A DNA stretch of 64,000 nt from positions 32,001 through 96,000 of the forward strand of contig JBBRLI010000009.1 of the NCBI GenBank assembly GCA_038231455.1. Reading direction: 5' to 3'. The position numbers and the translations under genes are program-made. The notes below the pieces were generated by a model. The model saw nothing but the letters and a program-made list of their open reading frames with translations, made no database searches and was not told the origin of the DNA. Below are positions 1-64,000 of the stretch, in pieces. Every line of letters begins with the position of its first letter. Within the stretch, counting starts at the first letter, position 1. The DNA is from Vulcanimicrobiales bacterium. Its GTDB lineage: Bacteria > Vulcanimicrobiota > Vulcanimicrobiia > Vulcanimicrobiales > Vulcanimicrobiaceae.

Positions 1-2
1 TC

Positions 3-1265
3 TCGAACATCAGCGCGCCGCCACCTGCGGTTCCGCCGACGGACGTCCGGCTAGCGAATGGCTTGCGTTTGATCGTACGTCCGACCAACGTGGCGCACAC
101 GGTGTTCGTCTTTGGTGGCGTGCAGACCAATCCGGGGCTTGAAGAGGCGGAGGGCAAAGAGGGAGTTGCAAGCGTGCTCGAGGCTCTCTTCGGATACGGC
201 AGTGCCGAACACGATCGCACGTCCTATCAGCGATTGCTCGATGACATCGGTGCAAGCGAAACGGGCGGCGCATCGTTTGCGATCGAGTCCACCTCGACGA
301 CGTTCGATACGGCGGTTAACCTGCTCGCCGAGAACGAACTGCATCCGCGCTTCGATGAGAAATCGTTTGCAATCGCACGCGATCTGACCGCGCAACAAAT
401 CCAGTCGGCGCAGAACGGCTCGCATGTCGTCGGCGAACGCAAGTTGCGCGAAAAGCTCTTGCCGGCGAGTGACCCGGAGCTGCGCGATCCCTCACCGCGC
501 CTCATCGAGCGCTTATCGCTTGCCGATGCTCGCGAGTACTATGCGAAAGCCTTCCGCCCGGACCTCACGACGATCGTCGTCGCCGGGGACATTACGCCGG
601 AGCGCGCGCGCGCGGCGGTCGAGCGCGCTTTTGGCAAGTGGAGTGCAAACGGCCCGGTGCCCACCCTCGTTCCACCGCCGGTGCCACTCAATAGCGCCGC
701 GAGCGTCGGCGTACAGCCGCCTTCGCTACGCCAAGACTTCGTAACGCTCTCCCAATTGCTCGGCGTGACACGCAGCGATCCGCGCTACTACGCGCTGGAT
801 CTGGGGAATACCATCTTCGGCGGCGGCGTCGGCGGACCGCAGCAGAGTCGCCTCTTCCGCGACCTGCGTCAGCAGACGGGCCTCGTGTACTTCGTGAACT
901 CCGCGCTCAGCGTCGGCAAGACACGCGCGCGGATGGAGATCAGCTTTGCTTGCGCTCCGGAGAATCTGGCGCGCGCGGAGTCAATCGTGCAAAACGACAT
1001 CAAGTCGCTTGCGACCGATCCCGTCAGTCCGTTCGAACTCTCGCTTGCCAAAGCGTCGGTCGTTCGTCGCAACATCGTCGATGGCGGCGGCGTGAGCGCG
1101 ATCGCGCAAGCGTACTTGCGGCGAGCGCAGGGGGGACGCGCGCTTGATGAAGATCGCGCAGCGGCTGAAGGCTACCTTGCGACCACGCCGGCGTCGCTCC
1201 GCGAAGCATTCGCGGCATTCGTCCGACCGGGCGCCTTTATTCGTCTGGTCGAGGGGCCGCAATAA
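3..1265 (+). CDS. M16 family (pitrilysin/insulinase-like) peptidase, 5'-truncated; visible part is a C-terminal module
   Basis: Frame open to the window edge (...LANGLRLIV, typical M16 module start); YYAKAFRPDLTTIVVAGD and SRLFRDLRQQTGLVY motifs; no HXXEH in the visible part. Confidence 0.85.
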   Translation, partial: SNISAPPPAVPPTDVRLANGLRLIVRPTNVAHTVFVFGGVQTNPGLEEAEGKEGVASVLEALFGYGSAEHDRTSYQRLLDDIGASETGGASFAIESTSTTFDTAVNLLAENELHPRFDEKSFAIARDLTAQQIQSAQNGSHVVGERKLREKLLPASDPELRDPSPRLIERLSLADAREYYAKAFRPDLTTIVVAGDITPERARAAVERAFGKWSANGPVPTLVPPPVPLNSAASVGVQPPSLRQDFVTLSQLLGVTRSDPRYYALDLGNTIFGGGVGGPQQSRLFRDLRQQTGLVYFVNSALSVGKTRARMEISFACAPENLARAESIVQNDIKSLATDPVSPFELSLAKASVVRRNIVDGGGVSAIAQAYLRRAQGGRALDEDRAAAEGYLATTPASLREAFAAFVRPGAFIRLVEGPQ

Positions 1266-1274
1266 TCGGTTCGG

Positions 1275-2048
1275 TTACAAGTCGTAGGTAATCGTCAGCG
1301 GTGCGTGATCGGAAAAGCGCTCGTCGCGCTCGATATGCGTGTCGCGGACCGTCGGCGCAAGGTCCGGCGTAACGAGCTGGTAGTCGATTCGCCAGCCGAG
1401 GTTCCGCTCGTAGGCCTGCGGCCAGTTTGACCACCAGGTAAACTGCTTGGGTTCGCTATTAACGACGCGAAAGGCATCGACCCAACCCAGGCGGTCGGTC
1501 ACTTGGTCGAACCATGCGCGCTCGTCGGGGAGAAATCCGGTCGTACGTATGCTGGATTTTGGATCGAATACGTCGATCTCGCGGTGCGCGATGTTGAAAT
1601 CGCCGCAAAGAATAATGGGACGGCCTTCGGCCCGCATCGCGCTCAAGTTGGTGAGAAAGCGTTCGAGAAATCCATACTTCACCGCTTGGCGCGCGGGGCC
1701 GGTCGTCCCCGATGGCACGTAGAGCGACGCGACGCTGAACGTTTCGAAATCGAAGCGAATGAAGCGACCTTCGGCGTCCATATCGTCCATACCGAGGCCG
1801 CGCACGATCGCGACGGGCTTGTGGCGCGCGTAGATTGCGACGCCGCTATAGCCTTTTTTCTGTGCGTCGACAAATCCGTAATACGGGTAGCGGTCGAGGT
1901 CGATTGCCTCAGGCGGGACCTGATGCTCTTGCGCCTTCGTCTCTTGCATGCAGACGATGTCGGGCGCGCGATCGGCTAGGTAGGTGAAGAAACCCTTGCG
2001 GGCGGCAGCTCGGATCCCGTTGGCATTGAACGACATGACGGAGAGCAT
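1275..2048 (-). CDS. xth: Exodeoxyribonuclease III (AP endonuclease)
   Basis: SFNANGIRA, CMQETK, GYSGVA, CGDFNIAH, GWRIDY, SDHAP motifs. Confidence 0.95.
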   Translation of the reverse strand: MLSVMSFNANGIRAAARKGFFTYLADRAPDIVCMQETKAQEHQVPPEAIDLDRYPYYGFVDAQKKGYSGVAIYARHKPVAIVRGLGMDDMDAEGRFIRFDFETFSVASLYVPSGTTGPARQAVKYGFLERFLTNLSAMRAEGRPIILCGDFNIAHREIDVFDPKSSIRTTGFLPDERAWFDQVTDRLGWVDAFRVVNSEPKQFTWWSNWPQAYERNLGWRIDYQLVTPDLAPTVRDTHIERDERFSDHAPLTITYDL

Positions 2049-2096
2049 CGATCGGCCATTCTCGCCCGGACCGACACAAGCCCGGGGACGTGAATC

Positions 2097-2252
2097 TTAG
2101 GCCGCGACGCGGATCAGCGTGAAATCGGCGGCGTCCAGATCGATTTCCGAGCGAAACGTGCAGTCCGCACACGGTACGTTCGGGCCGAGGCGGGCATCGA
2201 GGGGTTCGTTATGGGTCGCGCGGCAATCCGGACAGAGCAGTTCGTCTTTCAT
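2097..2252 (-). CDS. Small CxxC-x17-CxxC (zinc-ribbon-like) protein, 51 aa
   Basis: Hand translation MKDELLCPDCRATHNEPLDARLGPNVPCADCTFRSEIDLDAADFTLIRVAA*; fills the xth/GGDEF gap; below ORF-track length cutoff. Confidence 0.65.
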   Translation of the reverse strand: MKDELLCPDCRATHNEPLDARLGPNVPCADCTFRSEIDLDAADFTLIRVAA

Positions 2253-2356
2253 GCTCGGATCGTACGAGGCCGAAGTGACAGATGGGTGGCACTTTTGTCT
2301 CGTGCATTATCTCTCACTACCGGGGATTTCTCGAAGAAACTGCCGATAAGACGTTT

Positions 2357-4267
2357 GTGATCAATCCCTTACTCGCGCAATCGGAGACTTCGCCGATTCA
2401 ACGCGTCTTGGAGATCACGCGCGACATTCTTCAAGAGACCGAACTCGCTCCGGCTCTGGAGTCGATTGCGCGCGGTGTTCGCGACCTCTACGGCTTTGGC
2501 TACGTCACGATCGTGGCCGCGGATGCGACGGGCGGGGACCACTCGCGGCGCGTCCTCCTTGGCTATTCGCCCGAACTCATCGCCGAGCGCCAGCACGAAA
2601 TCGTGCGCCGCGCCGATATTCTCGACGTGCTCGACCCCTCGTTTCAGGTTCATCCGGACTGCTACTATATTCCAACAGAGCGGGCATTCGGGTGGGAGCG
2701 CGCCATCTTTACCGGCGATTTGCCGATGGACGCGACACGGGAGGCGCCGAACCGATGGCACGAAAACGACGCGCTAGTTTTCGTGCTACCCGACCGCAGC
2801 GGCGAGATGCTGGGTTACATCTCGGTCGACGGTCCGCTCGACGGCAATGTCCCAAGTGACGAGACCATGCGATCGGTCCAACTGTTCGTCAACCTCCTGG
2901 GCCTCGCACTTGCCAACGCGCGGGCGCATGCCGCCGAGATCGAACGCGGACGAATCCTCGAGGCAAGTCAGGCAAAGCTGCGTTACGAGGCAACGCACGA
3001 CGCCCTCACACGGCTCCCCAATCGAACCTATTTTGGCGCGCTGCTCGAAGAGACGCTACGCACGCGCGGGAGAGACGTCAGCTCGGCCGTGTTCTTCGTC
3101 GATCTCGACGAGTTCAAGTCGGTCAACGATAGCTTAGGGCACGCCGCGGGCGACGCGCTCCTCGTGACGATCGCCCAACGGCTCCGCGCGACGGTGAGCG
3201 ATCTTGATGTCGTCGCGCGCTTCGGCGGCGATGAGTTCGCGATTCTGGCGCGCGATCGTGCCGGCTCCGATGAAATCGAAGCACTCGCCGAAGCCGTGCA
3301 CGCGGCACTCCTGGACCCGCTCGATATCGACGGGCGCATTGTCTACACGACGGCTTCCATCGGCATCGCGGTCGTCGGGGACACGTACCGCGAGATGGAA
3401 GCCGTCCTGCGTGACGCCGACACCGCGATGTATCATGCCAAAGCGCAGGGCCGCGCACGGCACGCGTTCTTCGATTCGCAGATGCACACACGCGCCGCAC
3501 GGCGCCTTGGCCTGGTCAGCGATCTGCGCGCGGCGATCGACGAGGAGGCATTCGACGTGGACTTCCAACCGATCGTCGCACTCGCAAGCGGGAAGATCGT
3601 CGGACTCGAAGCGCTGGTGCGGTGGCCCGGATACAACGACGGAGCCGGACTCGCACCGCTCGAGTTTATCCCGGTTGCAGAAGAGGTGGGACTCGTCTCG
3701 AAAATCGGGCGTTTCGTGCTCGCGCGCAGTTGTGAGGCGCTCGCGCAGTGGCAACGGATCGTTCCGGGTCTGGGACTGAGTGTGAATCTTGCCGTGCAAG
3801 AAATCTTGCAGCCGGATATCGATGCGTATGTGCTCGACTTATTGCGACGATTCGATCTGCGGCCGCACGAACTAACGCTCGAAATCACCGAAACGGCGAT
3901 CATGCGTAGCGGTTCACTTGCCACGAACGCCCTCGAGCGTTTACGCGCCACCGGTGTTCGGCTCTGCATCGACGATTTTGGTACCGGCTATTCCTCACTG
4001 CGCTATCTGCAACAATTCACCGTCAACGCGATTAAGATCGATCGCTCGTTTGTGGCCGGAGCAAACGACGAACTCGCAAGCGAGCCGATCGTACGCATGC
4101 TCGTCGAACTCGCCGCATCGTATGGCGCCTCATGTGTGGCCGAGGGCGTTGAAACGCCGGGCCAATCGAACGCGCTTCGGAGTTTGCGCTGCACCTTCGG
4201 GCAAGGGTTTTTCTTTCATCGGCCACTGCATCGCGACGCGGTCGCAGCGGTGCTCGGGGGACACTAG
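2357..4267 (+). CDS. GAF-like/GGDEF/EAL diguanylate cyclase-phosphodiesterase
   Basis: HDALTRLPNR, RFGGDEF (no RxxD I-site), GLEALVRW, IDDFGTGYSS; start uncertain (GTG 2357 preferred over ATG 2282). Confidence 0.9.
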   Translation: MINPLLAQSETSPIQRVLEITRDILQETELAPALESIARGVRDLYGFGYVTIVAADATGGDHSRRVLLGYSPELIAERQHEIVRRADILDVLDPSFQVHPDCYYIPTERAFGWERAIFTGDLPMDATREAPNRWHENDALVFVLPDRSGEMLGYISVDGPLDGNVPSDETMRSVQLFVNLLGLALANARAHAAEIERGRILEASQAKLRYEATHDALTRLPNRTYFGALLEETLRTRGRDVSSAVFFVDLDEFKSVNDSLGHAAGDALLVTIAQRLRATVSDLDVVARFGGDEFAILARDRAGSDEIEALAEAVHAALLDPLDIDGRIVYTTASIGIAVVGDTYREMEAVLRDADTAMYHAKAQGRARHAFFDSQMHTRAARRLGLVSDLRAAIDEEAFDVDFQPIVALASGKIVGLEALVRWPGYNDGAGLAPLEFIPVAEEVGLVSKIGRFVLARSCEALAQWQRIVPGLGLSVNLAVQEILQPDIDAYVLDLLRRFDLRPHELTLEITETAIMRSGSLATNALERLRATGVRLCIDDFGTGYSSLRYLQQFTVNAIKIDRSFVAGANDELASEPIVRMLVELAASYGASCVAEGVETPGQSNALRSLRCTFGQGFFFHRPLHRDAVAAVLGGH

Positions 4268-4270
4268 GAG

Positions 4271-6010
4271 ATGCGCGCGCGCTATACGCTTGCGCTCGGC
4301 GTGATCGCGCTTGTCGCGCTGGTCCAATTCGTGCTCATCTCACGTCTGATCGGCGACGGCAAACGCGTTGCGACGACGATCAATGTCGCGGGACGTCAAC
4401 GGATGTGGGACCAGCGCATCGCCTTGTATGCCCAGCGTGTGGTCGCGACGACCGATCCCGCGAGCCGTGCCGAGCGGCGCGGGGCGCTGCTCGATGCCGT
4501 CACGCAAATGGAATATCAAGGCGCGCAACTTGCTAGCGCCAATCCCGCGGTCAATCCGCCGGATTGGCCGCCTCCGTTGGTGCGCGCGTTGCTGGATACT
4601 GCGCCGACAAACCTGATTGCAAGCGAGCGCGCGTACTTCGCGCACGCGCGTGCGCTGGCTGCCGTGCCCGATGAAGCCTTGCGCGCCGATGCGCCCGATT
4701 TGACCTATATCCTCGATCACCAAGCCGCGATCTTGGCGAATCTCGATCGCGTCGTCAACGCCTACGTTGCCGACGGCGACGCCCGGCAGCAGCGTCTCCA
4801 GGTGAACGAACTCGTCACTTTTATCGTTCTCATCACGGCGCTCGGGATTTTGCTTTTCGTCGTCCTCGACCCGATGGAACGTCGCATCGACCAGCAGCAG
4901 AGCGTGTTACGGCGTGAAAACGCGAATCTCTCGCTCGTTGTTGCCGGCGCACGCGCGCTCTCCGAAACGCTCGAGATCGACGGCTTGCTCGCGCGTTTCC
5001 GCCAGAGCGCGGCACAAATGCTCGGCGTTCCCGTGCGGCTCCTGACCCTTGAGGATATCGCGCAACTGCACGAAGCCAAACGCGATTTGGTCGGGACGGC
5101 CATGGTCTCACCGCACGTCATTCTTGCAGAAAACGCATCCGTTATCGCGATGGCGATCGATGCCTACGGCGGCTCACCCGCCGTCGCCATGATCGCCGAA
5201 CACCCAACCCGCTTCCGAACGATGGAAATCTCAGCGCTCGAACTCTTCGCAGCCAATCTCCGCCTCGCCGCCTACAACGCGCGGCTCTTTGCCGAAGTTC
5301 ACGACCGCCAACTGCGCGTGGCGGAACTCGACAAGCTCAAGAGCGATCTCATCGCGATGCTCGCACACGACTTCCGCAGTCCCCTCACCAGCATCATCGG
5401 CTTTGCGGAACTCCTCAAAGAAGGCTTCATCAAACCCGAAGACATCGGCGATACGGCCGATTCGATTGCTGCCGCCGCGTGGAGGCTGACGTCGCTTGCC
5501 TCGGATACCCTCACGATGGCCCAACTCGAACGCAACGAAGTTACGCTCGAGCGCTCGCAGCTCGACATTAAAGATCTGTTGATCGATGCTGCGGGCGACG
5601 TCGTGAAACAGCGGGCGGTTCGGATTGAAGGCGAGGGCGCGACGGTCCTCGGCGATCCGCGGCGACTACGCCAAGTCTTCGACAACCTCTTGAGTAATGC
5701 GATCAAATATTCGCCCGGTAACGATCCGATCGTGGTGCGGCTCACGCAGCGTGCTGCAAGCGTTGCAATTGAGGTGATCGACACCGGTATCGGCATTCCG
5801 GCCGCTGAAGTCGATCGCATTTTCGATCGCTTCGCGCGTGGCTCGAACGCGCGTCAAGCCAAGATCAAAGGGACGGGGTTCGGTCTGTATTTGAGTAAAA
5901 TGCTCGTGGAGTTGCACGGCGGCGCGATCTCCGTGATGAGTCGCGAGGGGGTCGGGAGTACGTTTACGATTACACTCCCAACGCTCGACCGAGCGCCGGC
6001 GCTCGTTTAA
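4271..6010 (+). CDS. Membrane sensor histidine kinase with PilJ/NarX-type periplasmic domain
   Basis: Two TM segments; INVAGRQRM P-box-like motif; H-box AHDFRSPL; NLLSNAIKYS, DTGIGI, GTGFGL; AGGAG SD. Confidence 0.9.
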   Translation: MRARYTLALGVIALVALVQFVLISRLIGDGKRVATTINVAGRQRMWDQRIALYAQRVVATTDPASRAERRGALLDAVTQMEYQGAQLASANPAVNPPDWPPPLVRALLDTAPTNLIASERAYFAHARALAAVPDEALRADAPDLTYILDHQAAILANLDRVVNAYVADGDARQQRLQVNELVTFIVLITALGILLFVVLDPMERRIDQQQSVLRRENANLSLVVAGARALSETLEIDGLLARFRQSAAQMLGVPVRLLTLEDIAQLHEAKRDLVGTAMVSPHVILAENASVIAMAIDAYGGSPAVAMIAEHPTRFRTMEISALELFAANLRLAAYNARLFAEVHDRQLRVAELDKLKSDLIAMLAHDFRSPLTSIIGFAELLKEGFIKPEDIGDTADSIAAAAWRLTSLASDTLTMAQLERNEVTLERSQLDIKDLLIDAAGDVVKQRAVRIEGEGATVLGDPRRLRQVFDNLLSNAIKYSPGNDPIVVRLTQRAASVAIEVIDTGIGIPAAEVDRIFDRFARGSNARQAKIKGTGFGLYLSKMLVELHGGAISVMSREGVGSTFTITLPTLDRAPALV

Positions 6011-7881
6011 ACCAGCGTCGCGCGCCGACGCAGCGAGAGGGTCAGCTGAATGCGCGTTCCGACGGTACTCTCGCTGATCTCGACGCCGTCCATTAGCGAT
6101 CGCATGAGCGGGATGCCGCGGCCACTGTCACTCATGCGCGCGTCGCGCCACGAGCCGTCGTCGTCAATCTCGACGATGACGACGCCGTCGACGGTGCGCG
6201 CGTGGACGCGAAACTCGCCGGCGCGAGCATCGACGTACGCGTGCTCGATGGCATTGCCGATCGCTTCGCCCGCGCAGAGGAGCAGGTCGAAACGCCGTTC
6301 GGCGTTGAGGGGAATGCCTTCGATATAGCGCCGCAGCGCGTTGCGCGCGGCCGCGGCGCTCGGACCCAGAGCCGGGAGTGCGATTTCAAATGGCCCGATC
6401 GTCTGCGCCAGGCGGATCGTCATGATCGCCGCGTCGTCGCTGCGTTCGTATTCGGCGAGCACGCTTTCGTAGATGGCGCGTGCCGGATCGTCGACTTGCT
6501 GCGCGTGCGCAACCTCGATCGCGCGATGCAGCCGCGCGGTTCCTTCGATCACATCGCGCGAGAACTCGATGAATCCGTCGGTGTAGAGCACGAGCGTTGC
6601 CCCCGCATCGAGCAGCGCGACTTCGGTGATCGGGTCGTAGTCATCGAAGATGCCAAGCGGAGCGCCTGCGACTCCGAGTGTTTCGACGGATCCCGAGTTG
6701 CCGCCGACGAGCGGCACGGGATGTCCGGCAGATGCGTAGCGGAATTCAAGCGTGATCGGATCGAGCACGCCGAAGATCGCCGTCACCATGGTCGGCGTCT
6801 CGGACCGTACCAAAAGACGATTCGCGCGGAAGAGCACGGACCCCGGATCCGCATCTTCATAGGCCGCGGCACGGAGCGATTGGCGAACGAGATTCATCGT
6901 GACCGCCGCCGTAATCCCGCGCCCGCTGACATCGCCGACGGAAACGCCGATGCGGCCGTCATCGAGCAGAAACGCATCGAACCAGTCGCCGCCGACATCG
7001 TCGCCGCGCGAGCCCGGGAGGTAGGCTGTTGAAATTTTCACGCCGTCTACGCATGGAACGTCGCGTGGAAGAAGGGCTTGCTGCAACGTTGCTGCGACGC
7101 CGCGTTCGCTCTCGCGATTGCGTTCGAGCGGGCGTACGCGATCGGCGACGATGCGTCGGCGCCGATCGACGAACGTCACTAAGAGAACGACGAGGATCAG
7201 CGCGAGCGAAACGATTCCGATCATGAGAGGCAGCCCAAGATCGGTGGACGCGGCGCTGACCTCCATGCTCGAGACATCGATCGTATGGAGGGCGACGTAA
7301 TGCACGCCGACAATCGCACCGCCGAGCAACAATGCGGCAAGGGTCCGAACCGCTCGTGCCCGCGCACTCCGCTCGTCGCGCACGCGGAAGGCGAGCACGA
7401 GCGCGCCGAACGTTGCGATGCTCGTCGCGACGGACGCCGCAACGAGAAAGAGCCACGAGTCGGCTCCGATGCCGCTGACCTGCATTGCGGCAAGTCCCAT
7501 CTCGTGCATCGCAACGACGCCGCCGCCGACGATGATGCTGGCGCCGGCAAGCGAAATCCGATCGCCGTTCGTTGGCCCGGCAATCGAGAGTGCGATTGCG
7601 GTCGCTGCGATCGCCGCGATACACGATGCAATCACAAGCGTCGCATCGTAGTGGACGACGACCGACATCCGGTACGCTGCCATCGCCATGTAGTGCGTCG
7701 CCCACACGCCCGTTCCAAGTGCGAGTGAGCCGAAGCCGATCCAGAGCGAGCGCACGCGAGCGGAACTTGCGAAGCCGCGGGCCGCGAGTTCGAGAAACGC
7801 ATAGGAGGCCGCGATGGCAATCGCAACCGAGAGAACGACGAGTCCGATATCGTACGGGACGGGGACGGAAGGAGCCGTCAT
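6007..7881 (-). CDS. MHYT membrane sensor + SpoIIE/PP2C phosphatase + RsbW-like HATPase fusion
   Basis: N-terminal multi-TM region with THYM/MHEM/VHYV motifs; VGGDWFD, GDVSGRG, SAGHP, LYTDG, DDAA; EAIGNAIEHAY and GRGIPLM. Confidence 0.88.
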   Translation of the reverse strand: MTAPSVPVPYDIGLVVLSVAIAIAASYAFLELAARGFASSARVRSLWIGFGSLALGTGVWATHYMAMAAYRMSVVVHYDATLVIASCIAAIAATAIALSIAGPTNGDRISLAGASIIVGGGVVAMHEMGLAAMQVSGIGADSWLFLVAASVATSIATFGALVLAFRVRDERSARARAVRTLAALLLGGAIVGVHYVALHTIDVSSMEVSAASTDLGLPLMIGIVSLALILVVLLVTFVDRRRRIVADRVRPLERNRESERGVAATLQQALLPRDVPCVDGVKISTAYLPGSRGDDVGGDWFDAFLLDDGRIGVSVGDVSGRGITAAVTMNLVRQSLRAAAYEDADPGSVLFRANRLLVRSETPTMVTAIFGVLDPITLEFRYASAGHPVPLVGGNSGSVETLGVAGAPLGIFDDYDPITEVALLDAGATLVLYTDGFIEFSRDVIEGTARLHRAIEVAHAQQVDDPARAIYESVLAEYERSDDAAIMTIRLAQTIGPFEIALPALGPSAAAARNALRRYIEGIPLNAERRFDLLLCAGEAIGNAIEHAYVDARAGEFRVHARTVDGVVIVEIDDDGSWRDARMSDSGRGIPLMRSLMDGVEISESTVGTRIQLTLSLRRRATLV

Positions 7882-7977
7882 TATGCTTAGGATTGCGCCT
7901 GGGGCGCAACTCTCCCATCGACTCGTGTTGCCGAACGGTTAAGCTTCGATCTCGAAACGGCTTTGTAACGGCTTGTT

Positions 7978-8020
7978 AAAAAAGAAAAAGCAGGTCGCGC
8001 CGTGTGGCGCGCCTGCTTTT
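7978..8020 (-). terminator. Rho-independent terminator of hppA
   Basis: Minus strand AAAAGCAGGCGCGCC-ACAC-GGCGCG(A)CCTGCTTTT followed by U-rich tract, just past the hppA stop. Confidence 0.8.
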
Positions 8021-8037
8021 ACTTGGGACCTTCTCGA

Positions 8038-10167
8038 CTAGTGGACGAGGAAGCCGACGAGCAGCAGTGCGACGATGTTGAGCACTTTAATCATCGGATT
8101 GATCGCGGGTCCGGCGGTATCTTTATAGGGATCGCCGACGGTATCGCCGGTGACGGCAGCCGCATGAGCGAGCGAGCCTTTCCCACCGTGATGACCGTCT
8201 TCGATGTATTTCTTCGCGTTATCCCAGGCGCCGCCGCCGCTGGTCATAGAGATCGCAACGAAGAGACCCGTGACGATCGAACCAACGAGGATGCCGCCCA
8301 TCATCTGCGCTGCACTATTACCGTTGAGCACGTGCACGACCGAGAGCAGCACGACGAGGACCGGAACGCCGAGCGGAATCATCGCGGGCAGCACCATTTC
8401 TTTGAGTGCCGCGCGCGTCACGATGTCGACCGTCGTGCCGTAGTCGGGTTTTTGCGTGCCGGTCATGATGCCGGGCATCTCGCGGAACTGACGCCGAACT
8501 TCTTCGACGACCGAACCCGCTGCGCGCCCGACTGACTCCATCGAGAGCGATGCGAAGAGATACGGCAGCAAGCCGCCCACGAGCAGTCCGGTCAGCACGT
8601 ACGGGTTGTCGATGCCAAACGTGATGGGATTGGTCGAACAGGCAAGCGACGTGTCGCCTTTGCACTTGTCGCTGAGTTCTTGCACGAAGGATGCAAAGAG
8701 CACGACGGCCGCAAGACCGGCCGAGCCGATTGCATAGCCTTTGGTGACGGCTTTGGTCGTGTTACCAACCGCGTCGAGCGGGTCGGTTACATCGCGAACT
8801 TCTTTTGGCATCTCGGCCATTTCCGCGATGCCGCCGGCGTTGTCGGTGATCGGTCCGAAGGAGTCGATGGCAACGATGATCCCGGCCATCGAGAGCATCG
8901 ACATGACCGCGATTCCGACGCCGTAAAGTCCGGCAAACGAGAACGAGACCAGAATACCGACGACGATGACGATCGCCGGAAGGGCGGTTGCCTGCATCGA
9001 GACCGCAAGGCCCGCGATCATGTTTGTTGCATGACCGGTAAGTGAGGCTTTCGCGATATTTTTGACTGGCGCGAACTGCGTACCGGTGTAATACTCGGTG
9101 ATGTAGGTGAGTAAGCCCGTCACGAAGAGACCGACGAGCGAACAGACGAACACGCCCCATGCGGTGATGACTTGCCCGCTTGCGAGCGTTGCATCGCCGA
9201 GGAACTCTTGTTTGGTCACAAAGTAGAAGGCGATCGCTGAGAGCACGCCCGCGCCGATGAGCCCAGCGTAGAGCGCGTTCATGATCGAGCCGCGCGCGTT
9301 ATTCCCCATGCGTACGAAGAACGTGCCGATGATCGAGGCCACGATCGAGACCGCGCCCAGAATCAACGGGAACGTCACGGCGCCCGGAAATTTGCCGAGG
9401 ACGAGGTGCCCGAGCAGCATCGCCGCGATCGTCGTGACGACGTACGTCTCGAACAAATCGGCGGCCATCCCGGCGCAGTCGCCGACGTTATCGCCGACGT
9501 TGTCCGCAATCACGGCTGGGTTACGCGGATCGTCTTCCGGAATTCCGGCTTCGACTTTACCGACGAGATCCGCACCGACGTCGGCGGCTTTGGTGAAGAT
9601 GCCGCCGCCAAGACGCGCGAACACGGAGATGAGCGAACAGCCGAAGGCAAGGCCGATCATCGCGGCGAGCGACTCGGATTCGGGTGATGCGTGCGATGCG
9701 TTGATCTGCATCGTGATCGCATAGTAGCCGCTGACGGCAAAGAGTCCTAAGCCGACGACGAGCAAACCCGTGACCGCGCCGCCTTTGAACGCAAGATTGA
9801 GCGCCGGTGCAAGACCGCCGCGTGCCGCCTCAGCCGTGCGCACGTTGGCGCGCACCGAGACGATCATGCCGATAAATCCCGCCGCACCCGAGAGGACGGC
9901 GCCGATCACGAAACCGACAGCGGCTTCCCAACCCAGTGGCGCGGGTGCGATGCCGATTACGATCGCAAGAATCGCCGCGACGATCGCGACCGTCGTGTAT
10001 TGCCGTTTGAGGAACGCCATCGCGCCCTCTTGAATTGCGCGCGCGATTTCTTGCATGCGCTCGTTCCCGGCCGGCTGCCGGAGTACCCAGAAAATCAGGT
10101 AGATGCCATATACGATGGCAAGGACTCCGGCCCCAAGGCCGAGGTCGATCGCTAGACTCGAATCCAC
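8038..10167 (-). CDS. hppA: Membrane-bound proton-translocating pyrophosphatase, K+-independent type
   Basis: [36 protein letters not shown] (Lys marks K+-independence); GTG start 10167 with AAGGA SD. Confidence 0.93.
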
Positions 10168-10317
10168 ACGTATCCTTAAAATGAGTGAAATGCGCAAAAA
10201 AGTCCGGGACAGGGTTGTTGGAACTTTTTGCCACAAACGTTGGTCCCCGTTGAAAATCAGTCCTGCGCCAGCGTCCACCCGTAAGGGACGATGTGCGGCT
10301 ACGCGAATGTCGCCTGC

Positions 10318-11511
10318 ATGGAATCGACCGAGCTTTTGATCGTCGGATGCGGCCCCGCGGGTGGAACGGCGGCACGCGAAGCCGCACGCGCGGGCGTGCA
10401 AACCATTGTCCTGGAGCGCGATCCCATCGTCGGCGAAAAGCGCGTGTGCGCGGCCGGACTGCGGCCGGGCTTTTGCAGCGACTTCGATCTGCCGCGTTCG
10501 ATCGTGCATTTGGATCCGCCGACGATCACGCTCACGACGAAGCGCGGGACGTATGCCTTCGCCGTCGGTCCGGCGCATACGACCACGCGTGAAGAACTCG
10601 ACGGCACGATCGCGATGCTCGCGCGACACGAAGGCGCCGAGATTCGCACGAACAGTCTCTTTCGCACGCTCGAGCGCGACGGCGATGGCTATGTCATCGA
10701 GTATGCGGACTATCAAGCCGGAACACGCAAGAAGGTGCGCGCACGCCACGTCTTGCTGGCGCAAGGCTCGAGTGCGCGGCTCGATCCGATCGACGCGCGC
10801 TTCGCTTATCCGGCGTGGAGCGACGGACTGATCACCTGCTTTCAGTATCGCGTGTATCCCGAGCAGCCCGCGATCGCGCAAACGTATCGCACCCTCGAAA
10901 TGCATTACTACGCAACGGCCGGCGGGCGCCCCGTCATCGCCTGGATGTTTCCCAAGCGCGACCATCTCTCGATCGGACTTGGTATTCAAGGAAAGATCGG
11001 CGGGGCGGAATTACGCGCGGAACTCGATGCCTTTTTGCCGACCGTGCAGGCACGGCTCTTTCCCGCGATTCGGTACACGACGCGCGATGAGGGCAATTTA
11101 CTCTACGGAGGTCTGCCGCGTCCCACGATCGGCGCCGACGGCTTGATGGTCGCGGGAACGGCGGCGGGGCTGGTCGATGCAACCACGGGTGAGGGCATTC
11201 ACGAAGCAGCGACCACGGGCCGGTACGCTGCTGCCGCCGTTGCGCGCGTCCGTGGCGGGGGTGACGCGACACCGTATTACGTTGCAGCGACCAAGAAAGC
11301 GTTCTACGGCCGTCTCCGTCACCGGCAAAAGTTGATGGCATTTCTCGAACGCAAGCCGGCTCGATTCGATGTCCTCTTCCGTCAACTGGAGACGACGCCG
11401 CGCTTTGCAGAGCTTTTACAGCACGACCGGAATGATTTCACACCTGCGCAGTGGATGTATCTCTACTCCCAAGCCGCGCGGTTTTCGCTAGCGGCTTTGC
11501 GCGCGTCCTAA
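10318..11511 (+). CDS. FAD-dependent oxidoreductase, geranylgeranyl reductase family
   Basis: [31 protein letters not shown]. Confidence 0.82.
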
Positions 11512-11519
11512 GGGGTTCG

Positions 11520-12539
11520 ATGATCCGATTTCTGGTCGACCGCGTGATCCGGTTGCTGGCAGTGCTCGCGACGATCACGGTTGCCAGCTTTTTGTTTATG
11601 CACGCGATCCCCGGCGATCCCGCCGTGATCCGCCTGGGCGAGCATGCAAGCGCCGCCGAAGTCGCAGCGCTTAAAGCAGAACTCGGACTCGACCGGCCGC
11701 TCTACGTGCAGCTCGGTGCCTACCTCCTCGCCGTCTTACACGGCGACTTGGGGCGATCGGTCGTCGACGCGCAGCCGGTCCTTAGCAAACTTGCGGCCTA
11801 CTTTCCCGCAACACTCGAGCTCACGCTCGGCGCCCTCCTCGTCGCCGTGCTCCTCGGTATTCCGGCCGGTGTTTTTGCGGCCGTCCGTCACCGGACCGCG
11901 GCCGACGCGCTCACGATGAGCCTCGTCCTGCTCGGGGTCTCGATCCCGGTCTTTTGGCTCGGCTGGATGCTGGTGTACCTGCTGGCGGTCCTGCCGACGC
12001 ACGCGGGCTTGAATCTCTTTCCGATCAGCGGCCGCATCTCACTTGCGTATGTCATTCCGCCGAAGACTCATTTGGTGGTACTCGATTCGCTTTTGGCCGG
12101 GAACGGCCGGGCTGCAGGCGACGCACTGTGGCATCTCATTCTTCCTGCGCTCACGCTTGGGACGATTCCGCTTGCCATCGTCGCAAAGATTACGCGCAGC
12201 GGAATGCTCGACGTGCTCGCTAGCGACTACATCCGCACGGCGCGCGCCAAAGGGCTCGCTGAAGGCGTGGTGATTTTCCGGCATGCGCTACGCAACGCGC
12301 TCATCCCGATCATCACGATCGTCGGACTGCAGATGGGCCTCTTGCTGGGCGGCGCCGTCTTGACCGAATCGATTTTCGCCTGGCCCGGCGTCGGACGGCT
12401 TACCTTCGATGCGATCTCCAATCGGGATATGCCGCTGATCAACGGCTGCATGTTGCTCTTCGCCGCGGTTTTCGTGCTCGTCAATACGATCGTCGATCTG
12501 CTCTACGCCGCGGCCAATCCCCGCATCCGTTATTCATAG
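11520..12539 (+). CDS. dppB: Peptide ABC transporter permease (DppB/OppB family)
   Basis: IPGDPA, LGLDRPLYVQ, DYIRTARAKGL EAA loop, TESIFAWPGVG. Confidence 0.88.
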   Translation: MIRFLVDRVIRLLAVLATITVASFLFMHAIPGDPAVIRLGEHASAAEVAALKAELGLDRPLYVQLGAYLLAVLHGDLGRSVVDAQPVLSKLAAYFPATLELTLGALLVAVLLGIPAGVFAAVRHRTAADALTMSLVLLGVSIPVFWLGWMLVYLLAVLPTHAGLNLFPISGRISLAYVIPPKTHLVVLDSLLAGNGRAAGDALWHLILPALTLGTIPLAIVAKITRSGMLDVLASDYIRTARAKGLAEGVVIFRHALRNALIPIITIVGLQMGLLLGGAVLTESIFAWPGVGRLTFDAISNRDMPLINGCMLLFAAVFVLVNTIVDLLYAAANPRIRYS

Positions 12540-12542
12540 CTC

Positions 12543-13394
12543 GTGTCGTTCGAAATTACGGTCGATGACTTCCGCGCGATCCGCGACCTGATCCGCGCGC
12601 GCTTCGGTATCTACTACGACGACGCAAAACAATTCTTGCTCCTCTCGCGGCTGCAGACGCGCCTGGTCAAGCGCGGCCTCGATGGCTACGGCGCCTACGT
12701 AAAATTCCTCCAATCGAACCCGCAGCGCGAGACGGAGTGGTTCGAACTCGCCTCCGTTCTCTCCAACAACGAAACGTATTTCTTTCGCGAACGCGCGCAG
12801 TTGCGTTCGCTCGTCGGCGATATTCTCACCGAACTGCAGGCGCATTCGCCGCGCCTCAAGTTGTGGTCGGCGGCGTGTTCCTCGGGCGAGGAACCGTATT
12901 CGCTTGCGATGACGCTGCTCGAGAGCGGGCGGATCGCGGAAAATCAGATTTCGATCGTCGCAACGGATATCTCGCAGCGGGTCCTGGATCTCGCTCAGAA
13001 AGGCTTCTACCGCGCGCTCTCGTTCCGCGCAACGGAACCCGCGATGATCCAAAAGTTTTTTAGCCCGCTGGGCGACGGCTTCGTTTTGAGCGAGCGCATC
13101 CGCAAGATGGTCGCGTTCTCGACGCTCAACTTGATGGATGCGAATACGATCGCCGCGCAAGGCCCGCTCGATGCGATTTTCTGTCGTAACGTCCTGATTT
13201 ATTTTGATAAACCGACGCAGAAGCGCGTCGTCGAAGCGTTTGCCAAGGCGCTGCGTCCCGGAGGGTATCTGTTCTTGGGCCACGCCGAATCGCTCTTCCA
13301 TCTAACCGACGTGTTCGAACCGGTCGTGCAACCCGAGACGATCGTCTACCGCGTGCGGGCCGTCGTGCCCGCCGCTGCGAGCGCGCGCGCGTGA
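12543..13394 (+). CDS. cheR: Chemotaxis methyltransferase CheR
   Basis: NETYFFRE, WSAACSSGEEPYS, IFCRNVLIYFD. Confidence 0.95.
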   Translation: MSFEITVDDFRAIRDLIRARFGIYYDDAKQFLLLSRLQTRLVKRGLDGYGAYVKFLQSNPQRETEWFELASVLSNNETYFFRERAQLRSLVGDILTELQAHSPRLKLWSAACSSGEEPYSLAMTLLESGRIAENQISIVATDISQRVLDLAQKGFYRALSFRATEPAMIQKFFSPLGDGFVLSERIRKMVAFSTLNLMDANTIAAQGPLDAIFCRNVLIYFDKPTQKRVVEAFAKALRPGGYLFLGHAESLFHLTDVFEPVVQPETIVYRVRAVVPAAASARA

Positions 13395-14500
13395 GCGTTG
13401 AAATTCACGTTCTCGTCGTCGATGACTCGGCGTTCATGCGCCGCGCCATCCAAAAGATGTGCGAGAAGGAACCCGATCTCAAAGTCATCGCGACAGCGAC
13501 CAGCGGTGAAGAAGGCGTCGAGAAAGCCGCGCTGCTCAAACCCGATGTGATCACGATGGACGTCGAGATGCCGGGAATGGGTGGACTCGAGGCCGCGCGG
13601 ACGCTGACGAGTCGCGGTGGTCCGCCGATCATCATGATCAGTTCGCTCACGCGCGAAGGCGCGGAGACGACGTTACAGGCGCTCGAAATCGGTGCCGTCG
13701 ATTTCATTCCCAAACCCGATTCCGCGTTCATCGACATTCTCAAAGTGCAGCGCGAACTCGTCGAAAAAATTCGCCACTTCGGCACGCGCAGCGCGTACTT
13801 ACGTGCCAATCGCGGGAAGACGATTCCAAGCGCGCGACCGCAAGCGACGATCGCCCCCGCGATTCCGCTCGCGCCGCCCGCGACGCCGCGCGCGGTTGGC
13901 CCGCGAACGGCGAAGTTCGAATGCGTCGCGCTCGGCACATCGACCGGCGGTCCCGTCGCACTCTCGCAAATCATTCCGAAGCTTCCGAAAGATTTTCCAA
14001 TCCCGATCATCGTCGTGCAGCACATGCCGCCGGGCTTCACGCGCCCGCTCTCCGAGCGGCTCAATGGCTCCAGTCAGATCGCCGTGGTCGAGGCGCAGAA
14101 CGGCACGATCTTGCGCGGCGGAACGGCGTATATCGCACCGGCCGGCCAACAGTTGACCCTGCGCCGCACGCCCCTCGGGGTCGAAATCGTGATCGGCCCC
14201 GACATCGCAAAGTCGCTCCACGTTCCGAGTGTCGATGTGATGGCCGCAGCGGTCGGTGAGACCTTTGGCGCCGGCGCGCTCGGCGTCATCCTTACCGGCA
14301 TGGGCCACGACGGCGTCGAGGGGCTGCGCGTGCTCAAAGGCGCGGGCGGTTTTGTCGTGGGACAAGATGAGGCAAGTTCCGTTGTGTATGGCATGCCGCG
14401 TGCGGCTGCCGTCGCCGGCTTGGTCGACCGGGTGGTGTCCTTAAGCGACGTCGCACGAACTCTTTGCGAACTTACCGGCACGGTGGTGCCCATCGTCTAG
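13391..14500 (+). CDS. cheB: Chemotaxis response regulator/methylesterase CheB
   Basis: REC domain (VVDDSAFMR, MDVEMP); GTSTGGP, QHMP, TGMGHDG catalytic motifs. Confidence 0.95.
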   Translation: MSVEIHVLVVDDSAFMRRAIQKMCEKEPDLKVIATATSGEEGVEKAALLKPDVITMDVEMPGMGGLEAARTLTSRGGPPIIMISSLTREGAETTLQALEIGAVDFIPKPDSAFIDILKVQRELVEKIRHFGTRSAYLRANRGKTIPSARPQATIAPAIPLAPPATPRAVGPRTAKFECVALGTSTGGPVALSQIIPKLPKDFPIPIIVVQHMPPGFTRPLSERLNGSSQIAVVEAQNGTILRGGTAYIAPAGQQLTLRRTPLGVEIVIGPDIAKSLHVPSVDVMAAAVGETFGAGALGVILTGMGHDGVEGLRVLKGAGGFVVGQDEASSVVYGMPRAAAVAGLVDRVVSLSDVARTLCELTGTVVPIV

Positions 14501-15367
14501 GTGGACCGGGCGGCGCGGACGAACGAGACCTCACCCGTGAAGCTGCCGAGTGAAACGAACCGCTACGTCATCAGCGGTCACGAGTTAACTCGTGAAGAAA
14601 TCGTCCACAAGTATCTTCACCTGGTGAAGTATGTCGCCGGGCGTATTTCTATTAATCTCCCGCCGAACGTCGAGATCAACGATTTGATCAACGACGGGAT
14701 CCTCGGCCTGATCGATGCCATCGAGAAGTACGACGACGACCGCGGGGTCAAATTCGAGACGTACGCGATCACGCGCATCAACGGTGCGATCCTCGATGCG
14801 CTGCGGGCGCTCGACTGGGTTCCGCGCGCGGTGCGACAGCGTGCGCGCGAACTCGAACGCGTGTATCAGGAGCTTGAAGTCCAGCTCGGCCGTGCTGCAA
14901 CTGAAGAAGAAGTGGCCGAGCGAATGGGCCTAACGGTTAAAGAGCTCGACACGCTCATGCAGAAGATACGCGGGACGTCGGTCCTCTCGCTCGAGGAGTT
15001 TCTCCCGAACGAAAAAGGCTACGAGATCCCGCTCCTCGACACACTGCGCGACAGCGAAAACGACGTCACCAGTGCCGTCGAGACCCGCGAGATCAAAGCC
15101 GCCCTGGTCCGCGCTGTCGACGAACTCCCGCCCCAAGAACGCACCGTCATCTCCCTCTATTACTTCGAAGGCCTGACGCTCAAAGAGATCAAGAGCGCTC
15201 TCAACGTCTCGGAATCCCGGGTCTCGCAGATCCACGCTCAAGCAGTGATCCATCTCCGGGCCAAATTGAGAAATTTAACGGCCGATTTGGGTTATCGTGA
15301 GGGCGATCCCAACGTGAAGCAGAAATACTTACGCAAGACGCCCGAGTCCGGAGTGGGCGCGCCGTAG
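14501..15367 (+). CDS. fliA: FliA/WhiG/SigD family sigma-28 factor
   Basis: GLIDAIEKYD, KFETYA, LDWVPR, LNVSESRVSQIH; start may be GTG 14537. Confidence 0.93.
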   Translation: MDRAARTNETSPVKLPSETNRYVISGHELTREEIVHKYLHLVKYVAGRISINLPPNVEINDLINDGILGLIDAIEKYDDDRGVKFETYAITRINGAILDALRALDWVPRAVRQRARELERVYQELEVQLGRAATEEEVAERMGLTVKELDTLMQKIRGTSVLSLEEFLPNEKGYEIPLLDTLRDSENDVTSAVETREIKAALVRAVDELPPQERTVISLYYFEGLTLKEIKSALNVSESRVSQIHAQAVIHLRAKLRNLTADLGYREGDPNVKQKYLRKTPESGVGAP

Positions 15368-15376
15368 GAGGCAAGG

Positions 15377-15697
15377 ATGTCGATCCGCCCGGCTGATATT
15401 CAAGCATCGATCTGGCAAGCGACCCAGACAGCCCCAATCAACGCCAAAGCTGAAGAAGCGCCCCATGCTGCTCAACTGAATGCGCAGGCATCGTTTGTTG
15501 CCGCCGTTCAAGAGCGTCAAGAGCGCATCAGCGACACGGGCAATGCGAGCGGCAACCGCGTCAACGCCCGGCCGGATCGCGAGCAGCAGGAGCAGCGCAA
15601 GAAACGTCCCCGTCAACCGGGCGAGCCTTTCGATGAAGTGATTCACGAGGCGGCCGGCGACTACGAGGGCGAGCACATCATCGACTACACGGCCTAG
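15377..15697 (+). CDS. Hypothetical protein, 106 aa
   Basis: AGGAGG SD overlapping the fliA stop; tight packing between fliA and next gene. Confidence 0.7.
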   Translation: MSIRPADIQASIWQATQTAPINAKAEEAPHAAQLNAQASFVAAVQERQERISDTGNASGNRVNARPDREQQEQRKKRPRQPGEPFDEVIHEAAGDYEGEHIIDYTA

Positions 15698-15699
15698 CG

Positions 15700-17928
15700 T
15701 TGGCCGGACTCGAGGCGCTCGGCGGCGGGAATCTCACCGCGCAAGTCGCCGCCGCCGTCGACGCGGAAATCGCGGCCCTCGCCGCCGACGCCGAAGCGCT
15801 CAAAGGGCTCCTCGACATCGGGAGTACCGCGCGCGCCACGGTCCTCAAAAGCAACGGTCTGACCGACCTCTTGCAGATCGTCGGCAAGCGGGTCGCTGCG
15901 TCTCTGCCGCCGGACCTCAAGCCCGGGGATCAAATTTTCGTTGAGGTCACGGGCTTCACCGACGGGCACATCAACCTGCGCGTCGTGCCGGCGCCCGAAG
16001 GCGAAACGCCGACCGTGACGACCACTCCCGGAACGCCTCCGCCCGCGGCGCCGCCGACGCTCGCGCCCTCCGGCGCGGCCGCTGCGTCGTATCTGGCTGC
16101 GCTTCCGGCCGCAGACGATCTGCTACCGATCGCCCCGCCGGTTTCGGTTTTCGTCGCTGCATCCGTCATTCGCGCCGTTGCCACCGGTCCGCAGCAGCCT
16201 CCGGTCGCCGGCACGCCGCCCCCCGCGGCGAACCCGCCGCCGCCGGCGGCGACGAACGCCTCGGTCGCGCCGGCCGTCGCCTCTGAGGAGAACCCGGCAC
16301 ATCCCAACGTAGCCTTGAGCGAGCCGTCGTCGACGGCCGTCGCGCAAAGCGCGGGTCGGCCCGCAGTCGATTCCGCCCTGTCCGCAAAACTCGCGCCGCC
16401 GCAGCCACTCGAAGCACGGCTTGCCGCTCTGCGCGCCGCATCGCCGCCGCCGGTCCCACCGCCGCGCCCGGCGCCCGTTCCGCTCACGACCGCCCGCAGC
16501 ACGGTGCCGCCGCCAGCGCCCCCGCCGACGATCCGGCCGAGCGGATTTGTCGCGCCCCCCCTGATTCGTCCATCGGGTACCGCGGCAAGCGAACCGGCCC
16601 GGATAACTCCGGGCTCACCAAAACCCATTGGGCAAGGCGTCGCTTCGGTCAACGCGCGGTTCTCGACGATCTCCCCGCAGGCTCCGGTCCAAGGCCGCAC
16701 GCCAATCGAACATCCGATCCCGATCCGCACGCGCGGAGATTCGATCGTGCCGGATACAACGCGTGCCGGTCCACGCGCGGTCATTGCTTCTTCCGGCGCG
16801 CAAGCTGGACGAGCGGCGACCGCGACGACGACCGTTGCAAAGCCCGTCGCGCCGCCCGTGACGGCGGAGGCGTTCCGCGATCCAAGCGTCTTACTTCGCG
16901 CACTGCGGGTTCCCGTGACGCAAACCAATCTTGCCTCGGCAACGCTCGCGCTTCAGTCACCGCAGCGGATACCGGCTGCGCTCGCCGCGCTCGAGCGCGC
17001 GTTGCCCGATGGCCGAAACGACCCGCGCGTCGCGACGCTGCGCACGATCGTCGGCTTTGTGAATCGACTCGACCCGCAGTCTCCAACATTAGCCGCGCAA
17101 ATTGCGGCGTATGTCTCGCACGTCGTCGACGGAGCGGAACCAAAACTCGCAACGTTACTGCAATCGTACGCTGCGCACGTCGAACTGCCGGCTGCATCAC
17201 CGGCGGCGCCGTCTGTCGACCTTCCGTCATCTGCATCGAACGAACGTGCGCCGGCCGCTGGCGCTGCGGCTTTGCCCACCGCCGGCGCGCCGGCGATACT
17301 CGCTCAATCGACCCCAACGCTTGCCGCAGCACAAACGCTGATCGCTGCCGCGGCGCTCGATCACGACCTCAAAACGACATTGCAGACGCTGCTCGTTACG
17401 TCGGTTGCGGGCACCGAGTCTTCGCCGGCAGCGGCGATTCAAACCGCCCTTACGGCGCTCACGGGCGTGCAACTCGATGTCGCGAACACACTCGCTCAGA
17501 TCCCGCAGCAAGTGACCTTCACGATTCCGCTCCCGCTCGTTCACCCGGATGCGCAAGCCCGCGTGACGATCGACCGCAAACGTCACGACGATCCGACGCA
17601 GGCGATCGACGGCGACAACTTCCACATCGCGTTTATCCTGACGACCAAGCACTTAGGCACCGTGACGATCGATCTGCGGACCGTTGGTCGCGCCGTGAAC
17701 GTCGGCGTCCACACCGAGGCAGAACTTGCTGCGCAGACGTTCGGCGGGGCGCTCGCGCGCTTGAAAGACCGCTTAGAATCGCTGCGCTATAACGTCACCT
17801 CGATCGAATCGGGAGTCGCGCCGCGCCGCACCGAGCCCCAACCCAGTGCAAGTGACCGCGCGATCGATCTAATCGAGATCGCGAGCGACCCGAGCGAACC
17901 CGCCTCTGATGTGGATAAGATCGCATGA
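15700..17928 (+). CDS. Pro/Ala-rich protein with FliK-like C-terminal domain (YlqG-like)
   Basis: Long low-complexity region; C-terminal FHIAFILTTKHLGTVTIDL...VNVGV...L.RLESLRY; directly upstream of an FlhB-C homolog. Confidence 0.7.
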   Translation: MAGLEALGGGNLTAQVAAAVDAEIAALAADAEALKGLLDIGSTARATVLKSNGLTDLLQIVGKRVAASLPPDLKPGDQIFVEVTGFTDGHINLRVVPAPEGETPTVTTTPGTPPPAAPPTLAPSGAAAASYLAALPAADDLLPIAPPVSVFVAASVIRAVATGPQQPPVAGTPPPAANPPPPAATNASVAPAVASEENPAHPNVALSEPSSTAVAQSAGRPAVDSALSAKLAPPQPLEARLAALRAASPPPVPPPRPAPVPLTTARSTVPPPAPPPTIRPSGFVAPPLIRPSGTAASEPARITPGSPKPIGQGVASVNARFSTISPQAPVQGRTPIEHPIPIRTRGDSIVPDTTRAGPRAVIASSGAQAGRAATATTTVAKPVAPPVTAEAFRDPSVLLRALRVPVTQTNLASATLALQSPQRIPAALAALERALPDGRNDPRVATLRTIVGFVNRLDPQSPTLAAQIAAYVSHVVDGAEPKLATLLQSYAAHVELPAASPAAPSVDLPSSASNERAPAAGAAALPTAGAPAILAQSTPTLAAAQTLIAAAALDHDLKTTLQTLLVTSVAGTESSPAAAIQTALTALTGVQLDVANTLAQIPQQVTFTIPLPLVHPDAQARVTIDRKRHDDPTQAIDGDNFHIAFILTTKHLGTVTIDLRTVGRAVNVGVHTEAELAAQTFGGALARLKDRLESLRYNVTSIESGVAPRRTEPQPSASDRAIDLIEIASDPSEPASDVDKIA

Positions 17929-18227
17929 ACAACGAGAAATTCTACGATACGCGCAAAGCCGTCCCGCGCAGTGCCGCCGCGGCCTTGCACTACGATCCGC
18001 TCGGCTCCGAACCGCCCGAACTGGTAGCCATGGGCCGCGGGATGGTCGCCGATGAAATCGTTGAGATCGCCCGCAAGCATGGGATCGCGGTTCACGAAGA
18101 TGCCGGACTCGTCGAGGCGCTCGCGCGGTTGGACGTTGGCACGGCGATCCCACGCGAGCTCTACGCCGTCGTCGCCGAAGTGCTGGCGTTCGTGTATGCC
18201 GTCGATGCCGAGGCGGCCCGGGCGTAG
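17925..18227 (+). CDS. Stand-alone FlhB/EscU C-terminal-domain protein (FlhX/YlqH-like)
   Basis: AAALHYD...PELVAMGRG...IVEIARKHGIAVHED...IPRELYAVVAEVL; ATGA overlap. Confidence 0.9.
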   Translation: MNNEKFYDTRKAVPRSAAAALHYDPLGSEPPELVAMGRGMVADEIVEIARKHGIAVHEDAGLVEALARLDVGTAIPRELYAVVAEVLAFVYAVDAEAARA

Positions 18228-18235
18228 CCCCGCGA

Positions 18236-18253
18236 ATCGAACAGGAGTTCGAT
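18236..18253. promoter_or_regulatory. Putative LexA (SOS) box, Gram-positive type
   Basis: Palindrome ATCGAAC-AGGA-GTTCGAT matching CGAAC-N4-GTTCG, intergenic upstream of ftsY-recA. Confidence 0.65.
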
Positions 18254-18317
18254 CCAACCGGCCGAACACTATATCTTGTGGACGCTTCCGCGTTTGCCAC
18301 GATATGATGGGAATCTG

Positions 18318-19241
18318 ATGAGCTGGTTTGCCAAACTCCGCACGAGCCTTACCCGGTCCCGCGAGTCGCTCGCGGCGGTCGAAGAATTGGCGCTCGCCCG
18401 CAAACCGCTCGATCGCGAGTTTTACGACGAGCTCGAAGAGATCCTCATTGCCGCCGACTTCGGCGTGCCGACCGCCGAGAAAATCATCGCGGGGCTCAAA
18501 GTCGTCCAGCGTCAGGAGTTGTGGGGCCGCTCCGATCAGGCCATCGCGCGCTTCAAAAAAGACGTGCAGCGCTTCCTGACGCTCCCGAGCGCCGGACTGA
18601 CCATCGGCCCGAAGCCAAGCGTCGTGCTCGTTGTGGGCGTCAACGGCAGCGGCAAGACGACCACGATCGGCAAACTCGCGACGCTCTTGCGGGCGCAAGG
18701 CAAACGCGTGATGGTTGTTGCGGCCGACACGTTTCGCGCCGCGGCTGCGGAGCAACTCGAAATTTGGGCGGAGCGCAGCGGCGCGGAGTTCGTCCGCGGG
18801 CGCGAAGGCGCGGATCCCTCATCGGTCGTCTTCGACGGGATGGCGGCCGCGAAAGCACGCGGTGTCGATGTCGTGCTGGTCGATACGGCGGGGCGTCTCC
18901 AAACCAAAACCAATTTGATGGAAGAGTTAAAGAAGATGCGCCGCATCATCGAGCGCGAGACCGGCGCGCCGCCGCAAGAGACGTTGCTCGTCGTCGACGG
19001 CACGACCGGGCAAAACGCGATCTCGCAAGCCAAGCTTTTTCATGAAGCAACGAAGCTCACGGGCGTCGTTGTGACCAAACTCGATTCGACGGCCAAAGGC
19101 GGCGTGCTCGTCGCGATCGTCGATCACCTCATCGTGCCGATCAAATTCATCGGTCTTGGTGAATCGGCCGACGCGCTCCAACCGTTCGACCCCGCCGCGT
19201 TTACCGACGCCCTTTTCGAACGCGTACCCGCCACGACATAA
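18318..19241 (+). CDS. ftsY: SRP receptor FtsY
   Basis: GVNGSGKTTT, DTFRAAA, DTAGR, DGTTGQN, TKLD. Confidence 0.96.
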   Translation: MSWFAKLRTSLTRSRESLAAVEELALARKPLDREFYDELEEILIAADFGVPTAEKIIAGLKVVQRQELWGRSDQAIARFKKDVQRFLTLPSAGLTIGPKPSVVLVVGVNGSGKTTTIGKLATLLRAQGKRVMVVAADTFRAAAAEQLEIWAERSGAEFVRGREGADPSSVVFDGMAAAKARGVDVVLVDTAGRLQTKTNLMEELKKMRRIIERETGAPPQETLLVVDGTTGQNAISQAKLFHEATKLTGVVVTKLDSTAKGGVLVAIVDHLIVPIKFIGLGESADALQPFDPAAFTDALFERVPATT

Positions 19242-19319
19242 TGCCACGATGTTGGCACTCGCCACCCGTACCATCGCCGCACAGATTACTTGCAAAGCAA
19301 ACGGAGATTATTAGCTGAT

Positions 19320-20375
19320 ATGGCGCAAGACGAACGCTCGGTAGCCCTCGCAAACGCTCTCGCTCAAATCGAACGGCAGTTCGGCAAAGGTTCGATCATG
19401 AAAATGGGCGAGCTGCAAGAACGGATGGCGTACGACGTCGTCTCCACCGGCTCGATCGCACTCGATCTTGCGCTCGGTGTGGGCGGCTTGCCGCGCGGCC
19501 GCGTAGTCGAAATCTACGGCCCGGAATCCTCAGGTAAAACGACGCTCGCACTGCATGTGATCGCCGAGGCGCAAAAAGCCGGCGGCACGGCCGCGTTCAT
19601 CGACGTCGAGCACGCGCTCGATCCCACGTACGCCGCGGCCTTAGGTGTCGATCTCGATCATTTGCTCGTCTCGCAGCCGGATACCGGCGAACAGGCGCTC
19701 GACATCGCCGAGATGCTCGTCCGCTCGAATGCCGTCGACGTGGTCGTGCTCGACTCGGTCGCCGCACTCGTCACCAAAGCCGAGCTCGAAGGCGACATGG
19801 GCGACACGCACGTCGGACTCCAGGCCCGCTTGATGTCACAGGCACTGCGCAAACTCACGGCCGCGATCTCGCGCTCGAAGTGCGTGATGATCTTCATCAA
19901 CCAACTGCGTGAAAAAGTCGGCGTGATGTTCGGTAGCCCCGAGACGACCTCGGGCGGCCGCGCGCTCAAATTCTATGCCTCGGTTCGCCTCGACGTGCGC
20001 AAACTCGAACAGATCAAAATCGGCACCGATGTCGTCGGAACGCGCACACGCGTCAAAGTCGTCAAGAACAAAGTTGCGCCGCCGTTCCGTCAAGCCGAGT
20101 TCGATATCACCTACGGTCGCGGCATTTCGAAGATGGGCTCCATCCTCGACGTCGCACTCGAACGCAACATCGTTGGCAAGAGCGGTTCGTGGTGGACGTA
20201 CGGTGAGACACGCATCGGTCAAGGTCGCGAGAATGCAAAAGTGTATCTCGAAGAGCACGGCGATCTCGCAACGGAGATCGAAGACAAGATCCGCACCGCG
20301 CTTAAAGCCTCAAGCTCGACGAACGGTCACGCAACGCCCGTCGGTGCCGCGGCCGGCGCTGACGCTGAGGGCTAA
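19320..20375 (+). CDS. recA: Recombinase RecA
   Basis: [33 protein letters not shown]. Confidence 0.98.
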
Positions 20376-20381
20376 GCACGC

Positions 20382-20855
20382 TTGAGCGATGGGAGCGCGC
20401 ACCGCAAGGCGCGCGCGTCGGCGCTGCGGATGCTTGCGATCCGGCGGCTTACAGAGTCACAACTCTGGATCAAGCTCGAACGCAAAGGGTTTGATGACGC
20501 CGCGATCGCGGAGGCGGTCGCGGCGTGCAAACGCTTTGGCTACCTCGATGACAAACTCTACGCATCGCTCTACGTGGAAGGCGCGCGCAAGGCCGTCGGC
20601 GACGCGCGCTTGATCGGCGATCTCGTCAAACGCGGAATCGATCGCGAGTCGGCCGCGCACGCCGTTGCGATTGCAACCCACGACCAAGATGCGCGTATCG
20701 CGGCGGCGTATGAAAAGCTCGTGCACACCAAGGCTTCACTGAGTTACCCGTCTGCTGCGCGCGCACTCGAGCGGTTGGGATTCCCGACCTCGCTGATCTA
20801 TCGAACCTTGCGCGTGCACGCGCAAGCGGGGCTGGGAGAACCGGCGTACGACTAA
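20382..20855 (+). CDS. recX: Regulatory protein RecX
   Basis: Directly after recA; ALRMLAIR, KLERKGF, GYLDDKLYA, LVKRGID, LERLGF repeats. Confidence 0.85.
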   Translation: MSDGSAHRKARASALRMLAIRRLTESQLWIKLERKGFDDAAIAEAVAACKRFGYLDDKLYASLYVEGARKAVGDARLIGDLVKRGIDRESAAHAVAIATHDQDARIAAAYEKLVHTKASLSYPSAARALERLGFPTSLIYRTLRVHAQAGLGEPAYD

Positions 20856-21177
20856 GGCGCATTTCGCGCATGCAAGTGAGGAAGAGTTTGCGCGGCTCCT
20901 CGACTACTATCGCGTTCGTTTCGCCTACGAACCGCGCCGCTTTGCCATCGGCTGGGATGAGTCGGGCGATCCCATCGAGTTCTTCACGCCCGATTTCTAC
21001 CTCACCGACTACGATCTTTATGTCGAATTAACCACGATGAAAACCGCACTTGCGACCAGGAAAAACCGGAAGCTGCGACGCTTGCAAGAACGCTATCCCT
21101 TCGTGAATATCAAACTTTTCGGCCGGCGCGATGTCGCGCGGCTCTTTGCGCGCTTTGGTACGGATCCGCGCGCATGA
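20848..21177 (+). CDS. Uncalled PD-(D/E)XK-nuclease-like protein, ~109 aa, apparent ACG start
   Basis: Hand translation (M)TKAHFAHASEEEFARLLDYYRVRFAYEPRRF...FTPDFYLTDYDLYVELTTMK...RKNRKLRRLQERYPFVNIKLF...; fills the recX-hpt gap exactly; ATGA overlap with hpt. Confidence 0.75.
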   Translation, partial: TTKAHFAHASEEEFARLLDYYRVRFAYEPRRFAIGWDESGDPIEFFTPDFYLTDYDLYVELTTMKTALATRKNRKLRRLQERYPFVNIKLFGRRDVARLFARFGTDPRA

Positions 21178-21710
21178 GCCTCGAGACAAGCGTGTATATC
21201 GATGCCCAGACCCTGCAAGCGCGCGTCGCCGAACTCGGGGCCGAGATCGATGCCGCCTACGTTGGTCGCAACCCGCTCTTGATTGGCATCCTCACCTCGT
21301 CGGTGATCTTTCTTGCCGATCTCGCACGCGCGATCCGGATTCCCGCGGAATTCGATTTCCTGGGCATTTCCTCGTATGCGCTCGACCGCCAGCAAGGAAC
21401 GCAGGCCATTCGCATTACGAGTGACCTCTCGCGGCCGATCGAAGGCCGCGACTGCATCATCGTTGAGGATGTGGTCGATACGGGGATGACACTTGCGTTC
21501 GTGCGCGCAACGCTGGAGGCGCGGCGCCCCGCCTCGATCGCCGTTGCAACGCTGCTAGACCGGCCGCAGCGACGACTCGCGCAAACGCCGATTGCGTTTC
21601 GCGGTTTTGCGATTCCCGATGAGTTCGTGGTCGGGTACGGCTTAGATCACCGCGGCCGCTATCGCGAGTCGCCCAGTCTTTTGGTGTGCAAAGAATGGCC
21701 TCGCGACTAG
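21174..21710 (+). CDS. hpt: Hypoxanthine phosphoribosyltransferase
   Basis: IIVEDVVDTGMTL PRPP motif, FVVGYGLD. Confidence 0.93.
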   Translation: MSLETSVYIDAQTLQARVAELGAEIDAAYVGRNPLLIGILTSSVIFLADLARAIRIPAEFDFLGISSYALDRQQGTQAIRITSDLSRPIEGRDCIIVEDVVDTGMTLAFVRATLEARRPASIAVATLLDRPQRRLAQTPIAFRGFAIPDEFVVGYGLDHRGRYRESPSLLVCKEWPRD

Positions 21711-21745
21711 GACAACCCTTGTCCTGCGATAAACCAGACCTCCCG

Positions 21746-23062
21746 ATGCGCTTTTTCATCGCGCGGGTTATTGCTTTGTCGCTAGCCGTTGCAATGCTCG
21801 TTCTTCCGAATGCCGCCTCGGCGGTCGAACTCGAAACGATCGCGAAGGCCGCCGCCGCGTATCAAAATACGAATCCGAATTTGCAGGCGATGTACCGCGC
21901 GGCGCTGCTCAATACGAGCCGCCAAGCGACGATCGCCCCCGACGGCACCGCTTACGTCAAGACGGGCGATATTCCGGCCGAGTGGCTGCGCGATGCAAGC
22001 GCGCAAGTGCGGCCGTATCTATTTTTCGCAAAGAGTGACATTGCCGTTGCGAGTTTGCTGCGCGGAATCATCGCGCGCGAAGGCAAGTACTTGCAGGTCG
22101 ATCCGTACGCAAACGCCTTTACGATCGACTATCGCGTGTGGGAGCAAAAATTCGAACTTGACTCGCTCGCCTATCCGATCGTGCTTGCCTGGACCTACTG
22201 GAAGCAGACCGGCGATGCGTCGATCTTCACCGGCGATTTCTCGCTTGGCCTCGATCGTGCGCTCGAGACGATGGAACGCGAGCAAGACCACGCCAAGAAT
22301 TCGAAATACACGCACAAAGAATTGCCGAACGGGCAGCGTGGAAATCCGGTCAAATACACCGGCATGATTTGGAGCGGCTTCCGACCCTCCGATGATGCGT
22401 GCAAATATAATTTTCTGATTCCCTCCGAGATGATGGCCGTGGTCGCCCTGGGCGATCTCGAAGAGATCGAACGCGACGTGTACCACAATCTGGTGAAATC
22501 GCATCGCGCGAGCGGCCTGCGTGATGAAGTACAGACCGGTATTCAAACCTTCGGTGAGGTGTTCACGCCGAATTACGGTTACGTGTACGCCTACGAAGTC
22601 GACGGACTCGGCAACGCCGTGATCGCCGATGACGCGAACATCCCCTCGCTGCTCTCGGCACCGTACATCGGGTATACGAAGGCCACCAGTCTCGTCTACA
22701 AAAACACGCGCAAATTCTTGCTGTCCAAAGACAACCCGACGTACTACGTCGGGAAGTTCGCGCGCGGTATCGGCAGCCAACATACGAGTGACGGCTGGGT
22801 GTGGCCGCTCGCCCTCATCATGCAAGGTATGACCTCGACCAGCGACGCCGAACGCAAAGACGTGCTCGCACAGTTGCTCGCATCGGACCCCGGCGATCAC
22901 CTCTTACACGAAGCATTCAACCCCGACGATCCGCAGAAGTTCACGCGTCTGGATTTCGGCTGGCCAAATGCACTCTTTAGCGAGTACGTCATGACCACGT
23001 TCGGCGGCGTCCTGCCGCTCCCGACCGGCACGACCTCCGATCTCGAATTCCGAGGGGACTAA
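21746..23062 (+). CDS. Glycoside hydrolase family 125 (exo-alpha-1,6-mannosidase-like), with signal peptide
   Basis: TGDIPAEWLRDAS, WEQKFELDSL, SGFRPSDD, DDANIPSLL; N-terminus ending AASA. Confidence 0.88.
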   Translation: MRFFIARVIALSLAVAMLVLPNAASAVELETIAKAAAAYQNTNPNLQAMYRAALLNTSRQATIAPDGTAYVKTGDIPAEWLRDASAQVRPYLFFAKSDIAVASLLRGIIAREGKYLQVDPYANAFTIDYRVWEQKFELDSLAYPIVLAWTYWKQTGDASIFTGDFSLGLDRALETMEREQDHAKNSKYTHKELPNGQRGNPVKYTGMIWSGFRPSDDACKYNFLIPSEMMAVVALGDLEEIERDVYHNLVKSHRASGLRDEVQTGIQTFGEVFTPNYGYVYAYEVDGLGNAVIADDANIPSLLSAPYIGYTKATSLVYKNTRKFLLSKDNPTYYVGKFARGIGSQHTSDGWVWPLALIMQGMTSTSDAERKDVLAQLLASDPGDHLLHEAFNPDDPQKFTRLDFGWPNALFSEYVMTTFGGVLPLPTGTTSDLEFRGD

Positions 23063-23064
23063 CC

Positions 23065-24324
23065 GTGGCACCAACCGTCGACATCATCGTCGGCATTCAA
23101 TGGGGCGATGAGGGCAAAGGCCGGGTCGTCGATCTCTACGCCAAAGACTACGACATTATCGCGCGCTTCGGTGGCGGCGACAACGCCGGGCACTCGATCG
23201 AGGTCGGCGAGCAGAAGCTCGCGCTCCGCATCGTCCCCTCAGGCGTGCTGCAGCAGCAGACAAAACTCTTCATCGGAAGCGGTGCGGTTATCAGCCTCAC
23301 CGGCATCACGGAAGAGCTGAATAAGCTCCGGGCCTTGGGCATCGACACCTCGCGCATTACGATCTCCGATCGCGCGCACATCGTCTTTCCTTATCACGCG
23401 GCACTCGATCGACTCTCGGAGGCGCAGCGCGGCGATGCGAAGATCGGCACGACGGGACGCGGCATCGGCCCCGCCTACGTCGACAAGGCCGGTCGACTCG
23501 GCATCACGTTCGGCGATCTTGCGCGGCCCGAAGCGCTCGCGAACAAACTCCGCACCGCGGTGATGGCGCGCGCACCGCTCTTTTCGGGCGCAGAAACCCT
23601 ACCACGCGAAGAAGATCTGATTGGCGAAGCGCTGGCGTTCGCCAAGACAATAGGGCCGCACGTGGTCGATGGCGTTTCCTACATTCAAGACGCGCTCGCG
23701 CGCGGCGAATCGATCCTTGCCGAAGGCGCCCAAGGCACGCTGCTCGATGTCGGCTTCGGCACGTACCCGTATGTGACAAGCTCGCACACGATCGCGGGCG
23801 GCGCGTGTATCGGGCTTGGAATCGGGCCGACCGCGGTGCGTAGAACGATCGGTATCGCCAAGGCGTACTGCACGCGCGTCGGTGGCGGGCCGTTCCCAAG
23901 CGAACTGCACGGCGAGGCGGGCGAACGGCTACGGGCTGCCGGTCAAGAGTTCGGCGTCGTCACCGGTCGGCCGCGCCGCTGCGGCTGGTTCGATGCGGTT
24001 GCCGGGCGTTACGCCGCCCAAATCAATGGTCTCACCGAGGTCGTGATCACCAAGCTCGATGTGCTCTCGGGATTCGATGAACTCAAGGTGGTGCGCGGTT
24101 ACAAACGGGCTGGCACTCCGATCGGCTTTGGCGGGGTCGACGATCAGCCGTTGGAGCTCGAAATGGAAACGCTTCCCGGCTGGCAGGAAGATATTCGGGG
24201 CGTACGTCACATTCGCGACCTTCCTGCAAATGCGCAAGCATATGTCCGGTTGCTTGGCGAAGCAATCGGCGTACCCGTTTCGGCCGTTTCCGTTGGGCCG
24301 GAACGGTCGGCGTTCGCAACGTGA
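23065..24324 (+). CDS. purA: Adenylosuccinate synthetase
   Basis: QWGDEGKG, GGDNAGH, IGTTGRGIGPAY, EFGVVTGRPRRCGW. Confidence 0.97.
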   Translation: MAPTVDIIVGIQWGDEGKGRVVDLYAKDYDIIARFGGGDNAGHSIEVGEQKLALRIVPSGVLQQQTKLFIGSGAVISLTGITEELNKLRALGIDTSRITISDRAHIVFPYHAALDRLSEAQRGDAKIGTTGRGIGPAYVDKAGRLGITFGDLARPEALANKLRTAVMARAPLFSGAETLPREEDLIGEALAFAKTIGPHVVDGVSYIQDALARGESILAEGAQGTLLDVGFGTYPYVTSSHTIAGGACIGLGIGPTAVRRTIGIAKAYCTRVGGGPFPSELHGEAGERLRAAGQEFGVVTGRPRRCGWFDAVAGRYAAQINGLTEVVITKLDVLSGFDELKVVRGYKRAGTPIGFGGVDDQPLELEMETLPGWQEDIRGVRHIRDLPANAQAYVRLLGEAIGVPVSAVSVGPERSAFAT

Positions 24325-24359
24325 GCCCGCTCTCAGACCTTGAGACGCGACCTCCACCT

Positions 24360-24387
24360 TAAGGAAGTCGTAACGGTTAGCCGATAA
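24360..24387 (+). promoter_or_regulatory. Putative sigma-28 promoter of the fliF operon
   Basis: TAAG-N16-GCCGATAA. Confidence 0.75.
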
Positions 24388-24491
24388 CATCAAAGACCAC
24401 TGGACAAGGAAGTCTGGTCGCACTCGAAGGCCACGGTCGGCCAACCCCACGCACGAATCGTCCTAGTTAGACATCGTCGCAAAGGTGGCAA

Positions 24492-26168
24492 TTGGATCGC
24501 TTTACCACTACCCTCAGCGGCTTGACAGAACAAATGCAGGCCCTCTGGGCAGCGCAGAACCGTACGAACCGAATCTTAGCAATCGGCCTTCTTGCCGTGC
24601 TTGTCGGGGTCGGCGGCTTCGTCGCGTTCAACGCGTTCCGGCCGCCGGATTATCAAGTGCTCTTTGCCAATCTTGCCGCGGACGACGCCTCGGGCGTGAT
24701 CGCGAAACTGAAAGACGCGAACATCCCGTATCGCACGACCAGCGGTGAATCGGGCTCCACGATTTCGATTCCCGCTGAGAAAGTCGCCGAGGAGCGCGTC
24801 GCGCTTGCGGGAGCCGGCGTGGTCAAAGGTGGCGGCACCGGCTATGAGCTGTTCGATCGTACGAACCTCGGCATGACGGACTTTCAAGAGAAGATTGCCA
24901 AGACGCGTGCGAACGAAGGCGAATTGCAGCGCACCATCGGTGGGCTAACCCAAGTTGAGTCGGCGCGCGTGCACATCGCATCACCGGAGAACTCGCTCTA
25001 CTCAACAACGCAGCAGCCGACGACCGCCTCCGTCTCAATTAAGATGAAGCCCGGCATGTCGCTGACCCCCGAAGAAGTTCGCGGGATCACGCAGCTCGTT
25101 TCCGGCGCCGTCGAGGGTCTGAAACCCGAAAACGTCACGATCGTCAACGCCGACGGCAATATTCTCACGCCGTCCGCTGCACCCGGCAGCGATGCACTTG
25201 CCTCCCAGGCAAGCGCCCTGAAAATGACGCAGGATCAGCTCGTCGCAAAACAGCGCTACGAGTCGAATCTGCAACAGAACATCCAAGGCTTACTCGATGC
25301 ATCGATCGGTTCGAAACGCTCCGCGGTTCGCGTGAGCACCGACATGAACTTCGATGCGAACCAGACCGAAACGAAGAGCTACTCGCCGCAAGGCACGGTC
25401 CGCTCGCAACAAAACGAACGCGAATCGTACAACGGCACGACGCCCCCGCGTGTTGCCGCGCAAGGCGTACCGGCGACCACCACCAATTCGGTTCCGACCT
25501 ATCAAGGCGTTACCGGCAATCAGCAAGTCGGCCGCTACAACAAATCGAAGAATACCGTCAACTACGAGATCACCGAAGAGAATCGCAAGCACATCGATGC
25601 GCCGGGTAAAGTGACCCGGACGAGCGTCGCGGTGCTCGTTGATGTGCCCACCGCAACGGCAACGCAAAACGGTCAGGCAACGTACACCGTCGCAGCAGCC
25701 GATGTCGCGAAGATCCGCAACGTCGTTGCTGCTGCCGCCGGCATCGATGCGACGCGCGGCGATCTCGTTTCCGTCGAAGCGATTCCCTTCGCTCCGCCGC
25801 CGAACGCCCTGGGCGGTCGCGGTACGACGACGACGATCTTCGGGATCCCGGTCCCTGGTCTGATTGCCGCAGCGCTCGTGCTGCTACTGGTCGGCGCCGG
25901 AGCCGGATTCCTTGCCTACCGTCGTCGCAGTGGTGGAACGTCGGCCTTCGAACCTTCGGCCGAGATGCCGTCGTTCGACTCGATGCTCACCGACGAACTG
26001 CCCTCCTTCGAAGAACACCCGATGCTCGACGGCGCGCCGTCGATCGCGGCACCCATTCGCTCTGCTGCCGACCTGACACGCGAGCAGATGATCGAATACG
26101 TCACCACCGTCGCTCAAGAAAATCCGGACAGCATCGCAAAATTGGTTAAACTCTGGTTAGCGGAGTAA
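24492..26168 (+). CDS. fliF: Flagellar MS-ring protein FliF
   Basis: Two TM segments; GYELFD, EGELQRTI, SARVHI, ASV, VEGLKPENVTIV; TTG start with AAAGGTGG SD. Confidence 0.95.
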   Translation: MDRFTTTLSGLTEQMQALWAAQNRTNRILAIGLLAVLVGVGGFVAFNAFRPPDYQVLFANLAADDASGVIAKLKDANIPYRTTSGESGSTISIPAEKVAEERVALAGAGVVKGGGTGYELFDRTNLGMTDFQEKIAKTRANEGELQRTIGGLTQVESARVHIASPENSLYSTTQQPTTASVSIKMKPGMSLTPEEVRGITQLVSGAVEGLKPENVTIVNADGNILTPSAAPGSDALASQASALKMTQDQLVAKQRYESNLQQNIQGLLDASIGSKRSAVRVSTDMNFDANQTETKSYSPQGTVRSQQNERESYNGTTPPRVAAQGVPATTTNSVPTYQGVTGNQQVGRYNKSKNTVNYEITEENRKHIDAPGKVTRTSVAVLVDVPTATATQNGQATYTVAAADVAKIRNVVAAAAGIDATRGDLVSVEAIPFAPPPNALGGRGTTTTIFGIPVPGLIAAALVLLLVGAGAGFLAYRRRSGGTSAFEPSAEMPSFDSMLTDELPSFEEHPMLDGAPSIAAPIRSAADLTREQMIEYVTTVAQENPDSIAKLVKLWLAE

Positions 26169-26225
26169 GAGAGCGATGCAGCAGCAAGTAACAACGCACG
26201 ACGCGCTTTTCCTCGGGGTCACGCT

Positions 26226-27308
26226 TTGATTTCTGACGGTCCGATCGTTCAACTCGGCCAGGCCCAATCGAACTCGTACCGAGACGACGTGTTTTCCTCG
26301 CCCGCGCTCATCGAGATGGCAGGCCCGGAGAAGGCGGCGATTTTGATGATCACGCTGGGACTGGAAATCTCATCGACGATCTTCAAGTTCTTGCGGCAAG
26401 ACGAAGTCGAGCGTATCGTCCTCGAGATCGCGAAGATCTCGACGGTTCCGATCGAAAAGCGCGACGCGGTTATCACCGAGGCGTACCAACGCGCGATTGC
26501 TCTCAAGTACATTAACGAGGGCGGCATCGAGTATGCCAAGGAAATCTTAGAGCGTTCGTTTGGCGCCGGCCAAGCCGACGACATGACGAATCGGCTTTTC
26601 GCGGCGCTCAAACACGGCAATCCGCTCGAACTCGTCAAGAAGACCGAACCCGCGCAGTTGCTCGAGTTCATTCAAGACGAACACCCGCAGACGATCGCGC
26701 TCATCCTCGTGTACATGACCGCCGATCAAGCGGGCGCCGTCCTCTCCGCGCTCGAGCCCGAGTTGCAGTCCGAAGTCGCGATGCGCATTGCAATCTTGCA
26801 AAAGACCGCACCGGAGATTCTCGAACAGCTGGACGAACTGCTCGGACGTCGTCTCCTCGTCACCGGGTCGGATTTTACCAAGGCCGGCGGCGTCCAGTCG
26901 CTCGCGCAGGTCATGGGATTCGTCGACCGCGAGACCGAGCGCAACATCCTCGACGGACTCGCCAAACGCGATCCGGTCATCGCAAACGAAGTCAAGAACC
27001 TGCTCTTCGTGTTCGAAGATATCATCAATCTCGACGACCGCGCGATCCAGCGCGTGCTCAAAGAGATCGAGGGCAAAGATCTCGCGCTCGCGCTCAAAAC
27101 GGCGAACGACGATCTGCTCGCCCGCGTCTTCAAAAATATGTCGCAGCGCGCCGCCGGAACACTTAAAGAAGAAATCGAGATTCTCGGACCGACTCGCATG
27201 CGGGATGTCGGCAAATCGCAGCAAGCGATCGTCGATGTTATCCGTACGCTCGAAGAGAACGGCCAAATCGTCATCGCGCGCGGCGGCAAAGACGAGCGTT
27301 TAGTTTAA
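26226..27308 (+). CDS. fliG: Flagellar motor switch protein FliG
   Basis: EKAAILMITLG, EHPQTIALIL, LFVFEDI, NMSQRAA; start uncertain (TTG 26226 or ATG 26316). Confidence 0.95.
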   Translation: MISDGPIVQLGQAQSNSYRDDVFSSPALIEMAGPEKAAILMITLGLEISSTIFKFLRQDEVERIVLEIAKISTVPIEKRDAVITEAYQRAIALKYINEGGIEYAKEILERSFGAGQADDMTNRLFAALKHGNPLELVKKTEPAQLLEFIQDEHPQTIALILVYMTADQAGAVLSALEPELQSEVAMRIAILQKTAPEILEQLDELLGRRLLVTGSDFTKAGGVQSLAQVMGFVDRETERNILDGLAKRDPVIANEVKNLLFVFEDIINLDDRAIQRVLKEIEGKDLALALKTANDDLLARVFKNMSQRAAGTLKEEIEILGPTRMRDVGKSQQAIVDVIRTLEENGQIVIARGGKDERLV

Positions 27309-27309
27309 C

Positions 27310-28170
27310 ATGGGTCGAGTCGTCAAGGGCTCGCATACCTCGAGCGAGCGCTACACCGTTGGTATTCCGGAAATCGTATCGTCGAGCAACGGACATGTCG
27401 ACGACTTCGGGTCGATTGAAATCGACGATGTCGGCGATACGCTCGAATCATTTAACGCCGCTCCTCCCCCGGCCCAGCCGACGATCGACACGGAGGCCGT
27501 CCGCTCTGCAGCTGATGCGCTCATCGACGATGCGACGAAGCGCGCGGAGGGGTTGCTCGGCGATGCTCGCGATCGCGCACGGAAACTCGTTGAAGATTCC
27601 GCGACACGCGCAGCCGCGCTGATCGAACAGGCGCGGGCCGACGGCCGCAAAGACGGCTATCAAGTCGGCGCCGATGCGGCGAATCACGAGATGAGCGAGA
27701 TGCTCGAGACGATGCGCGGTCTCGTCGAGATGGCGGGCGTCGAACGTTACAAGATCATCAGCGCCGCCGAGCCCGAGATCGTGCGCCTGGCGATGGGAAT
27801 TGCGGAGCGCGTGCTGCACCAGCAGATTGCTCTGGACCGCGGCGTCGTCGTCGAGATGGCGAAGGCGGCGATCGCGCGTTTGGTCGATCGCGAATCGATC
27901 ACCGTGCGCGTGAATCCCGCCGACCTCGAAGGCATGCGCGGACATCGCGATGACGTCTTGGCGCTGGGCGACGTGAAGAGCATGCGCATCATCGAAGATC
28001 AGCGCGTCGACCGCGGCGGCGTCGTCGTCGAAACCGAAGCGGGCACGATCGATGCGAAGATTCAAACGCAGATTATTGAAGCAAAGCGCGTCCTGCACAT
28101 CGAGGACGACGTCGTGCTCACACCGGTCGATGAACCCGGACTCTACGGCAGCGCCGCGCGCGCGAGCTGA
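27310..28170 (+). CDS. fliH: Flagellar assembly protein FliH
   Basis: GxxxG-type repeats (ADGRKDGYQVG); ITVRVNPAD, RGGVVVETEAGTIDA; position between fliG and fliI. Confidence 0.9.
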   Translation: MGRVVKGSHTSSERYTVGIPEIVSSSNGHVDDFGSIEIDDVGDTLESFNAAPPPAQPTIDTEAVRSAADALIDDATKRAEGLLGDARDRARKLVEDSATRAAALIEQARADGRKDGYQVGADAANHEMSEMLETMRGLVEMAGVERYKIISAAEPEIVRLAMGIAERVLHQQIALDRGVVVEMAKAAIARLVDRESITVRVNPADLEGMRGHRDDVLALGDVKSMRIIEDQRVDRGGVVVETEAGTIDAKIQTQIIEAKRVLHIEDDVVLTPVDEPGLYGSAARAS

Positions 28171-28172
28171 TC

Positions 28173-29510
28173 GTGGCCGAACTGCTCGAAATCACCCCGC
28201 AAAAACCGTTTTCGGCAGAGTCCTATCTCGCCGAACTCAAGACGGTCGACCTTATCCGGCAAAACGGAAAGGTACGCCAAGTCATCGGCGTTGTGATCGA
28301 GTCGCTCGGTCCGAATATGTCGATCGGCGAGACGTGTTCGATCCTCTATCGCCGCAACACCGATCCGGTGCTGGCCGAAGTGGTCGGCTTCCGCGATAAC
28401 AAAGTGCTGATGATGCCGCTTGGAGATCTCGGCGGCATCGGCGCGGGCAGTGAAGTCGTCGCGCTCGGCAAGCCGCTCGAGATCGGTCTTTCCAACGGTC
28501 TGCTCGGACGCGTGCTCGACGGCATCGGCCGTCCGATTGACGGCCTCGGTCCGATCTTACAAGCCGAACGCGCCGAAGTCTCCGGCTCGCCGCCAAGCCC
28601 CCTCACCCGCCGCCGGATCACCGAACCGCTCAGCATGGGCGTGCGCGCGATCGATGGCTTGCTCTCGTGCGGCAAAGGTCAGCGCGTCGGCATTTTCTCC
28701 GGATCCGGTGTCGGCAAATCGACCGTGCTCGGCATGATCGCACGCAATACATCGGCCGATGTGAACGTGATTGCGCTCGTCGGCGAACGCGGCAAAGAAG
28801 TGCGCGACTTTATCGAACGCGATCTTGGTCCCGAGGGTCTGCGTCGTTCGGTCGTCGTCGTTGCGACAAGCGATCAGCCCGCACTCGTGCGCATCAAGGC
28901 CGCGTTTGTTGCGACGCGTATTGCCGAGTTTTTCCGAGAACAAGGCCTCGATGTCATGTTCATGATGGACAGCGTCACGCGCTTTGCGATGGCACAGCGC
29001 GAAGTTGGCCTTGCGATCGGCGAACCGACGACGACGCGCGGGTACACGCCTTCGGTCTTTGCGCTCCTGCCGAAACTCCTCGAACGCGCCGGCACCTCGG
29101 CAAATGGGACGATTACGGCACTCTATACCGTCCTCGTCGACGGCGACGATCTCAACGAGCCGGTTGCCGATGCCGTGCGATCGATTCTCGACGGCCATAT
29201 CGTGCTCTCGCGAGCGCTCGCCGCGGCGAACCAGTATCCCGCAATCGACGTGCTCGCGAGCGTCAGCCGCGTGATGCCGGACGTCGTGACCGACGCCCAT
29301 CTCAAATCCGCCTCGAACGTGCGCGATCTGATGGCGACCTATAAAGAAGCAGAAGACTTGGTCAACATCGGCGCATATGTCGCGGGCTCGAATCCCAAAG
29401 TCGATCTTGCAATCGGCCGCATCGATGCGATCCGGAGCTATTTGCGTCAAGGTATCTTCGAGCAATCGAGCTTCGATGATGCCGTCGCCGCACTTGCGAA
29501 GATCGGTTAA
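28173..29510 (+). CDS. fliI: Flagellar export ATPase FliI
   Basis: GSGVGKS, GERGKEV, DSVTRFAMAQRE, LDGHIVLSR. Confidence 0.96.
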   Translation: MAELLEITPQKPFSAESYLAELKTVDLIRQNGKVRQVIGVVIESLGPNMSIGETCSILYRRNTDPVLAEVVGFRDNKVLMMPLGDLGGIGAGSEVVALGKPLEIGLSNGLLGRVLDGIGRPIDGLGPILQAERAEVSGSPPSPLTRRRITEPLSMGVRAIDGLLSCGKGQRVGIFSGSGVGKSTVLGMIARNTSADVNVIALVGERGKEVRDFIERDLGPEGLRRSVVVVATSDQPALVRIKAAFVATRIAEFFREQGLDVMFMMDSVTRFAMAQREVGLAIGEPTTTRGYTPSVFALLPKLLERAGTSANGTITALYTVLVDGDDLNEPVADAVRSILDGHIVLSRALAAANQYPAIDVLASVSRVMPDVVTDAHLKSASNVRDLMATYKEAEDLVNIGAYVAGSNPKVDLAIGRIDAIRSYLRQGIFEQSSFDDAVAALAKIG

Positions 29511-29971
29511 TGAAACGCTTCCGCTTCGGTCTCGAACCGGTCCTCGACATGCGCACGCGCAACGCACAAGAACGCCAGCGCGTCTATGCCGAAGCACAGC
29601 GCGCCCACGCCCTGGCCGAAGCGCGTCTGCGAGCGCTCCAAGACGAATACGAAACGCTGCGCATGGATCTGGTCGAACATCACGGCACGCTCGACGTGGA
29701 AACGATGCGCACCACGTACGCGCATTTGGAATTTCTCGTTCGCGCGCAGCACGATCAGCGCGAGCGGATCGCCGCGTGCGCCGACGAGTGCCTCGCCGCC
29801 CAAAAATTACTGCTGCACGCATCGAAAGAAAAGAAAGTCATCGAAACGTTGAAAACCCGTCGGCGCGCCACGTACGACGCGGAACTTGCGCTCGTCGAAC
29901 AGCGTGAACTCGATGACGCCAACGCCCGCGCCTTCGGGCGCGTGAACCTGCAGCGAGGAGAATCCGCATGA
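29510..29971 (+). CDS. fliJ: Flagellar export protein FliJ
   Basis: MKRFRFGLEPVLDMR start, coiled coil, EQRELDD end; follows fliI. Confidence 0.9.
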   Translation: MKRFRFGLEPVLDMRTRNAQERQRVYAEAQRAHALAEARLRALQDEYETLRMDLVEHHGTLDVETMRTTYAHLEFLVRAQHDQRERIAACADECLAAQKLLLHASKEKKVIETLKTRRRATYDAELALVEQRELDDANARAFGRVNLQRGESA

Positions 29972-30594
29972 TCGTCACCCGTCGTCGCGAGCGAAAAGTC
30001 AATCTGCGGCCGCTCTTGTTGCCCATCATCGCGCTCCTCGCACTCGCCGGTGCGCTTGTCTGGCCGCCGTCGCATAAAGTCATCGTCGATGGCCCTCTTG
30101 CGCCGCTCTGGAGCAACATCGCGCAAATGGGCCGGCCGTTTAGCTTTGCCTACCAGAATCAAGTCATCGCCGACCGCAACCGGGAGATCAAGAGCCTCAA
30201 CGATCGTCTCGAGGGCCAGCGCAAAACGGTGGCGGAGCGCGACACGAAGATCGGCGCACTACAAGACACCTTGAAGCGACTCCAAAATGCCCCGCCGCCC
30301 GCGACTCCCGCGCCGTCAATTGCAAAAGCGGTCCCCGCAGGCGGAGCAGCGACCACCTCGACACTCGGCGGAGCTTCGGGCCAAACCGTGCCGCGGCCCG
30401 ACGACATCAGCCGCGTTGCTTCCTATTGGGGCGGAATGGAAGCCGACAAAGCCGCCGCAATCGTCCAGCGCCTCCCCGAAGACTATGTCGTGCGGATTTT
30501 CAGCAAAATGTCGCCCGACCAGGTCGGCGAGATCCTCGCAGCGCTTCCGGCAGCCGTCGCCGCCCGCCTCACCGCCGAACGCCAACTAAAATAA
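29968..30594 (+). CDS. YlxF/MotE-like flagellar protein
   Basis: N-terminal TM, coiled coil, C-terminal YWGGMEADKAAAI...MSPDQVGEILAALP; ylxF position. Confidence 0.8.
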   Translation: MIVTRRRERKVNLRPLLLPIIALLALAGALVWPPSHKVIVDGPLAPLWSNIAQMGRPFSFAYQNQVIADRNREIKSLNDRLEGQRKTVAERDTKIGALQDTLKRLQNAPPPATPAPSIAKAVPAGGAATTSTLGGASGQTVPRPDDISRVASYWGGMEADKAAAIVQRLPEDYVVRIFSKMSPDQVGEILAALPAAVAARLTAERQLK

Positions 30595-30641
30595 CGGCCG
30601 AATTGTCGTCGCTCGTCACTTGCTTGCCGCGGCCATCCGAC

Positions 30642-30669
30642 TAAGGTCTGGGGCCTTCAATGCCGAACA
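30642..30669 (+). promoter_or_regulatory. Putative sigma-28 promoter of fliK-flgD-flgE
   Basis: TAAG-N16-GCCGAACA. Confidence 0.6.
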
Positions 30670-30747
30670 ACCAGTTAGGCACATCGCACGATGGCCTTGT
30701 TTTGGCATCTTGCTTGTCCCTGATCCCAACACGAGAGGAGGTGAAAA

Positions 30748-32517
30748 ATGCAGTTAGTACCCCAACTTTTCTCGACCAGTGAGCCCCTTTTTAAGGGCCT
30801 CCAGACCCCAGCACCCCTCGTAAAAGCACCGATTCCCGGCCTCTTCCAAGCCCAACTGAATTCGAGCATCGCGAATCTCGCGCCGATCGTCTCCCAGTTG
30901 TTCGCGGGAAAGACCGCGGCCCTCGGGACGACCCAGCCGACCACCCCAACTCCGAGCGATCCGCTCGAAGCGAGGCTGGCCGCGCAGATCGCCGCGCGTT
31001 TGCAGAACGGTGAATCGCTCGAAGATATCGTCGCCTCGCTCTCAAAATCGCTTGCAACTTCGGTCGCAAACGGTCAGGGCGGAGCAGCCGATGCGCTCGG
31101 GCAACTCCAGAAGGTCTTCGCCGCAGCGCTGAGCCCACCGGGCAAAGCACCGCCAAGTGCGGACGCGAATGGAGCGCTAGCACTCGCTCACCGATTCCGG
31201 CAACTTGCCGAAATCGCCGCGACGATAGCACCACAAACGGGGCAGCCGAATCGATTCCTAGGACCAGACTTGGACGCGAAAGCGAAAGTCGACCTAGCCC
31301 CGGCAGAAACGAATCAACCGAGTGAGGCGCAAGCGCCTGGCTCTCTTGCCGTTTCCGTCGATTCGATCGTGAATGCCGCCGCCATTGCCCTCGGGGCAAT
31401 CCCCACTCCGACCGTGCCTCTCGTGACTCCGCCGACCACCTCGAACGGACCGTCCGCTTCGGCAGACGCCGCTCCGGTTGGAGCGCAAGTCGCATCGCGC
31501 GTACCGACAAAACCGCTCATCAGCGCACCTGTGCCTGGCGACGGCAAAAGCGGTGCAGCTTCCGCGGCAACCAGTCAACTCACGTCGGCCCCCGCGCCGA
31601 TCGTGAACCTCGAATCGCTCGCAGCTCCGCTCGCGGCGCTGTTTGCAAACGACGGTCGTACCGTCGCGAGCGGCGATCGAAAAATCGGCACGAACGGCGA
31701 TACGTCGCTCGGCCGTATCCTCACGCGTGCAATCAACGTCGCGCCGTCTATCAATTCCGCATCCGCGGAAGCGTCGACGACCGGCGGTGGCAACGCGCAA
31801 AGCGGGCTTCAATCGTTCCTCTCAGCGTTCGCTACGGCAGTTGCCAAAGCCGACGATACGACCGCGAACGGTTTGCCGACCGCCATCAGCCCCGCAACCG
31901 ACTTCCTCGCAACGCTCGATGCAGCCAATGCCGCGAGTGCCGCGACGAGTCAGCCGGTCGCAACGCCTCCGAGCATCGGCATCGGAAACTCGAACGGCCC
32001 CGCGCCGCTCGCCTTCGATGCATCGCTCTTTGCAGCGCCGCTGACGTACACTCCGCAGAACGCGGATCGGTACGCCGTGGTCGAGCAAGTGCTCAAAGGC
32101 CTCTCCATCCGTAACCTCGGTGGTGTCAGCAACTCCGAAGTACGCCTGCGCCTGGTCCCGGAGCACCTGGGTGATGTCAACGTCAAGCTGGTCATCACCA
32201 ATGGCAACGTCAACGCGACCTTGGTCGCCGCGAATGCCGACGTACGTGACACGCTCGTCGCAAACCAATCCCAACTCGCGCGATCGCTCGATAGCGCCGG
32301 CCTGAAGCTCACGGGCTTCAACGTCGATGTCTCAAACGGCGGGTTCGCGGGATTCCAACAACACCAGCAGCAACAGCCGGCCGCATCGCGCGGTTCGGTC
32401 GCCTCGTCCTTCGATGATTCGAAGACTGAGGACGACTTGGCGATCGCTGCGACCCCGAGTTTCGCACCGCCGTCCGTGACGAACGTGGCGCTCGGACACC
32501 TCAACGCTCTCGTTTAG
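30748..32517 (+). CDS. fliK: Flagellar hook-length control protein FliK
   Basis: Ala/Pro/Ser/Thr-rich body; VRLRLVPEHLGDVNVKL; AGGAGGTG SD; directly before flgD. Confidence 0.9.
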   Translation: MQLVPQLFSTSEPLFKGLQTPAPLVKAPIPGLFQAQLNSSIANLAPIVSQLFAGKTAALGTTQPTTPTPSDPLEARLAAQIAARLQNGESLEDIVASLSKSLATSVANGQGGAADALGQLQKVFAAALSPPGKAPPSADANGALALAHRFRQLAEIAATIAPQTGQPNRFLGPDLDAKAKVDLAPAETNQPSEAQAPGSLAVSVDSIVNAAAIALGAIPTPTVPLVTPPTTSNGPSASADAAPVGAQVASRVPTKPLISAPVPGDGKSGAASAATSQLTSAPAPIVNLESLAAPLAALFANDGRTVASGDRKIGTNGDTSLGRILTRAINVAPSINSASAEASTTGGGNAQSGLQSFLSAFATAVAKADDTTANGLPTAISPATDFLATLDAANAASAATSQPVATPPSIGIGNSNGPAPLAFDASLFAAPLTYTPQNADRYAVVEQVLKGLSIRNLGGVSNSEVRLRLVPEHLGDVNVKLVITNGNVNATLVAANADVRDTLVANQSQLARSLDSAGLKLTGFNVDVSNGGFAGFQQHQQQQPAASRGSVASSFDDSKTEDDLAIAATPSFAPPSVTNVALGHLNALV

Positions 32518-32529
32518 GAGCATCCATCC

Positions 32530-33012
32530 ATGGCTTCACCCATAACAGGCTCGAACGGCTTGCCGATCGACAACCTGATCAATCAAAGCACGCCGACGAG
32601 CAACGGCACGTCGACGCTGCAGAGTCAATTGGGCCAGGATGCGTTTTTGAAACTGCTTACAACGCAGCTCAAGAATCAGGATCCGCTCAAACCCCTCGAT
32701 GATACGCAGTCGATCGCGCAACTTGCACAGTTCCAAGCAACGCAAGCCACGACCGATCTGAAGAACTCATTCCAGACCTTCCAATCGAACTTCTCGGTCC
32801 TCCAGGCATCGACGCTGCTCGGCAAAACCGTTACCGTCTCAACCCCGAACGGCACCGGCAACACCTCGATCCTTACGGGAACCGTTGGAACGATTGCCGT
32901 CGTCGACGGCAAACCGCAGTTCACCCTCAACGATACCAACGGCAAGCCGTTTACGGACGCCAAAGGTACCGCGTACCAGTTCTCAACCGGGCAAATCGTC
33001 GGTATCAAGTAG
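32530..33012 (+). CDS. flgD: Hook capping protein FlgD
   Basis: DAFLKLLTTQLKNQDPLKP, AQLAQF. Confidence 0.95.
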   Translation: MASPITGSNGLPIDNLINQSTPTSNGTSTLQSQLGQDAFLKLLTTQLKNQDPLKPLDDTQSIAQLAQFQATQATTDLKNSFQTFQSNFSVLQASTLLGKTVTVSTPNGTGNTSILTGTVGTIAVVDGKPQFTLNDTNGKPFTDAKGTAYQFSTGQIVGIK

Positions 33013-33015
33013 CCG

Positions 33016-33414
33016 ATGGATCCCAAAATCACTGGACCCCAGATCCCGCCGTCGACCGTTTCGGTCGCACGTCCGGTCGGCGTTCCATTCACCGTTCCGC
33101 CTTCCGGCGGTACGTCGTTCCGCGACGTCCTTCGGCAGTCAGAACCGCTCCAAGGCGAACCGCTCAAATTCAGCGCGCACGCCATGCAGCGACTCCAATC
33201 GCGCAACATCACCCTCACGCCGCAAGACGTGGAGAAGATGAACTCGATGGCCGACAAAGCAGCGGCCAAAGGTGCGAAGCAGAGCCTCTTCATGATGGGC
33301 GATGTCGGCATGGTGGTCTCGATCAAAAATCGAGTCGTCATCACGGCCGTCGATCAAGATTCGATGAAAGAAAACGTCTTCACGAATATTGATTCCGCTG
33401 CGATCATTCGATAA
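33016..33414 (+). CDS. TIGR02530 family flagellar operon protein
   Basis: LKFSAHAMQRLQSRNI, KGAKQSL, NRVVITA, NVFTNIDSA. Confidence 0.9.
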   Translation: MDPKITGPQIPPSTVSVARPVGVPFTVPPSGGTSFRDVLRQSEPLQGEPLKFSAHAMQRLQSRNITLTPQDVEKMNSMADKAAAKGAKQSLFMMGDVGMVVSIKNRVVITAVDQDSMKENVFTNIDSAAIIR

Positions 33415-33432
33415 CACTTCAACACAAACGCA

Positions 33433-33494
33433 TGAGAGTGGACCTTGTTGCGAGGGGCTCTCACCTGTGGCGCCGACTGATGGACGCGTCGCGG
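33433..33494 (+). promoter_or_regulatory. Candidate two-hairpin cis-regulatory RNA in the flgE leader
   Basis: TGAGAG/CTCTCA plus CCTTG/CGAGG stem with internal GGA; CTGTGGCGC/GCGTCGCGG stem with loop CGACTGATGGAC. Confidence 0.5.
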
Positions 33495-33522
33495 AAATGT
33501 TCAGCAACGAAAGGGTCAACAA

Positions 33523-35010
33523 ATGCCTTTTGATTCCTTGTTTATTGGGGTCACCGGTCTTGAGTCATACCAGACACAGATCGACGTCATCTCGAATAAC
33601 ATTGCCAATGTCGGTACGACCGGCTTCAAGGGTCAGCGCGTCAACTTCCAGGACCTGTTGTATCAGGCACAGTCGTTCTCGTCCGCTCCGACGCAAACGC
33701 GCGGTGGCGTCAACGGCCAAGATCTCGGTCTCGGCGTCAAAGTCGGCACGATCGACACGCAGTTCCAACAGGGCGGCCTGAACACCACGGGCGTCAACAC
33801 GGACCTCGCGATCAACGGCGACGGCTTCTTCGTGCTCCGCGACAAAAACGGCGGCGGCATCCCGACGTACACGCGCAACGGCGCGTTCTCGCTCAACCAA
33901 GACGGCCTGCTCTACGATCCCAGCTCCGGTCTTGCGGTGCAGGGCTATCCGGCGAGTTCCACCGGTATCGTCACGCAGACTGGCGTTCCGCAGTCGCTTC
34001 AAATTCCGCTCGGCCTCAAGTCGGCTGCGGTCGGCACGGGCTTCGGCACGAAGAGCGGCCCGACGGGCGACAAAGTGTTCGACGTGAATTTCGGCGGCAA
34101 CCTCGATCAAACGCAATACATCATTGCGGCATCGAACGCGGGCGTAGGCGCGACGACCACCACCATCTCGACGACGCTTTACGATTCGCTCGGCAACGCG
34201 CATCTCGTGAACGTCGCCTTTATCCCGGCCGTCACGGGCTCGACAACGACCTGGCAAAATCTCCCGGCTGCGGTTACGAACTCCGCTGGCGTCGCCGTCA
34301 CGGCTGCGACCGAATGGAAGTATACGATTACTCCGACCGATGGTTCGACCATCACGCAGAATAATGGTTACGTGTTCTTCGATGCCAACGGCCAGTTCAT
34401 CAATACGGCGAAAGGCGACACGTTTCCAGCGACTCCTGGTTCGGGTCTTGCCGCTAGTGCTAATCATCGCACGAACGCTAACCCGTCCACCGCCGATGGT
34501 AACCAGATCACGGTTGGCAGTTGGCAGTTTGGAAACAACGCCACCGCTATCACGACCGTCGGCGGTCCGATCGGTGTCGACTTCTCGAACCTGACATCTC
34601 TCTCGGGCGGATCGAATCCGCCAAACGTGCTCTCGCAAAACGGATTCCCGCAGGGCACACTCTCGAACATCAACATCGGCCAAGACGGCACGATTCAGGG
34701 CGCGTTCACAAACGGACAAACGCAAACGCTCGGACGCGTTGCGGTTGCAACGTTCCAAAACGAACAGGGTCTGCATCGTGAAGGCTCGAGCCAGTTCTCC
34801 GCAACGGCAAACTCGGGTCTCGCACAAATCGGAACCGCAGCAAGCGGCCGCTTCGGTTCGATCGTCTCGGGCTCGCTCGAACAGTCGAACGTCTCGATCG
34901 CCGATGAGTTCACCAAACTGATTCTCGCGCAGCGCTCCTTTGAAGCGAACTCGCGCAGCATTACAACGGCAGACTCCGATCTCCAAACGGTTATCGCGCT
35001 CAAGCGATAA
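33523..35010 (+). CDS. flgE: Flagellar hook protein FlgE
   Basis: VISNNIANVGTTGFK, DLAINGDGFF, LYDSLG, GSLEQSNV, AQRSFEANSR. Confidence 0.95.
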   Translation: MPFDSLFIGVTGLESYQTQIDVISNNIANVGTTGFKGQRVNFQDLLYQAQSFSSAPTQTRGGVNGQDLGLGVKVGTIDTQFQQGGLNTTGVNTDLAINGDGFFVLRDKNGGGIPTYTRNGAFSLNQDGLLYDPSSGLAVQGYPASSTGIVTQTGVPQSLQIPLGLKSAAVGTGFGTKSGPTGDKVFDVNFGGNLDQTQYIIAASNAGVGATTTTISTTLYDSLGNAHLVNVAFIPAVTGSTTTWQNLPAAVTNSAGVAVTAATEWKYTITPTDGSTITQNNGYVFFDANGQFINTAKGDTFPATPGSGLAASANHRTNANPSTADGNQITVGSWQFGNNATAITTVGGPIGVDFSNLTSLSGGSNPPNVLSQNGFPQGTLSNINIGQDGTIQGAFTNGQTQTLGRVAVATFQNEQGLHREGSSQFSATANSGLAQIGTAASGRFGSIVSGSLEQSNVSIADEFTKLILAQRSFEANSRSITTADSDLQTVIALKR

Positions 35011-35043
35011 GCCACTCGGTTCCTTAGCGTCCGTTCGCTAACG

Positions 35044-35086
35044 AAAGCGGACCGGTTACAGATGTAGCCGGCCCGCTTTTTATTTT
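35044..35086 (+). terminator. Rho-independent terminator after flgE
   Basis: AAAGCGG-A-CCGGTTACA-GA-TGTAGCCGG-C-CCGCTTT followed by TTATTTT. Confidence 0.8.
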
Positions 35087-35160
35087 GCGCCCATTCGTTT
35101 GAGCGCGCTTTCGGAGGGTACGCTTACGCACAGTTTGCTCGTACGTTTGGAGTGTAGGTT

Positions 35161-36516
35161 TTGCGGAAGCTCATCACCGTCGCGACGTCAGCGCTGGTTG
35201 CAAGTGCACTAGCGTTCTCGTTCGTGGCCTATTCAGTAACTAGTTCACGCGCGTCGGATCATCAAGATTCGCCGCTCACGGTGAGCCGACCGGGAGCCGA
35301 CATTACCGATGTCTTTGTGTTCCCCGCGAGCGATCCGAATAAAGTCGTGCTCGCGATGGACGTGTGGCCGCTCATTGTCGGCGGTCAGGGTGCGAATACG
35401 TATTTCGATCCGGGCGTGCTCTATCAGTTTAAGATCGCGCATGGCGATGCCGGTCAAGAAGATCAAGTTATTCAATTCAAACCGACCGGCGTCGGCGCGA
35501 ATCAGCAGATCGCCATGTACGGCCCTGCGAATCCGGGCCGTATCGGCACCCTCTCGTCGATCGTGAAGAAGACCGGTTCGATTCCGTATAACAAGGTCAC
35601 GGATCTCGGCAACGGCGTGACGGCGTTTGCCGGTCCGCGTGAAGATCCGTTCTACTTCGATCTCGCGCAGTTTTTCAAACTGCAGCCCGATCGCAATTGG
35701 CAGAACCAGCCCAATCCGCCGAAGAACTCGGCGACCTGCTTCAGCGCGGTCGGATCCGATACGCTCGCCGGGTTCAACGTGCTCTCGCTCGTGATCGAAA
35801 TGCCGCGCTCGATGCTCGCAGATAACGGCGGCAATATCGGTCGCATCAACCTGTGGGCGACGACATCGCTTCGCAGTGAGAGCCCCGATGCCTCGCCGCA
35901 GAGCCCCATCACGTCGCTTGCCGCGATGCTGACGAACTTCAATACGAAGGTCGGCGATATAACCGACGACGGCGGCACGTGGACCCAAGTCGAACGCCTG
36001 GGGCGTCCGGCGGTCAAAGAAGCGACCGAATCGTTTAAGAATCACGACGCGAGCAATCGCAGCAACCCGTACGACGATCCGACGCTGACACGTTCGATTC
36101 GCGAATACGCAATCCACACCGCCGGTCGCTCGACCGCCGTTGCCGATGCGCTCGTGAAAGTGCTCATGCCCGATGAGATCGAGGCCGACCTCGGCGCCAC
36201 GGGCGGCGCGCGCTATCTTGCCGTCGAGACCAATGGCAAATCGGGTTTCCCGATCGCCGTTATCCGCGCGGTGCCGCCGCAGGGCATCCGCGGTACCAAA
36301 CTCTCGCTCGGCGATCCCTACCGTCACTTCGGCGGCCGCGATCCGAAGAGCCCCGTCATCGATCTTTCGCTCGGCGCGATCTATGGCAGCCTCGTTCCCA
36401 AACTCGGTCTTGCTCCCGATGACAACCGCGAGACGGCTTGTCTGACGAGCGACCACGTCACGCCCTCGGAGAAACATCCTTTGTCAGCGTTCCCTTACAT
36501 CGGTGATGCGCGATGA
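35161..36516 (+). CDS. Secreted DUF4331-family protein
   Basis: Signal peptide then ASDHQDSP..ADITDVFVF, FAGPREDPFYFD, QVERLGRP, FPYIG. Confidence 0.82.
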   Translation: MRKLITVATSALVASALAFSFVAYSVTSSRASDHQDSPLTVSRPGADITDVFVFPASDPNKVVLAMDVWPLIVGGQGANTYFDPGVLYQFKIAHGDAGQEDQVIQFKPTGVGANQQIAMYGPANPGRIGTLSSIVKKTGSIPYNKVTDLGNGVTAFAGPREDPFYFDLAQFFKLQPDRNWQNQPNPPKNSATCFSAVGSDTLAGFNVLSLVIEMPRSMLADNGGNIGRINLWATTSLRSESPDASPQSPITSLAAMLTNFNTKVGDITDDGGTWTQVERLGRPAVKEATESFKNHDASNRSNPYDDPTLTRSIREYAIHTAGRSTAVADALVKVLMPDEIEADLGATGGARYLAVETNGKSGFPIAVIRAVPPQGIRGTKLSLGDPYRHFGGRDPKSPVIDLSLGAIYGSLVPKLGLAPDDNRETACLTSDHVTPSEKHPLSAFPYIGDAR

Positions 36517-37382
36517 TCGCGGCACTCTTAAGCGCCGCCGTTCTCATCGCGCAAGTTCAGCCCACGCCAGCCCCGGTAACCGTTCCGACCGTCCGACGTC
36601 CGGCGGGTACGTCGGTGAAGCCGATGCCGGGGTCGCTTGCAGACCCGACATCGTACGGCGATGCCTCCAGCGGAAATGGGTTCACGAACTCGCCTCCGCT
36701 TGGACCGCAACAAAATATCGGTGTCGCCATTCCGCATTACATCCACTACATTGCTGCCGACGCACTCGTACCGGCGCTGGTCTATAATGAGTACGCTCCC
36801 GGCAGCAAAGGCCGCAGCGGACAGTCGTACGACATTCGTGCAGCCGCTGAATTTCCGCTTGCGGGTCTCACGCTAATGGTGATGGGCGATCAGCGTCGCT
36901 ATCAGTACAACGTTCCGCAAGGCTTCGTGAACGGACCGGCCGGTACCGGACGGTTCGCGCAAAGCGCGGCGACGTTGACCGATCGCGATACCGATGTCAA
37001 ACTTGGCGTGAAGTTGATCGATCCGCGGCTTTATGCCGCCGTCTCGTATCTGCGCGTAACGAACGATTATAACTATCCGGTCCGGCGCGGCGTCGGTGCC
37101 GGCGTCGAAAAGCTCCCTGACCTCGATCAACCGACGTCGCTCCACGGTGGGATCTTCTATTATCCCAATGTCGGCGGGACGTATACGCTCGTCGGGTTGC
37201 CCGGCACGTACGACCTCTCGTACAAAGTGCTGCGCTATTCGCTGGGCTACTCGATCCAGGTACCGAAGTCGCCGCTGTTCATCGATGCGGGCTACCTCGG
37301 CGATCGCAGTAAACCGCGTACGAACGCATCAACCATCACCGAACACCATGGACCGTACGTCGGTATCGGTCTGCACTTCTAA
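36513..37382 (+). CDS. Exported protein, probable outer-membrane beta-barrel
   Basis: Signal-like N-terminus, alternating aromatic/hydrophobic strands, C-terminal YVGIGLHF. Confidence 0.6.
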   Translation: MIAALLSAAVLIAQVQPTPAPVTVPTVRRPAGTSVKPMPGSLADPTSYGDASSGNGFTNSPPLGPQQNIGVAIPHYIHYIAADALVPALVYNEYAPGSKGRSGQSYDIRAAAEFPLAGLTLMVMGDQRRYQYNVPQGFVNGPAGTGRFAQSAATLTDRDTDVKLGVKLIDPRLYAAVSYLRVTNDYNYPVRRGVGAGVEKLPDLDQPTSLHGGIFYYPNVGGTYTLVGLPGTYDLSYKVLRYSLGYSIQVPKSPLFIDAGYLGDRSKPRTNASTITEHHGPYVGIGLHF

Positions 37383-37403
37383 AACGTCGAGCCGACCCAA
37401 CCC

Positions 37404-37446
37404 GTAGGCGCCGTCCCTTTCCAGAGGGGACGGCGTCTGCGTTTCC
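37404..37446 (+). terminator. Strong hairpin, probable terminator
   Basis: GTAGGCGCCGTCCCTTT-CCA-GAGGGGACGGCGTCTGC followed by a short GTTT. Confidence 0.6.
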
Positions 37447-37462
37447 GCAAATTCATCGGCTC

Positions 37463-39013
37463 GTGTCGCATCCATCCGGTCTTCCCGACCCGCCGCCGAA
37501 TCATCGACAGCTTCCCGCGGGCATCTCGCTGTGCATGATCGTGCGCGATGAGGAACGCTTTCTTGCGGATGCCCTTGCGAGCGTCGCGGGCATCGTTGAT
37601 GAAATGATCGTGGTCGATTCCGGTTCGACGGACGATACGATTGCGATCGCCGAGCGTGCCGGTGCACGCGTCGAACGCATCGTGTGGCGCGACGATTTTT
37701 CGCATGCGCGCAATTCGGCATTGGCGCTCGCGCGCTTTCGCTGGATTTTCGTGCTTGATGCTGATGAGCGGCTCGATGCCACATCGCGCGATGCACTCCG
37801 ATCGATTGGCAATGCGCCTGCGGCGCAAACCGGCATTTGGATTTCGTGTCGCAATCTCACCGATGAATATCGCGGCGGGGGCGTGATGACGAACCTGCTT
37901 ATTCGCATCTTTCCGAACGACGAGCGGATTCGGTATCGCAATGCCGTGCACGAATTTCCCACACTCGATGGTGCGCCCGCGGGGCTCCACGCCGTTCGCT
38001 CGCCGATCGAGATAACGCACCACGGCTATCTCACAGAAATCATGCGCGAGCGTTCGAAAGGCGAGCGCAACTTGCGACTCGCTGAGGCCGAAGTCGCCCG
38101 CGATCCCGGGGATCCGTTTCACACCTATAATCTCGGCATGGCCGCGCTGCTGGCGGGGAAGGATGCGATCGCCCGTGAGGCGCTCGAAGCGATGCTGCGG
38201 CAGACGCAGGACGCGCCGCGCGGTTTCCGGCCGCATGGGATGATCGTCCTTGCGGATTGCTACATCACCGACGGCCGCCTCACACGAGCGCGCGAGATCG
38301 TCGATGACTGTATAGCCATCGTACCGACGTACGCCAACGCGCACTTTTCGAGCGGGAAGATTTACGCTGCCCAGGGCCGTTATTTCGAGGCGCGGGAGGC
38401 GTTCGGCAACGCGATCGCAGCGGGGGATCACAATGCCGAACACTTCGTAGTCGACGATGAAGTCTCGATGTGGAAGGCACACTCAGAGATCGGCGCGACG
38501 CTGCTTACGGAGAAGCGCTACGCCGAAGCGCTGGCGTGGTTCGATCTTGGCCTAACGAATCGCGCCGATGCCGAGCCGCTACTCACCAACCGCGCAAAGG
38601 CTCTCGAAGGCCTGGGTCGCGATGAGGAAGCCGACGAAGCCTACCGCGTAGCGTTTCTTGCCGCACAGTCGGAGCGCACGGCCATCGAATTCGTCAATCT
38701 TTTGCTACGCCGGGGGCGCGACGGAGCCGCCTTATCCGCCATCCGCGATGCGTTGCCGCTCGTGACGCCCGGTTATCAGGTCGTTTTTCTCGCAAGTGCC
38801 GGCGCGATTTTGAGTCGCCGCGGCGATGAGCCGGGGGCAAAGCGTTTCGTTTTGGCCGCGCTCGACGTGTTGCCCAACCGCGCCGAAACGGTCGCGACAG
38901 TCGCGGCGCTAGCCCAGCAATTCCAGGATCCGACCTTTACCGGCATCGTTCACGCCATCCTGGAACGTGAACCAAGCGTGCTAGGAGCATTGCCGGAAGA
39001 TGGGTTACACTAA
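37463..39013 (+). CDS. GT2 glycosyltransferase with TPR repeats
   Basis: ISLCMIVRDEE, VDSGSTDDT, DDFSHARN, LDADE, HHGY; helical TPR-like C-terminus. Confidence 0.9.
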   Translation: MSHPSGLPDPPPNHRQLPAGISLCMIVRDEERFLADALASVAGIVDEMIVVDSGSTDDTIAIAERAGARVERIVWRDDFSHARNSALALARFRWIFVLDADERLDATSRDALRSIGNAPAAQTGIWISCRNLTDEYRGGGVMTNLLIRIFPNDERIRYRNAVHEFPTLDGAPAGLHAVRSPIEITHHGYLTEIMRERSKGERNLRLAEAEVARDPGDPFHTYNLGMAALLAGKDAIAREALEAMLRQTQDAPRGFRPHGMIVLADCYITDGRLTRAREIVDDCIAIVPTYANAHFSSGKIYAAQGRYFEAREAFGNAIAAGDHNAEHFVVDDEVSMWKAHSEIGATLLTEKRYAEALAWFDLGLTNRADAEPLLTNRAKALEGLGRDEEADEAYRVAFLAAQSERTAIEFVNLLLRRGRDGAALSAIRDALPLVTPGYQVVFLASAGAILSRRGDEPGAKRFVLAALDVLPNRAETVATVAALAQQFQDPTFTGIVHAILEREPSVLGALPEDGLH

Positions 39014-39017
39014 CAAC

Positions 39018-39209
39018 GTGATCAGTTTGCGCCGTCTCAACAATCAGCCGATTATGGTTAATGCGGATTTAATCGAGTCGTTGGAATCGACGCCCGACAC
39101 GGTGGTGACCCTCGTCTCTGGCAATAAGCTCATCGTTCGGGATACGATGGACGAAATACGGGACCGGATCGTGGAATACAAGCGCCGGATCTACGGCCAA
39201 ACTCCCTAG
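39018..39209 (+). CDS. flbD: Flagellar protein FlbD
   Basis: ISLRRLNN..VNADLIESLESTPDTVVTLVSGNKLIV; upstream of motA. Confidence 0.9.
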   Translation: MISLRRLNNQPIMVNADLIESLESTPDTVVTLVSGNKLIVRDTMDEIRDRIVEYKRRIYGQTP

Positions 39210-39235
39210 CCAAGCCGCAGGTTGCTTTCTTGCCT

Positions 39236-39263
39236 TAAGGCGAAAGCGTTTCCTAACCGATAG
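39236..39263 (+). promoter_or_regulatory. Putative sigma-28 promoter of motA
   Basis: TAAG-N16-ACCGATAG. Confidence 0.65.
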
Positions 39264-39300
39264 ACCTTGGTAGACCCGCTTTTATCGAAAGGCTCGTGTT

Positions 39301-40140
39301 TTGGATTTCGCGACGATTATTGGCCTTGTGCTAGCCTTTGGAGCCGTGGTTGCTTCGGCATTCATCGGTGACCTCGACTTCAAGACCCTCTGGCAGCCCT
39401 CGGCGATCATTTTGGTCGTCGGCGGCACGTTCGGCGCGACGATCATCTCGTTTCCGCTCAAGACGTTCTTGTCGGGGTTCGTGGGCGGATTCAAGACCGC
39501 GTTCCGCGAGCCGGTGTATCACGAAAAAGAGATTATCGCGACGCTCGTGTCGTTCGCTGAGAAAGCGCGCCGTGAGGGGTTGCTCGCACTCGAAAACGAG
39601 GCGGCTGCACTCGAAGATGAATTCATGCGTAAAGGCATTCAGCTCGTTATCGACGGCCGCGATACCGACATCATCCGCAAGATCTTGGAAACAGAAGTCG
39701 GTTTCGTCCAAGAACGCGGCGTGAAATCCGAGATGGTTTTCGGTACGCTCGGCGGGTACTCGCCGACGCTTGGCATCATCGGGACGGTGCTCGGCCTCAT
39801 CGGCATGCTGCGCGCGCTCGGCGGACCCGCCGCAAGCGGCGCGGGGGGCGGCTCGATTACCGGCACGCTCGGCAATTCGACGGCTGAAGCATTCGTCGCG
39901 ACGTTCTTCGGCATTTTGCTTGCGAACTTGCTGTGGCTGCCGATCTCATCGAAGATCAAAGAACGCAACGCGCAACTCATGATGCTGCGCGAGATCATGA
40001 TCGAGGGCATCCTCTCGATCCAGGCCGGCGACAATCCGCGCCTGCTCGAAGAAAAACTGCATGCCTACCTCGATCCGAACGACCGTGCCTCGGATGTCGA
40101 AGAAGGCGGCGCCGTCGGCGAGCCGAGCTACCAGAACTAA
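39301..40140 (+). CDS. motA: Stator protein MotA
   Basis: ARREGLLALE, SPTLGIIGTVLGLI, AFVATFFG, EGILSIQAGDNP. Confidence 0.95.
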   Translation: MDFATIIGLVLAFGAVVASAFIGDLDFKTLWQPSAIILVVGGTFGATIISFPLKTFLSGFVGGFKTAFREPVYHEKEIIATLVSFAEKARREGLLALENEAAALEDEFMRKGIQLVIDGRDTDIIRKILETEVGFVQERGVKSEMVFGTLGGYSPTLGIIGTVLGLIGMLRALGGPAASGAGGGSITGTLGNSTAEAFVATFFGILLANLLWLPISSKIKERNAQLMMLREIMIEGILSIQAGDNPRLLEEKLHAYLDPNDRASDVEEGGAVGEPSYQN

Positions 40141-40146
40141 CCGCTC

Positions 40147-40923
40147 GTGGCAATCATAACGAAGGCCGCTGCCGCACGCGGCGACTCGCAGCAAAAGAAG
40201 AAGAAGGTCGCCGAAAAGATGGAGAGCGCCGGCATGATGCGCTGGCTGCTCACCTATGCCGACATGATCACCCTGCTGCTCGCACTCTTCATCATTCTTT
40301 TCGCTATCTCGACCATCAGCCGCGTCAAGTTTCAGACATTCGCAAAAGATATTTCAGCCGGCTTCAACAACGATTACGCAATCAACAATCCGCCCAACGG
40401 CGGCACGACGGGTTCGCAGACCGGGTCCAACGGCGAGGCAAACCTCAAAACGATCCAGATTCAAGTCAAGAGCTACGTTCGTCAGAAACAGCTCGAAAAG
40501 AAAGTCGAAACGCGCATCGACAAGCGAGGCCTGGTTATCACCCTGCTCACCGATAAGGCGCTCTACGACAGCGGCTCGGCCGTGCTCAAGCCCGAGACCG
40601 CGCAATTGCTCGACGATGTCGTCAAACAGCTGCGCGCGCATAGCAATGAAATTCGCGTCGAAGGCAACACCGATACCGACCCGATTGCGACCTCGTCGTA
40701 CCCGACCAACTGGGAACTCTCGACGGCGCGTGCGACGGGGGTCCTCCGGTACCTGGTCGAGCACGATCAATTCGACCCGCGTCGAATCTCCGCTGCGGGA
40801 TACGGCCAGTTTCAGCCGCGAATCCCGAACGATACCGAGGCCCACAAGCAACTCAATCGCCGGGTCGATATCGTGATTCTTAACGGTCAGTTTGCACACG
40901 CCGAAGGCGGGGGAGCCCAGTAG
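40147..40923 (+). CDS. motB: Stator protein MotB
   Basis: WLLTYADMITLLLALF, VEGNTD, NWELSTARA, NRRVDI. Confidence 0.95.
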   Translation: MAIITKAAAARGDSQQKKKKVAEKMESAGMMRWLLTYADMITLLLALFIILFAISTISRVKFQTFAKDISAGFNNDYAINNPPNGGTTGSQTGSNGEANLKTIQIQVKSYVRQKQLEKKVETRIDKRGLVITLLTDKALYDSGSAVLKPETAQLLDDVVKQLRAHSNEIRVEGNTDTDPIATSSYPTNWELSTARATGVLRYLVEHDQFDPRRISAAGYGQFQPRIPNDTEAHKQLNRRVDIVILNGQFAHAEGGGAQ

Positions 40924-40926
40924 CCT

Positions 40927-41916
40927 ATGTCGATGCTCTCGCAAGAAGAAATTGACGCGTTAGTCAATCAGCTTGCCGCTCCCGATACCGAAGGGCCGGG
41001 CCTCGAAGGCCGCAAGATCAAATCGTTCGACTTCCGCTTCACCAAGCGCCTCGAGAAGTTTTCGAACAACCAACTGCAGACGTTGCGAACGCTCCACGAC
41101 AACTTCACGCATTTGCTCAACAACTCGCTCTCGGTCTATCTGCGCACGCGGGTCGAGGCAACGATCGTCTCGATCGAACAAATCAGCTACGGCGACTTCA
41201 TCGCCTCGATCGGCATTCCGTCGATCCTCTCGATCTTCTCCATGGACCCGCTACCGGGATCGGGCATCGTCCAAGTCGATCTCAACCTCGTTTTCTCGAT
41301 CATCGACCGGCTGCTCGGCGGTCCGGGTTGGTATCCGCAAAAGCTTCGCGATCTCACCGATATCGAGCGCACGCTCATGCAGCGCTTCATGGCCCGTATG
41401 CTCAATAGCTACCGCGAGTCGTGGAACTATCTGCTGACGCTCTCGCTCAAGATCGAGGCGCTGGACTCCAACCCGCAGTTCATCCCGCGCATCATTCCGC
41501 TCGACCAGATCGTGGCGTACGTCAGCTGCGAACTCAAAGTCGGCGATATGGCTGGCGTGATGAACTTCTGCCTGCCGTATCTTGTGCTGCAGTCGATCGG
41601 CCCGCAACTCTCCGACTTCCAGTGGTCACCCTCGGTCGTCGCTGGCCGCGGTATGACGGAAGAAGACATCGCGCAGCTCGTACGCAACGTGGAGCGCGCC
41701 GAAGTCGATCTGACGGTCGAACTCGGTCGCACGATCGTCTCGCTGCGCGACCTGATCGCGCTCCAGCCGGGCGACGTCGTGCTCTTCGATAAAGACGTGA
41801 CGCAGCCGCTGATCGCAAAAGCCAACGACGTCGAGAAATTCAAAGTGTTTCCCGGATTGCACCGTGACAAGCTCGCGGTCTCGGTCGCCGAGATCATCGA
41901 AAGTGAGGACCAGTAA
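40927..41916 (+). CDS. fliM: Switch protein FliM
   Basis: LSQEEIDAL, IDRLLGG, LTDIE, C-terminal SpoA domain. Confidence 0.95.
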   Translation: MSMLSQEEIDALVNQLAAPDTEGPGLEGRKIKSFDFRFTKRLEKFSNNQLQTLRTLHDNFTHLLNNSLSVYLRTRVEATIVSIEQISYGDFIASIGIPSILSIFSMDPLPGSGIVQVDLNLVFSIIDRLLGGPGWYPQKLRDLTDIERTLMQRFMARMLNSYRESWNYLLTLSLKIEALDSNPQFIPRIIPLDQIVAYVSCELKVGDMAGVMNFCLPYLVLQSIGPQLSDFQWSPSVVAGRGMTEEDIAQLVRNVERAEVDLTVELGRTIVSLRDLIALQPGDVVLFDKDVTQPLIAKANDVEKFKVFPGLHRDKLAVSVAEIIESEDQ

Positions 41917-42795
41917 GTGTCTCCCGTTTCCTCGATGCGCGGAGTCGCCGATGCGATGTTCGCCTCGGCCGCCGCGGTGCTCGCAACGCTGGTCGACCGC
42001 ACGGTCAATGCCGGCCCGACCGAAGAAGCCAAAAGCGAATCCTCGATTCGCGTTGAGGCCGACACCGTCGCGACGATGACCTCGATCCCAAGCGCAGGCG
42101 TTTCGTTCGTCGTTCGCTACGCCAAGGCGGATCTCGGTACCGTCGTGGGCATCATGCTCGGAACGCCGACCGGCGGCGAGCTCGATGCAATGCAGCTCTC
42201 GATCGTCTCTGAGACGGTCGCGCAGATTTCAAGCGCCATGGGCGAGCGCGTCGCGCAGAACATGGGCGTCTCGGCGGATGGAATTCATTCCGACGTCGTC
42301 ACCGATGCGGGCACGTTTCCGGCGCCGCCGTTCGATTCGTACCGGTCGACGCTCGCACTCGGCGAGGACATGAAGTCACTTCTTACTATCGATTTCGATG
42401 GGATGGCAAAAAACAAAATGGAAGGCCCGGCTCCGGCACCCGCTGCCCCGGCTCCCGCTCCGCGTGCGGCGAATCCGCCGCCCGCAACGCAGGCGGTCGC
42501 GTTCACCCAGATGGCCCCAACTCCGATCCGACCGGCCCCGCACGGCCATGCGAATCTCGATCTCGTGCACGACATTCCGCTGCAGATCTCCGCGGTGCTC
42601 GGTATGACCTCGCTCTCGCTACGCGACGTGGTCGCGCTCCAGAGCGGATCGGTCTTCGAACTCGACAAAGCCTCAACCGATCCGATCGACCTTTATGTGA
42701 ACAACATCCTCATCGCGCGCGGTGAAGTGGTCGTGGTCGACGATAAATACGCGGTGAAGATCAACGAGCTCAACCCGCACGTGGAGAAAGTCTAG
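41917..42795 (+). CDS. fliN: FliY/FliN switch protein (degenerate CheC-like N-terminus + SpoA domain)
   Basis: NLDLVHDIPLQISAVLG...GSVFELDK...IARGEVVVVDD; 292 aa. Confidence 0.88.
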   Translation: MSPVSSMRGVADAMFASAAAVLATLVDRTVNAGPTEEAKSESSIRVEADTVATMTSIPSAGVSFVVRYAKADLGTVVGIMLGTPTGGELDAMQLSIVSETVAQISSAMGERVAQNMGVSADGIHSDVVTDAGTFPAPPFDSYRSTLALGEDMKSLLTIDFDGMAKNKMEGPAPAPAAPAPAPRAANPPPATQAVAFTQMAPTPIRPAPHGHANLDLVHDIPLQISAVLGMTSLSLRDVVALQSGSVFELDKASTDPIDLYVNNILIARGEVVVVDDKYAVKINELNPHVEKV

Positions 42796-42810
42796 CGCCG
42801 GGCTAGCACG

Positions 42811-43164
42811 ATGGATACGGGGTTCTACCTGCGCGTCGTTTGGGCGTTTGCCCTCATCGCGCTCGTCCTCTACGGCCTGACGTATCTCGTGAAAATTCTC
42901 GGGCGCGGGCGTCTCATCGTCGCAAGCGAGCGTCGTTTAGTCTCGGTTATCGAATCGACGATGGTGGCGCAAAATACCGCCCTCCACGTCGTGAAGATCG
43001 CCGACAAATTCTACTTGGTCGGAGGCGGGATGGGCCATATCGCGCTCATCAGTGAACTGCCCGCCGACTCCGTTGCGCCGTGGATCGAGCAGCAAAAGAA
43101 ATCACTCGGCGATCAGCGCGATGCCCTCACATCGTTCCTCGCCCGCTTTCGGAAGCAATCGTGA
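42811..43164 (+). CDS. fliO: Flagellar protein FliO
   Basis: N-terminal TM; LSVIE-type strand, LHVVKIADKFYLVG; position before fliP. Confidence 0.82.
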   Translation: MDTGFYLRVVWAFALIALVLYGLTYLVKILGRGRLIVASERRLVSVIESTMVAQNTALHVVKIADKFYLVGGGMGHIALISELPADSVAPWIEQQKKSLGDQRDALTSFLARFRKQS

Positions 43165-43949
43165 TCCGTCGTCTCCTGCCGTATCTCTTCACGCTGATCG
43201 GCGCGCTTGCAATCGTGCTCGCTTTCACGCATCCCGCACTCGCGCAAACGGCGCCGACGGCCCCAACGATCGCGATTCCGAAAATCAACTTCGGTATAAC
43301 GGGTTCGAATAAGCCCGCAGACGTCGCGCTCTCGCTGCAGATCCTCGTCCTGCTCACCGTGCTGACGCTCGCGCCGACGCTCCTCGTCCTGCTCACCTCG
43401 TTCACGCGTATCGTCATCGTGCTTTCGTTCGTGCGCACGGCGCTCGGCACGCAGCAAGTGCCGCCGACCCAAGTCCTCGTCGGGCTCTCGCTGCTTTTGA
43501 CGTTCTTCATCATGCAGCCGGTCATCACCGATGTGAACAAGAACGCCCTTCAGCCGTATCTTGCAAACAAGATTTCGCAAGGGAAGGCTTTGGATACCGC
43601 GGCGAAGCCACTACGCAAATTTATGTTCAAGCAGACGCGCGAGAAAGACATCGCGCTCTTCTATTCGCTTTCCAAAGAGACGAAGCAGCCGCGCAATCAG
43701 GACGACGTCCCGACCTATTTGTTGATTCCGGCTTTCGTGATCTCCGAACTCAAGACGGCTTTTGAGATCGGCTTTGCAATCTACATTCCGTTCATCGTGA
43801 TCGACATGGTGGTCGCCTCGGTCTTGCTCTCGATGGGCATGATGATGATTCCACCGGTCTTGATCTCGCTGCCGTTCAAGATTTTGATCTTCTTGCTCGT
43901 CGACGGCTGGAACCTGACGATCAACGCGCTCTTCCAGAGTTTCCGATGA
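43161..43949 (+). CDS. fliP: Export gate protein FliP
   Basis: TSFTRIVIVL, PPTQVLVGL, LIPAFVISELKTAF, LPFKILIFLLVDGW; GTGA overlap with fliO. Confidence 0.96.
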   Translation: MIRRLLPYLFTLIGALAIVLAFTHPALAQTAPTAPTIAIPKINFGITGSNKPADVALSLQILVLLTVLTLAPTLLVLLTSFTRIVIVLSFVRTALGTQQVPPTQVLVGLSLLLTFFIMQPVITDVNKNALQPYLANKISQGKALDTAAKPLRKFMFKQTREKDIALFYSLSKETKQPRNQDDVPTYLLIPAFVISELKTAFEIGFAIYIPFIVIDMVVASVLLSMGMMMIPPVLISLPFKILIFLLVDGWNLTINALFQSFR

Positions 43950-44215
43950 CCTTCGCAACCGCACTCTCGCTCGGGCGCGACGCGATCGTCGTGACGCTCT
44001 TGGTTTGCGCGCCCGCGCTCTTGCTCGGTCTCTTCACGGGTCTTGCCGTTTCGATTTTCCAGGCGGTGACGCAGATCCAGGAGCCGACGCTCACGTTCAT
44101 CCCCAAAATCGTCGTCGTGGCGCTCGCACTCTTGTTCTTCGGACCATTTATGCTCGCGCTCTTAACCGATTTTACGAGTCGTGTCTTTTCCAATTTGCCG
44201 GCCTACATCAAGTAG
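43946..44215 (+). CDS. fliQ: Export gate protein FliQ
   Basis: SIFQAVTQIQEPTLTFIPK. Confidence 0.96.
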   Translation: MTFATALSLGRDAIVVTLLVCAPALLLGLFTGLAVSIFQAVTQIQEPTLTFIPKIVVVALALLFFGPFMLALLTDFTSRVFSNLPAYIK

Positions 44216-44221
44216 GGCCGA

Positions 44222-45004
44222 ATGACCGATCTGTACGGACTTGGCACCCCTCGTCTCGAGACCTATTTCCTTATCGCGATTCGCGTCGGGTTCATGCTCT
44301 CGCTCATGCCGGTGCTCTCGGCCCGTCAGATCCCGCCGTTGATCCGGATCGGGATCATGTTGATCCTGACGTTTCTAATTGCCAAGCTCGTCCCGGTCGT
44401 CCATGCCTTGAGCCTGGGTCAACTCGCGATCGCCATCATCGAACAGGCGGTCGTCGGACTGGTCTATGGGTTCGTCGCGTTCTTGGTGTTCAACGGGATT
44501 CAGTTTGCCGGTGAGATCCTCGACATCCAAATCGGCTATGGCGTCGTCAACGTCATCAATCCGCAGACACAGCAGCAAGTGACGATCATCGGCGAATTCC
44601 AGCTTGCCTTCGCCACGCTCGTGTACTTGATCACGAATTCCCATCACTACCTCATCGCCGGTATCGTCGGATCGTTCAACCTCCTCCCGCTGCCGGATAT
44701 CGCGCTCAACGCGGTGGCGCTCTCCGACGTCGTGCACTTTTTCACGCAGTCGCTCTTTATCGTGTTTCAAATCGCCGCGCCCGTCGCCGTCGCGCTGTTC
44801 CTCGTCAACATTGCGCTTGCGCTGATGGCGCGCGTGGCTCCGCAGATGAATATCTTCGCCGTCGGGTTTCCGCTGCAAATCATGGTCGGTCTCCTGATGA
44901 TCATCGTCTCGTTTCCGCTCCTCGGCACGGTACTGCCGCAAATCTTCAGCGACGTTCCGCAGCGCTTGGACACCGTCATGCGCGCGTTGCAGCCGGCAAA
45001 ATAA
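44222..45004 (+). CDS. fliR: Export gate protein FliR
   Basis: AGEILDIQIG, ARVAPQMNIFAVGFP. Confidence 0.95.
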   Translation: MTDLYGLGTPRLETYFLIAIRVGFMLSLMPVLSARQIPPLIRIGIMLILTFLIAKLVPVVHALSLGQLAIAIIEQAVVGLVYGFVAFLVFNGIQFAGEILDIQIGYGVVNVINPQTQQQVTIIGEFQLAFATLVYLITNSHHYLIAGIVGSFNLLPLPDIALNAVALSDVVHFFTQSLFIVFQIAAPVAVALFLVNIALALMARVAPQMNIFAVGFPLQIMVGLLMIIVSFPLLGTVLPQIFSDVPQRLDTVMRALQPAK

Positions 45005-45007
45005 CCG

Positions 45008-46075
45008 GTGGCAAAGCCGGAGCAAACAGAGAAGGCGACACCCAAACGCGTTCGCGAGGCGCGCGAGCGCGGACAGGTTTCGCGCTCGGTCGATATCGGT
45101 GGCGCCTCGATTTTCCTTGCCATCATCACGACGATCCATGTCGGTTTCCTTGCGACGATGGATATGATGGGCAAAGACTTCATCATCGCCCTGAGCAACC
45201 TCGGGACGCGCGAAGAAGTCAACATCTTTTCGACCTGGCATCTCTTCATTCGCTCGGGGCTGCCGTACGCGGCTTTGCTCGGGTTGATCTTTCTTGCGGC
45301 GCTAACGATCGGCGTCGGCGCAAATTTACTGCAGTTCGGGTTTCTCTTTTCTCCGAAGCTTCTGCAGCCGAAATTTAGCAAGCTCAACCCGCTCGCTGGA
45401 ATCAAACGCACGTTCTTCTCGCCGCAGTCACTCGTCAATCTTGTCAAGCAACTGGCCAAACTCAGCGTCGTCGTGGTTATCGTGTATCTCGGCGTCAAGG
45501 ACAACGTCTCGCATTTCATGAGCCTCGCGCACGTTGCTCCGCGCGAGATCATGCAGTTTACCGAAGGCATCTGCTACGGAATCGGCGTGCGCTTCGGAAT
45601 ACTGCTCCTGGCGCTCGGTATCGCCGACTATTTTTGGGAGAAGAAGCAACTCGGCGATTCGCTCAAGATGACCAAGACCGAAGTCAAAGACGAGAACAAA
45701 CAGTCCGAAGGTAATCCCGAGGCAAAAGCAGCGCTGCGCAACCGGCAACGTGCGATGGCGCGGCGCCGCATGATGGCCGCCGTCCCCAAAGCAACGGTCG
45801 TGGTGACGAACCCCACCCACTACGCAATCGCCCTGGAGTGGGACGAACTCACAATGGCCGCGCCCGTGATCACGGCCAAAGGGGCCGATCTGCTCGCCAA
45901 ACGTATTCGCGAGATTGCCAAAGAAAACAACGTCCCGATTATGGAGAACCCGCCTCTCGCGCGCGCGCTCTACGACAAAGTGGCGCTCGATTCGCCGGTG
46001 CCGGCCGATCTCTATTCCGCCGTCGCGCAGGTCATTGCGTTCGTCTACCGTCTCAAAAACAAAACAATCGCTTAG
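45008..46075 (+). CDS. flhB: Export switch protein FlhB
   Basis: TEKATPKR, EGNPE, NPTH autocleavage motif. Confidence 0.96.
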   Translation: MAKPEQTEKATPKRVREARERGQVSRSVDIGGASIFLAIITTIHVGFLATMDMMGKDFIIALSNLGTREEVNIFSTWHLFIRSGLPYAALLGLIFLAALTIGVGANLLQFGFLFSPKLLQPKFSKLNPLAGIKRTFFSPQSLVNLVKQLAKLSVVVVIVYLGVKDNVSHFMSLAHVAPREIMQFTEGICYGIGVRFGILLLALGIADYFWEKKQLGDSLKMTKTEVKDENKQSEGNPEAKAALRNRQRAMARRRMMAAVPKATVVVTNPTHYAIALEWDELTMAAPVITAKGADLLAKRIREIAKENNVPIMENPPLARALYDKVALDSPVPADLYSAVAQVIAFVYRLKNKTIA

Positions 46076-46147
46076 CGCATTTGTAAGATAATCAAGACCG
46101 TCAACGGGCGGTAGCCGCGTTGTTGCTAGCGAACCCCCACCGAACAA

Positions 46148-47551
46148 ATGCTAAGTTTTGCGACGTCGCCCGTTAGCGTACGTCAACGGACAATCGGTTT
46201 CGGTGCCCTCACCCTGCTCGGTCTTACGACGCTGCTGGGATTCGCATTTGCGCGTGTCCCGCTTCCCGGAGTCGACGTGTTCGTGCCAATGGTCGCCGCC
46301 GCGGTGATCGTTCTGGGCTTGGTGATGTGCTTGATCGTCGCCGGCCAGGCGCTGGTGGCGCGCAACGCCTCGCTTGCGGTCTTTGCCGGTTCGTTTATCA
46401 CGGGCGTCTTCATGGTCGTCCCGCAGATCCTCATCTACCGCTTGGGTGGGGAACGCGGCTGGATCGGGGCAGGCAATGTCTCTTCCGTCTGGTCTTGGAT
46501 CTTCGCGCAAATTCTCGAGGCCGCCAGTATCGCGGTTTACTTGTGGTTCGATACCCGTTCGATTCGGCGTCTCACCGCGCGCGAGATTTGGCGCCTTCTC
46601 ATCGCGGTCGTCGTGGTCGCATCGGTTGCCGCGGGCGCGCTCGGATCACTTGCGATCTTCGGGACGGATGTCTTGCCGACGATCGCGTACGCTACCGGCG
46701 TCGTAAAGAACGTCACAGCCGAGCGTATTTTTGTCCTGTTGATCGTCGTTCGTCTGGGGATTCTCGTTGCGGCTGCGATCGTCACGCGTGGTCGAACGGT
46801 CCTCAACCTGTGGCTGATCGTGGTGCTCGCCGCGTTGTTGGGCGATGTCCTGATCACGCTGACGGCGGGGATGCGCTTTAGCGTCGGCTGGTATCTCGGT
46901 CGGATCGAGGACCTCCTCGCCGTTGGGGCGATGTCGATCGCCTATTTGATCGAACTCACCACGACGTCGGCGGGACTAGCCGAACTTGCGACGATCGACG
47001 GACTAACGGGCGTCGGTAACCGGCGACTCTACGACGACCGGCTCCTCACCGCATACCGGAATGCGATTCGGCATGAGCAGCCACTCGGGCTGGTCCTTAT
47101 CGACGTGGATCATTTTAAATCGTTCAACGACGCCTACGGCCACCTCGCAGGCGATGACGCCCTTCGCGTCATTGCTCGCGTGATGAAAGAGTCGCTCGGC
47201 CGCTCGGTCGATATCGTCGCTCGCGTCGGAGGCGAAGAATTCGCGGTCCTCTTGCCCGCGTCTGACGAAGCCGGCGCCCTGGTCGTGGCCGAGCGGATCC
47301 GGCGCGGCATCGAGGCGCTCGCAATTCCGCAGGCGGGCGCCCCGGCGGGCGTTCTTACCGTCTCGCTAGGCGCGACTTCGCTAGCCGCCGATGACTCGAC
47401 GTCGAGTTTTGCTGCCCGCGCCGACGCCGCGCTCTACCGGGCAAAGGCGCTCGGCCGCAACCGGACGGTCACTTCGAGCGGCCGCCTCGGGGGGTTGCCG
47501 CGGCTGTGTAAAATCGCAGGTTCGCGGCATCACAATCGGCAAGCCAAGTAG
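46148..47551 (+). CDS. MASE4-type membrane diguanylate cyclase
   Basis: Multi-TM N-terminus with RFSVGWYLGR; DGLTGVGNRR, RSVD I-site, GGEEF. Confidence 0.88.
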   Translation: MLSFATSPVSVRQRTIGFGALTLLGLTTLLGFAFARVPLPGVDVFVPMVAAAVIVLGLVMCLIVAGQALVARNASLAVFAGSFITGVFMVVPQILIYRLGGERGWIGAGNVSSVWSWIFAQILEAASIAVYLWFDTRSIRRLTAREIWRLLIAVVVVASVAAGALGSLAIFGTDVLPTIAYATGVVKNVTAERIFVLLIVVRLGILVAAAIVTRGRTVLNLWLIVVLAALLGDVLITLTAGMRFSVGWYLGRIEDLLAVGAMSIAYLIELTTTSAGLAELATIDGLTGVGNRRLYDDRLLTAYRNAIRHEQPLGLVLIDVDHFKSFNDAYGHLAGDDALRVIARVMKESLGRSVDIVARVGGEEFAVLLPASDEAGALVVAERIRRGIEALAIPQAGAPAGVLTVSLGATSLAADDSTSSFAARADAALYRAKALGRNRTVTSSGRLGGLPRLCKIAGSRHHNRQAK

Positions 47552-47607
47552 TGTGAGCGCGCCTTGGTGCCGATACCTACAGTAATGCTAGGAGCGGGGA
47601 GTTTTCT

Positions 47608-49740
47608 TTGGCCGTAGCGGCCTCAACACCGAAGTCACCAAGCCTGCTTACACGCATCGGCTCTGCCGGTCATGTGTGGGTTGCTGCTGCCTCCGTCATC
47701 CTCATCATCCTGATGATCGTTCCGGTTGCCCCTTGGGTGATCGATCTGCTGCTCTCGGTGAACATCACCTTGGCGCTGGTCATCATGCTGACGACCCTCT
47801 ATACGGAGAACGCGCTCGCGTTCAGCGTCTTCCCAACGCTGCTGCTCATCGTCACGCTCTTCCGGCTCTCACTCAACATTACGGGCACGCGCTCCATCTT
47901 GCTGCACGCCTACGCGGGCAAGATCATCGAAGCGTTCGGGAACGTCGTCGTGGGCGGCAACTACGCCGTCGGACTCGTTATCTTCGCGATCCTCATCATC
48001 ATTCAGTTCGTCGTGATCACGAACGGCGCCGGCCGCGTCGCAGAAGTTGCCGCCCGATTCACGCTCGATGCGATGCCCGGTAAACAGCTCGCGATCGACG
48101 CCGATCTCAACGCCGGACTGATCACTGAATCCGACGCGCGCCAACGGCGCAAAGATATTCAGCGCGCAGCCGACTTTTACGGCGCGATGGACGGTGCCTC
48201 GAAGTTCGTCCGCGGCGATGCGATCGCTGCAGTCATCATCGTTTTCGTCAACATCATCGGCGGTTTTGTCGTCGGCGTGCTGCAACTGCATCTCGATCCC
48301 GGTACCTCGGCGTCGCGCTTTACGCTCTTGACGATCGGTGAGGGAATCGTTACCCAGATTCCGGCGCTGCTCATTTCGACGGCGACCGGTATCATCGTTA
48401 CGCGCGCGGCCTCGGAATCGAGCTTCGGCGCCGAGGTCTCAAAGCAACTCGTCCAAGAGCCGCGGGCGCTTGCGATTGCGGCCGGGCTGCTGCTGATCTT
48501 CGGGCTCTTCGGACTTCCGCCGTTCTACATGTTCACGATGGCGGCGATCCTCGCCGTGCTGTTCTTCCGCACCCGCGGAACGAAAGCGCGCAATGCTCTC
48601 GTCGCATCGGGCGGCGCGGGAGCGCTGCTCGGCGCCGCCGGCGGTTCCTCGACGGCCTCGCCGAGCGTGAAGCCGGCCGAATCCGTCGTCCCACTGCTCA
48701 GCTACGACCCGATGGAACTCGAGATCGGCTTCGGTCTCATCCCGCTCGTCGACGTCAGCCAAGGCGGCGATCTGCTCGAACGCATCACGATGATCCGTCG
48801 GCACGCCGCGCGCGAACTTGGGATCGTGGTTCCGCCGATCCGCGTTCGCGACAACCTCCAGTTAAAGCCCTCGACGTACATCATCAAAATTTACGGACTC
48901 GAAGTCGCTCGCGCCGAGGTCATGGTCAGCCGACTGCTTGCGATGAATCCCGGCACCGCCACCAATGGTATCGAGGGTATTCCGACCGTCGAACCGGCGT
49001 TCAACTTGCCGGCACTTTGGATTCCCGAGAGTACCCGCGGCGATGCCGAGATGGCCGGCTACACCGTCATCGATCCGACGAGCGTCATCGCAACGCATCT
49101 CACCGAAGTGATCAAAGGGCACGCCCCCGATCTCCTCGGCCGCCAAGAAGCATCGGCGCTCCTCGACAACGTCAAACAGCATTATCCGGTGGTCGTTGAG
49201 GAACTCGTTCCCAATTTGCTCACGGTCGGCGAGATCCAGCGCGTCCTCCAGAATCTCTTACGCGAGCGGATCCCGATCCGCAACCTCTTGCTGATCCTGG
49301 AGAACCTCGCCGACGGCGCACGACAGTCCAAAGACATCGACTTCCTCACGGAAAAAGTGCGCGCCGCAATGGCCCGCCACATCTGTGCGGAGTACGCCGA
49401 AAACGGTCTGCTCTCGGTCATCACGGTCGACCCGCGTCTCGAGCAGCTGCTCGGCGAAGCGGTTCGGCGCGGCGAGGACGCGTACGCACTACTCGATCCG
49501 AATACCGTGGCGAAGATCTACGGCTCGCTCACCAAGCAAATGCAGCTCGCGCAGCAGGCTGGCCTGCCGCCGATCGTCCTGGCCTCACCGTCCGTGCGGT
49601 TAGCGCTCAAACGCCTCACCGAACGCGCGGCTCCGAGTCTGGTCGTCCTTTCGTACTCCGAAATCGCGCCGGGTCTGCGCGTCGAGAGCATCGGCCAAAT
49701 CACGACGACCGATGAAGTCGCCGAAACGGCAAGTGTGTGA
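47608..49740 (+). CDS. flhA: Export protein FlhA
   Basis: RVAEVAARFTLDAMPGKQ, FYGAMDGASKFVRGDA. Confidence 0.97.
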   Translation: MAVAASTPKSPSLLTRIGSAGHVWVAAASVILIILMIVPVAPWVIDLLLSVNITLALVIMLTTLYTENALAFSVFPTLLLIVTLFRLSLNITGTRSILLHAYAGKIIEAFGNVVVGGNYAVGLVIFAILIIIQFVVITNGAGRVAEVAARFTLDAMPGKQLAIDADLNAGLITESDARQRRKDIQRAADFYGAMDGASKFVRGDAIAAVIIVFVNIIGGFVVGVLQLHLDPGTSASRFTLLTIGEGIVTQIPALLISTATGIIVTRAASESSFGAEVSKQLVQEPRALAIAAGLLLIFGLFGLPPFYMFTMAAILAVLFFRTRGTKARNALVASGGAGALLGAAGGSSTASPSVKPAESVVPLLSYDPMELEIGFGLIPLVDVSQGGDLLERITMIRRHAARELGIVVPPIRVRDNLQLKPSTYIIKIYGLEVARAEVMVSRLLAMNPGTATNGIEGIPTVEPAFNLPALWIPESTRGDAEMAGYTVIDPTSVIATHLTEVIKGHAPDLLGRQEASALLDNVKQHYPVVVEELVPNLLTVGEIQRVLQNLLRERIPIRNLLLILENLADGARQSKDIDFLTEKVRAAMARHICAEYAENGLLSVITVDPRLEQLLGEAVRRGEDAYALLDPNTVAKIYGSLTKQMQLAQQAGLPPIVLASPSVRLALKRLTERAAPSLVVLSYSEIAPGLRVESIGQITTTDEVAETASV

Positions 49741-49747
49741 TGCGGCT

Positions 49748-49774
49748 TAAGCTCGGTTGCTCTTCGGCCGATAG
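49748..49774 (+). promoter_or_regulatory. Putative sigma-28 promoter of PilZ-cheY-cheC
   Basis: TAAG-N15-GCCGATAG. Confidence 0.65.
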
Positions 49775-49784
49775 CGTAGAGTAG

Positions 49785-50459
49785 ATGCTACTTCGCGCGT
49801 TGGGTTTTAAGCCCAAGGTCGATGCGAGTTTGCGCCACCGTATGCCGGCGCTCCATTCGTTTGTCGACATGACCCTTGCAAAAGTGCTTCGCCCCGCCTC
49901 CGTCTGCGTTGAAACCATCGGGTCAACGTCGTTCCAGACCTCGACTCCACCTGGCCTCACAGCCGGAATGGGCGCGGTCTTCAGCTACTCAACGGATCAA
50001 GGCAAGTACCGGTTCGCTGCAAAGTGTACCGCGATCAAAGGACCGCACGCGACCTTCGCGATGCCGTCACGGATCGAGGAAATCCAGAAATTCGGCGGGC
50101 AAAAACGCGCCAGCGTTCGGCTCGACACCACGGTCTCCGGACAGTGGCGTTTCGCTCCCGCCGGAAAAGGCATCGGAACGCTGAGTAAAGGTTCGATCAC
50201 CGACATCAGCCGCACGGGCGCGTCGTTGATCATCGACCGTGAATTAAACCAAGGAACGCAGGTTGAGCTTCTCGTGTCGCTCAACACGACATCGCCGATG
50301 TCGTTTCTCGGCGAAGTAAAACGCGTCCAGAAAATCCCGGCATCGGGCAAGGTCTCACACGGACTGATGTTTCACGGCATCCGCCCGGACGAAGATAAAA
50401 AGATCATGGAATATATTAACAAACGGCAAGCGGAGCGGCGCAGCCGAGGTCTCGCCTAG
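49785..50459 (+). CDS. PilZ-domain protein (YcgR/MotI-like flagellar brake)
   Basis: RASVR (RxxxR) and DISRTG (DxSxxG) c-di-GMP-binding motifs. Confidence 0.85.
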   Translation: MLLRALGFKPKVDASLRHRMPALHSFVDMTLAKVLRPASVCVETIGSTSFQTSTPPGLTAGMGAVFSYSTDQGKYRFAAKCTAIKGPHATFAMPSRIEEIQKFGGQKRASVRLDTTVSGQWRFAPAGKGIGTLSKGSITDISRTGASLIIDRELNQGTQVELLVSLNTTSPMSFLGEVKRVQKIPASGKVSHGLMFHGIRPDEDKKIMEYINKRQAERRSRGLA

Positions 50460-50471
50460 AGTGGAGCGGCA

Positions 50472-50834
50472 ATGAGTAAGAAGGTGCTGATCGTCGATGA
50501 CGCAGTCGTCATGCGCATGATGATCAAAGGCATCCTATCCAAGAACGGATTTGATGTCGTCGGTGAAGCGCAGAACGGCGCGGAAGCCGTCGATAAATAT
50601 AAAGCGCTAATGCCCGATCTTGTGACCATGGATATGGTCATGCCCGAGATGGACGGTATTACGGCGGTCAAGCAAATCATGGCCGCCGATCCGAACGCGA
50701 AAATCATCATGTGCACCTCGATGGGCCAACAAGCGCTCGTCGTCGAGGCGATTCAGGCTGGCGCGAAGTCATTTATCACCAAGCCCTTCCAGCCGCCGAA
50801 AATCCTCGAAACTATCAACAAGGTGCTCCAATGA
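50472..50834 (+). CDS. cheY: Chemotaxis response regulator CheY
   Basis: VDDA, TMDMVMPEMDG, CTSMGQ, KPF. Confidence 0.93.
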   Translation: MSKKVLIVDDAVVMRMMIKGILSKNGFDVVGEAQNGAEAVDKYKALMPDLVTMDMVMPEMDGITAVKQIMAADPNAKIIMCTSMGQQALVVEAIQAGAKSFITKPFQPPKILETINKVLQ

Positions 50835-51436
50835 CACCCTCACTGCAGCTCACTGAACTGCAGAAAGACGCGCTCAAGGAGGTCGGCAACATCGGTGCCG
50901 GCCACGCCGCGACCGCGCTCTCGCAGCTGCTCAACACGACGATCAAACTCTCGGAGCCCTCGATCGACGTGATCAAGTTCCGCGATCTCTCGACCCGCGT
51001 CGGGTATGAGAATCGCATCGTTGCCGCATTGCACATGTACGTACGCGGCGAAGCGCCGGGCCAGATGGTCGTGCTCTTCGATCGCGAGAACGCGCTCGAA
51101 TTTGTGAACGTGTTCATCAAGCGCATCATCGGCGACATCCAGATTTTCGACTCGATCGTCGACTCGACGCTCAAGGAACTGGGCAACATCATCGCTGGGT
51201 CGTATCTCACGGCGTTGATATCGCTAACGGGCATCAACCTCTTGCCGTCGGTGCCGACGCTTTCGTACGGCACGATTCAAGCGGCGTTTCGTACGCTGAT
51301 GTCGATCCTGCCCGACCAAGACGTCTTTTTGATCGAATCCGCCTTCCTCGATAAGGGCATGACGGTCTCGGGCCAGTTCATTCTCATCCCGGAAACCGGA
51401 TCGCTCGAACCACTGCTCTCCGTCTTCGGGGTGTAG
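50831..51436 (+). CDS. cheC: CheY-P phosphatase CheC
   Basis: Two ExxN sites: DALKEVGNIG and STLKELGNII; ATGA overlap with cheY. Confidence 0.92.
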   Translation: MTPSLQLTELQKDALKEVGNIGAGHAATALSQLLNTTIKLSEPSIDVIKFRDLSTRVGYENRIVAALHMYVRGEAPGQMVVLFDRENALEFVNVFIKRIIGDIQIFDSIVDSTLKELGNIIAGSYLTALISLTGINLLPSVPTLSYGTIQAAFRTLMSILPDQDVFLIESAFLDKGMTVSGQFILIPETGSLEPLLSVFGV

Positions 51437-51554
51437 TCTCCGCCCCCGGCGGGGCCCCTCACACGCGAACGAGGTCGATTTTTTGCACTGCGGTGCTGGG
51501 AATCGGCCTTTTTCTCTTCAGAACGGCTGCCCGTTCGCCGAAACAAGAGTAGTA

Positions 51555-53588
51555 ATGTCGGCTGACGATTTTTTCGACCGTACCGAGTTTATTCAGTACT
51601 TCCGGGACGAGACCGAAGAGCTGTTGCAAAGCATCGACTCGGATTTGCTCCGGCTTGAAGCGTTCGTCGACCACGACGAGCTCGACGCGGATATCATCGC
51701 GTCGCTCTTCCGCGCCCTGCATACCGTCAAGGGTAGCGCCGGAATGCTCGACTTCAAAGACGTCGCGGCCGTCGCGCATAAGCTTGAAAACGTTTTCGAC
51801 CTTTTACGCAAAGACCGGATGCCGCTCTCCGAGCAGTGCATCAATTTGCTCTTCGAAGGTCGCGATCTCTTAACGGGGCTCGTCCATGCTGCCGTTGGTG
51901 ATGGGTCGGCCCCGGGCGGGATCGACGACTACATCACGCGTCTCGATGCCTTCGCGCTTATTTACGAATCGACCGCAGCCGTGATCGATGGCGGCGAACG
52001 CGCGGCGATCGAAACCGATGCGCCGGTCGATGCGCTCGCCGACGCCGAAATCGATGCCTTCGAAGCCGAAGTCGCGCGCCTGCTCGCACAGCAGAGTGCC
52101 GGCGGAAGTTCGACCGGCGATGTCAACGCCGACGAAGCGCAAGCGGCGATGGATGCGCTGCTCGGGGCCGCATCGGTTGCGGCATTCATGCCCGAACCCG
52201 AACGCGAAACGGCCACCCCCGTTGCGAAACCAAGTTTCGCCGCAATCGCCGCAACCGCTGCCGCTCCCGCGGCTTCGTCTCCTTCGTCGATCGCCACCAC
52301 GAGTAGCGCCAAGAGCGGTGAAGCTGACGCTGCGAAGCGTCCGGCAGGCGGAAAAAACCAAACGATCCGCGTCGACATCGAACGGCTCGATTCGCTGCTC
52401 AACCTCGTCGGCGAGCTCGTCATTAACCGCACGCGTATCTCCGACATCGCCAATACCTTGGCGCGCTCGGTCGGCGGCAACAACAAAAGCGCCGATGGCG
52501 TTTCGGGTCTGGCAAAAGATCTCGCCGAATCATCGGCCCTACTCGCGCGCACGACCAACGAAATTCAAGAGAGCATCATGAAGGTCCGCATGGTGCCGAT
52601 CGGTCAAGTCTTCGACCGCTTTCCACGCATGGTTCGCGATCTTGCGAAGGCCCGCGGCAAAGAGATCAAGCTGGAAATCGCCGGAGCCGAGACGGACCTC
52701 GACAAGACGATCGTCGATGAAGTCGGCGAGCCGCTCATGCACCTCGTGCGAAACTGTATCGACCACGGTATCGAGAGCGCCGACGATCGTGAGAAACGCG
52801 GTAAATCGCGCTCGGGTACGATCAAGCTCAACGCGTTCCATGAAGGCAACCAAGTCATCATCGAAGTGAACGATGACGGCGGCGGTATCGACCTTGTGCG
52901 CGTGCGCGAACGCGGCATCAAACAAGGCCTGATTGCCGAGGCCGACAAACTCACCGATCGCGAGATCATCGATCTCATCTTCACGCCGGGCTTCTCGACG
53001 GCCGAAGCCGTCACCGATGTGAGCGGACGCGGCGTGGGCATGGATGTGGTGAAGAAGAACATCCTGCGCCTCAAAGGCGTTTTCGAAGTCGACTCGGTGC
53101 TGGGTTCTGGCACCAAGTTCACGATGAAGTTGCCGCTGACGCTCGCCATCATTCAAGCGCTGCTCGTGCGTGTCGCCGATGAACTTTACTCGATTCCGCT
53201 CGATTCGGTCATCGAATCGCAGCGCATCGATACAAGCGAAGTCCGCACGGTGCACGGCGGCGAGGTCATCACGCTGCGCGGCCAAGTCGTGCCGCTCATT
53301 CGCGTGGGCGAATTCTTCCAGCTTACCAACGCGCGCGATCCGGACAAAGTCATGATCGTTATCGTCGGGCTGCAGGGACGCCAAGTGGGTCTGGTCGTCG
53401 ATTCGTTCCAGGGCGAACAGGAGATCGTTATTAAGCCGCTCTCCGACGTCATCGGGCGTATCGCCGGCATCTCGGGTGCGACGATCCTGGGCAACGGCTC
53501 CATCTCCCTCATTATCGATGTTCACTCGCTCGTCGCGGGCGCATACCAGAACGGCCGCACCGCGCGCGCCGAATTTTCAGGAGTATAG
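51555..53588 (+). CDS. cheA: Chemotaxis histidine kinase CheA
   Basis: FRALHTVKG Hpt, NLVGELVI, HLVRNCIDHGIE, GRGVGMDVV, C-terminal CheW-like domain. Confidence 0.96.
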   Translation: MSADDFFDRTEFIQYFRDETEELLQSIDSDLLRLEAFVDHDELDADIIASLFRALHTVKGSAGMLDFKDVAAVAHKLENVFDLLRKDRMPLSEQCINLLFEGRDLLTGLVHAAVGDGSAPGGIDDYITRLDAFALIYESTAAVIDGGERAAIETDAPVDALADAEIDAFEAEVARLLAQQSAGGSSTGDVNADEAQAAMDALLGAASVAAFMPEPERETATPVAKPSFAAIAATAAAPAASSPSSIATTSSAKSGEADAAKRPAGGKNQTIRVDIERLDSLLNLVGELVINRTRISDIANTLARSVGGNNKSADGVSGLAKDLAESSALLARTTNEIQESIMKVRMVPIGQVFDRFPRMVRDLAKARGKEIKLEIAGAETDLDKTIVDEVGEPLMHLVRNCIDHGIESADDREKRGKSRSGTIKLNAFHEGNQVIIEVNDDGGGIDLVRVRERGIKQGLIAEADKLTDREIIDLIFTPGFSTAEAVTDVSGRGVGMDVVKKNILRLKGVFEVDSVLGSGTKFTMKLPLTLAIIQALLVRVADELYSIPLDSVIESQRIDTSEVRTVHGGEVITLRGQVVPLIRVGEFFQLTNARDPDKVMIVIVGLQGRQVGLVVDSFQGEQEIVIKPLSDVIGRIAGISGATILGNGSISLIIDVHSLVAGAYQNGRTARAEFSGV

Positions 53589-53591
53589 CTA

Positions 53592-54101
53592 ATGGCAATG
53601 GTCGACGATAAGAAACAGCTCTCCGGGCAGACGATGCAGGTCGTGAGCTTCGCACTTGGGAGCGAGGAGTACGGCGTCGATATCGCCCAGGTCCAAGAAA
53701 TCAATCGCATGGTTTCGATCACGCACGTTCCGCGTGCGCCGCACTTCATGGAGGGCGTGATCAATTTGCGCGGCCAGTTGATCCCGATCATCGATCTGCG
53801 TACGCGCTTTGGGATGCCGCGCGCCGAACACTCGAAAGCAACGCGCATCGTCGTCACCGAAGTCGGGACGAAACGCGTCGGGATGGTGGTCGACTCGGTC
53901 TCCGAAGTGCTGCGAATTCCGATCGAAAATATCGAGGATGCGCCGGATATGATCTCGGGCGTCGACACGGAATACATCCGCGGCGTCGGCAAGATCACCG
54001 ACCGCTTGATCATCATGCTGGATCTCGGCCGCGTAATTTCGCTTTCCGAAAAAAGTGCACTCGATGCAACGATGGATTCTGCGGAAATGGCTGGAACCTA
54101 A
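53592..54101 (+). CDS. cheW: Chemotaxis adaptor CheW
   Basis: EEYGVDI..VQEI, GVINLRGQLIPIIDLR, GMVVDSVSEV. Confidence 0.95.
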   Translation: MAMVDDKKQLSGQTMQVVSFALGSEEYGVDIAQVQEINRMVSITHVPRAPHFMEGVINLRGQLIPIIDLRTRFGMPRAEHSKATRIVVTEVGTKRVGMVVDSVSEVLRIPIENIEDAPDMISGVDTEYIRGVGKITDRLIIMLDLGRVISLSEKSALDATMDSAEMAGT

Positions 54102-54107
54102 GGCCGC

Positions 54108-55058
54108 ATGATTCAGTCGGAAACCGCACCCGTCACGCTCGCGCAAATGGAAATCGCTCCGGTCGCTTGGTTCGACGGAGAGTTTTGCCCCACCGAATCG
54201 ATTCACGTTCATCCCTTCGCGCATGCGCTCCACTATGGGACCGGCGTCTTTGAGGGAATTCGCGCGTACGAGAGTGTTGATGGACGCGCTGGAATTTTTC
54301 GGCTTCGCGAGCACATGGAGCGTCTGCTGCGGTCTGCTGCCGTTTACGATCTTGCAACACCATACGATGTTCAGAGGTGGTGCGATTCCACGGTCGAGGT
54401 CATGCGCAAAAACCGCATTCTCTCGGCGTATATTCGTCCGCTGATTTTCTTTGGTGAGAAGACGATTTCGCTGGCTCCGAAATTCCATTGCCCGACGCAC
54501 TCGATGATTGCGATCCGTGCTCTTGCCGGCTATTTTGGCGGCGTGCGCGGCGACGGTATCGGCGTGACGATTTCTAAGTGGAAGAAGTTCAGTTCCGCGG
54601 CCCTGCCCGCAACGGTCAAGGCGTCGGGCCATTACGCGAACTCCGTGCTTGCGATGCAAGATGCGGTTACGCGCGGCTTCGAAGAAGCGATCTTGCTGAA
54701 CGACCGCGGCGAAGTCGCCGAGGGGACGGGCGAGAACGTCTTTGTCGTCAAGAACGGCGCGATTGCGACGAACGACTTCACCGCGGATGCCCTCGATGGG
54801 ATCACGCGTGCGACCGTGATCGAACTTGCGCGCGATCGCGGCTACGATGTGACCGTGCGACCGCTTTCCGTTGACGACTTGATGAGCGCCGATGAGGTGT
54901 TCTTCACCGGCACCGCGGCTGAGGTAACGCCGATCTCGCACATCGACGGCCACGTCTTTGCAAGCGATCGGCCCGTCACGCTTGCCCTGCGCGACGCCTA
55001 CTTGCGTGGGGTCCGGGGCGAAGATCCCAAGCACGCGGCATGGGTTACTTTCGTCTAG
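54108..55058 (+). CDS. ilvE: Branched-chain amino acid aminotransferase
   Basis: HALHYGTGVFEGIRAY, VKASGHY, EGTGENVF, LDGITR, TGTAAEV. Confidence 0.94.
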   Translation: MIQSETAPVTLAQMEIAPVAWFDGEFCPTESIHVHPFAHALHYGTGVFEGIRAYESVDGRAGIFRLREHMERLLRSAAVYDLATPYDVQRWCDSTVEVMRKNRILSAYIRPLIFFGEKTISLAPKFHCPTHSMIAIRALAGYFGGVRGDGIGVTISKWKKFSSAALPATVKASGHYANSVLAMQDAVTRGFEEAILLNDRGEVAEGTGENVFVVKNGAIATNDFTADALDGITRATVIELARDRGYDVTVRPLSVDDLMSADEVFFTGTAAEVTPISHIDGHVFASDRPVTLALRDAYLRGVRGEDPKHAAWVTFV

Positions 55059-55074
55059 CGGCGAAGGGAAGCGT

Positions 55075-55317
55075 GTGACCAGTTCCATTCCCGGCTCCGA
55101 AAACGGCACGCCGCCCAAACCTGACAAACCGTCCGTCGCCCTCCAGCGCACGTTCGTGTGGCTCGGGATCGCGAGCGCCTCGGCTGCGGTGACCTATCTT
55201 GTTATTCGCGCGTCAATGCGACGCGCGCCGGTCGACCCGACGAGCGAGCGCATTCAATCGCTCATCGACGAAGCCAACCGCCTGTTGCGGACGCTCGACG
55301 ATAAAAAGCACGGTTAG
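55075..55317 (+). CDS. Small single-TM hypothetical protein, 80 aa
   Basis: GTG with GGGA SD; TM FVWLGIASASAAVTYLVI followed by an amphipathic helix. Confidence 0.65.
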   Translation: MTSSIPGSENGTPPKPDKPSVALQRTFVWLGIASASAAVTYLVIRASMRRAPVDPTSERIQSLIDEANRLLRTLDDKKHG

Positions 55318-56776
55318 CGGCGGCCTCGCCGCCGGAACCGTCGCGCGCGTCACCTTCACCGACCTCCTCGCTAACGGCCAAGCCGTCGGGCGTATTGACG
55401 GCGTCGTCGTCTTCGTATGGGGACCGCTTCCGGGGGAGACCGCGACCGTGCGCGTTACCCTCGTCAAGGCGAAGTACGCCGTTGCGGATGTCGTGTCGCG
55501 CGAGGATGATTCGGCGCTACGGGCGGATCCGTTCTGTCCGGTCTTTGGCGAGTGCGGCGGCTGTCAGGTGCAGCATCTGGCCTATCCGGCGCAGCTTGCG
55601 TGGAAAGAGCAGATCGTTCGAAGCGCGCTTCAGCGTATCGGCGGCATCGATGGCGTCAAGGTCGCGCATCCAATCGGCATGACCGATCCGCGTGCCTATC
55701 GCAATAAGATGGCGCTCGTGGTCGATAACAGCGGCGCAACGCCCGTGCTTGGCTTTTACCAGGCACGTTCGCACGACATCGTGCCAATCGCCGAATGTCC
55801 CGTTGTGTTGCCGCAGCTCAACGAGGGCATCAAAGCCTTACGCGAAGTTGCTGTTGCTCCGGCGACGGCGGCAGCTCTCAAGCCTGTCAAACATGCGATT
55901 ATGCGTGCGGGCGCCGCCTCGAAACAAGCCGTTCTTTCGTTGACCACCGAAAAAGCAGCGTTTCAAATCGCCGCCGTTGCGCCTGCGATTGCTGGGCGAA
56001 TGGCTGGCCTTGTCGGTGTTTCCAATAGCTTCGAACCGCGCAACGCAAATGCCGTGATGGGTCGGAAGATCAATCACGTTTGGGGCCGCAAAGAGATGGA
56101 AGAATCCATCGAAGACGTGCGCTTCCGCGTTTCCTCATCATCTTTCTTTCAAGTGAACAGCGAGATGGTTGGGAAGATCTTTCGCTTCATGGCGCCCGGG
56201 CTCAAAGAGCCGCGAAAGATCGTGGATCTTTACTGCGGTGCGGGTACCTTTGCGATTTATTTTGCCGCGCATGGGGCCGATGTCGTCGGGATTGAAGAAA
56301 ACGAAGCGGCGGTGCGTGAAGCGCGTGCGAATGCCGAACTCAATCGGGTCGCCGGTCGCACGCGCTTTATCGCCGGACGCGTTGAAGGCGCCGTTGCGAA
56401 CGCCGATGGTTTGCAGGCGCTACGCGATGCCGAGATCGTGTTTCTCGATCCGCCACGGAAGGGCAGCGATTCGCTGACCCTCGATGCGCTGGCGGAAGCG
56501 AACGTTCCGAACATTTGGTATCTCTCGTGCAATCCGGCGACGCTTGCTCGCGATTTGCAGCGGCTGATCGGGCATGGCTATGAAGTTGGGCTGGTGCAAC
56601 CGTTCGATATGTTCCCGCAGACCGGGCATGTTGAGACGCTTGTTACGCTTTCGAGGGCTGGGTTGCCGGGTGTTGTCATGCCTCCTCGTGAGAAGGCTGA
56701 GTGGGATGATTTGATTCCGGAGTGGCCTTCGCAAGGGCGCGGGCCTGCTGATGGGATGGATTTCGACTCCGAATAA
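55310..56776 (+). CDS. rlmD: 23S rRNA m5U1939 methyltransferase RlmD (start uncertain)
   Basis: TRAM domain, CPVFGECGGCQ, SFFQVN, DLYCGAG, LDPPRKG, YLSCNP, DMFPQTGHVE. Confidence 0.92.
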   Translation, partial: TVSGGLAAGTVARVTFTDLLANGQAVGRIDGVVVFVWGPLPGETATVRVTLVKAKYAVADVVSREDDSALRADPFCPVFGECGGCQVQHLAYPAQLAWKEQIVRSALQRIGGIDGVKVAHPIGMTDPRAYRNKMALVVDNSGATPVLGFYQARSHDIVPIAECPVVLPQLNEGIKALREVAVAPATAAALKPVKHAIMRAGAASKQAVLSLTTEKAAFQIAAVAPAIAGRMAGLVGVSNSFEPRNANAVMGRKINHVWGRKEMEESIEDVRFRVSSSSFFQVNSEMVGKIFRFMAPGLKEPRKIVDLYCGAGTFAIYFAAHGADVVGIEENEAAVREARANAELNRVAGRTRFIAGRVEGAVANADGLQALRDAEIVFLDPPRKGSDSLTLDALAEANVPNIWYLSCNPATLARDLQRLIGHGYEVGLVQPFDMFPQTGHVETLVTLSRAGLPGVVMPPREKAEWDDLIPEWPSQGRGPADGMDFDSE

Positions 56777-56792
56777 TTTCGGGTGGTGGCTT

Positions 56793-56938
56793 GGTCGCCG
56801 GGGGCTTCATGGTGCCCGTGGGGACGCCCGCATTTGCCCATCCATGGGCAAATGCTACTCCCGAACTTTTCGCTCCCGGCATCCTGCCTCCGCGAAAAGC
56901 TTCGAGGCCCCACGGTCACCATGAAGCCCCCGGCGACC
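56793..56938. repeat. 146-bp element with 31-bp terminal inverted repeats and two internal hairpins (MITE/REP-like or structured RNA)
   Basis: 56793-56823 is the reverse complement of 56908-56938 with one mismatch; inner stems 56830-56855 and 56862-56904. Confidence 0.8.
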
Positions 56939-57042
56939 GTAGGCACGATCGTCGCAAACCACTTCTTCTTAGCCGTTTTGGGTGGTGGCACGATATAAGT
57001 CGGGGCGGGTTGAGGGGGCTTTGCCTCGAACATTTAGGCGCT

Positions 57043-57339
57043 ATGGCTTCGGAATCGATTGATGTTCGGTATGTTGCGAAGTTGGCGCGGTTGGCGCTAA
57101 CGGATGATGAGGTTGTGCAGTATGGTGCGCAACTTGGGGACTTGCTCGGGCATGTCGGCGCGCTTTCGCGTCTTGATACGGCTAGCGTTGCTGCGACTGC
57201 TCAGGTTGTTGAGTCGCGGAATGTTGCTCGCGAGGATGTTGTTGGGCCGTGTCTGGATCGGGCCGTTGTGCTTGCCGGCGCTCCTCAAGCGCATGGCGCG
57301 TTTTTTCGCGTTCCTCAGATTATTGCGAGTGAGGAGTAG
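57043..57339 (+). CDS. gatC: Asp/Glu-tRNA amidotransferase subunit C
   Basis: VRYVAKLARL, REDVV, FFRVPQII. Confidence 0.93.
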   Translation: MASESIDVRYVAKLARLALTDDEVVQYGAQLGDLLGHVGALSRLDTASVAATAQVVESRNVAREDVVGPCLDRAVVLAGAPQAHGAFFRVPQIIASEE

Positions 57340-57342
57340 GGC

Positions 57343-58818
57343 GTGATCGATTCGACTGCTGTTTCGATTGCTGCTGCTGTTTCTTCGCGTAAGACGTCGG
57401 CTCGCGAGACGATTGATGCTCTGTATCCCTATGTTGAGTCCAGTGATAAGACCGTTGGGTCGTATCTTTCGCTTACGCATGAGATTGCTCGGGCGCATGC
57501 CGATCGTGTTGATGCGCGTGTGAAAGCTGGCGAGTCGCTTCCGCTTGCTGGTGTGCCGATTGCGGTTAAAGACAATATGTGTCTTACCGGTACGGTTACG
57601 ACGTGTGGGTCAAAAATTCTCGAGCATTGGACTTCGCCGTATACCGGGACTGCCGTTGCGCGGTTGCTCGATGCTGGGGCTATTCCGGTTGGTAAGACCA
57701 ACATGGATGAGTTTGCTATGGGGAGTTCTTGCGAGAATTCTGCGCTTGGGGTTACGCGTAATCCGTACGATCTGGGGCGGGTTCCCGGGGGGAGTTCTGG
57801 TGGCAGTGCGGCTGCTGTTGCTGCTCGTCAGGCGGCGCTTTCGCTTGGTAGCGATACCGGTGGGTCGATTCGTGAGCCCGCTGCGTTTTGTAATGTGGTT
57901 GGATTTAAACCGACGTATGGGCGCGTTTCTCGCTACGGGTTGATTGCGTTTGCTTCGAGTTTGGATCAGATCGGGCCGTTTGCTCGTACCGTTGAAGATG
58001 CGGCGCTTTGTTATGATGTGATGGGTGGCTTCGATCCGATGGATGCTACGAGCGTCGATCGGCCGCTTGAATCGACGGCTACGCACTTGCGGACCGATCT
58101 TCGCGGCGTTCGGGTCGGTATCGTGAAAGAGTTTGCGACGGGCGAACTTGGGGCCCAGATCGATGCCGTTTACAAAAAGGCGTACGCCGATCTTGAGGCG
58201 CTTGGGGCGACGCTCGTTGAAGTGGCGCTGCCGACTGCTGAGTTTGGCATCGCGACGTACTATCTTATTGCACCCGCAGAATGTTCGGCGAACCTTGCGC
58301 GTTTTGATGGCGTCCGGTATGGATTGCGTGTTGATGGGATCAACGTTCAGGAGATGTACGAGAAGACGCGGGCTGCCGGATTTGGGGCAGAGGTCAAGCG
58401 CCGTATCCTTATTGGGACGTATGCGCTCTCGTCGGGTTATTACGATGCGTATTATGTGAAAGCGCAGAAGGCGCGTACGCTTATTGCTTCGGATTTTGCG
58501 AAGGCGTTTGAATCGTGCGATGTGATCGCCTCGCCTGCGGCGTCGACTCCGGCGTTTGCGTTTAACGCGAAGTCCGATCCGTACGCGATGTACCTGATGG
58601 ATTACTACACCATTCCCGGGTCGCTTGCGGGCTTGCCATCGCTTTCGGTTCCTTGTGGATGGGTTACACCGGAGGGCGGGTCGCGGCCGATGCCGATGGG
58701 CTTGCAGCTTTCCACTCCGCTTTTTGCTGAGCGGTCGCTGCTTGGGATCGCGCACGCTTATGAGCGCGCGACGCTTCATGCCGATGTGCACGCTTTGCCG
58801 GAGATTGCGTCTGTATGA
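57343..58818 (+). CDS. gatA: Amidotransferase subunit A
   Basis: GVPIAVKDN, GKTNMDEFAMGSS, GGSSGGS, GSDTGGSIR. Confidence 0.97.
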   Translation: MIDSTAVSIAAAVSSRKTSARETIDALYPYVESSDKTVGSYLSLTHEIARAHADRVDARVKAGESLPLAGVPIAVKDNMCLTGTVTTCGSKILEHWTSPYTGTAVARLLDAGAIPVGKTNMDEFAMGSSCENSALGVTRNPYDLGRVPGGSSGGSAAAVAARQAALSLGSDTGGSIREPAAFCNVVGFKPTYGRVSRYGLIAFASSLDQIGPFARTVEDAALCYDVMGGFDPMDATSVDRPLESTATHLRTDLRGVRVGIVKEFATGELGAQIDAVYKKAYADLEALGATLVEVALPTAEFGIATYYLIAPAECSANLARFDGVRYGLRVDGINVQEMYEKTRAAGFGAEVKRRILIGTYALSSGYYDAYYVKAQKARTLIASDFAKAFESCDVIASPAASTPAFAFNAKSDPYAMYLMDYYTIPGSLAGLPSLSVPCGWVTPEGGSRPMPMGLQLSTPLFAERSLLGIAHAYERATLHADVHALPEIASV

Positions 58819-60299
58819 CCGCTATTGCTGAAGTTACCCCAGACGTGCTTGCGAAGTACGAGCTCGTTATTGGGATTGAATGTCATGTCGAACTCAAGAC
58901 GGCGAGTAAGATGTTTTGCGCTTGTCCCAATGAGTTTGGTGGCGAGCCGAATACCAAAGTGTGTCCGGTTTGTCTTGCGATGCCCGGTGCGCTTCCCGTT
59001 CCGAATAAGGTTGCTATCCAGCATATGATTCGGGCGGGGCTTGCGTTTGAGGCGGAGATTCCGCTGTTTTCGAAGTTCGATCGGAAGAACTACTTTTATC
59101 CCGACATGCCCAAGAACTATCAAATCACGCAGTTCGATATGCCGCTCACGCAGGGTGGGGTCGTTGAGTTTTGGCTCGATGATGGGACGCGTGGGTCGTG
59201 TCGGTTGACGCGTATTCATCTTGAGGAAGATACCGGGAAATCGTCGCACGCCGGGTCTGGGGATGGTCGTATCGCCGGCTCTTCGTATTCGCTGATCGAC
59301 TTTAATCGTGCTGGCGTGCCGCTCATGGAGTGTGTTGGCGAACCCGATTTGCGTTCGGCTGATGAAGCTGTTGCGTTTTTGGAATCGCTCAAGCGGACGT
59401 TCGTTCAACTTGGCGTCTCGGATGTGAAGATGGAAGAAGGTTCGCTCCGCTGCGATGCTAACGTTTCGGTTCGCCTCAAAGGCGCAACGGAATACGGAAC
59501 CAAGGCCGAAATCAAGAACATGAACTCGTTTCGGTCCGTTCATCGGGCGATCGAGTCGGAGTTTGCGCGGCAAGTTGGCGTGATCGAGCGTGGTGGGCGC
59601 GTCGTTCAGGAGACGCGCGGTTGGGATGAGACGACCGGTACGTCCGTTTCTATGCGCAGCAAAGAGCAGGCGCATGATTACCGCTATTTCCCGGAACCGG
59701 ATCTCGTTCCGGTCGAACTTGAGGCCGCGCATATCGCGGCTCTCAAAGCGGCGCTTCCGCCATCGCCCGCCGTCCGGCATCGCCGCTACGTTGAGTCGTA
59801 CGGGTTTACCGTTGCGCAGGCGACGCAACTTGTCGATAACGTCCGGCTAGCGGAATACTTCGATCGTACGGTTGCGCTGACGAATGCTCCGCAGGCGGTG
59901 ATGAACTTCGTGCTCGGCGATCTCTCGCGGCTTGCCAATGAGACCGAGACGCACGTTGCCGATGCGAAGATTACGCCCGATGCCCTCGCCGAGTTGATCG
60001 TCATGCTCGAGGCGAAAACGATCAATTCCAAGATCGCAAAAGATGTGATCGTGAAGCTTTGGAACGAAGGCGGCTCGGCGAAGGCCATCGTCGAGAAAGA
60101 CGGTCTCGCGCAGGTTTCCGATCCAAGCGCCGTCGCGGGATTCGTCGATGAAGTGCTCGCGGCCAATGCGAAGAGTGTTGAGGATTTCAAAGCCGGTAAA
60201 GAAAATGCGCTGAAATTTCTCGTCGGTGCGGTGATGAAAGTCAGTCGCGGCAAAGCCAACCCCGTCCTCGTGGAGCAAGCCCTCCGCGACCGCATGTAA
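58815..60299 (+). CDS. gatB: Amidotransferase subunit B
   Basis: IGIECHVEL, FDRKNYFYPD, HLEED, YRYFPEPD. Confidence 0.97.
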   Translation: MTAIAEVTPDVLAKYELVIGIECHVELKTASKMFCACPNEFGGEPNTKVCPVCLAMPGALPVPNKVAIQHMIRAGLAFEAEIPLFSKFDRKNYFYPDMPKNYQITQFDMPLTQGGVVEFWLDDGTRGSCRLTRIHLEEDTGKSSHAGSGDGRIAGSSYSLIDFNRAGVPLMECVGEPDLRSADEAVAFLESLKRTFVQLGVSDVKMEEGSLRCDANVSVRLKGATEYGTKAEIKNMNSFRSVHRAIESEFARQVGVIERGGRVVQETRGWDETTGTSVSMRSKEQAHDYRYFPEPDLVPVELEAAHIAALKAALPPSPAVRHRRYVESYGFTVAQATQLVDNVRLAEYFDRTVALTNAPQAVMNFVLGDLSRLANETETHVADAKITPDALAELIVMLEAKTINSKIAKDVIVKLWNEGGSAKAIVEKDGLAQVSDPSAVAGFVDEVLAANAKSVEDFKAGKENALKFLVGAVMKVSRGKANPVLVEQALRDRM

Positions 60300-60300
60300 C

Positions 60301-62640
60301 GTGCTGGTCGACGAACGCAGCCTCGATGTCCTGGACTTCGCGCGCGTTCGCGAGGCACTCGCCGGGCAGACCCATAGCCCCGGCGCATTCGCCCGTTCGC
60401 TTGCGCTCGTCCCGACCGAAGACTTTGATGACGTTCGGCGCCTGATTGCCGAGACGGGCGAGATGCGTACGCTCCGTGCGGGCGAGGGCATTTCGATCGC
60501 GCAGGTCGATGACGTCGCATCGGCCGTCGCGACGGCGGCCCGTGGCGTCTCAATCGCCGCCGCCGAACTGCGTTCGATTGGGAACGCGCTTGCTGCCGCA
60601 AACGCGACGGTTCGACGGATCCGCGAAGCCGACGGCGTGCCGCTTCTCCTCGAGCGCTGCGAGCCGTTTCTTGCCTTGCCGCAACTCTCGGCTGCCATCA
60701 CCAATGCGATCGGCGAGCGAGGCGAAGTGCTCGACCGCGCCTCGCCCGCGCTCGGGCGCATTCGACGTGGCATTGCGACGGCGCAGAACGAGGCGCGCGA
60801 CCGCGCCTCGGCAATCGTACGCTCGGCAAAATACGCAAACGCGATTCAAGATCAGGTCGTCACGGTGCGTGATGGACGCTACGTGGTGCCGATCAAGGCC
60901 GAGTTCAGCGGTGAGTTTCCCGGAATCGTTCACGATGCATCGGCCAGCGGTCAAACGCTCTTCGTCGAGCCGCTCGAAGCGCTGGAAACCAACAACCGGC
61001 TGCGATCGCTTCGTATGCAAGAAGAGCATGAGGTCGCGCGTATTCTTACGGATCTCTCGACCGCGGTTGGGAACGAAGCGACGACGATCGAGATCGACCT
61101 TGCAATCTACGAGACGCTCGACCTTGCGCTTGCGCGCGCAGAGATTGCGATCCGCATGAACGCGATCGCGCCCGCGCTCGTCGATGAGGCAACGATCGCC
61201 GTTGCGAATGGGCGTCACCCGCTGCTCGGTGAGCGGGCCGTGCCGCAGTCGCTGACGCTCGATGCGAACACGCAGATCATCCTCATCAGCGGTCCGAACA
61301 TGGGCGGAAAGACCGTCGCACTCAAGATGCTCGGGCTCTTCGTCACGATGGCGTACTGCGGACTGCATCTGCCGGCGGAAGAAGTGACGCTCGGGCACTT
61401 CACGCGCATTTACACCGACATCGGTGACGAACAATCGATTGCCCTCAATGCATCCACGTTCTCCGCGCACTTACGACGCCTCGCCGAGATCGTCGCTGGC
61501 GCCGATGCGCGCAGTTTGATCCTGGTCGATGAAATCGGGAGCGGTACGGAGCCGACCGCGGGCGCGGCGCTTGCGGTTGCGGTTTTGGAGCGTTTCCTGA
61601 CCGCCGGTGCGCGCACGATTGCAACGACGCATGCCACCGAACTCAAACTCTTCGGTGCCGAGCACGAACGTGTCCAAAACGCCAGCGTCCGCTTCAATCC
61701 CGACACGTATGCTCCGACCTATCAGCTCGATCTTGGTTCTCCCGGACAGTCGCTGGCCTTTGCGCTTGCGCGGACGATGAAGCTCGACGCGGCCGTTGTT
61801 GCGCGTGCCGAGACGCTGCTCTCGCAAGCCGAACGTGACTACGACCGCGCGCTTGCGGAGCTTGCCGAAGAGCGCACGCGCACGGTGGAAGCGCGCGAGG
61901 CGCTCGACCGCGACCGGGTTCATTTGCGCACGCTTGAAGACAATGCGCGGCGACGTGCCGAGGTGCTGGAACGCGAACGTCGCGAACTTGCGCGCGCCGC
62001 GGAGACAAAACTCGCTGAGGCCTTGCGGACATTTTCGGCCGAACTCGAGCGCCGTTCGGGCGGACGTGGACGCGGCCGCGTGACGAGCGGCCAAAGCGAA
62101 TTGCTTTCTAGGACAATCGGTGACATGCACCGCGACCTCGGCCTCGATCGCATCCCCGCTGTCGACAAGCGCGATCCAAATGCCGTCGCCCCGATACAGA
62201 TCGGCGACCGCGTTTTCGTTGCCTCGCTCGAACAAGAAGGCACGGTCTCTGCGATCGACGGCGATTCGGCCGTCGTGTCGATCGGCTCCATGCGTATGAC
62301 GGTCGAACGCGACGATTTACGGCGCCGCGGCGGTCCGCCGCGCGAACGCAAGTCGAGCGCCAGTACCGGTGCTCCCACGATGTCGGCGGCCGCAAACGCG
62401 CGCACCGAGATCGACGTGCGCGGGAAGCGGTTCGTCGATGCCGAGCCGGTCGTCGATTCGTGGATCGATGAGGCGATGCTGCTGGGCTTCTCGCCGCTGC
62501 GGCTCATCCACGGCAAAGGCACCGGGCTGCTCGGCCGCGGACTCCAGAGCTATTTGAAAGATCACCCCCACGTTACGGGCGTTCGCTACGGCAACGAGGA
62601 CGAGGGAGGGAGCGGCGTGACCATCTTTGAACTGCGCTAG
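60301..62640 (+). CDS. mutS2: Endonuclease MutS2
   Basis: SGQTLFVEP, GPNMGGKT, DIGDEQSI, C-terminal Smr domain IHGKGTG. Confidence 0.95.
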   Translation: MLVDERSLDVLDFARVREALAGQTHSPGAFARSLALVPTEDFDDVRRLIAETGEMRTLRAGEGISIAQVDDVASAVATAARGVSIAAAELRSIGNALAAANATVRRIREADGVPLLLERCEPFLALPQLSAAITNAIGERGEVLDRASPALGRIRRGIATAQNEARDRASAIVRSAKYANAIQDQVVTVRDGRYVVPIKAEFSGEFPGIVHDASASGQTLFVEPLEALETNNRLRSLRMQEEHEVARILTDLSTAVGNEATTIEIDLAIYETLDLALARAEIAIRMNAIAPALVDEATIAVANGRHPLLGERAVPQSLTLDANTQIILISGPNMGGKTVALKMLGLFVTMAYCGLHLPAEEVTLGHFTRIYTDIGDEQSIALNASTFSAHLRRLAEIVAGADARSLILVDEIGSGTEPTAGAALAVAVLERFLTAGARTIATTHATELKLFGAEHERVQNASVRFNPDTYAPTYQLDLGSPGQSLAFALARTMKLDAAVVARAETLLSQAERDYDRALAELAEERTRTVEAREALDRDRVHLRTLEDNARRRAEVLERERRELARAAETKLAEALRTFSAELERRSGGRGRGRVTSGQSELLSRTIGDMHRDLGLDRIPAVDKRDPNAVAPIQIGDRVFVASLEQEGTVSAIDGDSAVVSIGSMRMTVERDDLRRRGGPPRERKSSASTGAPTMSAAANARTEIDVRGKRFVDAEPVVDSWIDEAMLLGFSPLRLIHGKGTGLLGRGLQSYLKDHPHVTGVRYGNEDEGGSGVTIFELR

Positions 62641-62646
62641 CCGCCC

Positions 62647-63855
62647 ATGGTAACTTTAACGCCGCAAGAGCGCACGCTCGCGCTCATCGATGCGTGCGAA
62701 CACGTCGAATCGCCGGCCGAACTCACCGCCCGCATCGCGCGCGGGAAACCGCTGCGCGTCAAATTCGGTATCGATCCGACGGGATCCGAACTGCATCTCG
62801 GACATGCCGTTACGCTGCACAAGATGCAGCAATTCATCGACGACGGTCACGACGTGATCTTGCTCATTGGCGATTTTACGGCGCTCATCGGCGACCCGAC
62901 GGGACGCAACGATTCGCGCCCGCATCTTACGCGCGAAGCGATTGTCGAAAACATGGAAACGTATAAAGAGCAAGCCGGCAAAGTCATCGACCTCGAGCGC
63001 GCGACGATCCGCTACAACTCCGAGTGGCTCGGTCCGATCCAACTTGCCGAACTGATTCGCCTCATGGCGCAGACGACCGTCGGTCAGATGCTCGAACGCA
63101 AAGATTTCAAACAGCGCTACACGAGCGGTACGCCGATCTCGCTGCACGAGTTTCTCTATCCGGTCGCGCAGGCGTACGACTCGGTCGCACTGCAAGCGGA
63201 CGTCGAACTCGGCGGCGACGATCAGCTCTTTAATTTCTTGCTGGCGCGTGACTATCAGCAGAAGGCGGGACAATCGCCGCAAATCTGCATGACCGCGCCG
63301 ATCCTCGAGGGGACCGACGGCAAGATCCGCATGGGCAAATCTCGCGGCAACTATATCGCTTTAACCGAACCCGCGAATGTCCAATTCGGCAAGCTAATGA
63401 GCATTCCGGACGACGTCATCGCGCGGTACGCGCGACTCGCCGATTTCCGCTCGCAGGCCGAGTGTGATGCGCTTGCAGACGGTATCGCAAGCGGCACGCG
63501 CGTTGCGATGGATGAGAAGAAAAACGTCGCCGAGTCGATCGTGCGCCGCTATCACGGGGCCGAAGCTGCACGCGGCGCGCGCGACTATTTCGAGCGCACG
63601 ATCCAGCGTAAAGAGATCCCCGATGAAATGCCGGAGTATCAGCTCGTAGAGGCCGATACCAAGATCGCGCAGTTGCTCATGGATGTCCGTTTCGCCGAAT
63701 CCAAGCGCGCGGCGCAGCGCTTACTCGCGGAGCGCGCAGTCAAGATCAACGGAACGGTCGTCGAGGACGCCGGTGCCCGCTATTCGGAGACGGCGCCCGC
63801 CGTGCTTCAGGTCGGATCCAAACGGTTCGTCCGCATTCTCCCAAGCGAAAGGTAA
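62647..63855 (+). CDS. tyrS: Tyrosine--tRNA ligase
   Basis: GIDPT..LHLGH, QAYDS, ELGGDDQ, RMGKS (KMSKS variant), C-terminal S4 domain. Confidence 0.95.
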   Translation: MVTLTPQERTLALIDACEHVESPAELTARIARGKPLRVKFGIDPTGSELHLGHAVTLHKMQQFIDDGHDVILLIGDFTALIGDPTGRNDSRPHLTREAIVENMETYKEQAGKVIDLERATIRYNSEWLGPIQLAELIRLMAQTTVGQMLERKDFKQRYTSGTPISLHEFLYPVAQAYDSVALQADVELGGDDQLFNFLLARDYQQKAGQSPQICMTAPILEGTDGKIRMGKSRGNYIALTEPANVQFGKLMSIPDDVIARYARLADFRSQAECDALADGIASGTRVAMDEKKNVAESIVRRYHGAEAARGARDYFERTIQRKEIPDEMPEYQLVEADTKIAQLLMDVRFAESKRAAQRLLAERAVKINGTVVEDAGARYSETAPAVLQVGSKRFVRILPSER

Positions 63856-63857
63856 AC

Positions 63858-64000
63858 ATGGCCGTCACCTACACCTCAGAGGAACCAATCTCGGGACCCA
63901 CGTTCACGTGCAAGCGCTGCACGCGCGTCTATCCGCATCCGAAGGCCGGCGATCGCCCGCTACGCTGCGAATGCGGCTGGGTCTACACCTATGACAACGG
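63858..64000 (+). CDS. Small Cys-rich (CxxC...CxC) protein, 3'-truncated
   Basis: ATG 2 nt after the tyrS stop; MAVTYTSEEPISGPTFTCKRCTRVYPHPKAGDRPLRCECGWVYTYDN... Confidence 0.6.
   Translation, partial: MAVTYTSEEPISGPTFTCKRCTRVYPHPKAGDRPLRCECGWVYTYDN

What the first reader, a model, noticed from the sequence alone, without database searches (positions are those of the whole stretch)
56560..59500. Local zone of strand-asymmetric T/G enrichment at synonymous sites of core genes, strongest beside a structured repeat
Seen: from the 3' end of rlmD through gatC, gatA and early gatB, the + strand switches from the window's usual C-ending codons to T/G-ending codons. By hand count, gatC third positions over 98 codons are about T44/G39/C11/A4, versus T3/C14 in the first 40 recA codons. 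By eye the effect is strongest next to the 56793-56938 element and fades within rlmD and gatB rather than at gene boundaries, while the proteins stay normal. Inference: a gradient inside syntenic housekeeping genes fits horizontal transfer poorly. It looks more like long-term C->T and A->G change on one strand, as expected if that strand is repeatedly single-stranded (nicking, cruciform, R-loop or local repair/replication initiation) at the element. This could be an undescribed repeat-anchored mutational process.
Basis: partly seen in the sequence, partly recalled or inferred. Interest (0 to 1): 0.8.

Follow-up and report, generated by a model that had tools for sequence, protein, structure and literature searches.

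The report
Hairpin repeat anchoring one-sided base skew
A 165-base palindromic repeat in an uncultured soil bacterium marks the start of kilobase-long zones where one DNA strand has drifted towards T and G whatever genes lie there, which points to an undescribed directional process acting on DNA next to the repeat.

Summary
Window 57001-58000 has the most skewed G+T content of the whole 3.7-Mb genome, and gatA has the most T/G-ending codons of 3008 ORFs.

The structured element at 56779-56949 is one of exactly 10 copies. All 10 have G+T enrichment on the element strand 3' of the element. The mean is 0.597 over 1 kb against 0.500 at random (z 11.7), fading by about 2.5 kb.

The sign follows the element, not the gene. 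Genes that run towards the element (gcvPB, an Ogt-like gene, a Vgb-lyase-like gene) are among the most A/C-ending in the genome.

The skew of gatCAB and gcvPB is absent in 28 and 25 relatives that lack the element there. It is weaker where the sister species lost or broke the element.

Four explanations are excluded: horizontal transfer, codon bias from high expression, replication skew, and hairpins in general.

The mechanism is not shown. Synonymous divergence is not raised, so this is a bias in direction, not hypermutation. The best guess is an element-started polar DNA transaction.

The parts
55199..56776 (+). Only its last ~75 codons (56549-56776) are skewed.
   Evidence: ORF. T3/(T3+C3) is .71-.80 in the last two 50-codon windows against .14-.53 earlier. 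Its C-terminal part lies directly upstream of gatC in 28 of 29 relatives.
56779..56949 (+). Structured palindromic element: a long outer stem (56793-56938) encloses two inner hairpins (three-way junction). The conserved core is 56816-56915.
   Evidence: The 266-nt spacer folds at -146.4 kcal/mol, z -7.7. 39 of 58 pairs have compensatory changes among the 10 copies. The covariance model scores it at 115.9 bits. 95.9% of cells are paired and 35 of 35 pairs have double changes across 65 copies.
56950..57042 (+). G/T-rich tail between the element and the gatC start. It has a short T/C-rich motif and G-runs shared with some other copies.
   Evidence: Alignment A1. Shared 7- and 8-mers lie at +10 to +55 in 3 to 5 of the 10 copies. 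G+T is .64 in the first 250 bases after the element.
57043..57339 (+). gatC, the most skewed gene (G+T at third positions .85).
57343..58818 (+). gatA, with G+T at third positions .79, the highest of 3008 ORFs.
   Evidence: Vertical descent is shown by the tree.
58815..60299 (+). gatB. The skew fades inside the gene at about 59,400-59,600.
   Evidence: G+T at third positions .63 overall.
56550..59600 (+). The whole zone of + strand G+T enrichment: a short shoulder 5' of the element and a long tail 3' of it.
   Evidence: The same shape appears in the meta-profile of the 10 copies.

Best explanation
The element is a dispersed DNA palindrome of the Eremiobacterota family to which this genome belongs. 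It folds into a three-way junction. It acts as the fixed starting point of a directional DNA transaction that treats the two strands unequally for about 1 to 2.5 kb on its 3' side.

Within that zone, weakly constrained sites on the element strand move from C to T and from A to G, with some gain of T from G and of G from C. The complementary changes are suppressed. Over evolutionary time the element strand becomes G+T-rich whether it is the sense or the antisense strand of the genes it crosses.

Shown:
- the anchoring at the element;
- the polarity;
- independence from gene orientation;
- restriction to lineages that carry the element at that locus;
- weakening where the element was lost or broken;
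- no measurable rise in synonymous divergence.

Inferred: the asymmetry comes from the element strand being recurrently the exposed or 'kept' strand. Three routes fit the geometry: an R-loop or transcript leaving the element, a nick-primed strand displacement or resynthesis, or strand-biased mismatch correction starting there. In each case, deamination-type changes on that strand are fixed and those on the other strand are erased. Because overall divergence is not raised, I favour a redistribution between strands (biased repair or protection) over extra damage.
For: (1) Association. There are exactly 10 copies in the genome. All 10 have G+T of at least .54 in the first 250 bases 3' of the element. 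The mean profile is .628.606.589.566.560.536.543.526.534.530.514, then .50. The mean over 1 kb is .597, against .500 for random oriented sites; none of 100,000 random means of ten exceeded .537 (z 11.7). At 1-2 kb the mean is .542 (z 5.0), and upstream it is .517 (z 2.0).

(2) Polarity follows the element. In 5 copies the downstream genes run the same way as the element (gatCAB, dnaX, thiC, a beta-lactamase-family gene, a CrtC-like gene). These have the highest G+T at third positions in the genome (.79.69.64.65.71). In 4 copies a real gene runs towards the element (GcvPB, an Ogt-like gene, a Vgb-lyase-like gene, DnaA; Pfam). Three of these are among the ten lowest (.32.27 = the lowest.29).

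(3) Lineage specificity. gatA third-position G+T is .45-.55 in 28 relatives, and none has the element within 1.5 kb. For gcvPB it is .44-.55 in 25 relatives without the element, against .32 in this genome, where the last 120 codons reach .12.

(4) Natural experiments against the sister species.
- The hairpin is deleted at gatC there. Within the zone, sites with T here and C there number 81 against 34 the other way; in the flanks the ratio is about 1.1-1.3 to 1.
- The element is cut by a ~900-base insertion at gcvPB there. The last two 60-codon bins are .27 and .22, against .15 and .13 here.
- A copy present only in the sister species has skew of .57.59.62 in its first 750 bases, where this genome has .50.54.49.

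(5) Generality. In the best copy of each of 27 testable other genomes, downstream is .523 against upstream .483, with downstream higher in 23 of 27 (p .0008). In 20 copies from four other genera downstream is .539 against .486, higher in 19 of 20.

(6) Controls.
- 224 other hairpins have no flank skew (.507/.504).
- Highly expressed genes are C-ending, with third-position G+T .36-.43.
- There is no replichore skew.
- First and second codon positions are unchanged.

(7) The pairing is DNA-like. There are 1949 Watson-Crick pairs of 2047, with 14 G.T against 18 A.C.
Against: - No direct evidence exists of single-strandedness, nicking, transcription or repair at the element.
- Synonymous third-position differences between the two species are not higher in the zones: median .297 in 11 genes against .315 in 63 others. 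Window identity is also the same as in the flanks. A nine-fold rise of C>T alone would predict more divergence. The data fit a fixation or repair bias, or selection, at least as well.
- The codon shifts depend on context (GGC to GGG, not GGT). They include G-to-T and C-to-G type differences at fourfold sites, which simple deamination does not predict.
- In a genome with at least 40 near-identical copies, the mean skew is small (.547 in the first 250 bases, about .51 after; 20 copies). The element alone does not give a strong zone quickly.
- dnaN, on the 5' side of one copy, has a G+T-rich coding strand of the opposite polarity.
- The sister-species comparisons number three, and kin are not independent.
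Confidence: 0.55

Rival explanations
1. Selection on RNA composition. A transcript reads out of the element for 1-2.5 kb, and selection at synonymous sites keeps it G+U-rich and C-poor, for example to escape Rho-dependent termination or to favour a structure or a binding protein. This holds whether it is an mRNA or an antisense RNA.
For: - Divergence in the zones is not raised, and is if anything slightly lower, as mutation-selection balance predicts.
- The codon choice depends on context, for example GGG rather than GGT.
- The skew follows the element strand, not the reading frame.
- Proteins are unchanged.
Against: - It would need selection on hundreds of synonymous sites of converging housekeeping genes for the sake of an antisense RNA.
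- The zone ends inside gatB although the mRNA must continue.
- No promoter-like motif is shared upstream of the copies.
- The element's pairs show no G.U tolerance, so the element itself does not look like an RNA.
- No expression data are available.
Confidence: 0.2
2. Insertion preference or co-mobility. The element inserts beside DNA that is already G+T-rich, or carries its skewed flank with it as cargo, so the element does not cause the skew.
For: - Two copies specific to this genome are absent from the sister species as blocks, together with 1-2 kb of their downstream DNA.
- Young near-identical copies in another genus already show .547 in the first 250 bases.
Against: - gatCAB and gcvPB are vertically inherited, syntenic genes. 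Their orthologues are unskewed in 28 and 25 relatives, so the skew arose on the same branch as the insertion.
- The gradient is anchored at the element and weakens after its loss.
- In that other genus, similarity between copies ends at the foot of the hairpin.
Confidence: 0.08
3. Ordinary transcription-associated asymmetry or codon bias of highly expressed genes.
For: Five zones cover genes that run the same way as the element, and the G+T-rich strand there is the coding strand.
Against: - EF-Tu, GroEL, RpoB, RpoC, DnaK, AtpD, RecA and FtsZ have third-position G+T of .36-.43, below the genome mean.
- Four zones cover genes of the opposite orientation with the opposite codon shift.
- The zone fades inside gatB.
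- Orthologues in relatives are unskewed.
Confidence: 0.04
4. Horizontal transfer or recombination from a donor of other composition, or an assembly artefact.
For: GC is locally lower (.55-.58 against .61).
Against: - The GatA tree recovers the three families, and this genome plus its sister lie inside their own family.
- rlmD-gatC synteny holds in 28 of 29 relatives.
- A3 falls while T3 rises, which a lower-GC donor does not give.
- The same zone is present in an independently assembled genome of the genus.
- Ten loci share the pattern.
Confidence: 0.03

Closest known systems
Strand-asymmetry gradients of vertebrate mitochondrial DNA around the light-strand origin hairpin (recalled; a review and a paper on heavy-strand A>G were seen only as listing entries: PMC3269012, PMC9561281)
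   Same: One strand gains T and G at weakly constrained sites. The strength changes with distance from a hairpin. The step at the hairpin is sharp and the decay is one-sided.
   Different: Here the hairpin is a dispersed chromosomal repeat with 10 copies. The zones are only 1-2.5 kb long. The genome has no replication skew. Strand-displacement replication is not known for this organism.
Transcription-associated strand asymmetry and GC-skewed R-loop zones downstream of promoters in eukaryotes (recalled; R-loop reviews seen only as listing entries)
   Same: There is an excess of G+T on the non-template strand. It starts at a fixed point and fades over about a kilobase. G-runs lie just downstream of the start.
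   Different: No transcript or promoter is shown. Highly expressed genes of this genome lack the skew. Half of the zones run antisense through coding genes.
Skew jump at bacterial replication origins
   Same: One copy lies in the dnaA-dnaN spacer beside DnaA-box-like sites, and the skew there is bipolar.
   Different: The other nine copies are unipolar and lie elsewhere. The skew is local, not replichore-wide.
REP/REPIN and MITE-type palindromic repeats
   Same: It is a dispersed intergenic palindrome whose copy number varies from 1 to at least 40 among genomes. One genus has a burst of near-identical copies.
   Different: It is much larger (about 165 nt, a three-way junction). No Y1 transposase was found in 5 genomes. 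No flanking compositional zone is known to me for REPs or MITEs (recalled).
Engineered polymerase- or helicase-tethered deaminase mutators (recalled)
   Same: Strand-specific transition-type changes are confined to a window downstream of a defined DNA signal.
   Different: Those systems raise the mutation rate, and here no rise is seen. No deaminase or dedicated polymerase has been linked to the element.

Membership tests
Any Rfam RNA family | A match to a curated covariance model at its gathering score | tested here: not met
   Only two hairpin-like sub-threshold matches to microRNA precursor models (32.8 bits against 80; 24.3 against 90).
Structured non-coding RNA (generic) | Covarying helices in which G.U pairs are tolerated far more than A.C on the transcribed strand | tested here: not met
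   Covariation is very strong (35 of 35 pairs). But there are 14 G.T against 18 A.C among 2047 cells, so pairing is equally strict on both strands.
REP/REPIN with RAYT, or IS200/IS605-derived palindromic elements | A Y1 (HUH) transposase gene in genomes that carry the repeats | tested here: not met
   PF01797 was not found in 0 of 5 genomes searched, including two with 23 and at least 40 copies. The control search rang in 6 of 14 known genomes.
MITE | Many near-identical non-coding copies with sharp ends, target-site duplications, and a related autonomous element | tested here: inconclusive
   One genus has near-identical copies whose similarity ends at the foot of the hairpin. Target duplications and an autonomous partner were not examined.
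Transcription-associated strand asymmetry | Skew on the coding strand that scales with expression and spans the transcription unit | tested here: not met
   Highly expressed genes are not skewed. Four zones have the opposite sign on the coding strand. The zone ends inside gatB.
Replication-origin skew | A sign change of skew at the origin that persists over the replichores | tested here: not met
   10-kb GC skew stays within about +/-0.08 with no domains. Only 1 of 10 copies lies at dnaA-dnaN.
Horizontally acquired island | Foreign phylogenetic placement, broken synteny, boundaries at gene or element ends | tested here: not met
Single-strand-exposure (deamination) gradient as in mitochondrial DNA | C>T and A>G on the exposed strand, graded with exposure; physical single-strandedness | tested here: inconclusive
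   The compositional pattern and gradient fit. However, there are extra transversion-type shifts and no rise in rate. Exposure itself cannot be tested with these tools.

The most novel reading that the evidence does not exclude
The palindromic element is the loading or start site of a native, directional DNA transaction, such as an R-loop, nick-primed strand replacement or one-sided mismatch correction. That transaction imposes a heritable, strand-specific substitution bias on any sequence within about 2 kb of its 3' side. This would be a natural 'polar mutational field' carried by a dispersed repeat, able to rewrite the synonymous sites of core genes in either orientation.
Probability: 0.45. 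Interest if true: 0.9.

Novelty: new variant of a known kind. Interest (0 to 1): 0.8.

Why it matters
Local base composition and codon usage in bacteria are normally ascribed to expression level, replication strand or foreign origin. Here a dispersed repeat predicts the most extreme codon usage of a genome in both directions, for essential genes such as gatCAB, dnaX and gcvPB.

If the cause is a polar repair or exposure process, it gives a sequence-defined handle on a DNA transaction that leaves a readable evolutionary footprint. It also does so in a phylum with almost no cultured members.

There is a practical warning too. Such zones could be mistaken for horizontal transfer or for expression-linked codon bias, and they create long spurious ORFs on the A+C-rich strand.

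Tried and rejected
- Codon bias from expression: rejected.
- Replication skew: rejected, because none exists in this genome and element orientation shows no link to background skew.
- Fork stalling at the hairpin: rejected on geometry by inference. A stalled polymerase would leave the gap on the 5' side of the hairpin on either template, which gives the wrong side or the wrong sign.
- A fixed Okazaki priming site: rejected by inference. It can at most double a baseline replication asymmetry that is absent here.
- Hairpins in general: rejected.
- Horizontal transfer: rejected.
- Loss of a repair gene in this genus as the reason for its stronger zones: UDG, MutS domain V and RNase H are found in 31 of 31 relatives, this genome and its sister included. 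Nothing was found, but only these three families were tried.
- A shared promoter: the sigma-70 scan found 0 sites at the gatC copy, and no common motif lies upstream of the 10 copies. The 3' foot of the element resembles the -24 half of a sigma-54 promoter (recalled consensus). Only 3 of 10 copies have a GC at the -12 spacing by eye, so I dropped this.
- Sequence context of the C-to-T sites: only mild differences by neighbouring base.
- RNA evidence: no RNA holder was listed for window 56400-59400, and no reads were laid.
- Earlier findings of this scan: none.
- Literature: four full-text searches listed nothing on this element, or on repeat-anchored local skew in bacteria. I saw only titles and the starts of abstracts and read no paper. 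Supplementary files were not consulted.
- A+C-rich stretch at window 29,000-34,500: it covers flagellar genes rich in Ala/Thr/Pro/Gln, so it reflects amino-acid composition and is unrelated.


Full report
**The observation**

The window is contig C9:32001-96000 of a 3.71-Mb, 106-contig genome. From about 56,550 to 59,600 the + strand has GC skew of about +0.2 and T over A of about +0.3. G+T peaks at .640 in 57001-58000.

Among 14,471 overlapping 1-kb windows of the genome (mean .499, sd .0265), this is the single largest deviation.

At third codon positions:
- gatA is T .39, C .16, A .05, G .40.
- gatB is T .27, C .28, A .09, G .36.

The shift begins in the last ~75 codons of the upstream gene and fades inside gatB. 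gatA has the highest third-position G+T (.79) of 3008 ORFs (mean .472, sd .049). First and second positions match those of 20 orthologues.

**The element**

The 266-nt rlmD-gatC spacer folds at -146.4 kcal/mol (z -7.7). BLAST, a covariance model and nhmmer each find the same 10 copies in the genome and no fragments.

All copies share one architecture:
- a long outer stem whose sequence differs from copy to copy but stays complementary;
- two inner hairpins whose loops both carry a CATCC motif;
- conserved feet.

Among the 10 copies, 39 of 58 pairs show compensatory changes. Across 65 copies (59 distinct) from this and other genomes, 95.9% of cells are paired, all 35 core pairs have double changes, and 0 of 500 shuffles reach this.

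Pairs are almost always Watson-Crick (1949 of 2047). G.T (14) is no commoner than A.C (18). The constraint is therefore equally strict on both strands. This speaks for a DNA palindrome (hairpin or cruciform) rather than an RNA.

There is no Rfam family for it. The model finds the element in 74 of 101 genomes of the family and 59 of 78 genera, with 1 to at least 40 copies. Named records with exact core matches are Eremiobacterota MAGs, plus one labelled Limnocylindrales. No Y1 transposase was found in 0 of 5 genomes tried.

Orthologous copies in the sister species keep stable folds and show 22 double compensatory changes in 6 pairs.

**The link between element and skew**

The profile was oriented by the element and cut into 250-base bins. 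G+T on the element strand is about .50 upstream and .57 in the last 250 bases before the element. After it the values run .628.606.589.566.560.536.543.526.534.530.514, returning to .50 by about 2.75 kb. All 10 copies have at least .54 in the first bin.

| Region | Mean G+T | z |
|---|---|---|
| First 1 kb downstream | .597 | 11.7 |
| 1-2 kb downstream | .542 | 5.0 |
| First 1 kb upstream | .517 | 2.0 |

The baseline is .500 for random oriented sites. The sd of a mean of ten is .0083, and none of 100,000 random means exceeded .537. By my reading, seven of the ten strongest skew peaks of the genome lie in these downstream zones.

Generic hairpins do nothing. 224 others with arms of at least 12 bp average .507 and .504 in their flanks. 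Of the four that reach .58, three are simply neighbours of element copies. Eight hairpins near contig ends were dropped.

**Polarity follows the element, not the gene**

In 5 copies the downstream genes run with the element: gatCAB, dnaX, thiC, a beta-lactamase-family gene and a CrtC-like gene. These are the most G/T-ending genes of the genome.

In 4 copies a real gene runs towards the element: GcvPB, an Ogt-like protein followed by an ECF sigma factor, a Vgb-lyase-family protein, and DnaA (Pfam). Their coding strands are A+C-rich. Third-position G+T is .32.27 (the lowest of all 3008 ORFs).29 and .44.

In gcvPB the value falls along the gene towards the element.43.55.45.35.30.28.15.13 in 60-codon bins.

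This excludes translational codon selection and the genes' own transcription as causes. Highly expressed genes (EF-Tu, GroEL, RpoB, RpoC, DnaK, AtpD, RecA, FtsZ) are C-ending, with third-position G+T of .36-.43. The genome has no replichore skew.

**Lineage specificity and descent**

gatA's third-position G+T is .79 here and .75 in the one other genome of the genus. It is .45-.55 in 28 further relatives. None of those has the element within 1.5 kb of gatA.

For gcvPB the values are .32 here.39 in the sister species, and .44-.55 in 25 relatives without the element.

The GatA tree recovers the three families, and this genome lies inside its own. The upstream gene and gatC are adjacent in 28 of 29 relatives, with spacers of roughly 6-143 bases against 266 here. 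The zone therefore arose in place, in vertically inherited syntenic genes, on the branch on which the element arrived.

**Natural experiments**

The two species are about 82-91% identical in DNA.

1. At gatC the sister species has lost the hairpin but keeps its feet. Within the zone, sites that are T here and C there number 81, against 34 the other way. In the flanks the ratio is about 1.1-1.3 to 1. Purines show no such difference (27 against 26).
2. At gcvPB the sister's element is cut after its first inner hairpin by a ~900-base insertion, and its skew is weaker (.27 and .22 against .15 and .13).
3. A copy present only in the sister species has a downstream zone of .57.59.62. This genome has 1.3 kb of other DNA in place of the element, and its first 750 bases read .50.54.49, while the more distant part is still skewed.
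4. Two copies of this genome are absent from the sister species as blocks, together with 1-2 kb of downstream DNA. This leaves room for some co-mobility.

Seven of the sister's nine copies could be profiled downstream, and all seven are skewed (.56-.65 in the first bin).

**Other genera**

The effect exists there but is weaker and shorter.
- For the best copy of each of 28 other genomes (27 testable), downstream is .523 against upstream .483, higher in 23 of 27 (Wilcoxon p .0008).
- For 20 copies from four genera (10 of 15, 4 of 13, 3 of 8 and 3 of 9 reported matches, skipping close converging pairs), the bins are .579.535.523.519, then baseline. Downstream exceeds upstream in 19 of 20.
- In a closed genome with at least 40 near-identical copies, 20 copies give only .547 in the first bin and about .51 after, with two or three strongly skewed exceptions.

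Upstream values tend to lie slightly below .50 (.476-.489 at -1000 to -500), which hints at a weak opposite skew on the 5' side. Kin are not independent, and these are samples.

**What kind of change**

Where the family majority has C at the third position of gatCAB (247 sites), this genome has T at 136, C at 80, G at 28 and A at 3. Two control relatives have T at 21 of 259 and 32 of 260 sites. The controls are themselves part of the majority, so they look conservative.

The pyrimidine-to-purine ratio at third positions is unchanged. But at fourfold sites, T also replaces majority G (26 of 115 against 5-7 of about 120 in controls), and G replaces majority C (28 of 118 against 13-19). GGC gives way to GGG, not GGT. 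At this divergence the sites are near saturation, so these are composition contrasts, not a mutation spectrum.

Synonymous third-position differences between the two species are not raised in zone genes: median .297 (n=11) against .315 (n=63), Mann-Whitney p .15. A rough calculation (mine) gives the expected change in flux:
- a nine-fold rise of C>T alone should raise it about 2.7-fold;
- a fixation bias should lower it to about 0.7-fold;
- a shift between strands should leave it near 1.

The data therefore argue against hypermutation. They favour either strand-biased repair or protection, or selection.

**Mechanism**

The geometry requires something that starts at the element, runs 3' along the element strand, and fades over 1-2.5 kb. 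Three routes fit this:
- a transcript or R-loop whose RNA has the sense of the element strand;
- a nick at the element with strand replacement;
- mismatch correction that consistently keeps the element strand.

Fork stalling at the hairpin and a fixed Okazaki priming site give the wrong side or too small an effect (inference). UDG, MutS and RNase H are present here as in all 31 relatives searched.

One copy lies in the dnaA-dnaN spacer next to two DnaA-box-like sites, with four more upstream of dnaA. There the skew is bipolar: dnaN and recF on the other side have G+T-rich coding strands. This exception fits an unwinding or initiation-type event, but I could not test it.

No RNA or read data could be brought to bear.

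**Comparison and novelty**

The closest analogues are these (all recalled; only listing entries were seen):
- the mitochondrial gradient around the light-strand origin hairpin;
- transcription- or R-loop-linked skew downstream of eukaryotic promoters;
- origin skew jumps.

The element resembles REP, REPIN or MITE repeats in being a dispersed palindrome, but it fails the one membership test I could run: there is no Y1 transposase. Four literature searches listed nothing on this element or on repeat-anchored local skew in bacteria.

I rate it a new variant of a known kind (polar strand asymmetry) borne by a new repeat family. The finding is strong as a pattern and open as a mechanism.

**Unpublished genomes**

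Some tallies include genomes flagged as unpublished: G009, G030, G032, G034, G041, G054, G064, G108 and G112. No statement depends on them alone.

Noticed in passing
L032:7174-7304, L034:7027-7158, L038:6994-7125 (genome copies C10_77, C4_164, C11_36): An identical ~32-nt mini-hairpin sits at the same point in the loop of the second inner hairpin in 3 of the 10 copies. It is absent from the sister species' orthologues of two of them. This suggests either a site-specific nested insertion or gene conversion between copies after the species split.
   Followed up: partly
L033:6440-7080 and 8523-8691 (G000:C4 dnaA-dnaN region): One element copy lies antisense in the dnaA-dnaN spacer, beside two one-mismatch DnaA boxes and an AT-rich stretch. 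Four more boxes lie upstream of dnaA. dnaN and recF on the 5' side have G+T-rich coding strands (.71.58), so the skew is bipolar there.
   Followed up: partly
window 60301-62640: The gene that overlaps the end of gatB carries a MutS domain V (match at window 61279-61827), probably a MutS2-type protein. The same neighbour follows gatB in many relatives. It is unskewed.
   Followed up: no
other genomes, e.g. L090:7001-7101(+)/7271-7372(-), L076:1501-1599(+)/2461-2559(-), L072: In several genera two copies face each other 170-900 bases apart (a + copy followed by a - copy). L072 holds a small cluster of three.
   Followed up: no
L035 about 6865-7000 (between the element and thiC): The stretch between the thiC-associated copy and thiC looks like a TPP riboswitch by eye (recalled motif). 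If so, the element lies upstream of the riboswitch. This was not tested against Rfam.
   Followed up: no
G000:C1:315,300-317,400 (L036): A 630-aa ORF with repetitive low-complexity sequence gives another of the genome's top skew windows (G+T .38 on the + strand). It lies 1-3 kb on the 5' side of an element copy, is probably compositional, and was not explained.
   Followed up: no
L111 and L108 (sister-genome copies): The outer stems of two sister-genome copies contain long G or C homopolymer runs. These are either real decay or assembly noise, and they inflate the count of 'lost' pairs.
   Followed up: no
window 27,300-35,000: A flagellar gene cluster (FliI-like ATPase, a hook-length-control-like protein, a hook protein) has an A+C-rich + strand (G+T .43-.46) owing to Ala/Thr/Pro/Gln-rich proteins. 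The sister genome has an element copy at a contig end near the orthologous 30.5 kb, and this genome has none there.
   Followed up: partly
skew zones genome-wide, e.g. window 57610-58791(-): The A+C-rich strand of the zones is poor in stop codons and carries long spurious ORFs (393 aa opposite gatA, 350 aa opposite gatB). Length-based gene calling is unreliable there.
   Followed up: no
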